A stretch of DNA of 64,000 nt from Balanoglossus misakiensis (Eukaryota; Animalia; Hemichordata): NCBI GenBank assembly GCA_040954595.2, contig CM082596.2:3775025-3839024 (forward strand). The letters are read 5' to 3'. The position numbers and the translations under genes are program-made. Below, piece after piece: positions 1 through 64,000 of the stretch. Under the pieces are notes generated by a model, which saw only the letters and a list, made by a program, of their open reading frames with translations, had not been told where the DNA came from and made no database searches. Numbering within the stretch: position 1 is the stretch's first letter; every line of letters begins with the position of its first letter.

Positions 1-130
1 CTATCATTAACATCAATGCAACACTAATCATTACTCTCATATTATCTGTCTAATAACTGATGACAGTGGTAGATATTTGTTTGTATATGTACAGTACACT
101 TTATGGTGATTCTTTAACAGCCATAGCGCG

Positions 131-200
<70 letters not shown>
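131..200. repeat. (TGA)n/(ATC)n trinucleotide microsatellite, intronic to SESTD1
   Basis: Perfect run of tga units. It explains the spurious poly-His and poly-Ile ORFs. Confidence 0.98.
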
Positions 201-202
<2 letters not shown>

Positions 203-1968
203 CGAACATACTGAATATTGAATTTTTGCATGTACAGCTACAAAGTAAGGAGGTAAAGTGAGCCTTTATTGAAATCTTATCACCACTGGCATCTGAATTT
301 AAAATACAATAATTACACGCCTGATTAAATAACACAAATTTAGTTTCAAGTTATGTATATTTGTACACCATGTGTAAACTTTCCTTGTACTTTCAGACAA
401 CTAAAACCTGTCAGAGAGAAACTCCAGACACTTTACTGAAGCAGTATAACTGTCTGTATCTTAGACAAGTGAGATTTTATGTGCAGGAAGTTCTGAGTGC
501 TTTGACCTGTGCAAGGTGACCCACAGTGACCTTAGAAGGGTCTGCTTTAATTCTCTTTTGCGTTGTACAGAGTTGTAAGTTAATACACTGTGGAGTGGCA
601 GAAGTACACTGCAATCTCGAAACTATGATAGCCCCCAAAAATAAGTCTGGGTTTTCTAAACCCTTCCATGATGTTAACTCAAATCTACAGATTGAAAGAA
701 ATAACCCAAGATGCACCAGTCCTTCCACTATCTCTTGCCACTTTCAGTTATCCAATTTATTATTACAAAAATACGCAATCAAATTAATATATTTATACTT
801 GTATTGTCAGAGATGTTTTATTTAGTTTATATTCATTCATTCATTTGGTTTCAATGTTTATTTCATGGTATTTGTTTATTTGTATGCGTACACGCTTTTT
901 ACGGTGAAACTTAGAAGCCAGTTTTGTAGCCAAATTTGTTCAATAAAATCATCTCACTTGGAAAGAAATTCTAAATTACTGTTGACCCTAAAATTTACAG
1001 AAAAGGTTAAACGGCGTTATAGGTACGTGTTATGTCTGCAAGCAATCAAGCAAGCCATGATATTGTGTAGCATTACATAATACTGTTCCAATCATAAACA
1101 CTGGGAATCCATTCATGAATGAATGCCCCCTCCCTTTTCTTGTTTTTTTCTTTCTTCCTTAAACAATCACCAATCATTCCACAGTTTGTCAGTGGGACAA
1201 TGCATGTGAACAAACACAACAGTGATCTTCAAAATTAAATTGCTCCAAACACTATGGTTTATGTCCAGTATCTGTTGGTGTCTATGCTGTTAGGTACAAC
1301 TGAACAAAGGCCTTGAATATCAGAAATGCTGCAACTTGCCGTCCGAAAAAGTTAAGCCCCAAAAGAACTTACAATCAAGCAGTGTGACGTACTACTGTTC
1401 AACTGGTAAACACACAATCATGGGTACAGAGGATACTGTACATTCAAATCACAGTTTACCCATAGGGTTATCCTGGAAATTAAATTCACAACATGCTCTT
1501 TCTTTTGTTTTTCCTTCAAAGGGAAATGAATTTCTTGTTCACAAAGATGAACAATTAGCACTATGGACTGATTACTTTCATAAGTACGAAGCAAAGTATT
1601 GCCCCTGAAGTAAACACAAAAAGTTATCCTTTTAAAAACTTTTAGGTATTTAGATTAGAGCTTTGCAAAGGTTGTAAACTTTAATTTCATGTGATTTGGT
1701 TTGCACTTAATGGATTCACCTGGAATTTCTCAGGTCAGTAATTTCTAACTAACCCAAGCAGTAAACGCACCATGTACTGTCTGACAGACAAGCAGCAATT
1801 TGTCTAGGGATGGTTTTTTAAACCTCTGACCCTTGTTCGATTGTCCCCTGCCATTTGTTCTGCGTGTCATTGAACAAGCTATGTTGCAACAGAGCTATTT
1901 CACATTCCATAGTCTCTACTCTGGATTTTTATATTGGTAAAAAAAAATCTGCGCAGCTAAAACTGAAA

Positions 1969-2050
1969 TGACCAATGAGAGCAGCCCTCATTTGGATAGC
2001 TAACCAAACTGACCAATGAGAGCTGCCCTCATTACCAAGATGACCAATGG
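1969..2050. repeat. Short tandem repeat of a CCAAT-containing unit (TGACCAATGAGAGC.GCCCTCATT)
   Basis: Two near-identical copies plus a third partial TGACCAATG, immediately next to the SESTD1 exon-2 donor. Confidence 0.75.
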
Positions 2051-2063
2051 AAGATAATCTTAC

Positions 2064-5000
2064 CTGGGTATCTTGGCTAAGTAGGCAATACATGTAGCAA
2101 AGTCTTGAATGGAAAGGTCGATGGGGTCAGCTAGGTTGGGAATGGATATAACGGGTCCTCCATTGCGGTCTTTACCACCTGAAAGCAGAAAAAAAGTAAA
2201 TCAATACATACATACTGACATATTGTCATAACAGTCCCACATGACAATGTAAATGCTAATGACAGACTCAATAAAGCCTGCTGAAGTTTGTTCCGGACAT
2301 TCAGGCTTTGGGTTTTAATAACATCAAACTGCTGCAACAGCATACAGGCTAAATTCTATCACATCTCATTAGCGGTTTCACAGTCTCTCATGGGTTACAT
2401 TCCATCCACAGGGACCAACTCTTTTCATAACACAGATTGTGATGCAAGTTAATCTGGAAAAATTCCAGATTTATTTGCAAACACATCATGGTTGTTGATA
2501 ACAGTCAAAACTGGATATAACAAACAATACCCTGCAGAGTTGACACAGGTGCTGATAAAAAAAAGCCCCTGACAGTTTCAAAAATGTTAACGATAAGAAA
2601 CAGTTAAGTTATTCTGGTAGCTTACGTCAATCTCCACACAAAACCACACATTACATCTTTAAAAGTGTAATTCTATCATAGCATGGTGAATGTTAAATTT
2701 TATTCATCACTTCCTTTACCGCTTAAACATCCAGAAAAGTTGATCGACTATTGAACCAGGTTGACCCAATCTTTATCCGAATCACACTATTTTGTCATTT
2801 AAAAGTCAGCATTCCACATTGCCAATAGCTGCTGATGGAATAAAACTCAAATCTTCTCATAACACCCACACTTCAGACACACATAGACAGCTGGTCTCTT
2901 GGGACATGGCATGAACATGTAAGTCTGGAGTCCGCAACCCTACAAAGTTTTAGATATCCATAATCTTGATGCGTTGACGGACAGAGATCAGTTTACCGAG
3001 GTGTCGTGCAGGGACGGTATTTCAACATTCTTTTGGTGAGTTGTATGCGGTAACAAGAAATGTGTGTCTCACACAGCCAAATATTGGTATAAACTTGCGA
3101 AAAGATGGTCCCTGTTTTTTTGAGGGCATGTTAATTTATCTGTTATAAAGTATAAGTTTCCTAAATTGTTGCATCAATGGTGCATCTCAGCTCAGAACTA
3201 ACAAAGTACTACACAACATGCCTTTGCAAACTATTGTTCAACACTAATCTTTTGACTAGGCCAATATAAGCCTACGCACATTAATAGGTCACCAGGTCAA
3301 CCCAAGTGACTGCTATTAAAAGCCATATGTCAATAGCTTCTGCCTGTCATGACCAGTCCTGTGTTTTTCTTGCATATGCATTCAACCATGATGACATGGT
3401 TAAATAACTGTGCAACTGAGAACTACCAACCACTTCAACCCATGAAATTTGTTGTCAAAAATATAAGCAGTTCCACTATACCAGTAGATTTTGGTTTTCT
3501 GATATTAGTATTACAGAAATTAACTTCATATCAGAAACAAACATATATCTACTGAAAGGTATTACATGCATGTCACTATGTGTATATTTCTCTTTTCATG
3601 TAACATGTAACAATATCAATTTTGCTCTTGTCAGTGGTTTTATACACGACAACAAACACCAAATCGCCTGTCAAAATTTCTACCTACATATCTAAGCACT
3701 TGACATCATTTCCCCCCACACTTCCCATCGACACACACATGTACAAGTTCGCAAACAGGCTTCAAGTGGCTGCTATGTACACAGCGTATACCACAACACC
3801 ACTGAGTTCATGTTTATTATTTAACATGGTGTTTATACATGCGGTGACTGAAAATTTACTTGTGAACTCAGTGAGTGGACATTACCAGCACCTTGTTATA
3901 TTAACAACCCTGCGTGGGACTCCTGTCCATATTGTGCCCTGGTCAAACAACAGGGTTTGGAAATATCATGCTGGTACCTGGAGCTTTTTCTCCAGGGGAA
4001 AAATTGAACAGACCAAAAACAACAACTTTAAACAAAATTGTACATAAAAACACAACTGTATGACCTTTCACCCCAGTTATGAGAACAAAATCCCTACTGT
4101 GATGGCTATCAGCAGCCTGTGATTACAATTTAATGGGGCTCTGAACTGCAAGGATATTAACTCAGCAGGAACTCCTGTCAAAGTTTGTACAGAAAGCTTC
4201 CATAATTACTTGCTTCATTTAACCCTACAAACCATGCCCTTCTTTCGTCTATAAAATTCGGAGTAAACATTCCATCAGTTCTGGTCAAACGGCAAAATAT
4301 AAATTTCACAATTAAAATGGGTTTACACATAAACTCCTCTGAGTCCGGTCGTTATGCCTGGTCTACATGTATCCATTGAAGAAACTGATTTTAATAGTTA
4401 ATATTAGATTGCAATACTTTTAGTTTGACTTCACCAACGATTGGACACATAAAGTTTTAAAGTAATTTTGAAACTTTGAAACTGAATATGTTTTTATGTC
4501 CCTTCACATGTTAAATGATATCAGAGGTATCTATAACAGCTTGGCTTATTTTGAAACCAAAGACTAAACTAAACCAAGTCGAACCAGAGAAAATAACCAA
4601 AGCCTGATTATCAAAATCTCCAAATGAAAAAGTTTGCCTCCGACGACTGGTGTATTTGGAGTGAGTCGCCTTGAAATGGAATAAAACTCTCGCCTTGTTT
4701 GGTCAAGTTGATACACAAGGATCAACAATATAATATCCAAGGTTGGTGTCACTGCAATAACCTCAGCTGTCACAGAAAACTAAAACACAGACAGTGGGTT
4801 TTGCTGTTATGTTTGTAGTGAAGTTCTGAAACTCAATATTATGTCTGAATTCAACAATTTGGATTTAGGGAAGTCTCCGCACGATATAAACAAACGTAAA
4901 ACTTCCCCAGACCTCCGAAAATATCTGGCTAAATGTGAGAAACATTAGATAAACACCAAACAAGTGCGAGCTGAACGCTCACTTGCGTGGTTTTTATCTG

Positions 5001-5256
5001 AATTCATAAAAACTGATCAGGGATTCGGAAACACCCAAGTGACACACCAAAATTGATCCCTTGGGAAGCAATCTGACCGAAAATGTGTGAACAGTGTGAA
5101 AATGTCACAGGAAATGTGTACACACAGTTTAAACATGTCACAGAGCCACCGCAAGAGATTTCAGCACTCTCACACGTAAACTCAGAATTTATAGGACTTA
5201 CCTGATAGATAGGCAACCCTTGAACGAAGTACGTCCACTATCTGGGAAGCTTCCAT
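2064..5256 (-). CDS. SESTD1: SEC14 and spectrin domain-containing protein 1, first two coding exons; the gene continues beyond the window start
   Basis: Exon 5256-5202 encodes MEASQIVDVLRSRVAYLS (phase-1 GTAAGT donor). Exon 2178-2064 encodes GGKDRNGGPVISIPNLADPIDLSIQDFATCIAYLAKIP. This matches the SESTD1/Trio/Kalirin SEC14 N-terminus (MEAS...LAFLSGGKDR..G.I..IP); the MEAS start favours SESTD1. Confidence 0.85.
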
Positions 5257-6251
5257 GGCCTTAGCTGCAAAACATGACGGTAAAACAAAATCGTTGGGAT
5301 ACGGTTTTTAAAAAAAACTTGTGGGTTACTTAGGTCAGAACGTAGGATCGAGTTGGTATCAAAATAAAAAAGTCTTCTACAGCAGCGAGCAGTGGGTTAA
5401 AGCAACACCGCAACCGTGAGATTCCATCACCACTACTGAAACTCTACAAGACGGGCTGCAATACTAGACACAGCGGGATCACTTTCAAAGAAATATTGCG
5501 TGAATGCAGCTGACGTAGGCAGACCGCTGTACGTCTCACTGGAAGGGGTTGACCGTCCTCGCGACCACAAGGCAAGAATGGTTTCGCAGTGATATGTGGT
5601 CAACTTCAATTTTGGTGTTAGCTTTGACTGATAACACTATTAGAATATTGACAAACAGGTTAATCATCTAATGAATTGTCAATTAAGTTGCCAGGTTGTC
5701 TCTGATATCCTAAAGAATGTACTTGAACTTGATTATATACTACAGTGTGTATTTATTACTGGCTGGATAAATATGTTGTCATGTCTTAATGTTAGTGTCT
5801 AGACCAGAACTCAGGTTGGGATTACGAAAGCCATAAGGAAGACAGTCAGAATTTTAATTAAAATTATACCACAACTTTTTTACAACACAAAATTGTCAAT
5901 TTTGACTTCCTTAGCTTTTTCGTTTGGTGTTACCATATATGAAAATATTAATTTAATCAATTATTTAGAATCATTTCATATGATACTCTGTGCTAACAAA
6001 TTCAATTGTTATTATTACTCATTATATCTATTACACAAGTGACCACCCCTACACTCAAATGGTTGAAACCAGAAATTCCTACAGATCTTGACCCCTCCCA
6101 TCTACAACCACTGAATGTATCTGCCATCCCTCTGACACTAATAGTTGTATCTGATGTTCTTTCACTAACAAACCATACAAATTTTTATCAATACGGAAAT
6201 GCAGAGTGTACCAGCATAAAACTGGCATACAAGAACTTTCCATATACTTAC

Positions 6252-6390
6252 GTTTTTCCCACAGCAATGTCCTGCTGGCTGGCAAGGACCACTCTGACTC
6301 TGTTACATACTCCATCACACCTGACAAATTGCCAAGGCTTATCCTCGGATCATAACTCCACTCCCTTCGATCTCTGTCTCCAGACGCCAT
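6252..6390 (-). CDS. Candidate alternative upstream first coding exon of SESTD1
   Basis: ATG at 6390, 46 open codons plus 1 nt, then a perfect GTAAGT donor. Phase 1 joins in frame to the SESTD1 acceptor at 2178. Confidence 0.45.
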
Positions 6391-7564
6391 ATCTATCGGA
6401 AGAATAGTGATATTAGGAGAACATCAAAATCAACTATTTTATGAATAAAGAATACTTGTATTCATACAACTGAAATATACAGGCCAATACAGCAGTGAAG
6501 CCACTCTTTACAAACTATGCTACAAAAGGCAATTAAAGAACAGTAATTCACAACTGCTCCCTGTCTTTGTGAATGCTTTCTTGTGTTTTCTTTATTTCAC
6601 TTTTGTTGTTTTTGAACATGACAACTGGGTTACAATCTGAATGACAGTAAAAGTATGCAAACGACACACAGTAAATAGTTCAAGAAGTAGCCAGGTTTAA
6701 GTGACACCGGTCAATGGCCGAGTTTATTGAGAACGACAGTAATAGTGTGTGAAAGAAACAACGTGAGTAAACAATTCCAGTAGTCGGGTCCAAGTGTCAT
6801 CAGTCAATAGTGTGGAATCATATAACATGAACAGCGTCCTTCTATATGCATAACAATGCTATTCACAGGCACTGAAGCATGCTAGACGCTGCAGCTATAA
6901 CTTTTTTTTTGTAGAATAACCTTGGACCATATATAATGTCACTTTCGATGTTATACTACTCGGAGAGTTACACACTAAAAGTTTTACAAAAGGAAGCAAA
7001 GATGCATATTAATAGTACAAATGTACTTTGATCTAAGCACTTAATAAAATATTAATTTTATTATTTTCCTTATCAAATTCCAGCAAAGCTATACACACTT
7101 TTTGCACTGATTAAAACCACTATTATAGTCTGCGCTTTTATTGACAACTTGGTATCAGAAAGACCATGTGCTCTATAGTTTGACCCGATGAACTTTTTGA
7201 TATCAGACACATTAACAATCAAAACAAAGTTTTGTATTGTGGTTTCCGCATTCTAGAGGGGCTTGCAAATAAGCACGACTGTACAAGTTTTAGTGTGCTA
7301 CCCGGAATGCATATTCTTTCGAGAGTATGCGAGAGCGACAAAAAAATCATCGGTTCCCGTCTTGGAGCGCGGTCATGTGTCCACACCCCTTTTAGCCGGC
7401 AACACATGACGAAATTTAGTGCATTGTATGCGCACTCACAGCGTAACTCATCCCGAAAAGAATTTCAATGAAACAAAAAGAAAGTAATCCTAGTATTTTA
7501 ATGTCTTTCACGATTTTGCATTCTTTCAGTTTGTGCACGACGGACGCGACTTTTTCAAATTGCA

Positions 7565-7948
7565 CAACACGTTTTCACCCAACCAACGCAGGCGTTACGT
7601 TGCGAGGTGTAAGCTGTAAGCTCTTGTTTATTTCAGCGCGCCTTCTCCAAGGCGGACTGCGCGTACGCGTCCCCATAGGTTCATTTCACGGCTGCGTTAG
7701 TATTAAGATATTTTGACACTGAATATAACGGTGCTTATTTCGTTCATTTTCACCTTGTAAATTTCCCAACACGTTTTCACCCGACGCGGTTGTCGCAATG
7801 TGCAAGCAGTTTGCACTTGTTTATTTCAGCGTATCAGCCGCAAGGTGAGCTGCGCGTACGTTCCCTCCTATTGGATATCACTGTTGTGTTGGTATTCGGA
7901 ATTTCTGTCACTTGAATATAACGGTGCACAAGTAATTTTCACCTTGTA
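7565..7948. repeat. Diverged tandem duplication of a ~190-bp unit (7565-7759 and 7767-7948)
   Basis: Both copies share, in the same order, CAACACGTTTTCACCC, CTTGTTTATTTCAGCG, CTGCGCGTACG, TGAATATAACGGTGC and ATTTTCACCTTGTA. Confidence 0.85.
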
Positions 7949-9236
7949 CTCTAGAATAAAAGTGTTAATTTATCATTGCCTTTACAATGACGCAAGCGTC
8001 TTGAGTCATCCCAGAAATCACCTGCAGATCTACCTCCACTGGCGAAAGGAATGCCAACTCGCCTCCAGACACCTGTGGCAGCGAGGTGACGTTCCCCAAG
8101 CTTTTAACTCACCTAATTAAATGCAGTTTTCCACAAACTTTTAACGGAAGACCAACATTCTTCATTGGAAAGCGACTGGTCGGGAGTGACAGCTTTTTTT
8201 AAGACAGGTTAGGAATTAAATAGTAGCCAGTTTCATGGCTGGGGAATTAAACTAAGAAGTTGTGCTGAAGATGGCAGGAATGGTTCTGTGACCTCTACGC
8301 CCCCTCCACCCTCCTCACCATGACATAAATTTCAAAGATCGATATTCTTACAACCCCCGATAATCATTTATAGACTTTATCACATTATAATTATTGATTG
8401 ACTATTTTGTCTCGGTCAGAAATACCCCAATTGTTCCATAATATCCGACAAAAGTTTTTCAAATACTGTAAAATGCTGGGAGTGAGTTTAGTAAATAAAA
8501 CGGCAAAAGTTTATTTGCATAACAAAAGTACTCTATGGGGGATTTTCATTCATGTCCATCCAAGCCTTGAACAGGGCCTTTGTTTGTTCGGCCGGCTGGG
8601 CGAAAGGAGGTCAGAAAACTTGGACTGACGAGGATCCCTGGATAGCGCCCGCCACCGGATAGTGATCAGAGAAATGATCCCAGTTGCAATGGCAAGACTG
8701 GGAATTCTCTCATTCCGATCCACCACTATGAAACTGTCAAAAGTTCAATGAATCGTAGTAGATGGAAGTATTTTCACTAATACCTCGCATGTAACAAACA
8801 GAAACTAACACAAGGGTTGTTGTTTTTTCCAATCCAAAACCATGAAAATGGCAAGAGTTTTTTTTTAGATGATCAGTATTATGAGTTAGTTATGTATTAT
8901 GCAGCAGCTTCGTCCAGTGTCTGTTGAAGTTTGCAACTTTGAGTTTTGTAAATATAAGTATACATGTATACCTGTGCGCAATTTCGAAAGTGCTCCTCTC
9001 TAGCCATAAAAGGCTCTAGCGGGCGCACTTTCGTTCGCTGCAGCAGACGACCACGCCACGCTAAGAATTTTGAGAATATGTACTTAAATTCAATATCTGC
9101 GAAATTTCCTGAAAGATGAGAACGTGGCGTATACCATCAGACTTATTTTTGGTTTATAAATAAAGGTGTGAAATCGGACGAACGGGGACTAACGCATAAA
9201 ACGGAAACTTCAATACATGTACTGTCTCTCAAATCT

Positions 9237-9246
9237 GGGGATTCCC
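9237..9246 (+). promoter_or_regulatory. NF-kB-type site GGGGATTCCC upstream of the LRR-caspase
   Basis: Exact match to the GGGRNWYYCC consensus, about 1.3 kb upstream of the ATG. Function is not shown. Confidence 0.4.
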
Positions 9247-10320
9247 TTTTTATATAGGCTACCTAGTTTGCCGTTAGAAAAATTGTGAAATGATGCTTAC
9301 CACGTGTACCATGCACAATGGACATTACCTCTGATTCATAAGAATCCTCAATAAACTTAAATTGTCTAAGCATACATCTTCCTTCAAAATGTCTAGAACA
9401 TACCTGACTATAGACGACTAACTTTCTTAACTTCGGGGCCGCGCACATCTTTTTGCTACATCTTCCATATCATTAGACCTCCACCACACTACAGTATGTC
9501 ACATAAAAATGTGACGCGCATCCACTACATTATCCAGGGATATTAAACAAATTTCCTCGGTTCCTCGGTTCTTTTGTCCAGGAGCGTTGTACCGTCACAC
9601 ACAAAACGGACAATTCTACTCGTTCCTCGGTGTCTTACGGGTGATAAATAACATGTACAAGAACTGCAAACTTTTCCACAGCAGACGACATGATGCTTGA
9701 AATGTTTGCTCCAAAGAAATGCAAATGAGGCTTTGTGAGCGCCCTCTAGCAAAAAAAACGAAAGAAACCCTATTCTCCTCAAAATATCCTGTTTTAAGAT
9801 TTGTTTTAGTGATGTTGGAAACGGAAATTACCAGTTTTACTGTTAAAGTGGCACTAATTATTGGGGAAACGTGAATTTAGGGCTACAGCATAAATGAATA
9901 ATGCTATTGGACGAACAGCAGTCGTGTTGCACAGATTGCTCTACAGGTGTCATGCATGTTTTTCAGTCATCCCGATTCCCGAGTACTGCATCCTTTGCTA
10001 AGAATTTGGTGTATAAAGTAGATTGCCCTAAACTAGCAGTATTACCGTACTCCAGAGATTTGACCCCCAAGCCTCGTATATCATTGAATTCACCTGACCC
10101 CTAGCACATTCCACCGTTACCACAAGACAGCCATTTTGCAGGTTACAGCTAATCAGTTAGCCTTGGTACCAGGCTGTACAACCGGCAAGTATCGAACGTT
10201 TATAGTCAAGACCCAGAACACCTTAAGTTTAACGCCGTGTCTTTTATTAAACCATAAAACAAGATATTTTGTTTTGATTAGTGGAAATGTAATCTATTTT
10301 AACAAAAATATTCGAAACCC

Positions 10321-10332
10321 GGAAACGAAACC
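10321..10332 (+). promoter_or_regulatory. ISRE/IRF-type site GGAAACGAAACC
   Basis: GAAA-N-GAAAC tandem, preceded by another GAAAC, about 210 bp upstream of the LRR-caspase ATG. Confidence 0.5.
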
Positions 10333-10539
10333 AGATAAAATATAATGGAAGGTGTGGCGGTATACTATGCATGTGTTGACTAAAAGCAGGGGCGAGTAGG
10401 TTCCGCAATGTGCTGTAATTTTGACCAATAAACCACAAAGTAATTTATATGAGCAATCCACTGCTATCCGTCTGTGGGGAAGCAGTCTTTTACAACTTTA
10501 TCCTTATTTCATTTTTGCCGTTCGTTCGTCAGGATAACC

Positions 10540-13092
10540 ATGCCGAGACAGCCTTTTTGGGACGAGAAGAAAAAGAAGTATGAAGGAAGTGGCTGCGCGC
10601 TGACTTCAGTACCTGAAGAACTGTGGACAAAATACAAAGATGCCAAAATCGTAGATTTGTCCGGGAACAGAATCAGTAACCTGCCGTCACAGATAAGGGA
10701 GCTGACGGTCCTTGAAGAACTAAATTTGGCGGACAACAACTTCCAGATGTTTCCAGACGCCGTGTACCTGGTGAAGTCTTTGAAAATGTTAAATTTGGAG
10801 TCGAATTCATTGACATCAGTGCCTTACAATGTCATACAACTCAAGGAACTCCGGGAAGTCAATCTGATGAAAACCAACACGCTGTCGTTTCCCAGAATGA
10901 TCTGCCGAGTCCAAAGTTTGACGAAATTACACTTTGGATACAAGGAGTTACCTCCACGTGTAACCAGCCTACCGGATGACGTTTTGGTCACACTGCGTCT
11001 AGAGGAACTGCGCCTGCACTGCTGTAACCTCAGCCTGTTCCCAAAGGTGATATTCAAGATCAAAACCTTGAAGGTGCTCAGTCTGGTTTGGTGCAAGATT
11101 GCAGATGATCTATACGACCTTGGCGAACTCTCAAACCTCGTACAATTGACCCTATCATGCAATGAACTCGTATCATTACCCGACAGTATTGGAAAACTCC
11201 TTCGACTTGAAGTTTTACATGCCAACAAGAACCAACTGAAAAGTATACCGACAGCTTTGAAAAGTATGTCCAAATTAAAAACTATCGATTTGGATGAGAA
11301 CCCTCTCTGCCCTGGAAAGAAAGTGGCCTGTGAGAACAACGCATCAAAAGCCAAAAGTATTATCAGTGAAGTTCTGGTTGCACAGGCAAAACAACAAGTT
11401 GGTCTACCCCTTCAAACAAAGCAAACCACCTCAACTCCCCAGCAGGCAAAAGTTGAGATCAAACGCACGGTAACACCGACACAGCAGAGTTACCTGAAAT
11501 CTCCAACTTCGGCAAAGCAAAGTGACCAACCGTCAAAAGTCGCGACGAAGCCAACATCGACTTCAACTTACAGAAGTTCCCTGGTGTCCCCATTTCTAAC
11601 CAAACAGACAGAAACGTCACCAAAACGACCAGACTCTCAGCTATACAGGAGTTACTTAACACCTCCACCGACAGGTAGCACGTGTCGTGACGCACAGGCA
11701 GTAGGCACCAGCCTACCACAGAAAAGGGAAGTCTCCACACCGACGTACCAGAGTTATTTGAAGTCGACGCCTCAAACGAAACAGGGGCTACAGTTCCCTA
11801 GTGGTAAATCGCCAGTACAGGCTACTTCGAGCGCAAACGCAAAAATGGTAGTACAAGCTTCCACTCCGAGTGCGAAAACACCAATACAAGCCATTTCTTC
11901 ACAAAATAGGGGAAGTCCGAAAAAGCAAGAAGTGACACAAAATCTTCAAAGCCAGCAAGAACAACGACGACAAGAAGAACTTCGACAAAAGCAACGCCTT
12001 GAACTGTTGCAACAGCAGCGCCAGCAGCAACTGCAGCGGCAGCAACTGGCGAAGAAAGCCGAAATTCCCCCACAGCCGAAGACTGCAGAAATCTCAACAA
12101 GGTCGACTTCCCGAGCATCATCAAGCATTGGAGTGTATCCCATGGGAAACCGGCCTCGTGGACAAGCAATCATCATTAACAACTTCAAGTTTGGAGACTC
12201 TCAACAAAGAAGAGACGGTACAGAATTCGATAGAGGTAAATTCTCCGGTTCGCAATTGGAAAGTTTATCATGTTTACTGTTTGTCCTTAGTAGCGGTGCA
12301 TCCAAGAGTTTTACATACAAAAAGGACCATTATTATTGAATCTCGAATGGAAAAGAAGTTCAAATGATTAAATTGAAGTGCGCCCTCTACCATTAAAATG
12401 TTGTGTATGCACAACATTAACACTGCGTTATTCACTTCCAGTATATATGTAATTTGAGGGAATAAAAATTATGTTTTCTCTGTACAGGTAATTTACACAT
12501 TCTACTGAAAGATCTACATTTTGGAGTTCACGTCTACAACGACCTGAGTGCAAACGAAATGGAGTGCGTTGTGAAGACCTTCAGCATTGAAGACCACAGC
12601 TTCTTCAACTGTTTTGTACTATGCGTTCTTTCCCATGGTTCACAAGGCAAAGTCTATGGTACAGACAGCAAGAGCGTGGAAATTCGAGATCTTACAAAAC
12701 ATTTCTCAGCCGACAACTGCAGCACGTTGGCCGGGAAACCCAAGTTGTTCTTCATTCAGGCGTGCCAGGGGCCGACCTCCATGGGAGCAGTGTTAGCCAC
12801 CGATGCTGTATTTGGGAATAACCTTATTCCAAACGAAGCAGACTTTGTCATTGGCTACTCAACTGTGCCTGGCTATGTCTCATACAGAAACACGGGAAAG
12901 GGGAGTTACTACATCAAGGCTTTGGTGGACCAGTTGCGTCAACTCGGAAATGAACACGATTTGGTGTCAATACTGGCTAAAGTTAGAGATGAAGTGAGCA
13001 AATCAGTCCATTCATTAGAGGGCGGTCGTTACTACACACAAGTACCAACAGTGGTTAGCACTCTCGGTAAACAAGTGTACTTGAAAATGTAA
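10540..13092 (+). CDS. LRR-caspase fusion protein (766 aa): ~10 LRRs, S/T/P/Q-rich linker, Q/R/E coiled coil, caspase p20/p10
   Basis: join(10540..12235,12488..13092). A phase-1 GT-AG intron restores ...RRDGTEFDR-G-NLHILLKDLHFGVHVYNDLS... Catalytic motifs LSHG and KPKLFFIQACQG are present, as are p10 motifs ADF, YSTVPGYVSYR and GSYYI. LxxLxLxxN repeats occupy roughly the first 260 aa. AATAAA lies at about 13196. Confidence 0.93.
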
Positions 13093-13507
13093 GTTACAGA
13101 ACAAACTGATGAATGAAATTTCAACTGGAACGTCCATATGAGCAATTTCTTTGTATGTTCGTTGCTGTATACTTTGCGCTTGATTTACGATTATTAATAA
13201 ACAAAGGTTCAACACATGAGTCGTTCTTTCTAATTTCACACATGGGACATTTACCACATCATTGCCAGACCTAAATTAAATTCCTCTGACACCAAAAACA
13301 CAGCATTCCTTATACACAATGCCAAACAAACATTTCTTTCTTACAGTAAAATATGAGAAATTATTCTCATATTTGACTGTTTTATGTATATTAAATGCAC
13401 AAACACATAACTATACATTTGTGTAGTCCTGTCTGACACAATTTATTAACTGTGCAAAATCAGTCAAATGTACAAGTACACAATATCTTCTCTGCCATTA
13501 CTTCAGT

Positions 13508-14580
<1,073 letters not shown>

Positions 14581-14594
14581 TTTGGCTGCTTCGA

Positions 14595-14604
14595 GCAAAG
14601 AGAA
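14595..14604 (-). promoter_or_regulatory. TCT/5'TOP pyrimidine initiator of RPS26, with a YY1 motif CAAGATGGCGGC in intron 1 at ~14367-14378
   Basis: TTCTCTTTGC lies just upstream of the ATG-only exon, as is typical of ribosomal-protein promoters. Confidence 0.7.
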
Positions 14605-15473
14605 CTACTTTCGGTCGATCTGTATGTAAATTACTCCGCGTCAAGTAAAGATTCTGGAAATCGAAAATTATTGATGATTACTTGGCGAAAAGTGTTTACA
14701 GACGTGAAATAACAATATAACTTTTTTTGATATCCTTAAATTGTCTGTATTTATGATTTTTGCATCTTTTCTTTCAAGCGAACTAGCGCATGGATACACC
14801 GGTTTACGTAGACCTTTCCCAACATTCAGGGAAACCCCGCTTTCGTTTGTTTGGTGAGTTCCTCCAACTATAACACAGTGGTGGCGTTGATCGCGTCTTT
14901 CGTTTTTGTCGTGTCGTTTGAACGTTGCTTTTTATGGCCCAATAATTGCGATTTGCACTGCACATTGTCCTGCAAACTGCAAGCATTAAGTGCAGACAGT
15001 GTTAGAAAATTGTTCTTGGTTTACTCCTTTATATGTAATAAACAAATAAATATAACATTTGATGTTCATGTCTTGTAGACATTTATTTCAATCTATGAAG
15101 ACATTTTACAAAGTGTGGGTTAACTGTTACAAGGGACATACACTATGAGTATGACACAACCAGCTTCATACACATGCTAATAAATTCATAAAAATAAAAA
15201 GTTGTCATGATTGTTCAGTATTCCCCTGAAGGAGAAGATATCACTGAATATTTATGACATGTGAAATGCAGACAATATCATTTACTAGATGCCATTTTGT
15301 TATGGGAATGTGAAACTTTTATTTTGTCTTCATAACAGTGCTGGGTGAGCATTGTGTACACGATATATTTGTGCATCAGAGAGTTCCACATTAGTACACT
15401 TGTTCTTTCCATTTTGGTAATTGTTCTTGACAATTTCCGGTAGTATGCTGCATGATGGAAAAGGTCCATTCTC

Positions 15474-16085
15474 TTACGCTGCATACAAAGCTTGGAGCAA
15501 TTTATGGCACTCTTTCTGGTTCTTCTCAACTATGCGATGTGGTCTGGAGAAGAAAGCAGTCAGAATGTTGACTGAAGCCTTGGGGAAATATGTCTGCTTA
15601 ATAACATGGGCAAGTGTGATTAATGGGCCGTGCAAGTCTCTGACGGGTTGGATCTTATCCTCGCTTTTCAGCAGACCCAGATACACCAGCAAACTATTCA
15701 CGATTTCCTCAGACCGCACACTTTCACTGGACATTCCCTTGGACAGGATAGCATCTGAACACTCATAGACAGCCTTCTCCACATCCTTTTTGTCAGTGTC
15801 CATGACCGAGGCCACTTTGACGAAGGCATTTACAACCCTATCAGCAGACTGGATCCTTCCAAGATGGTCAGTCAGCAGATCTGCCCGGTTCTTGCCAACG
15901 TTGAGGAGATTGGCTGCTGTTGGGGATTTGTAAAAGGCCTCAGCTGACACTGTTCCCTCGTCTGACTTCTTGGGGCGGACTGAAGCCATCTGGGAATACA
16001 GTGGACGAGCCTGGTCAGGTTCCTTCACTTCTACCACAGTAACACTGTCATCCTCATCCTCGTCTTCATCAACATCTTCATATTC

Positions 16086-16127
<42 letters not shown>

Positions 16128-17569
16128 TTCTTCCCCTTCCCCTTCATCATCACTCAACGATCCAAGACTTTCAATTCTTCCGCTCTTTTCAAGTGTCTCC
16201 TTAACGAGCTCGATGCCTTCTTCACCAAAGCAGTTTCCATTCAGTTCCAACTTTTCCAACTGATTCTTATCTTTGATGCTCTCAGCAAGCCTGACTGCAG
16301 CATCTTTGTTGATCTCGCCGTACGACAGATTCAACTCTCTCAGTTTGGGTACTCCTTTCTCCATTGCGCCGGCTATCGCCACAGCTCCTCCCGAACGCAC
16401 CAGGCAGTCACCAAAATTGACAACTTCCAAATCGGACAGCTTTTCAAACGCTTTGGCCATTGCTTCGGCTCCCTTTTCTGTGAATGTGTTATCATTCAAG
16501 TTCACTACCCTCAACTTGGTATTTGCCGCGAATGCGTCTGCCAGTGCCGACACACCGGGGTGGTTGATTCCATTCTGTGGCATCTCCACTCGCTCCAAAG
16601 TCGCGATGACCTTGAAGGCTGCTGCAAGTGCTGTGGCACCTTCATTTTCCAACCTGTTTCTTCCGGTGATGAAAACTTTCAAAGACAGGGGCTTTCCAGC
16701 TGCTGAACTTTTCTTGTGACACTCCAAGAGAGCTTCTGACAGAATTTTCCCACCGCCTACTCCAAGACCATTGTTGTTGAACCTCAGCTCCTGCAAAGAG
16801 TACCCGGATTCACTTTTAAGGAGCTCAGTGCATGCCTTGACACCATCCGGACCAAATGCATTGTCACTCAGATCAAGCTCAACTAGGTTAGCTTTCGCCG
16901 TGATGATGGCAGCGCCTAATGTTTCAAGTGATGGAGGAATCTCGGACCTCAGTCTACCGGTGAACATATCACTCCATTTCGCTCTCTGGAACTTCGATCT
17001 GGTTTCCAGTGCTTTTGCGATTGCTTTTGCTGCTTCGACTCCAACAGTATTGCCTGATAATCTCAAGCACTGCATATCTTCTGCATCTGCAATAGCATTC
17101 ACAATCTCGTCTGCATCCTCTGCTTTGTCAAGTTTCAATCCCCTGCCAGCAAAAGATACTTCCTTTACTTCTCCACCTGTTGAGAAAGACAACACATCAC
17201 TCTAGAGATGTATGTTTGAAATATTTATCCAAAGATGTAGAAATCTTAGGTGTCACCATGGCAGCAATCTTTGTTGTCATCAGGGGCAGTAATGTTTGAT
17301 CAAAAACACATTAAATCTCACTGACATGACAGGTGTGTATAAACTGGAGCCGTATACGTTTGAAACATGCAAAATCCTACAGACAGCAGCATTCATTAAC
17401 AGTCATCATGCTCAGGACTGAAAGTGAGAAATCTTGTCCACAGGTCACGTGTTGCATTGATCAGGAGAGTTATGCCCGGAGATTGAGATATGGCATGGAT
17501 CGAATAAAAAATCTTACCTATTGTGGTCTTGGCCAATAAATCAGCGACATCAGGCTCGCTTTTTGCCAT
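15474..17569 (-). CDS. RANGAP1: Ran GTPase-activating protein 1 (584 aa)
   Basis: Exon 17569-17518 (MAKSEPDVADLLAKTTI, phase 1) joins exon 17176-15474. Features: LRR domain (WSDMFTGRLRSEIP, GRNRLEN), poly-acidic tract, and a C-terminal domain with the SUMO site GLLKSEDK. Confidence 0.97.
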
Positions 17570-19650
17570 GGCTTACGTTTCGTTTGATGTCACGACACCT
17601 GAAACTTTGGTATTACTTTGGAAGCACGTCTGCTATTTCCAGCAAGATGGCGGCGTTTTCGAAATGTAATTGCTCCACTTGAGAAAAGTATTAGGCTGGC
17701 GCGAACAAACGACCATTACTGTTCAGCTGCACTGTGGGAAATGTGGCCAAGGCCATTATTGATGGGGGTTGTGGTATTAATTTCAGTGTAGTAATTGGCC
17801 TCAAAGAACGAATTTAAACAAGAAACGGTAATAATATCAAGTTAACTAGAGTCTTTACATTTCTCATGCATGATTTATATACTGAAATTCTCATAGTAAA
17901 CAATTCATCATTGAATCATATTTTCCCTCTCCTACGGAGACAATACAGGTTCCCTAACAACAAAACATTGAGCTTCCGGACAAGAGGTTTGCACACCTGT
18001 GATACCTATGCATTCCGGCCAAAACTGACGAATTACGGAGGCGTACCTCTCACCGGTTACGTAATGGGTGGCATAATTGTTACTAATATCATAAAGTGAA
18101 GCCGCGATTGTAGTTTCAGTTTGTTTACATATGGAAACTAAGTATGTCGGTAAGTATCGAGTTTGATCATGGTGCATGTTCACTTTCGTGATCGTGTGTA
18201 TTTCGTACACTTTATAGTCCAGATCAGATGTACACTCCAGCGGCGGGGGTCCGTTATATGCATAATAGGTGTGAAAAGAAAAGTTATGACACCATTGTTT
18301 ATAGATCGTGACACGAATGTGTTAATGACCGGCACGCGCTGTCAACAAACAGCTGCAGATGGTCGAGAAAACTGTCCGTGAAACGTATTGTGATACAAAC
18401 ACCGTACGCGCTCGGGCCTGGTTCCAGTCCGGGAAGGGATCTCCGTGATCAGAAGTGTTTATTGCTTCTCGCGTCTGTTTGAAAAGCTTCTACTTGCTCC
18501 CTGTGCAATTATATTAAACATTACATACACGATCATTAGGGATCTAATCTTGTTTAGAAAGTGTCGGATACCAAGTCACCACAATTATTGATCAATGTTT
18601 TGCAGTGTCCTGCCACTGATGAGGGGGGGGGGGGGGGTTATTGTCACGCTTTGTTGGCAGTGGCCCGAGTGGGTCATTCACAATGACTGAATACACAGCC
18701 CTTAGTGTCCCTGTACATACCAAACATACAACTCACATCTCAATAAAGCTTACAAACTCTCTGTACCGGAAAACATGACAATGGATAAGGCATAGCATCT
18801 TTGAATCAGTATACAGGATGTAAATGCATGACAGAGCTTTATTCAATTGTGGAAGTTTGTGTAAAACTAAAACTCATACTCCATGACAGTTGCAAGATAA
18901 ACGTCTTAAAACATCTGTATTATCTGTTGACATTCAACATTGCCTTCAATGCACTAGTTTTTAGAAGACAAAGTTTCTGCTGTGACCAAATCAGGCATTT
19001 ATGTTGGCACCAAACAGGTTAATTTGAACGGGTAATCATCTACTTAGTGTCAGTAATGACACATAGCATTATCAACCACAATACTGATAAAATATTATCA
19101 AATGCTGTAACCACATCCATGTCATGTTATCCCAAGAAATTGAGATAATATACTGTAAAGGTTAACTCTAATGATTAAAGGGTTATTTTATGAGGTTAAC
19201 TGTTCTAACGGACAGTTTGGACTGAAGGGGTGTTAAAACCCCAATCCCTCTTATATTGTTCAGTACTCCCATTGTGGGACAGTCAGTTATATGCAGGGTT
19301 TTACTAATGCCAATTTGCTAGGTTACAGTTGTTGATATCTCAAGATGTACTACATTGTGGGTATCCACCAACCAAAGAGTGTATAAATCTTTAAGTGTGT
19401 ATTGAATGTGTCATATTGATAGTATAATACAATGAGACATTGTAGACCTCCTGGTCACATGGGCTCATATATTAAGGGATGCTTGACTTAAGCGGGGCAC
19501 TGTATGTTTTGTTGATCTGTGGATACCGTGCTAATGCTATTAAAAAATGTTCAAGATTGTGTTCAATACTTGTTTGCATGTTTATGGTGAAAAAACTAGT
19601 ACAATAATGACCAAATCAGAAGGAAATTAACACTTTTTTTTCTCTTTCAG

Positions 19651-22600
19651 TCCAAAAAGGAGCAAAGGAAGATTGAAACAAGGGAAGTGAGTAAAAACAT
19701 CCCAAGTTTTGAAGTTGCTGCTGGTGGCGAGGGGAACATAGGATCAGATTCATCACTCAAAAGAGAAGCATCTCCTCCAACACAGATACATGCTGCAGCT
19801 GTCAATGGAGACAAGAATGCTCTTCAAAAAGCCATTTCAGGTAACATTGCCTGGATTCATTGTGTACAAAGTTGAACGTTGGTTTTTGGTTATCAACAAC
19901 CAATTAGCAGACTTTATCCTGTGAAGCTATCATATCTGTATAGTTTGTTTATCTGTCAAAGTACGGTGCTATTTAGTGTGCACCTTGGAAAACAATTCTC
20001 AGAAAGACTTGTCAGTTTTTTTTCAATGTTAATTCTTGCTTTGAATCATTATATAGAATTGCATCAAGTCTACATTCTTGAATAATTATTGGGAAAAATA
20101 TCTCCTGTTTCGTGGTAAATTTCAGCCAACCCAAAGTTGATTGATGGGAAGGACCAGTTTGGCAGAACCCCACTGATGTTTGCTGTGTTGGCAGACAGAC
20201 TGGAATGTGCCGAGATTTTACTCAAAGCAGGAGCCAACGTAGATGCTAAGGACGGCGGTGGAAGAACAAGTCTGCACTGGACAGCTCACAAGGTAAGGTA
20301 CTGTTTAGAGTGTACCATGGCCCAGCCAATTGTTATGTATCGTGCCACTGTTCCTCACTGGAATCCAGTTTAATTATTAACAGCTCAACATATCTCATGT
20401 CAAACTACGGTCAATCCACATCAGATTGGAATCACTATTGTTAAATAAGTCAGTTAGAGGGTGTTGTAAGACCAATGCATGATATACCTTCAAGTTCACC
20501 CTGACTGGTAACTTTCCTTCCAGGGTCATTTCAAGTGCCTCAAGCTACTCATATCAAAGGGAGCAAACTGCAAAGAAAAGGACAACGAGGGCCAGACAGC
20601 ACTGCACCTCTCCACCAGACACAAGAACACAAAATGTCTTGCGTTGTTGATGAAGCAGCTGGATTTAGGAGAAGTCGATGAACAAGACAATGCCAAGGTA
20701 TTGTATTTCGAGAGTAAAAGTAGTGAAAGTTAGTGTGCGTCAAGAATCGAACACTTAGACTATTCATCACCATTTGGTTCAGCTTCACTGTTGTCAGTGG
20801 TCTAGCTTGAACCACATACAGAGAATCAGGGGTGAAGGGGTTATGGCAATATAACACTTTGTCTCATCTCCACAGAGAACCGCCCTTCACTGGAGTGCGT
20901 CCTATGGAAATGATGATGCTGTCAGGATGCTGATCAAACAGGTCAGTATGAAAAGTCACTTACATTTTACTATCGAGAAGCACTAACTGTAGTTGGACTC
21001 ACCTGGCATCCTATTGACAAACTTGCTATATGTGGCTTCTTTATCTTGCTGTCCGCTTGAATTCTGGGTTTCACACCATCATCCTGAAATGAAATATTTC
21101 GTTTGTGATTAGGACTCCAACATTGGTATACCGGACAATGAGGGTAAAACACCACTCCACTGGGCAGCGACTGCCGGGAAAGACAGTTCTGCTATCAACG
21201 CTGTCAGGTTACTGTTGGTAAGAAAGTCATTCAGTTGTATTGTTTCATTCTATGGAGATGAATGAGATGAATGTCAAATAATCCCTTCAGACATTTTCTC
21301 ATACTTTTGAAATAATTTATGTGCATCTGACTTTATTTTTGCTGAAATAAAGTTGAGTTTCATTGAAATTTTATTGTCACTTTTTGCTTGATTGATTGAT
21401 CTGTGCATTTCCATTCATCCAATGTGCAACATTTTAACATTCCTTGTGTATTTATATCCAAGGAATCAGCACCAAGTGTTATCAACTGGCAAGATTATGA
21501 AGGCAGAACAGCTCTGCACTTGACAGTAGCTGATGGAAATGAACCCATAGTTGATTCATTGGTGAGTATGTCATTATGCATTCTTCAACAACAGAACTCA
21601 CATGGCACTTGAATTTATAATAAAACAGCGCAGATAACTATGACGGGAATGTTTAATAATCCAGTGTATCCTGCCATTTATTGATGGAAACCTTTCTGAG
21701 TCAGGTGGGAAATAAATATCTATGGATGAACATCCTGATACCATAATATCAGGGTGTTGTGTGTGTGTGAATCTCATAAGTATTTGTTTTGTTGCAGACG
21801 TCTCTTGATAAGTGCAACGTGACAGCACTGGATAACATGTTTCGCACTCCCCTTCACTGGGCAGCCGTACTGGGCCATACAAAGATAGTGCAGTTATTAC
21901 TGAACAGGAAAGCCGACTATGCAAGCACTGATTCAAATGGCGCCACTCCCATGCATTATGCAGCTCAAAATAACTTTGCTGTAAGTACCAATGCATATTT
22001 TGTCATCAAAAACCAGTCTAACGTCTTGAACATTGAACAGTTTCTCTTATTTGTTCTTTAGTTATGTCCGGTAAATAAGTGATGTCTTCAAGGACTTTGA
22101 ACAACACAGCATTTTGTTGAAATTACTTGATTGGCCAAAGATGTTATGGAGAGTAAAACAAAAGATATTTTAAACATGACAATGAGGGCGCCAGATTTTC
22201 CACTTAATTTCTCAAGCCATAAAATAGAGTGGAAACAGCAGCAAACTTACTTTCCCGGCAAAATATTTTATGAATAAATTAAATGTCAATAAAATGCATG
22301 ATTTCTGATGGGAGTGATTGATTATTTCGATCAGTAATGTTACAAAGTGAAGCACAAATTGGCCAAAAATAACATATAATCATTGCTTCCTTTTAGGAAA
22401 CTGTAGATGCATTTCTTTCAAGAGACAATGTAACAGATGAACCTGATTTAGAGGGTAGGACAGCGTTGATGTGGGCATCTGGTAAAGGTGCTAATGATGT
22501 CATCAGGACAATTCTGAAAAGGTATCCAGACATCAATGCTGCTGACAAGACTGGTGGTACAGGTTAGTGTTGTACTGTATTAACCTTTCCACCCCGTTTC

Positions 22601-25600
22601 CCTTTTGTAGATTTCCAAAATAACCGTAGTAAAACAATTAATTTTGACCAAACCAACGTGGTGAAAGGGTAAATCGAAGAAGGGTAAAAATGACTGGTGT
22701 TGAGACTTGAATTATGTCACAAGAATGTCTTAAGTGTTTACATGTAGTCCTTCAACCTCAGCAGTAGTTTTTCACTCATTATATTTTATGTTTTACAGCG
22801 CTGCATGCTGCTGCCCTCTCTGGCCATGCCAAGTCATGTGAAATTCTGATGGAGGTAAGCGTTCTGTGGAACATAATAGATCTACCCTTATAAAGGGCAG
22901 CGCTGTAACACATCTGCCCTCAAGGCAGCTCAAGCAGGATCTTTGAAATGTGAATATTAAATATAGATCTGCAGACAACATCAGTCCATGATCGAGCTGC
23001 TATAATAACACAGATTTTATCCTCTGTTTGCAGCACGATGCACAAGTCAATGCAGAAGACATGATGAAGCATACGCCATTGTTCAGAGCCTGTGAAATGG
23101 GGCATCTGGAAGTTGTGAAAACTCTTATGAAAGGTACAAGATGACACTGACTAGATTGATTCATGAATGCACATGCTTCCGTTGCTTTGCTTCGATACAG
23201 ATTACCAATAGATGACTCTCCAGTATCATTACTAACTTATAAATAACTTCTATCTCTCATGATAGGTATATTATATTAGTACAATATATTCTGTAAAGTC
23301 TGTTCCCTCTCTTCATTACAGGAGGTGCCAAAGTGAACATAGTTGACCAAGATGGTCGATCGCCTCTTCATTGGTGAGTAAAATCAATGAACATACATCT
23401 AAGTGCATTCTGTCTGAAGTAAACCTCTCTATTCTGAATAAGCGCATCAGTCATTACAGGTACTCAGTACACAAAATAAATCACACAACCAGTCAAATCG
23501 CGCGTACAGCCAATCTTAGTGTAAAGGGCAAAAACAGCTCATGATATTCTTCAATCCATGTGTGGTCATCGCTTGAGTTGGAGTAAGAATATAATGGATT
23601 TTTCACATAAAAATAGAGACTTTGCCCCTTTAATCGCTGCTTACAAGCATAATGAAAGTGCCACGTTCTTGTGTTGATTTTCAGGGCTGCACTTGGGGGC
23701 CACGCTGTGATCTGTGAAACTCTGATGAAGAACGGTATCAGTGTGGATGTGCGCGATCATGTGGGCAGAACGCCTCTGCAATGTGCAGCATACGGCGGCT
23801 ACATCAACTGCATGTCCCTCCTGATGGAGAATGGAGCTGATCCAAACATACAGGACCATGAGGTGAACACAGTTTATGATGTTGATGCAAAAAAAATATA
23901 TATCAGATCTTAATGTGTTTCCAAATAAATGAGTGAACAAAGGCAAAAAACCCTCACATTTCATGAAATGTGAGTAATCCTCTCAAGTGTACTGTTGATA
24001 TGTAAGTTTAGACCCAGTTGCCATGGAAAGTAGGGATTCAACCAGTTAGAGGTTTGTAATCAGATGGCCATGCTGAAAGGTCGACAGATTAAGACTTACC
24101 CTATTTGGGCAGATACATGTATATTTAAATCAGAGAGGGTGGTCTTCACTGTGCAAACAGGAAAAGGTAGTGGTTTTGTCAAGTACAGAAGTCAAATAGA
24201 CCCTCGAATAGTCAGTGACAGCAATAAAAATAAATATGCTTGGGTTAGCGAATTTTATAAGAATTCACATATTTTGTTAAGCGGGTAATGCCCACTTGAA
24301 TTCCAGGTTTTAAACATTTTCATTGAATTGTTAATGAACAGATTTCACATATAGATTAAAAGAGAAATTTCAGGCTGTTGTCCTGTGCAAAAGTTGAGTG
24401 CAGTTTTTTTTTAATCTAACCAAACTTGTCTGAAATAATTCTTGCAGGGAATGACAGCACTGCACTGGGCCTGCAGCTCAGGTTGTTTGGATGCCATCAA
24501 GTTGTTGTTTGAATACAAGGCCTTTCCCAACCACATGGAATTCAATGAAGACAGATTTACACCGCTCGACTACGCCTTACTCAATAATCACGACGTCGCC
24601 CAGTATATGATAGAACAGGGTGCATTGTCCATCACAGGAATAAGAGATATTGCTGCTTCAAAAATACAGGTAAGATCTGTAGAACTGTGGATATTAATTA
24701 ATAAAAACAACTTTCCTCCTTATCTGATTGCAAGGATTTGTAAATTGTGAAACCGGTTCACTTAAAAATAATAAATGGTTTATTAATCAGCTCATTGCAA
24801 TCAGCTTTTTGCTGCCACACACATTTGCAAAAAGTCAATCCTTTTTGTGCATTTTCTAATGAAACTACCTATACCCATGACAACCATTCTTGGTGAGTGA
24901 AATACTTCAGTGTGATCCAGGGGGGGTATAAAGAATAACTACATATAACGGATAAACACAGGATGAGATTCCTGCAGAAGCAAGAAAATACGGACAGCAA
25001 CCCCACAGCACTGCAGACCAACCAAATTCTCATGATTTAAAGGTCACAGTGCATCACAAGAGGACAGACTAAAATAGAAACTCAACATAGGCTTTTATTT
25101 CGAGGAATTAAATCCTGCTCACCACACAGGAAGAAGTGGAATACATGATTGTATAAATATTTAATCCTCTGTTTACTTTTAAACTTAGAATGTGTTAATA
25201 ATTCAAAAATTGGAAATGTTTTGTGATGTGTAGGCCCACTACAGAGGATTCAAGGTTCGCAGGACATTCCTGGAGAGGAAGAAACTACTGATGAAACACG
25301 AGCAGCTGAGAAAAGATGCAGCAAAGTGAGTTTTGTGATTCCAAAAACTTTCAACCCTGTGTTCCTCTGTAAGGGTCCAATACTAGTATCACTATACCAA
25401 ACAAAGGATTTGGACCAAACCATTTCGATTTTCTTGATGATGACCTTGCAGGAAAAAAGAGGAATCAAAGAAAAGACAGCAAGAGTTCAGAAGACGGGAG
25501 GAGATTCGACGGCAGAGGGAAAGAGCGAGGCAAAGTTTGGAAAGTCAGAATTCATCAGAGTCGGAGCAAGAAGTGGCGGATTACAGTCTACCGAGAGACA

Positions 25601-28600
25601 ATGTGCCTAGTGATAGCGAGGGCTCTGCTTCACTTCACAGTGATGGGTACTCGGATAGTTTCGAAAGGTATGTGTATTCACAGAAAACTTCAACCGTTTC
25701 ACCCCCAGTTCCCTCTTTAGAGGTCCAACATAACCATAGAAAACAGTGAGTTTGGACTGAACCATGGTGGTGAAAGGGTCAGGAGTCAGTTTTTTGTTAA
25801 ATGGTTATTATGGGTAATATGTATTATTGATAAATCTGAAAGTTATGTCATTTCTTTAAGTTGTTGTGATTTCCATTTCAAAAGGTCTAGATTATTAATT
25901 ATTGTCATTGTATGAATCTTTTCCTTCAGGAGTTCTATCAGATCAGATGTTGATGAGGAGTATGTAGATGATAGTAATCAGAAAACAGACTCGATCAAGC
26001 AAAAGAAAGAATTGGTTGATAGAGAACGGACGAGAATAGCAGCTTGGAGACATAAGAATGAATGTGCCGCAAAGATCCAGAGGGCATGGAAACGGTAAGA
26101 GTGGATGTGTACGAGTTATACTGTCATGCTGCACTGTGCTTCTGTGCCGTTGTTCCCTTGTGTGTGTTTTTTTTGTTATTATTTGTTTCGTACCATTCAG
26201 TATGGAGTTGCCTTGGAATAAGGCTCTGCTATTCTCAGCTGGAGAGTTGCTGAAAGCTGATACACATCTGGAGAGATGGTTCTGCAAAATTATTATTGTG
26301 AGAATGACTCTAGGTCCCCCATTGACTAGGATGTTGTCTTATTTTGCTGTATGTGAAAACGCACATATGGTTGTTGTTTGTACTGATTTTTCCAATGAGA
26401 AATGTGGATAATCTCTGGTCGCCTATCGTCTCCAGTCATAGATCTGTCTGTTGACAATTTTTCTAGTTTCGTAATGCATGCCTTTCTCATAGTGATGGAA
26501 TACTTGCTTGCTCTAGGTCTGATCTAGGTCTTCTAGGTGATGTTCAAATGTTTCTGATCCTTGCACTAACTGTGTTTCATCATGAAAGATGTTGTTTTCA
26601 AAGTACATTGTATAAAATGGACTGAAAATAAACTGTTTGTTCTTAAATTATCACACAGACAGATATATCAAAAACATGAAACATGTTTGTTTTCAAAGTA
26701 TTAAATAGTCTGAAAGAAACCTGTTTTGTTTTAAGGGAATTTGCAGAAGGAAAACAAACAACGAAAATAACACAGCACCAAAGAAAAAACCTCAGAACTG
26801 TTCAGAAACATTTTAGCGCTAAAATTTAACGTTACTCTAGCTTGCATGAAAGTACAGCATTCTTTAGTATCAGGATTATACCCACTGGACATGTCCCACC
26901 TACCATTTTGAGTGGAATTGATAAGTGGTAGGGTGAGAGTGTCCATTTGGTATCAGGTCCAGGGGACAACCCTTCTAGAATCTATCCTTTACATGTAACT
27001 GCACTGAACAATATAACCCTCTCACCCCCATTTTGCTATATGCAGTCTGCCTACTCCATTTGAAAGAATGGGGTTGAACTACTCCATGGTGGTGAGAGGG
27101 TTAGATTTTCACCTACTGTGTTCCAATTTCATGTGGTATTCCACTGAAAGTATGGGTAACTCTACTGTATTTTTAATCATGTCTTTCTTTAAATTAAAAA
27201 CTGAACTTTTCATAATGATTATTATACAACACTTGTAATACATAAACTCCCTGTAATGCATGGTCTGTCCTGTTAGTATATATCTATAGTTGACTCATCT
27301 TTCTACACTACACTGTATCTGTCAGTTACTTGTTTCGGCGGACTGGCATGTCTAAGACCGCAGATGAGGTGGCTAGAAATTATCGACGTTTGAAAGGCGA
27401 GGAGGAGTACAGGCGACAGATCGCCGCATGCGTCATACAGCTGACGTGGAGAAAGTACTACCACAAGAAGCTTCTCAGGTCCCTTGGGAGAAACAAGAAA
27501 ATCCTACACACATGGAGTCCTTCGGTTCTGGCTGCCAAGCAGCGATCTCTCGTGGAACAAATTTACAGTAAGTGAGTGAGTGAGTGAGAGGGTTGAGGGG
27601 GAGGGAGTGAGGGAGAAGGGGAGGGAGTGGAAGAGGAACAACATTCTCATGGGATTTCAAGTAAATCCTGTGTTCCCAGGAATTGTGTAAAGACTTTAGG
27701 CTAATTAGCATGTTATTAGATGTTGTCTTTATTGAAATCTAATCCAATTGTTTCGAGACAATTACAGCAGAGGCTTCCCAGGGATGTGAACACACTCATG
27801 CAAGATATAGAGATCAAGTCATAAAACTTTGGCACGTTGTTTCTCCACAATATTAACCAAATCATCAATTTTGGATTTGTCGGAATTTTGCTGGAAAGTA
27901 GTGCAGTTTTTCCAGTATTTTTGTTAACCTTTTCCCTGACTTTTCCAGGTGAAGTTCTCATTGCCCCGGAGTGGTATCCTGAGCTGCCGAGGGTTGTCAG
28001 ACCAGACTATATGAAATACATTCCTTCGCCAGCTGGTAAGTACCATCTTTGTATTCTGTCTGTTATAATACGCTTTTTTGTTTTTGTTCATAAACAATCC
28101 ATTTTTATAAGCCACTCACTCTGCAGTTTGTTTAGCAGGGCCCTAGGATGTCACGCTAGACTATCGATATTTTAATGCATTTTGATTTCTCTTGTAGCGC
28201 TATCTTATAATTTTGCTGTTGATCAGTATCACCCTATGGTTGCCAGAAGAGGGTCCAGCAGAGCTGAGAGTGTTCCACCAGGAAGTCCGCGTATGAGACC
28301 AGGGGCAATGTCTCGAGACAATTACGGCTGGACACCTGAGACACATCAGTCATATTATGGTAGGTTGGGCTCGTGTCTGTCAATTATTTACATAAGGCAT
28401 GGTTTTCAGGTTGGAACAGAATTGTTTCAGAACATATATGGACATTTACGGGTATTTTAGATTCAATCATTGCAATTTAGGGTTCAATACCCTACTCACT
28501 AATAAATTAATTACATCACAATGAGTGAAGGTTAATGTATTCTGGATGATGAACAGAAACGTTGTATCTTCTTCACTTCAACATGTCCGTACAAGTGTCT

Positions 28601-28930
28601 TGTTTCATGAATTCATTCTAGTGTTTAAAAAGAACATGCCCTCACAATACAGCATGTCCCTACAAATATTCAGACCTCACTTATAAAGTAAGGCTTCATA
28701 TATGTGTTGTAACACTACATGTATGTCAATCAAATTTTGTATCAAACAAAACAAAGCAAAACAAGAACAATGAAAGCCGTACATGTAGATATAATTTTTT
28801 AACATCGGTCATTGATAAATCCTGTTAATTTTTTTATTTCTCGTTACCAGAAGATGACTTCAGACACATGCCACTGGTCGGTGAGCGAGGTTCCAGTGCT
28901 GATCACTTCTCGTACAACTTAAACAGGTGA
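19651..28930 (+). CDS. INVS: Inversin (ankyrin repeats plus IQ motifs), ~20 exons; start codon exon not resolved
   Basis: QIHAAAVNGDK, DQFGRTPLMFAVLADRLECA, DSNIGIPDNEGKTPLHWAA, INWQDYEGRTALH, DNMFRTPLHWAAVLGH, FPNHMEFNEDRFTPLDYALL and KIQ|AHYRGFKVR...KHEQLRKDAA all match vertebrate inversin. The last exon, 28851-28930, ends in TGA. Confidence 0.92.
22582..22670. mobile_element. ~90-bp MITE-like element, AACCCTTTCACC-terminus family
   Basis: TTAACCTTTCCACCCC ... GTGGTGAAAGGGT termini; internal sequence resembles the other copies. Confidence 0.7.
25692..25779. mobile_element. ~90-bp MITE-like element (same family)
   Basis: AACCGTTTCACCCCCAG...AGAGGTCCAAC...ACCATGGTGGTGAAAGGGT, the reverse-complement match of the copy at 60262. 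Confidence 0.78.
27014..27103. mobile_element. ~90-bp MITE-like element (same family) with a perfect 13-bp TIR
   Basis: TAACCCTCTCACC ... GGTGAGAGGGTTA. Confidence 0.78.
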
Positions 28931-30318
28931 TGGCACAACCAATGGGAATGCATGAATGGACAGATACAAACAAGGGGAACGTTTCGTACATTGTCATCGT
29001 AACACTGGCAGGCCAGAATCAGATTTTCATGTGCAGATGTCAATAAAACATGCACTGGTATTGAAATTTCTGTTTATGAGCTTTCTCTGTCTGCTGATGA
29101 TATTTTCAATTTCAGAAAAAAATCTGACTCATAACACTAAGTGCCAATATAATTTATTGTAGATTTTCTTTTTGAACAAAATGTACAATTTGCAATTGGT
29201 ATCATATATGACATAGATTACTTTCCAAATACTGTTTAACAGTACTTCCAAGATGTAATGTTTTTAGGAATTATTTTGTGTGGTGGGATTTTTACCACTT
29301 CTTCCAAGATATGAACACTGTACTTTTTTTACAAAGGTTATCATGAATACTTTTTTGAAATGGAAATTTTGAAACTGGTCAGTATTTGACAGTGTCTGGT
29401 ATGTTGGTTCCAAATCTTACTAACATACACTACAGGCCATCTGTGGAATTTCTGTGTGCCTTTAAATCACAGAAGATGAAAATTCTTCACATGATAAAGC
29501 TATGAGAAATGAATGAAAAATGTCTGGAGGCTTCATCAATTATGTTAACACAATAGTTGTTATGTAACATTTAATAATATACCTTGATTTTTGTCAATAG
29601 CCATTGTGTACTTAATAATTTATTTCTGAGACATTCCATGGCCACGCTATTCTTTTGAAGATTCATTTCTTCATAATCTTGTTTTGAAATCATTACATTC
29701 ACATGTATTTGAATAAATATTTTACTGCTCGAGGGTTTTTATTTCATTTAAGGGTTTTATCAGATAGAGCCTTGCAAGACCATTTGATTTTTTTTTACCA
29801 CTGCAAGACAAATTTCTGTACATTTTGAGTAAAAAGCGGGACTGGGTTTTGCGTGCTGGCCATTAAATTTTTCCATAACAGCACAATTTTCGATTTTATG
29901 ACAGCCAGGCATTCTTCAGTACAGATTTATAATTTCACAGAATGCGTTTTAGACTGGAGCAATCACTAACCTTTGTCTTTCACATCATGTTGTGATTTAC
30001 CACGCAAGTTGGCTGAGTAGTTTTGTTTATGTAATATTCTTTGGAATGCGGCGATGTTAGTGTTCTCCGGTTAAAAATACACGCATTCTGTAAACTTTGG
30101 TCACTTCTGACCTATTTTTTTTCAATCCATTTCAATGGCCTTTACATGAATCTTGTGTGGTCAGCTGCTCAGGAAATTATAGATTGGAAAATTCACTGTT
30201 TTACTTTCTCCTGAACAAGTGTTTGTTTTGGGGGATCTTCAAATGTTGGTCCCAAGTACAGGAAGTAAGTCAGTTTTGTGTCTTGAAGAAAGACCATTGT
30301 TGATACTGTTATGTTCAA

Positions 30319-30449
30319 ACAGCAGCAGGGTTTGGCAAACTCTTGGAAAATCCGGGAATTTGAAACCACTGGAAAGTCCTTGAAGTCCCGGAAAAAATTG
30401 AATAAACTCCCGGAAAGTCCGGAAAACTTTGTTTATCCCTGTCTGCTGT
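30319..30449. mobile_element. Short non-autonomous DNA-transposon-like element with CAGGG/CCCTG ends and internal GGAAAGTCC repeats
   Basis: Imperfect inverted ends ACAGCAGCAGGG ... CCCTGTCTGCTGT, with repeated (G)GAAA(G/A)TCC units inside. Confidence 0.5.
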
Positions 30450-31615
30450 CATACACAGTCAAATTATGCTGATGATTGTGAAGAATTTTGGGAAATACTC
30501 CTGCATGGTAACTCTGCAATTACTGTCAATGGGACTGTTTGCAAACAGTAAAGTTGCAAAGGGCCTATTCAAACACAGTGGCCTGTTAGACTGTAAACAA
30601 AAATCGGTCATATTACATGTAATGTCTTCAGAGACCCTGAACTTTACAGTTTTAAAAATCAAAGTTGAAATAGTGTTTTCAGATTAGCTCTTTAAGAAAA
30701 AACAAATTGAAGTATTTTTAAACTTTGAAAAGGTTACTTTCATAGGGTCAAGTGCACACAGTTGTTAGAATTGTTGCTGGGAATTTCATAGACAGTATCA
30801 TGTTGATGTAATTTTGCTGTGTTGTGGGTACGGGAGATTTTGTGCACCGAAGCTCAAACATTTACAAAACACGCAAAACTCAGGTTAATTATGCAGATAG
30901 GACAAGAAAAATGATTGCTGTTAAAGTTACGCATACGTCTTCGTATTTGAATTCGTATTCGTATTTCGAATTGCCAATAAAGCAAAAGGAATAACAGTCT
31001 TGTATTGTGATATTGTGGCATTGTTTATCTCATGTTGAGTAGTATGTTGCTTGAACAAATTTCACGACTGACTGGATGGGTGTGTCGATGTATGAACCAC
31101 ACGACTTGGAGAATAAATCAATGCGTAACTACAACATGACTCTAGCCGCTAGCATCTGAAAACGCCCTCTCAATGCAAGCCACCAATCTCTAAACATGCT
31201 AAAAAGAAGTCTATGAATAAGATGAATGGAATGTCCGGTCCTGTTTACAATAGGCTCAGTGAAGGGGTTCGTCTGCTTAGAGGGGGAGTGTCGCTTTAAA
31301 ACTCGCCGTCACTTTTTGTAGTTTGTGGGTCGGAGATTTGCATGTTAAAAGCAGAATGCGTACTTCCCGCCGAAGTGCTTTTGTGTGAATACCGTCGGTT
31401 TTCACTTAGTCACCAGTAATCCGCCGGACTGTTGTGATTGTGTATCTCACTATCTGTGTAATGTAACGGGCACACTGTGAGGCTTCCCCGACGAGTATAA
31501 ACCCGTGAGAGATCGATAGCACCTTGATCTTGAAGTCTGTGGAAAACGGCCAGGAATTCTTCGAAATAAGACCAATACTTATTCCACCCTTTAAACTGTG
31601 ACACGGTGTGTGAAT

Positions 31616-32324
31616 ATGCTGAAACACTGTGCGCAGTATAAAAACAATTTGAAGAAGGCGAAATCGCTTCCTTCTTTGGGACAACCCGACGGGGTCGTAA
31701 CCGCGTGGGCAGATGACCACAACTACGTGAGTATATTTGATTTGTTAGTACACACAAGACCAAAGTCATTAAACGAAAGTCCTACGTGAGATAAAACATT
31801 TAAAACCACAGTTTAAGACGAAATACATATGTAGTCAAATATCTATCGTGAAAGTTCTTTAATGAGTTCAGAGTTGTCAGTTTCACATTGAAATGAGACA
31901 ACCGCCGGTGTTTGAAAGCGACAGAAAGAACCCCACTTGTCAGATTCGAGGGCAACAGGTGGTTGATGTTGACTCTTCCAAATAACGACTGTCACTTGTG
32001 TGCAATTTTGCACTGATTTGTGAATTAGCGCTAAATTGGCCTTGACGGGACGCCATTTATTTCTTATCACCACACCACAGGAGGGCTTAAGATATATGCG
32101 CAGGTTAGTTCCGGTTAGTGATTATCACGATAACGTGAGTGATACACTTTGCAGTTCCTCGGTGTTAAGTTCTTCATCGGTAAGGTCGGGTGAGCACCGA
32201 AGAGACATGAAATGAAGTGTGACCAAATTGGCCAAAAATGTGCAAAACAAAAGTCCCCGAGTTCACCAACCACGTACATTGATGTTCGAGACTCCCATCG
32301 AGATGGCCGGTCACCCCCCCCCCC

Positions 32325-32364
<40 letters not shown>

Positions 32365-35300
32365 GTCAAATATTTGCAGTTATCATGCAAACAAACAGTG
32401 CCACTATTTAATCTCCACTGCTATCGCCGTGGTGCTGAGAGACACTGGAAATATAATTTGTTTTCAACTGGTTCTCACAAACATTAACACTGACGTATGA
32501 GCCACTACACTCTTCTGTCAGTCCGAACGTCAACCTGGCCTTAGTGGGTGGGCCTTTTCACCAGTTGGTCAATTCGTGATACTTTGAATCTGATTTTATG
32601 ATATCCGTTCACATAAGTTTTCTCGCTGACACTTTGTCCCAATTAAAAAACTGTCCCGGAAATTCAAAATGAGACCACTCTCCACCAACCTACTAATTGC
32701 ATTTGCAAAACGGACCTGTACTCTGTGGTTTCCCTGAAGAGCGCATGGAAATTTACCCCCCCCCCCCCGCCACACACACACCTTAGTTCTCCCGCAATTA
32801 AATGACCTATAATTGTTAATTATAGGCCTATTAAATTTGTAGAGAATATGCGCTTTTATAGATCATTGGTGTACCGTCATTTAGGCGGGAATCTTCACAA
32901 AACGGGTGGTATAATATACATGTACCTGCAGACAGCCACTGGTCTTTATGAACGGCATGAATGGTTACTGGTCGCAAAGTTGTGGTGTCAAATAAGTATT
33001 ATATACTGCATTAGAAAGAACCGCCGGAAGTTCAATTGTGTGGGGTTCAGTATGCACTCTATAGAGACGCCGCTAAGCTTTTTGTCTACCAATGAAAGCA
33101 TGAATGATTTGGGGGTGAGGGAACCGGCCAATCGCCCGAGTTATACAAACACGCCGCTTTGATAATTGTCAACCTTCGGTGATCTGTCAACATCCGGAGC
33201 CCCAGAAACTACTTTGCAAGAGCTTGATATCATTGTGTGGACCTTGAACAACTAAGGCTAATTTTAGTTGCCCTGGATTAGTTTGTTGCACAACAGACGT
33301 CGCCAAATTGCACAGAAGTCATCGGAAAGTGACTACCATTATCAACGTCAATATGCTTGCTTCCTTCGCTGAAAATAGTAGATACGGATAAACCAATAAA
33401 TCATCTAACTGTACACGCTGGACACAAACACTTTAATCTAGTGGGACGGCGTGTTGCAGCCCTAAACCGATTCTTCAACCGTCACGGTATCTGTGGATAG
33501 TGCAGTAACAAATTGGACTGTCAAAGGTGTGATTGTCCGTGGCCAATAAGCGGACAACATTGCCGATGTGCAGAATTTCAATGAAAAATATATGTCTCTT
33601 CAGAGTTTTCCAAGTGATTTTCCGTTATGAAAACAAAAACTTCATGCAATTCTACAAATGCATACTCAGTTATATTCGACATCACAGATAAGAAATATTC
33701 CACTAATTTGAGTTCTTGGCGAGATAAAACGGGCTGTACATTACAAAAAAGTTCTGGGGGGATCATGCAATATCAAATACCATTTGAAAGGGACGCTCCA
33801 GGACGCCATTATTTCTGTCCAGAACAAAAAGTGATTTTAGTGATTTTTTTTGTAAATTTTGTCGTGTGGTTCTGGGCGGAATTGATAGACTCGACGTTTT
33901 TTGTTCGTTTTCGACAGGGTTCGATCCGAGTGCACGCCAGTATTCTGCGCAAAGAATGGGAATACAAAACATTCGTCATTCACAGAGATACCACAAGGTA
34001 AGTAGCGGAACCTCATTCAGAAATCATCATTTCAACGCTTCAAACAAAAGTTATATTTGAAAAGAAAGTTCAGTAAGGAGTTCTAAGTTTAATATTTTTA
34101 TCGCCTTCTCCACGTTTATGTATAATTTATTCATCTTTACAGTAAAGAACTTGTGACTATGGTACTCCAGAAGTACAGATTAGAGACGAATGATCCTAAT
34201 CTATATTATATCACCATGGAAACTGCAATTCAGAGACGAGGTAATTAGTAGTAATTAAGATCCGTCTACAGGTATATAAAAGAACATCTCAGTCTACATG
34301 TATATGTATGTATGTATAACGTTCTTCTGGACAAAAGATTGTTTCCGGTAATTGTAATGACAATAGACTGCATACATCAGTGGAAAAACAATCAAGACTC
34401 TTGTCCGATGTTAAAACTTCAAGATGCTAATGTTATTGGGATAGAAAGCCCTCTGGCGTTTACTGCCTTATCCCCTGTAATATTGAGTGTCCTCCGTCGC
34501 TTAACTTGGTCCTAAACTGTTTCATGTGTTTGTTCCTCTTGCAGACCCGTCAGTGGCGACTGCCATCGTGTTGGACAATCACACCAAACCGTTGATGCTA
34601 CAGATGTGTCAACCTGCCGAGACCACAAGGTGGGCGTTCTATGTTCTCCCGGTTTGGGATGAGAATGTATCTGTACGGTCTCGTTGAATGAGAATATATC
34701 TTACATTTTCGCATTGAGCGAAAAAGTGTGCGTTCTTATACAATTCTATACAGAGTTTAAAATTGTATATACTCGTTGAATCAGAATTCAGCCTATCTTT
34801 GTTCAACCGCTTCGTTTGGTATTGGCTATTGTTTTCTATTTTTTGATTCAAGAAATATGTTATTGTTCGCTTAACACAGAGAGCTTTCCGTTGATTTTGA
34901 GCTTATTGGTGTGACCATCATACTGGTTGTCATGGTGGCCGAATGTTTCCATGGCGATGCGCATGGTCATTTCCAACTTACGAAATGTTCAGCAGTCGTG
35001 TTTTCGTTTTGTTTCAAGCTGCATTTATTCTGTATCTGGCAGGTTTTCTTTGATGGTAAAAAAGGGCTTTTATATCAAGGTGTATGGTGACGTCATAGAC
35101 CCGGAGGTTAGTGGCTTTGACTACTATATAAGGTACCTTCTGTAAGGTTTGGGAGAGGGGGGGGGGGCTATTTCAAAACTACAAACTGGCAGGGGTTCGT
35201 TATTTCGTGACTACGGTGCCCGCCTGTGGGTCTCAGGGAAACCTTACCCCCTTTCCGGGGCTGCAATAACATGATACTTGAAAAACACCGGACTCTCTGT

Positions 35301-38300
35301 CACGTTTCAGTCGTATCCAGGGGCGTGCAGTGTCGCACACGAAGAGTATGGCTGCATCCTTGTACCTATTTTCTATCACACTACATTTACCAGATCACAG
35401 ATTACACGACTTTGGTACATTAAAGACTTAAAACTTCTCCCGCCCCCTCCTCTTCTCTCCTCCCTCCCCCTCTCGCAAATGCACGTCTATACAGCAAGTT
35501 TTCATTGCAATCTTTGTTTTTTTAACAAAATATCTGAAGATGGAAAAATGCTACTCGACTTTTACCATTTGAACAGGAGCTAAAGAGGTCAAATAACACT
35601 TTTTTTTGTTTACAGGCGCCCTATAAAACTCTCTATATTTCCGAAAGAACCACCTGCCGAGAAATCGTGAAGCTAACGGTACTGAAATACAAATGCCAAA
35701 AAGACGTCAGTGATTTTCAGCTTTGTGAATATTCGCCTGATAGTCAATGTGAGTATACGTCTACGCGCAGAGGATACTGTGATCTATAAATGGTTTATAC
35801 ACGTAGACAATTCGAAAAATCATGAGCTACTTTCAATCACGTTCGTCAGTTAGAGTTAGGCCTACAAATGTGTCAACTGAGGTGCCAGTGCAATCAATCA
35901 ATCAATCAATCAACCAGCCAACCAACCAGACGCTTTCCCCTATTTATATCGCATCAAGGGATGGTTAATTACGTTGCCATGGTAGCTTCCATAGTTACCT
36001 CCTCCGTAAATGCATCCTTCCACTACACTACCGGCTGTTCACATGCAGTCCTTGAGTTGAAACCGAACAAGTCCCGCGGCAGATCCTTTAAGAACCAACT
36101 AAACTCTTTCTACTCTTTGCAGTCGTTTCACTACCGTTGCGAGACGAACATCGTCCTCTGAAAACGCCAACACAGCAAACCATGGGATCGAAGATCTACC
36201 GACTCCGCAGGCGAGACTCCATGTCCAACGGCCTCGACAATGAGGTACTATGAATTCACTTCTGAACTGCTTTTAAAAGATGCTTATAATTTGGGATTTT
36301 TGAAGAAGAATCTTTTTCAGAAAATAGTGGTTTTGATCCTTGTTTTGAAATCATGACGTACTCTTGATATCTGCAGGCAAATTTCGACAAACAACAAGAC
36401 AAGTTGCACTTGGCAATGGTCAAGATGCAACACCAGCAGTGGATCCGTCGATGCGAGTCTGACCTGACAAACGGCGGGAAGGAGAAACGGAAGAAGGAGT
36501 TGGCGGGGAAACGAAACGCCGCGTCCGCCCAAGAACGACCCGCGTTGACCGAAACAGCCGCCGAAGCGCGCCGACCGCTTCGTCAACGAGAGGAAAAGGC
36601 TGGTGATAATAAAAGGTGTGTTGATTAATTTCAACTGCAAGGTATAGGACCCGAGTTATGAAATCCCAGACGTGTCCAGTTATTTGCTAGTTTTGAAAAC
36701 GACTCTTTTCAAAGTTGATCTTTCAAATTTAAGCAAGAATATTCAATGGTGACGGTGCCTTGAGGGACGACTTGACTTGTCCACACTTTTTTACAGTTAT
36801 GACTTGAAAAATTAAGTGATGCCGATACATTCACTGTGAAAATGCAAAACGACGAAACTATTAAAGCCATGTTTTCTTGTGTTTATCCTATTGTCAGGGT
36901 TCCGTTACCAGGGAAACCACCGTTTGTCTTCGGTCCGAAATCGACAAACCGAAATCGTAACAGCGATATGTTGCCAGCGTCGAGAGGTGCCAGTGCGCGT
37001 GGAAAGATCGATCCCCATACCTCAGACGGATGCATGGCGTTCGAACACACAGACCAAATGAAGATGGTCTACGATGATATCAGACAGGACATGACGCTGA
37101 ACGACATCGTCAAAGCGAAACTTTTACAGCTCTACAACATTGACACCGAAGGTTTCGGTTGTGATAAGTTTCAGAGCATGCGTCGGTCCTCATCGGGGCA
37201 AAACCCTCAAACAGACCCTCAAATCACCATGAAGACCGCGATTCCAGAAAGCACGGACGAAACGACTGGGTCAACTGCCACAGAGAAACGCCCGTCTTGG
37301 ACACTGCCTCCTAATACACAAGCCCCGAAGGACAACACACCAAAACTGCCGGTCAAACTTCGCCGCCAGGCGGCAGTTCACTCTCGACCAACGACCACCA
37401 ACATGCCGAACTTTGCGCACCAGCCAGAACTAGGGATGGCACAAAGAGACTTCTTAGAAACTCTGCATGGCTACACAATCTTAAACGCTGTTGTCATCAA
37501 ACGTAACAATTTCAGACATTACAGATCGTGGGGAATCAACCTGACTGAGTCGTCGGTGATGGCGTCACGCCGTCTGACCAGGAGTGTGTCGTCCTGTTCG
37601 TCTGGGTCATCTGCTGGGTCAGAGTCAGACGTCGACAGCGCAGACTCATTCGGTTTCGCATGTGTTGCTGGATTGGGAAGAAATCTGAGTAGCCAACAGA
37701 GTGACCTACAAATTGGTGACCTCGTCATACAGGTAAGTTTAGTCAGTCAGTCTCTCTCTCCTCTGCCTATCTGTCTGTCTGTATGTCTGTATGTATAATG
37801 TATGGATGGATATGGTGAACTGGAATGCTCATCTCTGAACTAGCGCCCTCAGCCGATGTACATTCGTACGGTGCGTGGACTTGCCCAACCTCGGCGGACC
37901 AAAGGCAAACCTATCCAGCTTTGTCAGGACTTTACACCTTTGTTATAATCAGCCCTTTACTGCATTACGCCATGTTGACAGCCATTCTGTTTTTTTCTGT
38001 TACACCCATCAGGTGAACGACCGATCGGTAGCCAACCTCCGCCCCACAGAAGTCGAAAAGATCATCGATGCTCACCGGGACTCGGTTGATCTGAAATTGT
38101 TAGTGGCACGAAAAATATCTTCTGCACAAGATGTCGGGGTAAGGCCGCATTCATGTTTTCGTCGTAAAAGCAATATTTGAGTTTGATTTTGACAGTACTG
38201 TCCTCCAGTAAAACAAAACCCGAACAAGAACACATTGCCTTATGGCATTGAAATGACTGTACAATTTTGTAACCAGAGTCTCTGGTTTGCCACATGCGCA

Positions 38301-38603
38301 TAAAACGATCGTCACCCTTTAAACAATGTGAAAACCTTCACAGCTTCACAACCGTTGTGTATAACTTTCTAATATCTGAATCCTCGTCTGTGCTTTTCTC
38401 GACAGAACCGTCCACGCCCAGTGCATGATCACCTGAGCGGTGGTGACATGACAGAGAAACTGCAAGAAACACGATGCCAGTTATTCAAAGCAGTCAAAGA
38501 ACTGAACGAAAAGGACAAGAAGATCGACGTCTTGCAAAAGGAGCTCCGTCGACAGAGTTGCTTTGCGCCAATATTTACCTCCGACTATTCATATGAAGAC
38601 TAA
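31616..38603 (+). CDS. Tandem Ras-association (RA) domain protein with a PDZ-like domain and C-terminal coiled coil
   Basis: Phase-consistent exons 31616-31726, 33918-33997, 34143-34240, 34545-34629, 35043-35106, 35616-35748, 36123-36244, 36377-~36614, ~36898-37732, 38013-38138 and 38406-38603. RA1 is [38 protein letters not shown]...DPNLYYI. RA2 is [37 protein letters not shown]...DFQLCE. The PDZ-like segment is SWGINL...[15 protein letters not shown]...VEKII...LKLLVAR. Confidence 0.82.
32325..32361. repeat. (CT)n microsatellite
   Basis: Run of ct dinucleotides after a poly-C tract. Confidence 0.95.
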
Positions 38604-41219
38604 ACTTGACCTTGTATGGAACTGCAAAAATGCAGTGGAGCTGATAATCAACCAACTATTTTCAAAAATCCACTCTCGCGAATACAAGAAATGTACTTCG
38701 TCTGTTCACAAATTGTGTTAGGGGTACACCATGCATTACAGTCATGTGAACTATAACCGTACGATAAATGTATTTGATTCTCAGAGTTTAATTTTATAAG
38801 TCATGTGTGGTCCTGCTATATTCATTTATGTCATCGTCTAGCTGTGTGGTAGACCTAACTCTGTTTTACATGGGAATTTGTTCTGTAAGTCAGCCATGAA
38901 CAATCAAGGTTTTTTTTTTTAAATGTTTTTTTTTGTGTAATACCTGTCGATTGCCGATTACGATAGTCGTCCACCGGTTGGGTTGTCTGCTTGATACAAT
39001 CAACACAGTGCTGAGAGCTGTGATAACCTGATAATCGATCTCACTCCGATATTCATCACAGAAAACGTGTTTTCAATCAAATCTATACGTTCCATGTTTA
39101 ACCGTTTACACTTCGAATACAATGCGACCGTTCTGGATAATCTATTAGTACACTGCCACCTGTTGGATGTCCAGCCACCTTATAGATCACGTGACATCCG
39201 TTTGGTACAAAGGGGGAGTTTGAGTGACACAGCCAACAAGTACTGATGTTATAATTATTATGTTGAATGATTGTTTCCTTTCTGAAGGGCACCGTGGCAT
39301 ATTAATGTAAAGTTTACGTGCAATATTTTGATATACAATAAACGATCATGCAAACGAAATAGTCTATAGGCTGTCTCTGTATTACCGTGTGCGCAGTTCC
39401 CGCCACTGAAACAGCGGTTAATTCTCCAATGTGCAGGTATACGCATAAACGCAGACACACTGATTGATTTATCGATCGATCAATCAATCAATCGATAGAT
39501 CCAATGGTATGCATCGGCGCCTGTGATTACATTGTTGAACACAAGATCTTTCCCGCCCGCCTAAGTTTTTCATGCATGCTAATAAAGTTACAATTCAGGC
39601 AGATCTTTTTCTCGCTTGTCTTAGATCTCGCAGCCGCGACAGTGAGCAACTGGCTGTGACCGGGACTTTATCACAAATTCCCGGTTACGAGGTCAGACGG
39701 ACAAGCGAGACTAGTAATGATGCTAGGGCGAACATCTTAATTAGAACTTGCTGTAAATAGTATTTTGGAAATCGTACGGTACCTTATCAGGAGAATCCCC
39801 GACGTCATCTCCAGGGGTTAGTCGCTCGTCCAGGCCATGTAGTCTAATGGCGCCATTAGCAAAGGCTGCACTGTCTTCAAGTAGCCCACAGTCCTGTGCA
39901 GTTCGCGTGATATTTTATCCCAGCATGGTCACACAGTGGGCTAGGCAGTGGAGTAGGCTTCTACGTAAGCTTCCGAGGCGACCCAGGCACAATTTTACCG
40001 TTAACAGAGTAACTTTCTACGCGCAAATTCATATTCGTTCCCGCCACTATTTCGTATTCTCCAGTGTCGTTTCGTGTGCAAACAATAACGCACCAGAAAT
40101 CATACACATGTCACGTTTACACGTGTGTATGTTTAAAATGGTGATCAGCTTTTGCCGCTGGAATCTGATTGGTTCGCATGCAGCCAATCCTGTAGCTGCA
40201 ATAACTGAAGCCTGGGAGTAGACTACAATTACTGCACATACAAATCCCGGCCGCGTAGACTAGGTTTATGAAACAACTGAATTCAAAATAATTCATATCA
40301 AATATGTACAACATCTTCGAACTTTTCTGTTGGTTTGCGTTAGCTTTTTATTTTACTGTCCACATTCAATCTTAAGTTCAAGCCAATTCACTCATCAAAT
40401 CATCTTTCTCACCACCTAACAAATCTATAATTTTCGTGGTGTGTGACGGTCTCGTCAAATTATTTTGACTGGTCGGTTCTTTTGTCAATTCGATTCGCAC
40501 TTCAACAGAACTCCCTCATTCTTTCCGATATCCGCCCTCCTTTGTGCGATGTTATGCTGGTTCTGCACAAACGCATACACGAAGTTTCGCCCAATTCATT
40601 TTGCTCAAAATAACCATTCGAATACAGTCACCAAACGAGGGCGTCGCGTGTGGGCGATCCACAAAGATCCGTCCTCATCCCCGGCTCCATCAATATGACC
40701 CCATAGCGATACTATTCAGTCCTACAGCAAAGGCACCCAGTGCGACAGACAATAAAAAAGGTCTATGAACTTAAAAATATTTAATCTATCATTTAAATAA
40801 ATTCATTGACAAACTGTCAATGAATATGTCATTGTATAAAATGATTGATACTGAAAACGGCAACATCACCCTCTCCCGTTTACTAAATATAAATCGGGTC
40901 CAGACAAACTCTTCGCCAGTTTTGCCTATTATCGTACGTGCAGGCACAAAACATCTTAAAATAACATAATATCTTATTTGAATTACATAAATACCGTATA
41001 TTTGATTGTATATTAAATCCATGAAATAGTTAATGCACTTAACATATTGATTTCTATTTCAACTTTGCGGATAAATATATATAATTACATATATATAATT
41101 ACTACGCCAGAAATTTGTTAACACCTGACCTGCCTACCAGAACGTGTAGTCGCTGGTTCATATCTACACATCATAACGACACAGAAAAGTCCAACCACGG
41201 GAGGATAGTCTTTCCATCG

Positions 41220-43192
41220 TTATTTCTTTGCCACGGCGATCAGATTTGTGGTGACCCATTTAAAGCTGCCGTTGACCATCTTTGTAGCTTTCTCGAACGC
41301 GTACTGAAAAGCTTCCTCGAAAAATTCTTCGCGCATCTCCTGGGGGAGGTGATGAATGTGCGGCACAAAATTGCGGTATCCTTCTGGAAATTAAAAACAT
41401 ATGCGCGTAATTTACATGAGTGTAGAATGGAATACACGGGTTTACTTGAAAGAACGGCGATTTGTTGAAAGATGGATGCCCAATAAAGTATTAGTAAATC
41501 AATGAAATGCGAGATCAATGTATAAGTTTTATATAAATTCGGTGCTTCCGCGTCGTTTACTTTGGAATCTGACGTCATAAGTGCTTGACAATAGTTTCCA
41601 AGCTCTGAACATATACCTTTTGATGTTTCGAAGTCGTCGACATCGAAAACCTCATCTAAATACTCGGTTTGACACGTGACATCTTTGAAGCCGATGTTGG
41701 TGAGAATGTTCACCAGATCATCCTCCCCGCCTTCCAAGAAGTAAACTGGAAACTTATAGTCCTGCAAATTAATAAAATTCACAGACGATGAGCTCAAGTT
41801 ATACGTGCGTTTTTACAGAATTCGCAAGAATAAATTAACCACTGTCCAGTTTGGGAATAATGGTACAAGCAGGTAAAATGGGTAACTATGGTAACCATAC
41901 CGCCAAGAGTGGCCGCCATCTTGAACATCTCACAAAATCTTCGATTATCAAGAGGAACACGGGATGTTTGTTTGGGTGTATGTTGATGTAACACTCTCCT
42001 CCAGGTTTAAGGCACTGGTAGATGGCAGGTAGAGTTACTGTACGCCAGTTCTTTATCCAGTGAAGAACGTGGTATGCCATCACTTTGTCGAAATAATTCT
42101 TCCATTCTGGTCTGAAAGTCTCCGGGTCATTGGCATCGCCCACGTAGTACTTGATCCTTCCATTTGGGGCGTTACTTCGGGCGAATTTGATCATAACTTC
42201 ACTGATGTCGAGCGCTGTGTTGAAAGAAAGATGTTCATACTTAGAGTTTAATAAAAGATTGCATAATGTCAGAATGAGTGTTGATTTCATCTCCTTAAGA
42301 AATATTACGTCTGCTATCTTCTGAAATTACCAGCCTACAAGTGTCTGTACGGTGTAATATTATCAGCAATTTTCCAATTGTGAACTATTTTCTCACAGTT
42401 TATTTCAACATCCAAACGATTACGCATTCCGTGGGGCCAAAGGCTTCCAAGTCGTGTCCAGATATAAGAACAAGTGTTCTATATAATCAAGGACGTCATA
42501 TATTGTGCGCTTGTCACTAATTTCAATCTTAGCAGGTGGTGTTATTTGGAATGATGCATTTTGTAAAGATGGCAGAAAGAGAAAAGGGGTTTCACCTCTG
42601 CTCTATACAGTGAATCAATGGCAACAGCACTGACACCCGATGTGCTATTTTTTAAAAACTTGTAATAGTACATCTGTGCCCAAGTAAAGCCTTTGTCACT
42701 TTCCGAATACGAGGTTGCACGAGACGAAGATCCCAAGGCCAGGGTTAAACCCCACTGCGTTGGTCACAAAGAGCTTTTTACAAAGTATGTCATGAAAATG
42801 ACAACGACGTGCGCAGGTAGGACTGGAGGGATTCTGACATTACAGCTCTAAATCCTATTCAGCCTTTCTGCGATATCGCCATTATCAAATGGACAAAGTA
42901 GGTAAAGAGGGCATAGGCAATACATGTTCTGTAACACAAGAAGGCCAAAAACCATCAGTATGAGAAAGTGTCAAAACGACAAACGAGATTTGTTTTCACA
43001 AAACCCACCTGTCGTAGAGCTTACGTTGCCGTATCTCGTCACCAACTGAGTCAGGGTTCCCGGCCCACATCCTATGTCCAACAGTTTATCACCGGACTTG
43101 AAAGAAAGTCGTTTCATGATACTTCGGGCCGACTTTTCCACGATCACGTTCGTGAACAGATCATACGAAGCCACGGACTCTTCGATATTCAT
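41220..43192 (-). CDS. Class I SAM-dependent methyltransferase, juvenile hormone acid O-methyltransferase (JHAMT)/Tam-like
   Basis: Exons 43192-43009, 42214-41901, 41761-41617 and 41383-41220. Motif I is LLDIGCGPG; also LDISEVMIKFAR, FDKVMAYHVLHWI and YQCLKPGGE. The protein ends LIAVAKK*. Confidence 0.85.
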
Positions 43193-44462
43193 GTCGGACA
43201 ATTTGCAATCACGAAAAGTGAAGTCGGGGTTCAGTCACTTGCGGAAACGAGAGCAGCGGAGTGTCTGGTTGGATTTGTAAGATCAAAATGTTGTTTTTGC
43301 GACGTGTTGGGGATAGTCATTCAGAATCTCTGCGGGACATCAGACAGCTTGCGCGCGTTATAAAGCTTGCGTACGTGCGACAAGGTCGTTTCGTTACCTG
43401 TGGGGTGCGGAAAAGAATATCACACACCATTCCGGCGACAATTTTTTTAATTGTAATACTTTAAATTTGATAATAGCTCCCGGAAGCTATTTCCTGCGTA
43501 TTTATTCAATTTGTGATGATTTCCTGTCGCGATAGCTTTTCTTTCTCAGGAACAGGAAAACGGTAAGTCTGATTTGACAAATTCTAGTGGAACTTCCTCG
43601 AAAAATCTTCACGTGTCCCAGAGGTTTCGCCGTCAATCGTTTGGATTTGAATATTAACCACACCTGGGCTTCGTTTCACCTGGTGGAGGTCATGTCCGCA
43701 CAGTGGTATCGCTAATGTGAAGGGACTGGCCAATTTCTCCGACATGGGGGTTCGGTCAAATGGCCTTGGTACACGTCAAAAAGTCCCTGACTTACCCTCC
43801 CCCCCCCCCATCCCCGGAAAATAAAGAGTGGCATCTATGACAAATTACGGAAACAGGGCGACGCCCTCCCTTCAGTGTTATACCCAAAGCAATCAGAAAC
43901 TGACGGGATGGTGACCTTGCAAACTCTCAAGGACGGTTTGTAAGTCACCATAGAATCTAAAGCGTAAACGGTTTGAAAGATGAAAAATCGCTCTTTTGTT
44001 GCCATTCTGTATCTTTCACTGTTTCCCACCGCCACCAACCAAGTATAATCTTTCAGGCTCCTCAATCAAAGGGAAAGCGTACAATCAACGGGGCACAAAA
44101 ACGGGACAAAAAACAGGGCAGCCAGCTGTGAGGGTCGCTGAAAGAGGCAACAGACTCTGGCTGAAGTATACATTTTTACTTAGCCGCCTGTCAACCTGGA
44201 CCAACTGTCAGTCCAATTGGCCTGTGCCGAGACCAGTAGTTGTTTGGATGTACTTCACCCAATGTTCACTGCGACAGGTGTCTGAAGATGTCAAATGGCT
44301 CAGCTGTGGTTTACTATAGTATACTAAAGCTGATCAATATCTACAGACACCTGTGCTCACTGGCGACCTGGTCCCAGAAGACTCACACTGACACATCTGG
44401 ACCATCATACTTTTATTAGTCACAATTTTTTTGTTATCACTGTCTCAGGATACTTATCACTA

Positions 44463-45445
44463 TTATTGTTCACGGCACTTCGATTTATTATTCAGGGAAA
44501 CGAATTCCGAATCCTGTAGAAGTTCTTGTATCTGCGAATTGAAGCTCCAGATGCGGTCTCTGTGTTGAAAAAAAAAACGAATTCAGATTCAGATTCACTA
44601 CGCCTATGCTCAAGATATTCAAAAGCACATTTTGAATCACTTTTATCTTCATACAACTTGCATCGGTGTTGTGTATTTGCTTTGGGATTTGTTTGGTAAT
44701 TTCTCGTTCAACTTACTCGCGGCTGTTGCTATGGGTACTGTGCACTGCTCTCCAGTAATACCCGTCAGGCATTTGGTAATCCAGGTCGCCATCGTACTCA
44801 TTTACATACGGGGTTTGCAGGCACGTTGTCATGGCGAGGCCGCCATTGAGCTCACAGCAGAGGTACTGCCATTGGCGGTCGTCATGCGAGTTGCTGAATA
44901 CACTGTGTACGCCGACGATTACAGCGTTGGAGAAGCATTGAAAGTTCAGGATAGCATCGTAGTTGTTGGCATAACCACTCCACACACACTGTCTCAGTTT
45001 AAAAAGAGGAAAATAAAGCGTTGAGCATCTTCTTACCTGTCACCAAGTAACCGGTCGCTTAGCGCCGCAGCGCCCGCACACGACTGCGTCTTGCAGACTA
45101 TTGTTTTTCTGCAAAAATGTCAACGCAATCACCCCTTTTTCATTCTGATCTCCCACAAAAGCTCTAATGTTCTCACATGACAAAATATAAAGGAATCGCC
45201 ACCAACGAACACGATCGTACCTGTGTATGGTTTGAGGGTGCTGGTATACACTCGAATCCCCAGAGACGATCTTCTTTGCTGTCCCAGTGTACACTTGCAA
45301 CACGATTGATGACTTCATTCGGTTGACAGGTGAAATAGAAAGATTCCTGCCAATCATTCACCCATGTCAGATCTTTCACTGACGTCAAACCTTCCAAAGA
45401 CCCGACCAAAGCCCATGATAGGAAGACAACCACTGTAAACTTCAT
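44463..45445 (-). CDS. Secreted dermatopontin / hemagglutinin-amebocyte aggregation factor-like protein
   Basis: Exons 45445-45221, 44988-44717 and 44559-44463. Signal peptide MKFTVVVFLSWALVG, then three repeats of WVNDW/YANNYD/YVNEYD...S.H....DR.W.F/Y. A non-coding exon donor lies at about 45690. Confidence 0.9.
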
Positions 45446-47675
45446 GACTTGAATGTTCTGTGAAGTTGAAAGATAGAATTGGTAATTGTAACTACCTCAA
45501 TGCGAAATGAAAGACTACAAAGCCAGCTGCATCGTTTTGCTTTGACAACAGAAAGTTACTGTTTCTGGGATTCTTTTGTTTACCAACCAATCTTCCCAAC
45601 TTAATATGACAAATGAACAAAGCAGACACATTTCAACACAGAGCTAACTGAACATTGCATTTGAAGATGAAGAAAATTTATCACACTTACCAGTGTTTTA
45701 GTATTGATGTCTACTGTGGCTCAGCTCAACCTAGAGTGAACATACAGAGATGTGAGAAAAAAAATATTAAGATACAGATGTCAGAAAGATAGCAAGGAGT
45801 CTTTATCTGATGGAGAAACTGATGAAGTTCGGTTAATAAGCTTAGATGAGATGTGAAGAAAAGATAGTGACCATGTTTGTGAGTCAAAGATAAAAATTAA
45901 ACCAGCAAATAAGAATAAATGCAAAACGAAACATTTATTTTCTGTTTGGTGATTACATATAGAATGGTAAACACAAGAAAATCTGCCCTATAACATATAT
46001 GATACACAACAGACGAACGCTGTCATGTCATGTGCATATTTTTTCTGTCAAGAAACCCAAGGATAAAACATGTCCGTCTTTGGAATGATACAATGAACTG
46101 TGAAATATTTACAGAAGACTTTGAAAATGTATGATAATGGTATCAGTGTTCAGCTGTGCTTTTAATCAGACATACATGTTACCTTGTCTGGTGAAGCTCT
46201 CTGTATAGTGCAAGTTTCAACACTACTAAAAAGTTTTTTTTAATCAATACTTAGAAAAACATGTATCAATCAGTACAGCACACAGTTGGAGTCAGTTCTA
46301 CTCAAGTTTTTTGGAACTTCATCTGTCATACTGGAATCTGTGAATGCACACAGTTTTTAGGTAGGGGACTATCCCAAGGCAGGGGATGGTTATCGCATTT
46401 GGAGTAGTTCCTCATCAAAGTTTGCTTCTGTACAAGACTGTCTATGATTTAGGTGTTCGAATACGAGCTCATAAAGAAATGTGGTTGTGTGGCACAAGTT
46501 GACAATCTCTTTTTCTCAAGGTACTGCAAGACGATTTAACAATCACGATTGTAAACTTGCCTAGTATATCAAGTCTCCCTTAACCCTTTCACAACCAGTT
46601 CCCTTTTAAGAGGTCCAACAACTTTACGCCTGATTGGTTATCAACATCGCCCTCTGTGATCCTTATCCAAAACAGTGCCCTCTATGGGCAGAAACCTGTC
46701 TGTCTTTAAAATGAAAAATAGCCGACTATTTACAAATGTCTTTCTTAAAACACTCCTCCCAAAAAATTTGCAGCAAAGTTAACAAAAATAGGAACACAAC
46801 ACAAGCTTCGACTTGGTGACAAATCACTTCTTCCAACACTGAAACAGAAATAATCTCGACTCAAGTGCCTTCCTAGATCTCTAAATTTGCAAAATATTCA
46901 TGCAAGTGTTACTATAGTAACACCTCATACACCAGATAAACAATTAAGTAAAACTGTATATAATCCACAAAATAAACTTCCAACATTTACACTTGATATA
47001 TTTTAAAAAAATTTCATGTAAATCTGTCTGATTTATTGTCAGTTTTTAGCAAGTATCAAAAAAACTGAACATAAACTCTTATACTACATAATTTGAAACA
47101 GAACAATTAGATCCACACTTTATGAAATGACATTATGACAATTGAGAAGATACAAAATAATTTAAGTACATGAAAAAGTACAGCTTAGAGCTCTATCAAG
47201 TTGACTGGCATAAACAAACACTTTGTGGCACTGCATTTTTTAGATTGCACAGTTGGATGTCTTTGCTTATGGCATTTAGAGGGGTACAGTGATTCATTAA
47301 ATCATTGAGAGGTCTAAGCACTGTCTGAGAATTTTCTGCCCTTTCTGAGTGGCCAACGTTAATTTTCGATTCTACAAATGTTCAGTTTGTACACTCCAAT
47401 TTCAAAGTAATCTGTTCCGACAGAATTCCGATTAACAAAGAAAACAAAACACACTAACAATGCTGACAACATTGGACGGCTGTTCCACACTGTCAAATAA
47501 AATCCGTAACAATACTATTTAGGTATTTGGTTACCAGGGGTAAGTACTTCTATGGAGGGTAAACTCAAACTCTGGGATGGGAAGCTGTAAAAGAATATAT
47601 CTGACGCGAGTTTTCATTGGTGCTGCAAATATTGCACAGCGGTCGTTTCTCTCATTCAGGCAGTTTCCATGGTGA

Positions 47676-50600
47676 TTAGGTTGCCATGTCATAAAAGTTC
47701 TCGGTTTCCTGAGATTCCGTGCCATTCCGTAGACTGCTTTCCATTCCGGACAGTTCGTCCAGATCCGGGACTTTTCCACCGAGAGAAGGGAGATTTCCAC
47801 TGTTTCGGGTCTTCAGTTCCGGCAGGGATGATTTTGAAGACAGCGATGTGAGGCCTGTTGACGGGTTAGAAATACAAATATACCGTTAATTTGTCATCGT
47901 TAAGAAAATACACAGCAAATTCTCAAAATGACATTTGCAACCCTTTCATCCCCATATTCCTGTATAGAGTTCCAGTGCTGCCACTGAGAACAATGGAGTT
48001 TGACAAAACCATGGCGATGAAAGGGTGGATGGTGGGGGTCATTCCCCCCTCACTGTAGCATACTTGACGAAAGACACAGCATCAAAGAACTAATATGAAA
48101 CACCACCTTTACCTGAACTGAGTTTGTTTGTCAGTGGGGGCAATGAGGATGAGCTCTTGGCAGCCAATGGCGGCAGTTCTCCCAAGGGCCCCGACAGACC
48201 CGGATCTGGAGTGGGTGGAATCGCGGATGGCGGTGGAGCGGCTGGTGACTCGGTGATCGGTTTGAGTCGCGGCGTCATGCCCATGTCGCGGGGAGATTCA
48301 AGGGGTGGGGGCGCTGCAACCTGGGTGTTGCTTTGTCTGGGTGGAATGTGCAGTTTGGGAGTGAAGTCTGGTTCTGAAATGACAGAAAATAAATCATAGT
48401 GAATAACAGTTTACAGGTGTTGTGATTGGGAAATTCTATGCCAGATTCAATTCCTGTCTCATACTAGAAATTTTTGGATGATTGAGTGCATGTCTAGGTA
48501 TAGTAAGCAGAAAGAAATCTTGAGTTGAAATCAAACCACACAATCTTGGTGAGCCAGCGCTGCATGTAAGCCTGTTGGACTGAGCTTCCGGATTCTGGTA
48601 GTCAGACTGACGACTATAATCATCACAAGAAAACTCAAGCTTCAAGCAAATTCAACTTACCGTCAGGCATTCCCTCGATGTTAAGTTTCCCACCTTTGCT
48701 GAGCCGATCGCACAGCAACGCGATGTGCTTCTTGAGTTTGGTTGTTTCTCTTGGCAACTGCAATGGTGCTGGATTGATCGTTTGGTCCTTGGCGGTCTTC
48801 GCCAGACAAGTTCTCAGCAGATGAGTGACAGCTGAGTCTGTTGCCTCTTCCCAACCCTATCAGAAATAATGAGACGTTTTAACCCTTTCAACATTATGGT
48901 TTGGTCCAATCTATTGTTGTCTACAGTAAAGTTGGGTCTCTTCACAGTGAAAATAGGGTGGTCACCATCTTCTTTTCATGAAAATCACTAGTTTAATATT
49001 TGTCCATATAGAGTTCACACAGAGATTGGCGGCCATTTTGGATTTCGAATTTGAGACAATTTTGCTCTCCCATTCAAAATTAATCAGTCATATCTACTGG
49101 CTATTTTCTCACATCTCTGAAGTGGAAACATCACCAACCTGTTGTCCATCGACGGTGACATTGGGTGACAGTGCAGATTCCAGCACTTTGGATTCCTTGG
49201 CACTCAGATCATGAGCAAGTGAAATCAGCTTGGTGATTATCTTGGTGGCCGAGCTCAGACTCACACTGCAAGTTACAAGTTTCTGTCTGTTCTCCTCTAT
49301 AGCCTCTGCCAGTGCCAAAATCTACATTTGGAATAAAATGCAACATTTGAAATTGACTTTGAGGTCAGGATTTCATGCACTGATCTACTGACATTGTATT
49401 CATCGATACCATCTTACCTGTCTGTATGTGCCGTCTAATAATGTATCCAAGTTCTGCAGAGGCGCTGGTGTCTTGTCTTTGAATCTTGTCAACAGTCTTC
49501 TCTGGATGGCTCGGAATTGTTGCGCTCTCTGTGCAAGTAGCTCTTTGTACCTCTCTGCGTTCATTCGCAGCTGAAATGGAAGACAGAGTTGCATTGAACT
49601 TGTTAAAGGTCATCATGTTGACTCGGCTTGCTTAAGACTGCAGTGCAGAGTGCTACATTTAATATTTACTTGTCATCATTCCGTCAAACACACCAGAAAC
49701 TAAAAGGTGAATACCAAGTACACCTGCAAACTATTTTTCTCACTTACTTCATAGTGTATATCAATGATGTCGAAGTATTCCTGTAGTGGCATGGCCCCTT
49801 GAAATGAGCACTTGAAACCCGATACACCTATACTCTTGTGGTAGGCATGGAGACGGTCTATCATCGCTTTGACAACCAGCCACATGGCTTCCAGCACGTC
49901 ACTCTGTAATCTGTAACGTTCTGAAAGGCAAACAGAGAACAACCTTAAATCTCATGAAGGGAAAGGAGAGGCATTACTTCCAACTTGTGAAATCAAAAGC
50001 AGAAAAACTTATGAATGTTCTATCTCGCTCGGTAGTTTGAACTTACGGGATGTCTTTGATGCAAGTACGGTGACCTTGGGTCCACAGAACAACTGAAAGC
50101 CAAGAGCATTGCCTGGCCCACCGGCATTCTCACCCAGAAGTTCTTGAAGGGGGAAAAAGAAATTGTACTTGAGAAATCAATTCATGAAAATATCTGTCAT
50201 TAAACCTTTGTCCTTGTAACGAAATCAGGTGAGTAGACAAAGGAGCCATGATTAATTTGTGGGTTGTGTCTATTTTCCCACCTACCTGGGAATATATCAT
50301 TCAAGTTGACAGGGGGCTTGTTGGTGTCAATGGTTATCTTGTGTGTGGCATTCTTCACTGGAAGGCACGGCCTGTACACCAGCTGCAAGGGGAGGTCAAA
50401 CCTGGTCTGTGCTATCCTTGGTGCCCCTGTTAAAAATCAACCAGTAGGTAGTGCTGTGAGATTGCTAGCATTGAGAACACATGCTGTACTTCCAAACTAC
50501 GATTAACACATACTGTCTGCTTTCAGATACAAGAATCTGGCTGCTTCGTTGAAAAAGCTCTCACCTGACGGAGTTGAGTAAGTAGCTGAAGCCTCTGCAG

Positions 50601-53600
50601 TTAATGACGATGGAATGCAATTTCCTCTCTGGAAAAATGACACCAAGGGTTGTGACGGATTGGACATGTCGCCTGAAACAGGAAAGCGAGAATATTCATA
50701 TGTTACCGCCACTATTTTCATTAAGCTACTAGTATGACAAAATCAATGGTACATGGAAAAGCAGAGGACAATAGTTGCTCGGTTACCCACCTATCATAGC
50801 ATATGTAAATGTATCTTGATTGACAGCAATGGGGAATGGTGAGAAGACAGACAGCCTGACATTCTGCAGGGCAAGTTTACTCTTCAACGTGACCTGTAGA
50901 CAAACAAATAAACAACACATGGTTAACACCAATTTAAATGACTAATTTATCATAGCAAAACCACGTTATTGATTACCTTACTCGCTGGCAATCTCAATGT
51001 AATCCTATGGGAAGAGACACATGCGTACAAGTACGCACAGGGAAACAGGTAAATCCACTTACTTTCACAGTAATTGATGGGATAGAATCCTCCTCATCTA
51101 CCTCCACATTATTTGCTTGCTGAAATGAAAACCAGGCAGAAATTATACTAAACACGGTTTATTTTATTCCAAGAAAGCATTACCTGTAGGTTAGTCGCAT
51201 TATTACCTTCCAAGATTTTAACTGTCGAGGTACATACTACCTTAAAGTTAACCCATGATGTGATACAATATATGATGTGATTCCAAATCACCATTTAGTA
51301 TGTTGATTTGAGTGATGTGTGTATGGTGCAGTTGGAATGGCTATGTATTAATAATATGCCAACAAGCCAAAATCATGTGGTCAAAGAATTCTGTTCTGTA
51401 ATGGCTATGCAATCACAGCCTCTCCACACACTGACAAATATCTGTGTTTCAAGATCAGGATGCATGTTCTGCGATACCAGGTTCGTTGCTTAAACTGCCC
51501 TTTGCAAACACCAAATAGTCTATCATACACAAAGGAGCAGCAACACCTCAACACTGCAGTAAAGATTGCAGTTGCAGCACAACACAAATGGCCAACCACA
51601 TAAGGTAACTGCTGCATCACACTGAAGCGTGTATTTTGGGCTTGCAAGCATGACATCGACAACATCACGCAATTTGGCGAGTGACAGTGATCACAAAGGC
51701 ATAGTAAGGACGACGTAAAAAACATCACAAGGCATTACCCCACTGCTGCCATAAGGAGATAGGGATGTGGGCCTTCCAAGATTGGATAACAGGTCCACAC
51801 TGAATTCTAAGGGAACGTCCTGTTGGTATGAACATAGGTGACAGGGTGACAGAAATACGAACATGCACTGTCATGCAAACAACACAAAACACACATGTGG
51901 GAGAGCTTTCATGCAAGGGTAGTACACAGACAGGGCAGTGTGTCATGCAAGGGGGGGGGGGGGGCTCTCATTTTTGTTGTTGAGTTGAGTTGACCCAGAT
52001 GTGGGCAACACGTCATGCATCTCTTCATGCAGATTACACACACTCAAATGACAGGACAAAAGTGCCAAACATGTACATACATACATACACTCAGACAAGA
52101 CAGTCTTATATCCTGACTGCATTTCAGAAAGAAACCACCAGTAATCTACCAAAAAATACACGTGTGGTTGGAACAGACCAGCAGTGATAAACAATTGACA
52201 GACCTATATATCGCATTTTGCACAACACCTTGAATCCTCCAACTGACCACACTGAATGCAATTTTTGCTTTTGTTTGTTAAAATACTGCACACACAAAAA
52301 ACCAAGCAGATTTGTGCAGTGTCTAAGCTCAATTGAAACACGGGTGTTGAAGATGGACACACCATCATAGAACTGCACACAAACCCAGCAAAGCTTAACT
52401 TCCAATTAATCCAAGTTAATTATTATTCACACGTGCACTGTGTCACAACCCAGTAAAGTTAGTAGCTGCAGTTGATAAATCATGCATCAGATGTAAAAAA
52501 AACATTGTTATTCCAACTCAAATTAGATCACTAGGGATCTTTACATGCTTGAAAAAATCCTCTTTCAATATCTTGGAATGTAAACATCAAAAGTCACCCA
52601 GACTTTCCTGTTTTAGTTGTTGTTAGTGCATTATAATAATGATTGGTCTGCAATGTCATTTATGTAGAACATTTGGATTGTAAGTATGAAAGCCTTAGCC
52701 ATGGATAGCAAATGGGTGACTTTTTATGTTTCTGAAATCTGCAATGAAATGGGGGAAAAAAGTGCAACACAGCACGCAAAAAAGATGGGCATCTATGTTA
52801 ACCTTTGACCTTACCCATGAATTATCAGGTGCAGAACAGTACTTGGAAACCTTCATAAAAAATAAAACAGAAGCTGTCATGCACAGAAGCGACTAGAAGC
52901 AGCAGCAGCACATGCATTGTGGGTATTCCTTTGCTCCTACGTGGGAATGTGGTAAAGCATCCACTGCATGGCATTTTGGGTGCAGTAGTAACAACCTGCG
53001 TTTGGGGTGAATCCTATTGCAAATGAAATTAGCAATTATGCAAGCTCAAGATGAAAAAGTCAAAAGTCTACAGTAAAAAAACAGGGAAAGATTGAGATTA
53101 CTTAAGTTGGGCACACAGTGGAATTAAATTTGGATTTTTTGCCCTATCAAAATGGACTGAAATGAAATGAATGTGATAATAACACAATGAACTCCAATCC
53201 CTTGAAACCAGCACCTTGATGATTTTATAAACCCCAGCAATGATGTCTCACTGGTGAATGTTCCTGACACCAAACGCTCTCACTTACCGAGGTATTATCG
53301 AGGTTTGGAGGTACTGATACCACTATCTCCAAATCATCAGCCTCTTTTCTCTTTGGTGCAATATCTAATAATGAGAAGAAAAAATGTAATAGAATTCATA
53401 GAGTTTAGGTTTTCCCAACTGTGTATATAACTGTTCATCTGACAGACACACACTATTCAGACAACAGTCAGAAACTACAAATCTTTATAGTTGACAACAC
53501 AGAGCATACACTTCTCATGTTCTCAAATTTCGATAAGCATGCACTGCATGTCATATCATGAACATTCTTGTTGGAAACTCACCGACTCCTTTAGCCGACG

Positions 53601-56180
53601 CTTCTTTAATGGAACGTTGCAGATCTCTCATCTCGATGTCTAACTCATTGTAGTTTATTTCTCTAGATTCCGGGGCTGGGGTGACAAACAGCGAGGGATC
53701 CGTTCCGAGGTAGCAGCAATTCACGTGACCTCTTTCACTCAGTGTTGTAGTCACTCCCTTTAAATCTCTGTGGGATGAACACAAACACAGATGAGTGGTG
53801 ATGAAAACATGTTCTGCACATGTGACAAGGGTAGTGCCCTGCTTTGACCAACCCCCCTCCCCCTTGAATTAATGCAGTGATGCCTTTTTATGATAGTGAT
53901 GGATCTTCTAATGTAATCACCTATCAATGTGCCATACATAATTATCAGCAAATGAAATAAATCCCTTCATATGATGATCAACAGACAAGATTGTCGCAAT
54001 CGCAAACTTTGAGTTTATGATTCTGTAAACACCACTGTACTTACTGAAAGTTCCCCACTTTAATAGAAACCGGTACATGTTCCAGTGTTGCAGCCCATTT
54101 CAATGTCAGATCTTCATATACAAGCAATGCCTTGGTATGTGTACAGATTATTGTCATGATACATCCTTCATTTACTACAAAATAAAATAACGAGAAATAT
54201 ATATTTGTTACGTTCCCATTCTCAACATTTAAAATGACTGACAAAATCGAGTCTGTTAAACTCACATCTGTCAAAACTGTTCTGTATTCACAGAAAATGT
54301 TCATAATAAATTTGTAGAAAGTTTTGTGAATGTAACATCCCAAAGAGATAAGAAATTTAAACTCACTAGATGTATACGGTAGAAAACAACTTGGATTATA
54401 GTCTAGTTTCTTCATATACCGCAGTGAAGCATTTTCCTTAAGTACAAATAGATTTCTTTCACCTGTTAAAAAGAAAAATGTTAGTCAGATACAATAATAA
54501 CTATACTGGTACTAGCAGTTTTTATTATGGAAAATCATCCGGGACTGGTGCTGGGTCAAACTTGTCCATGTTCATTGATTATGGTCTGCTGAATTAATAC
54601 CAATGTCTTTTCATAGTCAACATATTCGGCTGAACCCCATCCACACTTAAAGTTTACTTACCTAAAATTAGAATTGAAGGTGGTGCATTGACGAAGTTGA
54701 CGACTGCAATGTCTAGAGCTTGTTCACCAAGATTAAAACTACCGTCCATCTACAAATAAGACAGAACAGTTCAAATTAAGAATTTTGTCAGAAGACCATT
54801 TTACATCCTCTGTAAAAATGATGGAAACCTTGTGTTACAGCTGAAGTGCAAAGCTTCAAATTTTAACTTTCAACTTCAATCAGATTACAGAAATGTTGAC
54901 TCCAAAACAAAGACTGCTTACACTTATTTTCTTTCCTTTGGAAATCTTCTGTGACTCCTCCTTGGCATCAGAGTCAGTGGCCACGGCTAGTACTTGGTAT
55001 TTGTACAACTCGACCAGGCGACTGGACGACACGGTCACAAAGGAGTCCGTTCTCTGGATGTACTTCAGAGGGCCCGGTATGAGGAACCCCGGCAAGAAGC
55101 GACTGAAGGCAAAGCTCTCTTGCTCAAAGACAGACACAGCGCCATCCATACTTTGCACGCAGATGAAATCTTTACCTGTAAGCATGTGGCAAAAAGTATA
55201 GGACTGGTTAGACAGTCAGAATGCTTATATATTGTACACTTAATGCAGGTCAATGCAGATGTACTGTAAGAACTGTTCAGCCGAGAGATACAAAAGACAT
55301 GTATTATAACTCTGAGTATATGTATTCACTGACCTTTGACCCCTCCAAATGGTCCATATGTCATGTTGTATGAAGTTCTCTGTAAATTGTGCTCGTATAT
55401 AAAATTGAGTTGATACTGGCTACCATGTTCCACAGCACCGGTTAAAGCTAAGAAAAAAAGCGAAAATACACAGAGATCTTGAGTATTGATAAGACATCAA
55501 TGTAATCTTAAGTTTGGTCCACTCACATTGCACTAAGAAACCATGGTTGAAGAAATGAAATATTTGGAAATGGCAAAAAGTTAACTCACCTCCAATACTG
55601 TAGACTACTAATTTTCTTGGATGCAGAATAGCAAGGTGTATATTTTCATTTGCACTTGAGAAAAAAAAGAAATGTTCCACTGTTAATTACTTACACACAT
55701 TTTACAATACTGTTTGTGTATGTGTGAATCCTTATCTACTGGTGATATATTCAAACACAAAACATTACTTACGATACAAATCTTCCAGCTTCTATCTGGA
55801 GAATTGGATACTGTAGCTGAGTTTCCAACATGACATCCTTTGGTCTAGAACCTTCTTTACTATGATCCGGTTGAAAAATTCTCAAGAAACCATGGTAACT
55901 CCCAACAATGACTTTATCTGAAATGAACAAATCATTAAACTCTCTTAAGAAATGACACAGCAATAATTGTAAGGTGACCTGCCAGATTGCCTTTAATGAC
56001 TTCTTAACTATCTTACAAAACATGTAAGCTTGTATTTTTTCAGTTACAAATGACTACCAGTAACCTACCTAGTCCACTTGCACTGTTATCAATATTGGCC
56101 ACACACAGACACCCTTGGTCGTATTCTTCATCAGCTCCTGCATTGGTGTACCACCAGTCACGCGCCTTGAACAAGGACAT
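47676..56180 (-). CDS. BBS9: Bardet-Biedl syndrome 9 protein (PTHB1), BBSome core subunit, >20 exons
   Basis: N-terminus MSLFKARDWW...EEYDQGCLCVANIDNS; then DFICVQSMDG, FEQESFAFSRFLPGFLIPGPL, YLGTDPSLF, RYRLQSD, QFRAIQRRLLTRFKDKTPAPL, GWEEATDSAVTHLLRTCLAK. A Pro-rich tail ends in TAA at 47678-47676. Confidence 0.97.
47939..48026. mobile_element. ~90-bp MITE-like element (same family) in the last BBS9 intron
   Basis: AACCCTTTCATC ... AACCATGGCGATGAAAGGGT. Confidence 0.72.
48881..48960. mobile_element. MITE-like element (same family), degenerate
   Basis: TTTAACCCTTTCAAC...ATGGTTTGGTCCAAT.TATTGTT...GTAAAGTTGG aligns with the 60262 copy. Confidence 0.65.
51739..51819 (-). CDS. Candidate 81-nt alternative cassette exon of BBS9
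   Basis: CCAACAG|...|GTAATG boundaries, 27 open codons (DVPLEFSVDLLSNLGRPTSLSPYGSSG), phase 0/0 matching the host intron. Confidence 0.55.
52815..52850 (-). CDS. Candidate 36-nt alternative exon of BBS9
   Basis: TTTTATGAAG|...|GTAAGG boundaries, encodes VSKYCSAPDNSW, phase 0/0. Confidence 0.5.
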
Positions 56181-56721
56181 GGTTGTACTCGGACGTGAAT
56201 GAGACTTGTGTTAACAAAAATTTAGCTCAGGAATTCACCCTCTGTGAAACAAACATAAGTGAAGGAATGCTTAGTTTGAATCTATTTTAATTGACAGGGA
56301 AAAATTCAAGTCAGTATACCCTATACATGTATAATGATAAAATCTGATTATTTGTTTACTTTTCTGTATAATCAAATCATACTGTTGAACTTGAGGAGCA
56401 GTCCCACACACACACACCCTACCCCCCCCCAGTAATGGACACTCACAGAAAACAAGTATACATGTAATATGTGGGAAATGGTGTATACCAATGGGTAGCT
56501 AGCCCTGTTAAGTGGTCTGAATATAGGGTTTTAATAGGTAATCAACACCTGACACCTGTGTCAGTTTCACATTAAGAATTCTGTACGGTACACAGTACAC
56601 CATTAACCCATCAGCAAGAAAATCTCCACCGGGTTTATGTCATCACCACATCCTCCCTGACTTGCACACACTGGGGTTGTGTAATAATATGCATGCACGT
56701 TGTTAGTCACGGAATGTGTCT

Positions 56722-56735
56722 ATTGCCACGGAAAC
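56722..56735. promoter_or_regulatory. RFX X-box-like motif ATTGCCACGGAAAC near the BBS9 5' end
   Basis: Close to the X-box palindrome GTTGCCATGGCAAC, and BBS genes are established RFX targets. Confidence 0.45.
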
Positions 56736-57160
56736 TGCATCATGTTTCCAACGCCATCAAGGGCTGGAGAAAGTCTACATGTCACAAATCCTACCTGTAA
56801 AACCACTGATCAATGCTATGATCTACGACATTCTTGCTCGTATAGAGTCTTTATGATATGGTTATTCTTGTAGCGTTGTCAAATACTTGTTCGTATGACA
56901 GAGATCGGATATACACAATATTATTTTCTATAATCCCCGTAATATTTTCCTTCCCGCTGAAGTATTTTCGTCTTGCGCATGTGTAGTAAAACTTACTCAG
57001 AACTCTGGGAAACACGACAATCTCGCGAACCACGCGAGTTCATTACTGCGAGAGACCACGCGAGTTTCATTCATTGGTTTAGCCGCGCACCCCCGCGCAC
57101 CCGGAAACTTCATCACATACTAGTAGATTAGCCGGTAAATTGTCAAATAAAACATATTTC

Positions 57161-59989
57161 ATGTGGCGGCCAATAGCGGTTGGAATTTCAGTTGGCGCTG
57201 CTGCAGTTGGATTTATTGCAGTAAGTTACATTTATGCCAAAGGACGGGAAAAGAAACTGACCAAGATTGTCAATATCAATATGGTAAGTGTCTGTGCACC
57301 CCCCGGGATGTGTACATGTCCAGGTGCATGTCCAGGTGTGACTGTCTGACCCAGAGACGCGTGGTACACACGATCTGCATCCATATGTGATGTAAAATAA
57401 CACATCAGACATTTGACATATTGCATTTATCAGAGTTGTAGGGCAAAAAATGAATATATGTATTGCAATATACAATGGTATGTACATCATGTACGTTTCC
57501 ATGGGGGTGTTGCAGGACGTGGGGACAGCACCCCGCCCATCTAATTTAAATACAAATACAACGCAATTAATTATTAATGTTATAAACAAGCCGCTTCCGT
57601 GCCCACCATAACAACAGTGTTCATTACGTAACTCTGTTTTGAAACACCAGCTGATCAGTTTGAAAATTCACACAAAGGAGGAATAGCAGACCTAGCTACA
57701 CCTTGAACTTGTATTCCCTGAAAGAATTTTAACTCTCCCTTCAGTCAGGATGGCTTCCAAGTTTTTGAAAACTGTGAGTATTATTTGTAAACATTTGTAG
57801 GACTTCTCATTATAAAAAAATATTGATAAAAAAACATTTGAATTATCATGCAGATTTCAATATAGGGAATGTTTCTGTGCATCTTTGTTTTTCAGATGGC
57901 TGAATTTCAGCGACCGTGTGTACATGTGAAAAACCCTGACAAAGTGGAAGCTATTCTGAATCAATTAATATCTGGTGGTAAAGAGAAACTGCAGGTTAGT
58001 CCAGCCATGGAGGTACTAGTACCTCCATGGTCCAGCAATCCTGTTATTGTTATATAATGTAAATGAAGCTGTACAAGGCTTAAACAGGTCTGATACAGTG
58101 ATCATTATTACAGATATTGATTGTATTGTTAAAATAAGCTTATTCAAGAATTTTTATTATTCTTTAAAAGGTAATAACAGATTTTGACATGACACTAACA
58201 AGATTTTCATACAATGGAAAACGATGCCTGTCCTGCCATGGTAAGTATACAGCAAACTTAATTTAATATCATATGATATTAGTTGATATTTTTATAGAAA
58301 ATATAAAGAAAAGTCACTAAAGTGATGTAATGATTGAATAATGGCTTTAAATGGGCATAATGCCAGGTGTGGCATGTGTGAACATGCAGATGACACTTTT
58401 GTTTCTATTCAATTAAAACAACTTGTGACTTCAATATAAAGCTGATTTCTTTGTGTATTCCCTTTGAGGTCAGAAGTCATCAGTGCTATTATGTAACAAA
58501 GAAACAAATGATGGTTCAATCAATTAACTAAGTGTGAAATATTCTTAATTTGATATATGCAGCAGTATCTTTGTTATCAAGTCACACTGTCAATGATTGT
58601 AAGTTTCTCATAAGAAAGCTAAGCTTCATTTTCTTTTTTTCTTTTTCAATGGCAGGTATACTTGAAAGTAGTAAGCTTCTACCAGACTCGTATAGAAAAG
58701 AAGCTGGGGTTCTAAAGAATAAATATTATCCGATTGAAATTTGTCATGAAATGCCAGCAGAAGAAAAACGACGGTATATGATTGAATGGTAAGGCAATAT
58801 CTCAAGTGGCTGAAAATCATAATTTTTTCTGTTGAACGATTCCTGAAGGTGGTCATCAACCAGTGTCAAGAATCTAGTTACATGAGTTTGTTCAAAGATT
58901 CTTTTTGTTTATTTGTGATGCAGGTGGACAATATCTCACTCACTACTGGCCAGCTGTACCCTTAACAAGAGTGATATCAGTGAAATGGTGCGGGAGTCTA
59001 GTGCTATGTTGAGGTAAACATAATTTTATACATTCAATGGTGTTATGTCATGTATCTTCGTATTTTGTGTGTAGTAAATGTATCCTGTGTGTATCATATG
59101 TATTGTATCTGTTGTGTATTACATTTTAACATTTGTGCATATATATTAGTGGGCTACCATTTACAAAGAAGTTTGTTTTCTGATTTGTTTGCAGGGATGG
59201 TTGTGGTTCTTTTTTCTCTAATTTACACAAAAATGGCGTGCCGCTTCTCGTATTTTCTGCTGGAGTTGGCGATATCTTAGAAGAAATACTCGTTCAGAAT
59301 GGCCACAGTTTCGACAACATGCAAGTTGTTGCTAATTACATGGACTTTAATGAAGAGGTATTGGTCTGATAGTTGTATGGCATAGAGTAGAGTTACAAAA
59401 AAAACATGGCTGCCAGAATTGTTGAATTGAGTGTATTTCTTATTATTTTCTTTAACTGTATTGCAATTTTCACCTTTTCAGGATAAAATGATTGGCTTCA
59501 AAGGTCACATGATACACACATACAACAAGAACCCATCCGTGCTGCACAATACAGAGTACTTTGATAAAATACAGGACCGTAGCAACGTGATTCTGCTTGG
59601 AGACACGCTGGGCGACCTCTCAATGGCCGATGGTGTGAAGGATATGCAGGCATGTCTGAAAATAGGATTCCTTAATGATAAGGTAATTTGACTCACTTTA
59701 CAAAAAGGTCAAATGACGTCTTCATTTCAGCATGAAGGTACGAGCAGTGGCTTGTAGGTGCTGTGTCTTCTCTGTTGCAAAACAAGCTTCTTGAATAGAT
59801 AGGTAATAATCATTCTCCCTGCAAACATGGACATGAAATTAACATGATTGTTTTCTTACTGACAGTGTGATTTTTTTTCTCGTTCAGGTCAGCGAACGTC
59901 TAGAGAAATTCAAAGATAATTATGATATAGTTTTAGTTGAAGATATGACTATGGATATACCCAATGCCATACTTAAGAAGATACTTTAG
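57161..59989 (+). CDS. NT5C3: Cytosolic 5'-nucleotidase III (pyrimidine 5'-nucleotidase) with N-terminal hydrophobic anchor
   Basis: HAD motif I is [12 protein letters not shown]; also [44 protein letters not shown] and [13 protein letters not shown] lies at 59987-59989. Confidence 0.95.
58005..58030. repeat. Perfect 26-bp palindrome CCATGGAGGTACTAGTACCTCCATGG
   Basis: Exact self-complementary sequence about 10 nt into an NT5C3 intron. Confidence 0.95.
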
Positions 59990-60261
59990 ATTACTGTAGA
60001 TTCTAAACAAAACCTTACATGCTGCTTGGTGCTTCGAAGTACATCGCTCTCTGTGGCCAACTGTAAAGATTACTTCGTTTTAAAAGTACTTTTTGTAGAA
60101 AATTCATTTTATCTATCAAAACATTGTACTGGTTATAATTTTTTTTCACGACTTTTGTGATCATTTTATGAGCTGTAATACTGTGCTGAAATTATGCAAA
60201 TAATAAAAGACAATAAACATCAAAAGATGCAATACATTGGTTGTTTGTCTTTGACATTTAC

Positions 60262-60352
60262 AACCCTGTCACCACCATGGTTTGGCCCAAATCCATTGTT
60301 TTCTATGGTAAAGTTGGACCTCTGTAGAGGATACTGGGGGTGAAAGGGTTAA
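60262..60352. mobile_element. ~90-bp MITE-like element (best-preserved copy)
   Basis: AACCCTGTCACCACCATGGTTTGG...GGGGGTGAAAGGGTTAA. Confidence 0.8.
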
Positions 60353-61332
60353 ACCTTGCAGCTGTGAAACGATGCATTCGCAGCATGAATCATTTCACCA
60401 AAGCCGATTGTTTTCAGTAGTGATTCAGACCTCACTACAGACAATGGAAGACAACAAGACAAAGTTGAATCTGAACATTGAATTTAATGAAACTTCTAAT
60501 GAGTATATGTACAAAATGCATTACTTTTTCTAAATTATTACATTTACAATTAAAAAATGTGTATATAACTGATCTTCTTCCCCTTGTCTTAAAAAGATTA
60601 ATAGTAAAAGCTGACTATATCACTTCGTTGCAAAGTTAAGAGAAATGTCTGACAATATAACCCAAAAAGTGTAAATTGTTTTCCCTTCATACCGTTTATG
60701 CTCCAGGTAACAAATAAAGCGCATTCTGGACATGACCTTCACTTCCATGGCTTTGATGTTGAATTTGATCAAAGTCCTCACTATTAATGAGATGTACATT
60801 TAAATTAAACAAAGGTCAGGCTTGACATCAATTCACACAAGGTCAGGTCAAAGGGGTCACACTGGGTCGGATATAAGGATAGATTTGTAATTCGAAGTAC
60901 GGATTAGGATACTGTTTTGAATTTGTGCATACATGAATTACCATATCATACAAACTCAAAACTTCTCTTGTTCAGAATACTGCAGTTGAGGACACAGCAA
61001 CTTGAACTTGTCACAATCCAAGTGTGAAATGAAATATAATATTGTCAGATTGTCATTTCTGAACTATATAATGCATCAACAATTCTGTACATTTTTATTA
61101 TTTTGCGAAAAATTATAATTACAGAAGAATTCTCTTCAGTCTCTTTTTTTTACCCATTTCAACCCCTTAACAAAATTATTTGTTCTTCATTTGGATACAT
61201 GGAAGAAACCAATACACAAAATACAGGGATGATTGCAACCTTTGTATTATATGATCTTTGGCCTCCAGTACACGAATGTGGACGGAAAGGGATGTTATAC
61301 AAAGCTGAAAGGCAACGATGTTCTTAATCTAA

Positions 61333-61878
61333 TCAAACGACCAACTCTAACTGCTGGGTTGGTATATGAGTTTTGTGTGCACTTTCTCTCTTGGGTCGAT
61401 TGCTGTCAACTTTGGCTGGAACTTTTTCAAACCTATGAAAAGAAAAAAAGAGGGATGAATTATTATACATGTAGATATATCACAGTTGTGTGATTTTCAA
61501 GTTTCTAACCTTGCGACCTGAATCTGTATGACTGAGCTGAGGTAACAAACTGCAAAATGCTATAACACTCACTTGCTAAGCTTAAACAGTTTTTCCTCTT
61601 CAGAGTGTGGATGATGTTCGTGCTCTGTCTTTTCTGTTGTCCTGGCAACAGGTCGTCTGTGTGGTCTCTGTGAGGCACCCTGTTGGCCCTCGAGAGGTCG
61701 GCCGAATATGTCCTGGTATTCCGACTTCTCGGCGTTCTGCTGTGTCAGCTTCGTCTTTTGTTCCATCTGCCGTTTCTGCATTCCATAATAGCTCTCCCTC
61801 TCCTTCATCCACTCTTGCTGGTAGCCCATACTCAGTAGCTTGCCGAACATGACTGGCTCGCCTTCGTTTACATGTGGC
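61333..61878 (-). CDS. Last two coding exons of an unidentified gene (possibly a CFAP77-like ciliary protein); upstream exons not resolved
   Basis: Exon 61878-61573 (RPHVNEGEPVMFGKLLSMGYQQEWMKER...EEKLFKLS) splices in frame to 61432-61333 (KFEKVPAKVDSNR...*) with canonical splice sites. The family assignment is only a weak resemblance. Confidence 0.6.
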
Positions 61879-64000
61879 CTGTAAAAACACATTATTTGCG
61901 ATATTTACAACAGTGGAGGGTTCAAAGGAAAGGAAGACATGAGAGTTAGATTGCAACGCAAGGCCAAGGGTTTGCAGCAGTAGGAATCACAATCATTTTT
62001 CTCAAGTAGATAAAAGCATAGAATCAGCATAGAATTTTCAAGCCCAGAGTAAGCAGGTGGCGAAGCAGTTGGGTAACTTGTGGACCACCTCCTCTATAGG
62101 TCTTTGTCCATAGATGTTTGATCTAACTTGCTTTAAATGAAATGCAAACAGCCTGAAGTCATTATGCATGGCTAACTTCTTCAGCACCACACACAGTACT
62201 CAAGAGGTGCTGTGTTTTTTACCCTGCTTTGTAAAAATACACCAGTGTAATGGGCTACTCAACGCAAACAGGTTCAAAATGACAAACATCAATCTCTTCT
62301 ACATTGAAGACACAACTTATGTTATTTCCATCAAATCCTTCCATGTATTTTCTCTTTAGATCATATGTGGGATCAAAATGGTACCTTCACAATTTGAGTT
62401 TTAGTCGAGAAGCCTTCACAAGGTTGTGTTGGTGGGGGAGTGACGATCTCAGCTTCTAATGAAATAAAAATTCTAGCTCTAAAATTTGGTATCCCTGGTG
62501 CACTCAAATTACTTTTGTCCCCAAGAGACATGATAAATGTCAGCACATTTCTGACGACCATCACAACCACGGAATGCCTCAGCTATAACTTCCCCACTTT
62601 CTCATTATCCAGCAGATGTTCAAACCACACATTCAGCCACACAAAGGCCTCATATTTCTGTTGAGCAAACCAACAATTAGTTTACCTGTAAAGTCTCGTC
62701 ACACCTGTTTCAAAATAATCAGCTTAAAATTCTCTCTTTATAGTTTCTTTTCAATGTACACATATTTTTTTGTCGGTAAGATTTTTTTGAACAATGTAGA
62801 AAACTATTATTCCTCTGGCATGGAACTTTAAGCTTCATCAGGCAAATATTAGTTATTTGGAAGAAGAAATCCACTCACACCCACAAACTATTATGATCTT
62901 TCTTCAAGCATTCCTGTGTATCCTGAGTGTAAGGATATGATGGTATTTTTGTGACATTCAACTTCTAATCTTGCAGAGCCGTAATCTTAATTAAATTTTT
63001 CAGTTTACAGTGACAGTCACATTCTCAGTATGTTGTGAACTGCAAGGGGAATATCTCTACTTCTTATGTTGAGAAAATGACTGGTGATCAAATTTCAAGC
63101 AGTCGCCCTTCGTCCATTTTGTAGAACACATACCTATACCCACTCCTATGGGCAATGACTGCTTCTATTGAATTAGATAAACTGCCATGTCTAATGAGCA
63201 TGCATGGTTAGCAATGCCTTGAGGCTGCATATGCCAACCCTTTGTTGTGATCGGCCAGTCGCTATGGAAATGAGCCTTGCTGCCATGGAAACAAGCCATG
63301 TTGCTCAGAGCAGGTGTAAACAAGCGAAGTTCTTGACAGAAGAGAATCGTGTCATACATGGAAAGACAAAGCAATAGATTTGGAGGGTAAAAAACAGTGT
63401 GTTTTCCCTTCAGGATTATTTGATTTCTGAAGGTTAAACCAAGAATGACCACAGTTATTTGTGTATCTGGGTTTCTTTAATCCCGTACACAGCTCAAGGT
63501 GTTTCTTTCTTCTGTTCAGTTTACAAATTCTCGCTCTTTATAAAGACAAAAAATTTCCACTTGTTTCTGAATTTGAAGTCTCTCGTTGGTGGATTTCAAA
63601 ACTGTGGTCATTCTTTGAAACATTGCTCATGTATTTGCAACAATGGAACGCCCGTGAATACAGCCCATGCCATGAAAATGTAAAGTTTGCAAAATGGGGA
63701 CTTTTCAGTGATGAAGTTGCCAATCACCTTTTCCACCCATACATCCTTGCACAAATGGAATAATCCACCATGTAGACATTGAAGGACCATACCATTATGC
63801 AAGGAATAGGGAGTGACAAGGTCAATTTTATCAATGTCAATGCATGAATGCAAGAATAATTTCCACTCCAAGAACACCACACTCCAATGAAGGTGATTTC
63901 TTTAAACTTGGAGGCAAGGATTGGGGAGAGGGAGAGGAAAGGGTTCATAATTTGATTTTCAATGAGCTGGGCTGCATGCTTCCAAATCTCTGGGTTCACT

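What the first reader, a model, noticed from the sequence alone, without database searches (positions are those of the whole stretch)
10540..13092. LRR-caspase fusion: a candidate single-chain sensor-protease lacking any death-fold prodomain
Seen in sequence: one spliced ORF joins about 10 cytosolic-type LRRs (no signal peptide or TM segment visible) to an intact caspase with His (LSHG) and Cys (QACQG). Established: metazoan initiator caspases use CARD or DED prodomains, QACQG is typical of caspase-8/10, and LRR sensors such as NLRs and PIDD1 normally reach caspases through separate adaptors. Inference: here the sensor and protease are fused, like a one-protein inflammasome/PIDDosome in which ligand binding by the LRRs drives caspase dimerisation. 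I do not know this as a characterised architecture.
Basis: partly seen in the sequence, partly recalled or inferred. Interest (0 to 1): 0.9.

Follow-up and report, generated by a model that had tools for sequence, protein, structure and literature searches.

The report
Acorn-worm LRR-caspase fusion gene
This gene, likely from an acorn worm, joins a leucine-rich-repeat binding domain directly to a cell-death protease without the usual adaptor domain; relatives occur in other acorn worms and a brittle star, the layout was noted once in amphioxus, and how the protein is switched on is predicted, not tested.

Summary
The gene is real. Two coding exons (10540-12235, 12488-13092) give 766 aa: 10 LRRs, a 250-aa disordered linker and an intact caspase. 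The caspase begins in the LRR exon, and Ptychodera flava models share the layout (LRR 71-72%, caspase 76-77%). No death-fold exon was found in the window; no RNA run was listed. LRR+caspase proteins also occur in Saccoglossus, Glandiceps and a brittle star (that one catalytically dead): 14 of 502 fetched proteins, a similarity-selected set. The layout and the 'shortcut' idea are in print for amphioxus models (Zhang 2008), though absent from that paper's RT-PCR table; I found no paper on the ambulacrarian family. The dimer-interface strand is effector-like (TVVST; 2 of 149 DED-caspases have such a strand), suggesting a pre-formed dimer. The LRR face is conserved, not hypervariable. Best reading (0.4): the LRRs bind a conserved cytosolic partner that clusters the dimer, and cleavage at LATD/A activates it. 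New variant of a known kind; interest 0.55.

The parts
10497..10532 (+). Splice-acceptor-like site (pyrimidine tract + CAG) 7 nt before the ATG; implies an upstream, probably non-coding, exon
   Evidence: Sequence; four P. flava models start at the same Met; no death-fold hit upstream
10540..12235 (+). Coding exon A (residues 1-565 plus one base): LRRs, linker and start of the caspase
10540..11379 (+). LRR domain, residues 1-280: N-cap, 10 repeats (35-256; repeats 4-8 irregular), C-cap
   Evidence: Pfam; register; models; 71-72% identical to P0002/P0003
11380..12129 (+). Disordered linker, residues 281-530, 52% S/T/P/Q, only 3 Asp (329, 365, 384)
   Evidence: pLDDT under 50 for 249-466; about 33% identical to P. 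flava
11926..12057 (+). Predicted long Q/E/R-rich helix in the linker (residues 463-506); possible self-association segment, untested
   Evidence: pLDDT 73-83 at its core; helix 442-475 in the P0003 model
12130..12235 (+). First 35 residues of the caspase domain, with S1 Arg558, in the LRR exon
12236..12487 (+). 252-nt GT-AG intron, phase 1 (inferred by homology)
   Evidence: best of 35 open in-frame pairs
12488..13092 (+). Coding exon B: rest of the caspase and stop
   Evidence: Peptidase_C14 E 8e-50; 76-78% to P. flava, 51% to Saccoglossus
12634..12636 (+). Catalytic His615
12757..12771 (+). QACQG with catalytic Cys658
12793..12804 (+). LATD (Asp671): predicted intersubunit cleavage site in an 18-residue linker
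   Evidence: xxTD in P0001, P0002, P0003 and P0007
13048..13062 (+). beta-6 dimer-interface pentad TVVST, effector-like
13196..13201 (+). AATAAA, candidate polyadenylation signal

Best explanation
The gene encodes one protein in which ten leucine-rich repeats replace the death-fold prodomain of a caspase with an intact active site, and it likely works as a pre-formed dimer that its LRRs would bring to a conserved partner in the cytosol, where a predicted cut at LATD/A would switch it on. Shown: layout, catalytic and S1 residues, conservation in acorn worms, no death-fold exon in the window. Inferred from known biochemistry: the TVVST strand favours a stable dimer, as in caspase-3/7, and such dimers are activated by linker cleavage. 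Inferred only: the LRRs cluster or localise the zymogen on a conserved ligand, the flexible 250-aa tether lets clustered dimers cut one another (or an upstream caspase does so), and the output is cell death or inflammatory cleavage. The ligand is unknown.
For: Layout and residues. Homologues with the same start and layout. Interface: TVVST in the window, P0001, P0002 and P0003; 137 of 149 DED-caspases have Pro at position 2 and only 2 of 149 have V/I at 2 with S at 4; caspase-7 reads CVVSM (alignment). Putting caspase-3's CIVSM into caspase-9 made it a constitutive dimer (PMC1088972, passages). The intersubunit linker is 18 residues with xxTD in the window and its four closest caspase relatives. 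LRRs are the most conserved part between two P. flava paralogues (261/280, against 179/234 for the caspase and 82/197 for the linker), and the concave face is not more variable than the rest (36/50 vs 84/122 identical, p 0.72), which fits one conserved partner.
Against: Dimer state is read from five residues, and T replaces the effector C and M. The engineered dimeric caspase-9 still differed from the apoptosome-activated enzyme. The nearest Saccoglossus LRR-caspase and three other hemichordate ones keep an initiator-type APxxT strand, so this mechanism cannot be family-wide. The caspase is otherwise initiator-like (QACQG; 100/99 branch against arthropod-type effectors; no named deuterostome caspase-3/7 was in the tree). 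No ligand, expression or activity data exist. The 21 of 21 effector count is circular (rows were picked by that motif) and is not used.
Confidence: 0.4

Rival explanations
1. Induced-proximity sensor (first reader; Zhang 2008): the zymogen is a monomer, and ligand binding by the LRRs dimerises and activates it like caspase-8.
For: The caspase sits on the initiator side with QACQG; apical caspases are activated by forced dimerisation (PMC11121540, passages); 5 of 12 full-length ambulacrarian LRR-caspase rows (window included) keep Pro at strand position 2, so this may hold for them.
Against: This copy has the effector-like TVVST strand; the LRR face is not diversifying; there is no oligomerising NTPase.
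Confidence: 0.27
2. Clamp or tripwire: the LRRs hold the caspase off, and cleavage or modification of the fast-evolving disordered linker (for example by a pathogen protease) releases it.
For: The linker is long, disordered and about 33% conserved, between two conserved domains; a D-A dipeptide (window D384) aligns in three P. flava models.
Against: D384 is absent from P0003; six other family members have gaps of only 18-58 residues between the domain hits; LRR and caspase conservation are uncoupled between paralogues.
Confidence: 0.15
3. Targeted downstream protease: the LRRs only select a substrate or a site, activation comes from a canonical upstream caspase, and the role may be developmental rather than immune.
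For: Effector-like strand and an xxTD site; the best sequence matches of the LRR among solved chains are intracellular proteins (LRRD1, SHOC2) and Leptospira LRR proteins; a canonical DED caspase-8 exists in Glandiceps (P0396).
Against: A multi-copy cluster with truncated models on one P. flava sequence, and a dead paralogue in a brittle star, look like immune-gene turnover; this is inference.
Confidence: 0.14
4. Annotation artefact: LRR and caspase are not one protein, or a DED/CARD exon lies upstream.
For: An acceptor lies 7 nt before the ATG; several P. flava models are LRR-only or caspase-only (P0121, P0122, P0001); all named homologues are predicted models.
Against: The caspase begins in the LRR exon; no DED, CARD or death-domain hit in six frames of the window (best E 3.3; control 55 of 60 DED pieces found); a divergent gene starts at about 5256, bounding the 5' space; four P. 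flava models start at the same Met; two Logan contigs of 2162 and 2267 nt carry related 568/569-aa fusions whole.
Confidence: 0.04

Closest known systems
Amphioxus 'LRRs-caspase' gene models (Zhang et al. 2008, PMC2575513)
   Same: LRRs joined to a QACxG caspase; the same shortcut from recognition to apoptosis was proposed.
   Different: 0 of 16 rows of their RT-PCR table are LRRs-caspase; their figures S6/S7 could not be read. The one amphioxus protein I found (P0253) has Roc-COR between LRRs and caspase and groups with caspase-9 (97/68); shared origin is neither shown nor rejected (p-AU 0.227).
Caspase-8/10 (DED initiators)
   Same: QACQG, xxTD linker site; most of the next hits after the acorn-worm proteins are DED caspases.
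   Different: No DED; effector-like beta-6 strand; not grouped with the Glandiceps or amphioxus DED caspase-8.
Effector caspases-3/7
   Same: beta-6 pentad TVVST vs CIVSM/CVVSM; short intersubunit linker; best PDB sequence hits are caspase-7.
   Different: 530-residue N-terminal region; QACQG; lies on the initiator side of the tree.
ANK-caspases of parasitic flatworms and other odd-prodomain caspases (PMC11463336; DSRM-caspases PMC7836458)
   Same: A non-death-fold module replaces the death fold; ANK-caspases are sister to DED caspases; function untested.
   Different: LRR rather than ankyrin; here it coexists with DED caspase-8, whereas parasitic flatworms lost theirs.
NLR inflammasomes and the PIDDosome
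   Same: LRRs upstream of caspase activation (recalled).
   Different: No NACHT, ZU5 or death domain, and no adaptor.
cFLIP-L (for the brittle-star relatives P0388, P0389, P0498)
   Same: Same prodomain type as active paralogues but no catalytic Cys (QML for QAC); cFLIP-L regulates caspase-8 as a heterodimer.
   Different: LRR instead of DED; no active LRR-caspase was found in echinoderms in my searches.

Membership tests
Metazoan caspases (C14A) | His-Cys dyad in SHG and QACxG | tested here: met
   H615, C658
Metazoan caspases (C14A) | Arg/Gln/Arg S1 pocket for Asp (motif positions recalled) | tested here: met
   R558, Q656, R699 (aligned to caspase-7 for exon B)
Metazoan caspases (C14A) | Caspase fold | tested here: met
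   Model of the P. flava homologue P0003 matches caspase-3/7/8 chains; window exon B matches 109 PDB sequences at E<=1e-20
Metazoan caspases (C14A) | Proteolytic activity after Asp | not testable with these tools
   needs an assay
Caspase-8/10 | Tandem DED prodomain | tested here: not met
Caspase-8/10 | Groups with caspase-8/10 in a tree | tested here: inconclusive
   Inside an unresolved 8/9/10 group (100/99 vs effectors), in no supported DED clade
Caspase-8/10 | Initiator-type beta-6 strand (Pro at position 2) | tested here: not met
   TVVST; 137 of 149 DED-caspases have the Pro
Effector caspases-3/7 | Dimer-favouring beta-6 strand | tested here: inconclusive
   TVVST shares VVS with caspase-7 CVVSM, but the dimer state was not measured
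Effector caspases-3/7 | Short prodomain | tested here: not met
   530 residues precede the caspase
Effector caspases-3/7 | Groups with effectors | tested here: inconclusive
   The best tree separates them; forcing the four TVVST rows next to the effectors costs 13.8 log units but is not rejected (p-AU 0.215)
NLR receptors | NACHT/NB-ARC domain | tested here: not met
PIDD1/PIDDosome | ZU5 and death domains | tested here: not met
   No such Pfam hit in the window exons or P0003
Roco proteins (amphioxus LRR-Roc-COR-caspase) | Roc-COR between LRR and effector | tested here: not met
   Present in P0253, absent here
Amphioxus LRRs-caspase (Zhang 2008) | LRRs plus QACxG caspase in one chain | tested here: met
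Amphioxus LRRs-caspase (Zhang 2008) | Common descent with those models | tested here: inconclusive
   Their sequences were not viewable; P0253 used as a stand-in
Diversifying LRR immune receptors | Hypervariable concave face | tested here: not met
   36/50 vs 84/122 identical to P0003, p 0.72; 9/50 vs 19/122 variable among four paralogues, p 0.82

The most novel reading that the evidence does not exclude
Acorn worms and echinoderms, the clade that lost caspase-2, share an ancient family of death-fold-free LRR-caspase receptors with its own cFLIP-like dead members, and the window's lineage has turned an initiator-type caspase into a constitutive dimer: a one-chain sensor-executioner that needs neither adaptor nor downstream caspase.
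Probability: 0.22. Interest if true: 0.8.

Novelty: new variant of a known kind. Interest (0 to 1): 0.55.

Why it matters
Caspases with non-death-fold prodomains keep turning up in invertebrate genomes, and none of the papers I read tests how one is switched on. This gene is a clean two-exon, conserved example with an intact active site, so it makes the 2008 'shortcut' hypothesis directly testable. The family offers natural controls: initiator-type and effector-type dimer strands, short and long linkers, and a dead paralogue. If the effector-like strand does give a constitutive dimer, it is a natural change of activation mode, which was previously engineered into caspase-9.

Tried and rejected
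No genome is held for the window, so copy number in this species and synteny were not tested; the window holds one copy. No RNA holder was listed; that is no evidence either way. The complex prediction of the window LRR with the P0003 caspase domain gave no answer (score 0.00). The protein atlas did not complete, nor did the VIA fold search. A Roco origin of the LRR, suggested by its C-cap, was dropped: the cap motif is in 82 of 296 fetched LRR proteins, only 13 with a P-loop after it, and the strict motif matched only 2 of the fused proteins. A single origin of all the LRRs is not supported: the window LRR ranks the other subfamilies 111-290 of 294 (the background was partly picked for likeness to this LRR). 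Hypervariable ligand face: not found. Upstream death-fold exon: not found (the five weak Pfam hits among 114 frames were all below cut-off). Earlier-finding look-ups by sequence, genome, relatives and taxon words were empty. The first, quick tree differed in the backbone from the careful one, so the backbone is not relied on.

Full report
OBSERVATION. The reading is correct. Exon A (10540-12235) and exon B (12488-13092) give a 766-aa frame with no stop. Pfam finds LRRs in A and Peptidase_C14 (E 8e-50) in B. There are ten repeats at residues 35-256. A linker at 281-530 is 52% S/T/P/Q and is modelled as disordered, apart from one helix at 463-506. The caspase has H615, C658 in QACQG, R558 and R699. 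The first 35 caspase residues lie in exon A, so the fusion does not rest on the junction alone. The junction is the best of 35 open in-frame GT/GC-AG pairs scored against five homologues. No RNA run was listed and no genome is held, so splicing is inferred.

AN UPSTREAM EXON? A pyrimidine tract and CAG end at 10532, 7 nt before the ATG. Profiles built from fetched DED, CARD and death-domain regions found nothing in 2823 six-frame peptides of the window (best E 3.3); 55 of 60 held-out 35-aa DED pieces were recovered, while CARD and death domain had no such control. Pfam scans of upstream frames gave no hit above cut-off. A divergent gene begins near 5256. Four P. flava models start at the same Met (P0002, P0003, P0121, P0380). 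The upstream exon is therefore probably untranslated.

RELATIVES. The closest proteins are from Ptychodera flava: P0002 and P0003 have the whole layout (LRR 71-72%, linker about 33%, caspase exon B 76-77%), so the window is likely another acorn worm of that kin. Three homologue searches and one search of 1.84 billion representatives (only the best 120-150 rows of each were seen) gave 502 proteins, of which 14 hold both domains. Eight are complete hemichordate proteins with a catalytic Cys (P. flava five, Glandiceps two, Saccoglossus one). Two are truncated P. flava models. Three lack the Cys (Amphiura P0388; unnamed P0389 and P0498, whole on 2.2-kb contigs). One is an amphioxus LRR-Roc-COR-caspase (P0253). 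All named ones are predicted models. Five further or overlapping P. flava models are split or truncated (P0001, P0121, P0122, P0123, P0380), which could be pseudogenes, decoys or assembly error.

TREES. In a 60-row caspase-domain tree (60 picked by hand from 222 caspases), the window groups with P0001-3 (100/99) and then Saccoglossus (95/81), inside an unresolved caspase-8/9/10 group split from effector-type caspases by 100/99. Those two acorn-worm lineages split about 373 million years ago (PMC4729200, passages). The Saccoglossus link is not firm: a tree that breaks it is not rejected (p-AU 0.215). Holding all 13 ambulacrarian rows together gives a likelihood 2.39 higher than the free tree (p-AU 0.568); adding the amphioxus protein costs 8.85 but is not rejected (p-AU 0.227). 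One origin is thus allowed, not shown. The LRRs argue against simplicity: the window LRR ranks the other subfamilies 111-290 of 294, though the brittle-star LRRs pick Glandiceps P0247 at rank 3. The tree has no named deuterostome caspase-3/7, caspase-1 or caspase-2.

MECHANISM. Two results bear on it. First, the LRR is the most conserved part between paralogues P0002 and P0003 (261/280, against 179/234 for the caspase), and its concave face is not hypervariable (p 0.72). That fits one conserved partner, whether host or microbial. Second, the beta-6 strand reads TVVST. Chao et al. (PMC1088972, passages) showed that these five residues set dimer propensity and that caspase-3's CIVSM makes caspase-9 a constitutive dimer. 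Among 149 DED-caspases, 137 have Pro at position 2 and 2 have the V/I..S pattern. Saccoglossus keeps APTYT, so the change looks lineage-specific. With an 18-residue intersubunit linker carrying LATD, I infer a pre-formed dimer that the LRRs cluster or localise and that is activated by the linker cut (0.40). Rivals are induced dimerisation (0.27), an LRR clamp or linker tripwire (0.15), a merely targeted downstream protease (0.14) and artefact (0.04). All steps beyond anatomy are inferred.

WHAT IS KNOWN. Zhang et al. 2008 (PMC2575513; passages, part of Results, Discussion and supplement S5 read) list amphioxus 'LRRs-caspase' and propose the shortcut; 0 of 16 RT-PCR rows cover it, and S6/S7 were unreadable, so I cannot tell which models they meant. 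Krasovec et al. 2024 (PMC11463336, passages) describe ANK, ROC, TIR, kinase and Z-binding prodomains with no mention of LRR, and found no PIDD in lophotrochozoans. Krasovec 2023 (PMC10959488, passages) reports loss of caspase-2 in Ambulacraria. Passages of PMC3196919, PMC7836458, PMC10155998, PMC11121540, PMC8195603, PMC8662601 and PMC13736523 showed no LRR-caspase; figure S8E of PMC10155998 was not visible and may bear on this. Ten library searches turned up no paper on hemichordate or echinoderm LRR-caspases; most hits were seen as listings only, subscription journals are missing, and the 2008 amphioxus and 2006 sea-urchin genome surveys (recalled) were not read. Two earlier scan notes on protist and bacterial LRR plus caspase-like fusions are unchecked leads only.

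VERDICT. A real, conserved gene. It is a caspase, but not a caspase-8, NLR or PIDD by membership. The architecture was noted before; the ambulacrarian family, its dead members and the effector-like interface appear undescribed. New variant of a known kind; interest 0.55.

Noticed in passing
P0388 (Amphiura filiformis XP_072025769.1), P0389, P0498: LRR + caspase-fold proteins with His but QML in place of QAC: catalytically dead, cFLIP-like. After each other, their best LRR match is Glandiceps P0247 (rank 3 of 294).
   Followed up: partly
P0253 (Branchiostoma floridae), P0239, P0266, P0332: An LRR-Roc-COR-caspase; its nearest LRR relatives are LRR-Roc-COR proteins ending in a GT4 glycosyltransferase or an OTU protease, suggesting Roco proteins with swappable effectors.
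   Followed up: partly
P0001, P0002, P0003, P0121, P0122, P0123, P0380 (one 44.0-Mb P. flava sequence): At least seven close models, two complete and five truncated or split; LRRs of the full-length four 89-93% alike pairwise where compared, while active sites vary (QACQG, QACQR, QACQE). Tandem array, gene conversion or assembly error not resolved.
   Followed up: partly
window 2063-5256, minus strand: Divergently transcribed neighbour whose first two exons look like a SEC14-domain SESTD1/Trio-type start (name recalled; Pfam gave no hit on the 46-aa piece).
   Followed up: partly
window 13440-14360, minus strand: Ribosomal protein S26 gene, convergent with the caspase gene, its 3' end about 350 nt from the stop.
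   Followed up: no
window 15474-17201, minus strand: RanGAP1 encoded in one 575-codon open frame; a separate LRR gene, unrelated to the finding.
   Followed up: no
window 24439-24747 +, 41889-42326 -, 44716-45496 -, 53554-55215 -: Exons for ankyrin repeats, a methyltransferase, dermatopontin-like domains and PTHB1.
   Followed up: no
window 36803-37798 +: 331-codon open frame, Ser/Pro-rich, no Pfam hit.
   Followed up: no
window 7557-7948: Two-copy tandem repeat of about 200 nt (70% alike) in a CpG-rich stretch upstream of the gene; possible promoter region.
   Followed up: no

Follow-up and report, generated by a model that had tools for sequence, protein, structure and literature searches.

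A predicted 36-nt cassette microexon and a UGCAUG array in the long BBS9 intron of the acorn worm Balanoglossus misakiensis

Introduction

Does the one unusually long intron of the BBS9 gene in the acorn worm Balanoglossus misakiensis hide regulated exons, and if so, how many and under whose control? In vertebrate photoreceptors, genes for ciliary trafficking are known to contain short, regulated exons. For a 64,000-nucleotide stretch of contig CM082596.2 (GenBank assembly GCA_040954595.2, forward-strand positions 3,775,025 to 3,839,024; hereafter the window, in whose numbering all coordinates are given), a sequence-only reading had proposed that this intron conceals a cluster of three frame-preserving alternative exons of 18, 36 and 81 nt, accompanied by nine copies of the Rbfox-type motif UGCAUG and adding residues after the beta-propeller of the protein. 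Here we ask which of these exons stand up, whether the motifs exceed chance, and which reading best joins the two.

Results

An intact BBS9 gene with one long intron

The BBS9/PTHB1 gene runs from 56180 to 47676 on the minus strand. With isoform X1 of Ptychodera flava as query, tblastn recovered an intact frame of 971 residues from 21 exons, none of the proposed cassettes being needed, and the window exons match the closest homolog throughout; over the exon at 55173-54922, identity is 95% to P. flava, 90% to Glandiceps and 85% to Saccoglossus. The closest homolog carries all five PTHB1 Pfam domains (propeller, GAE, platform, hairpin and helical), and the best PDB matches are BBS9. The intron at issue, 53287-51120, had rightly been singled out as long and in phase 0: it measures 2168 nt, about eight times the length of any other intron of the gene, the remaining 19 ranging from 96 to 287 nt. 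Two constitutive exons, both placed in the intact frame by tblastn, bound it, a 77-nt exon upstream (53288..53364, minus strand) that ends after the first GAE strand, and a 57-nt exon downstream (51063..51119, minus strand).

Some further features of the gene and its surroundings deserve mention in their own right. The protein ends in a Pro/Ser-rich tail of about 140 residues (48373-47676, minus strand), which is predicted to be disordered in the P. flava model. The next intron (169 nt) contains an exon-like AG..GT stretch (51004-50977, minus strand) that is not frame-preserving and that we rejected as a BBS9 exon, the gene reading through intact without it. Three scallop species have a 9-residue optional insert in the propeller, at the junction corresponding to window position 54922, with the V-S start that donor read-through would give. 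Downstream of BBS9 lies a small secreted Cys/Trp-rich gene (45443-44490, minus strand), which we take to resemble dermatopontin-type proteins.

A candidate microexon with counterparts in other ambulacrarians

All three proposed exons do have AG/GT ends, a length divisible by 3 and no in-frame stop. Symmetry and freedom from stops are no evidence by themselves, since the intron holds 186 AG..GT stretches that are frame-preserving and stop-free. Splice sites were scored with a weight matrix built from the gene's own 20 introns, a crude measure given that it draws on 20 sites only. By this measure the 36-nt candidate (52815..52850, minus strand; peptide VSKYCSAPDNSW) has the best splice-site pair of the 186, and equally good decoys arise 0.14 times per intron length. 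It is separate, AG/GT-bounded and frame-preserving, and lies within the microexon size limit of 51 nt or less given in the relevant part of PMC12064062.

The same 36-nt candidate has a close match in P. flava, whose isoforms X1 and X2 are one 12-residue insert apart (VSKYCSTPDNSW), exactly at the junction where the 36-nt exon would be spliced in; 11 of the 12 residues of this X1-only insert are identical to the peptide read from 52850-52815. Isoform pairs differing by 10-12 residues at the same junction were also found in Glandiceps, Acanthaster, Patiria, Asterias rubens, Asterias amurensis, Amphiura and Apostichopus, so that both forms are recorded, as database isoform models, in eight named species. 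Holothuria has the insert, and an unnamed cluster-mate is without it.

Our comparison covered 171 homologs of at least 600 residues, made up of the best 120 of 499 matches and the cluster members for 20 of these 120. Extra residues at the junction occur in 13 of the 171, all of them ambulacrarian; 144 have none, 13 could not be anchored, and one bird model with nine additional residues was set aside as an alignment artefact, its upstream region being missing. Within this set an insert of 8-12 residues is present at the junction in nine ambulacrarian species and in no alignable protein from outside Ambulacraria. Saccoglossus, five sea urchin species, two crinoids and amphioxus show no insert among the records listed, which is weak evidence of absence. 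A degenerate scan of metagenome contigs for the 36-nt exon returned 0 stretches, and a search for short fragments spanning the junction gave 35 candidates, none of them scoring.

In all nine species the main insert starts with V-x-[KED]-Y-[CFL], a pattern to be read with some caution at its first position, as an initial V is also what donor read-through produces. In the window the 36-nt exon is separate, because read-through of the upstream donor gives a different peptide; read-through is also disfavoured in the sea stars and Holothuria, where a V-Y start would imply an A at donor +5, while the inserts of Amphiura and Apostichopus could be of that origin. Judged by sequence, the 36-nt exon is real and its 12-residue product matches the optional insert of other acorn worms, and both BBS9 forms are almost certainly spliced in B. 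misakiensis. The optional inserts of sea stars, brittle stars and sea cucumbers, known as protein only, are likely homologous to that product. The proposal of hidden alternative exons thus holds for its 36-nt member, for which relatives have annotated alternative inserts, and finds no support for the 18-nt and 81-nt members discussed below.

Isoform X2 of Apostichopus carries a second, unrelated 8-residue insert at the junction of the main one, possibly a mutually exclusive exon; the junction therefore tolerates more than one option.

A non-random array of UGCAUG motifs

The nine sense-strand UGCAUG copies of the sequence-only reading were all recovered as minus-strand TGCATG (at 51862, 51872, 51910, 51944, 52014, 52026, 52481, 52878 and 52911), with two on the other strand of the intron (a 9:2 bias). 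The rate in the rest of the window predicts 1.09 sense copies (Poisson P 2.2e-6), the other 19 BBS9 introns hold two in 3421 nt, and random placement of the window's 73 sites gave six in 170 nt or nine in 1060 nt in 0 of 20000 trials. Of the 19 CATG words in the intron, 9 are TGCATG, and the other 10 match a background expectation of 10.9, making the excess specific to TGCATG. The cluster is non-random, as had been claimed. The next base is A in seven of the nine (P 0.012), and in vitro Rbfox logos favour A or C after the motif. The flanking intron thus has the excess of sense (U)GCAUG that serves as a criterion for Rbfox targets.

The array falls into three parts. Two copies, with a putative function in splicing, lie 27 and 60 nt upstream of the 36-nt exon (52878..52916, minus strand) and flank a run of five YGCY words (52891-52910) situated 40-60 nt upstream of it; a single copy from the motif scan lies 328 nt downstream (52481..52486, minus strand); and six are packed into 170 nt (51862..52031, minus strand) between the 36-nt exon, which they follow at 783-947 nt, and the 81-nt candidate, which they precede by 42-206 nt. 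Only the two upstream copies are thus within about 200 nt of the 36-nt exon, the other seven of the nine being 328-947 nt downstream. Rbfox bound within about 200 nt upstream of an exon leads to skipping and bound downstream to inclusion, and distal sites may act via RNA bridges, according to the relevant parts of 10.1101/840272 and PMC7404189.

With modest confidence we favour a single ancient 36-nt cassette microexon in the BBS9 intron, controlled by Rbfox and skipped in Rbfox-rich cells. Rbfox is probably the regulator of the exon; should it act, a net effect of skipping seems slightly likelier than inclusion driven by the distal cluster, because the only UGCAUG copies within 200 nt lie upstream, where the published map predicts exclusion. 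Rbfox on these two copies, next to the pyrimidine tract, would cause the exon to be skipped where Rbfox is abundant, for example in nerve or muscle cells, and included elsewhere; the two resulting forms of BBS9 would be told apart by a GAE-domain loop predicted to lie at the surface. Repression of the MBNL type would be added by the YGCY run. As for the six-site cluster, it most likely acts at a distance on the 36-nt event, perhaps brought close by intron folding, or else silences some weak pair of splice sites, for instance that of the 81-nt candidate. Against this explanation, six of the nine copies are much farther from the 36-nt exon than the usual 200 nt and immediately precede the 81-nt candidate; in addition, the records listed for Saccoglossus, sea urchins and crinoids have no insert.

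The motifs might instead serve other ends (poison exons, intron retention or another factor), with a real 36-nt exon under MBNL- or eMIC-type control. The five YGCY words would fit such control, and a 127-nt stop-containing stretch (53067-52941), with the highest joint splice score in the intron, above that of the 36-nt exon, and with two UGCAUG shortly after its donor, is a possible poison exon. However, acceptors as strong as that at 53067 arise by chance 0.48 times per intron length, poison-exon sites in the intron show no sign of use, and two UGCAUG abut the only proven exon, the 36-nt one; we regard this division of roles as quite unlikely. As a separate observation, orphan acceptors at 53067 and 52738 (minus strand) score 11.1, as strong as real ones, and an in-frame stop follows each.

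The 18-nt and 81-nt candidates

The remaining two members of the proposed cluster of three are not supported: both lack the G at donor +5 that is found in 19 of 20 constitutive BBS9 donors, both score at decoy level, and neither has a homologous insert. Differences of +6, +18, +27 or +39 residues at the junction occur in none of the 171 homologs, both P. flava and both Glandiceps records are without a +27 insert, and seven 5-mers taken from the two peptides are in none of the proteins compared.

The 81-nt candidate (51739..51819, minus strand) is outside the top 12 of the 186, with a donor score of -0.9 and 2.34 equal decoys per intron length; with splice sites no better than decoys and no homologous insert, it is not counted as a cassette. 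A homolog search with the 43-codon open frame that contains it gave two candidates, none scoring; a PASTA-repeat protein, the one match among 1.84 billion representatives, was put down to chance, its score being summed over repeats. The stretch is 51% GC and, among 638 overlapping stretches free of stops, belongs to the 4.7% with the most coding-like composition, as judged by a score that we rejected as a discriminator because the real 36-nt exon does poorly by it (ranking at 84%). That the 81-nt candidate is a real exon seems doubtful. A reading with two regulated cassettes, in which the 36-nt exon is joined by a rare, lineage-restricted 81-nt exon repressed by the six-site cluster, would draw on the position of that cluster, which ends 42 nt before the 81-nt acceptor, on the mildly coding-like composition and on the different second insert in Apostichopus. 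We hold it to be rather unlikely in view of the poor donor, the decoy rate, the +27 insert seen in 0 of 171 proteins, the failure of two sequence searches to find a homolog and the little power of the coding score.

The 18-nt candidate (52996..53013, minus strand) ranks eighth of the 186, and decoys as good arise 1.09 times per intron length. Its donor is indeed weak, as had been remarked (its score of 2.0 is exceeded by 18 of 20 constitutive donors), +6 inserts are absent from the homologs, and we take it for a probable decoy that is very unlikely to be a real exon. It had been read as an SRRM4/eMIC-dependent neural microexon. In keeping with this, the 36 nt before its acceptor contain three UGC words and a branch-point-like word, a long pyrimidine tract lies farther upstream, and UGC does fall between branch point and AG; but the strong donor and long branch-point-to-AG distance that are features of eMIC microexons in the relevant part of 10.1101/2024.09.17.613571 are missing. 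TGC is common throughout the intron (30 per kb). The full three-cassette model that includes this neural microexon can point to the same UGC words and upstream pyrimidine tract; it has to accommodate the weak donor, the decoy rate, the short branch-point distance and the lack of any +6 or +18 insert among the 171 homologs, it also requires a real 81-nt exon, and we find it highly improbable.

Repeats and RNA folding

That the motif cluster is a functionless transposon or repeat remnant might be suspected from the exceptional length of the intron and from an inverted repeat that spans 150 nt. Within the 64-kb window, however, there is no second copy of the intron, and the marks of a transposon or MITE (multiple copies, terminal repeats with target duplication, a transposase frame) were not found; the longest open frame has 109 codons, and only tiny tandem repeats occur. 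A CATG-rich transposon, the alternative that the sequence-only reading itself had raised, is therefore unlikely, and with the 9:2 strand bias and the other CATG words at background, a functionless remnant becomes barely credible.

The inverted repeat may form an intronic stem of 18 of 19 bp (52582..52731, minus strand; arms 52713-52731 and 52582-52600; predicted pairing 0.83). A match as good was seen in 5 of 300 shuffled sequences and in 6 of 58 natural stretches, among which the stem itself may be counted. A 201-nt fold of the region has a z of -1.56, and Rfam returned only a chance match, below threshold. Adjoining the stem, a predicted long-range helix pairs 52570-52582 with 51204-51216 (0.67), at a score of 12 that is the commonest best score in shuffles and thus at chance level. 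Between them, stem and helix would leave seven UGCAUG and the 81-nt candidate in a loop. We treat the stem and helices as leads only. A possible RNA bridge from the six-site cluster to the 36-nt donor (52723-52743 with 52028-52048) was discarded at a predicted probability of 0.0.

Beside the stem, 52570-52581 is complementary to a 12-nt word shared by 51771-51782, in the 81-nt candidate, and 51206-51217, about 85 nt before the next exon, a docking/selector-like layout that is at chance level by score; the predicted pairing is 0.67 for one partner and 0.0 for the other. The joint proposal built on this layout is a three-way switch (skip, 36 nt or 81 nt) run by competing RNA pairing and the Rbfox array: the docking stretch 52570-52588, stacked on the stem, would pair with a site within the 81-nt exon or with one 85 nt ahead of the next constitutive exon, the second pairing would loop out the 81-nt exon and seven UGCAUG, and Rbfox occupancy would pick the outcome. 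We consider such a switch a long shot. Were it true, a splicing site in the GAE loop, in use since the common ancestor of hemichordates and echinoderms, would give rise to cell-type-specific BBSomes, in parallel to the separate microexons of vertebrate BBS8 and BBS9.

Protein context of the insert

The placement of the insert after the beta-propeller needs a correction: the propeller occupies residues 1-359 (Pfam), and the insert does not follow it directly but lies about 65 residues farther on, inside the GAE domain. We used an alignment-based model of P. flava X1 (mean pLDDT 75.9), a single-sequence fold reaching a mean pLDDT of only 33.8. The model has a helix at 374-393 followed by the first two GAE strands (408-413 and 449-458), and the insert, at 423-434, falls in the loop between these strands, where residues 424-440 have pLDDT below 50 and are predicted to be disordered. 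The gap left by the insert maps to human BBS9 425/426. In the relevant part of PMC7018513 the helix and GAE domain form the BBS1-pairing module, and IFT38 is proposed to make contact at the meeting point of the neck and the paired GAE domains of BBS1 and BBS9. The invariant Tyr of the insert and its location in the BBS1-pairing domain, near the proposed IFT38 contact region, suggest that it probably tunes a partner contact and not the fold.

Some shark and bird records skip the ortholog of the window exon 51119-51063, downstream of the insert site, so that the loop region of this site varies by splicing in vertebrates too.

Discussion

The 36-nt BBS9 exon appears to be an independent case of a short optional exon in a ciliary gene, one that dates, on the comparison of isoform models, to the hemichordate-echinoderm ancestor. 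Its mechanism is not new, and the exon itself is already implicit in RefSeq models of relatives. Among the matches listed for BBS9 microexon, Rbfox and isoform literature, there was no paper on this exon; the main-text portions of PMC5703972, on Esrp targets in sea urchin and amphioxus, do not name BBS9; and nothing relevant on Rbfox in sea urchin or amphioxus appeared among the matches listed. If the Rbfox link holds, the exon would offer a ready test of Rbfox function in non-chordate deuterostomes, and two deuterostome branches would have added optional loops to the same BBSome domain.

The nearest known systems are the RefSeq pairs of P. flava (XP_070570388.1 / XP_070570389.1) and Glandiceps talaboti (XP_077997146.1 / XP_077997147.1), which differ at the same junction by the same or nearly the same length, and through which the exon was already implicit in the automatic annotation of relatives; these pairs come with no regulatory or evolutionary reading, and neither has an 18-nt or 81-nt insert. 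Among regulated microexons, the 33-nt exon of Snap23 (RBFOX2, QKI, MBNL) shares the size class, the motif families and the position-dependent rule, but its Rbfox sites lie within 300 nt downstream and promote inclusion, whereas the near sites of the BBS9 exon are upstream and most of its sites distal (relevant parts of PMC12064062). As in SRRM3/4 (eMIC) neural microexons, UGC words precede both the 18-nt and the 36-nt acceptor, but the 18-nt candidate has neither the strong donor nor the long distance from branch point to AG reported for that class. Exon 2a of BBS8/TTC8 (30 nt, photoreceptor-restricted) is likewise a short in-frame cassette, adding about 10 residues beside a loop of a BBSome subunit (relevant parts of PMC7917623 and PMC7018512). 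In those accounts it differs from the BBS9 exon in subunit and lineage, in having photoreceptor enhancers and not a UGCAUG array, and in its known tissue pattern, the BBS9 exon being described by sequence. Vertebrate BBS9 has a 5-residue option of its own, likewise short, in-frame and in the GAE domain, by which lamprey X1 and X2 differ and where human BBS9 has five extra residues; neither its loop nor its intron (window 50564-50427) is that of the 36-nt exon, and it is therefore an independent gain.
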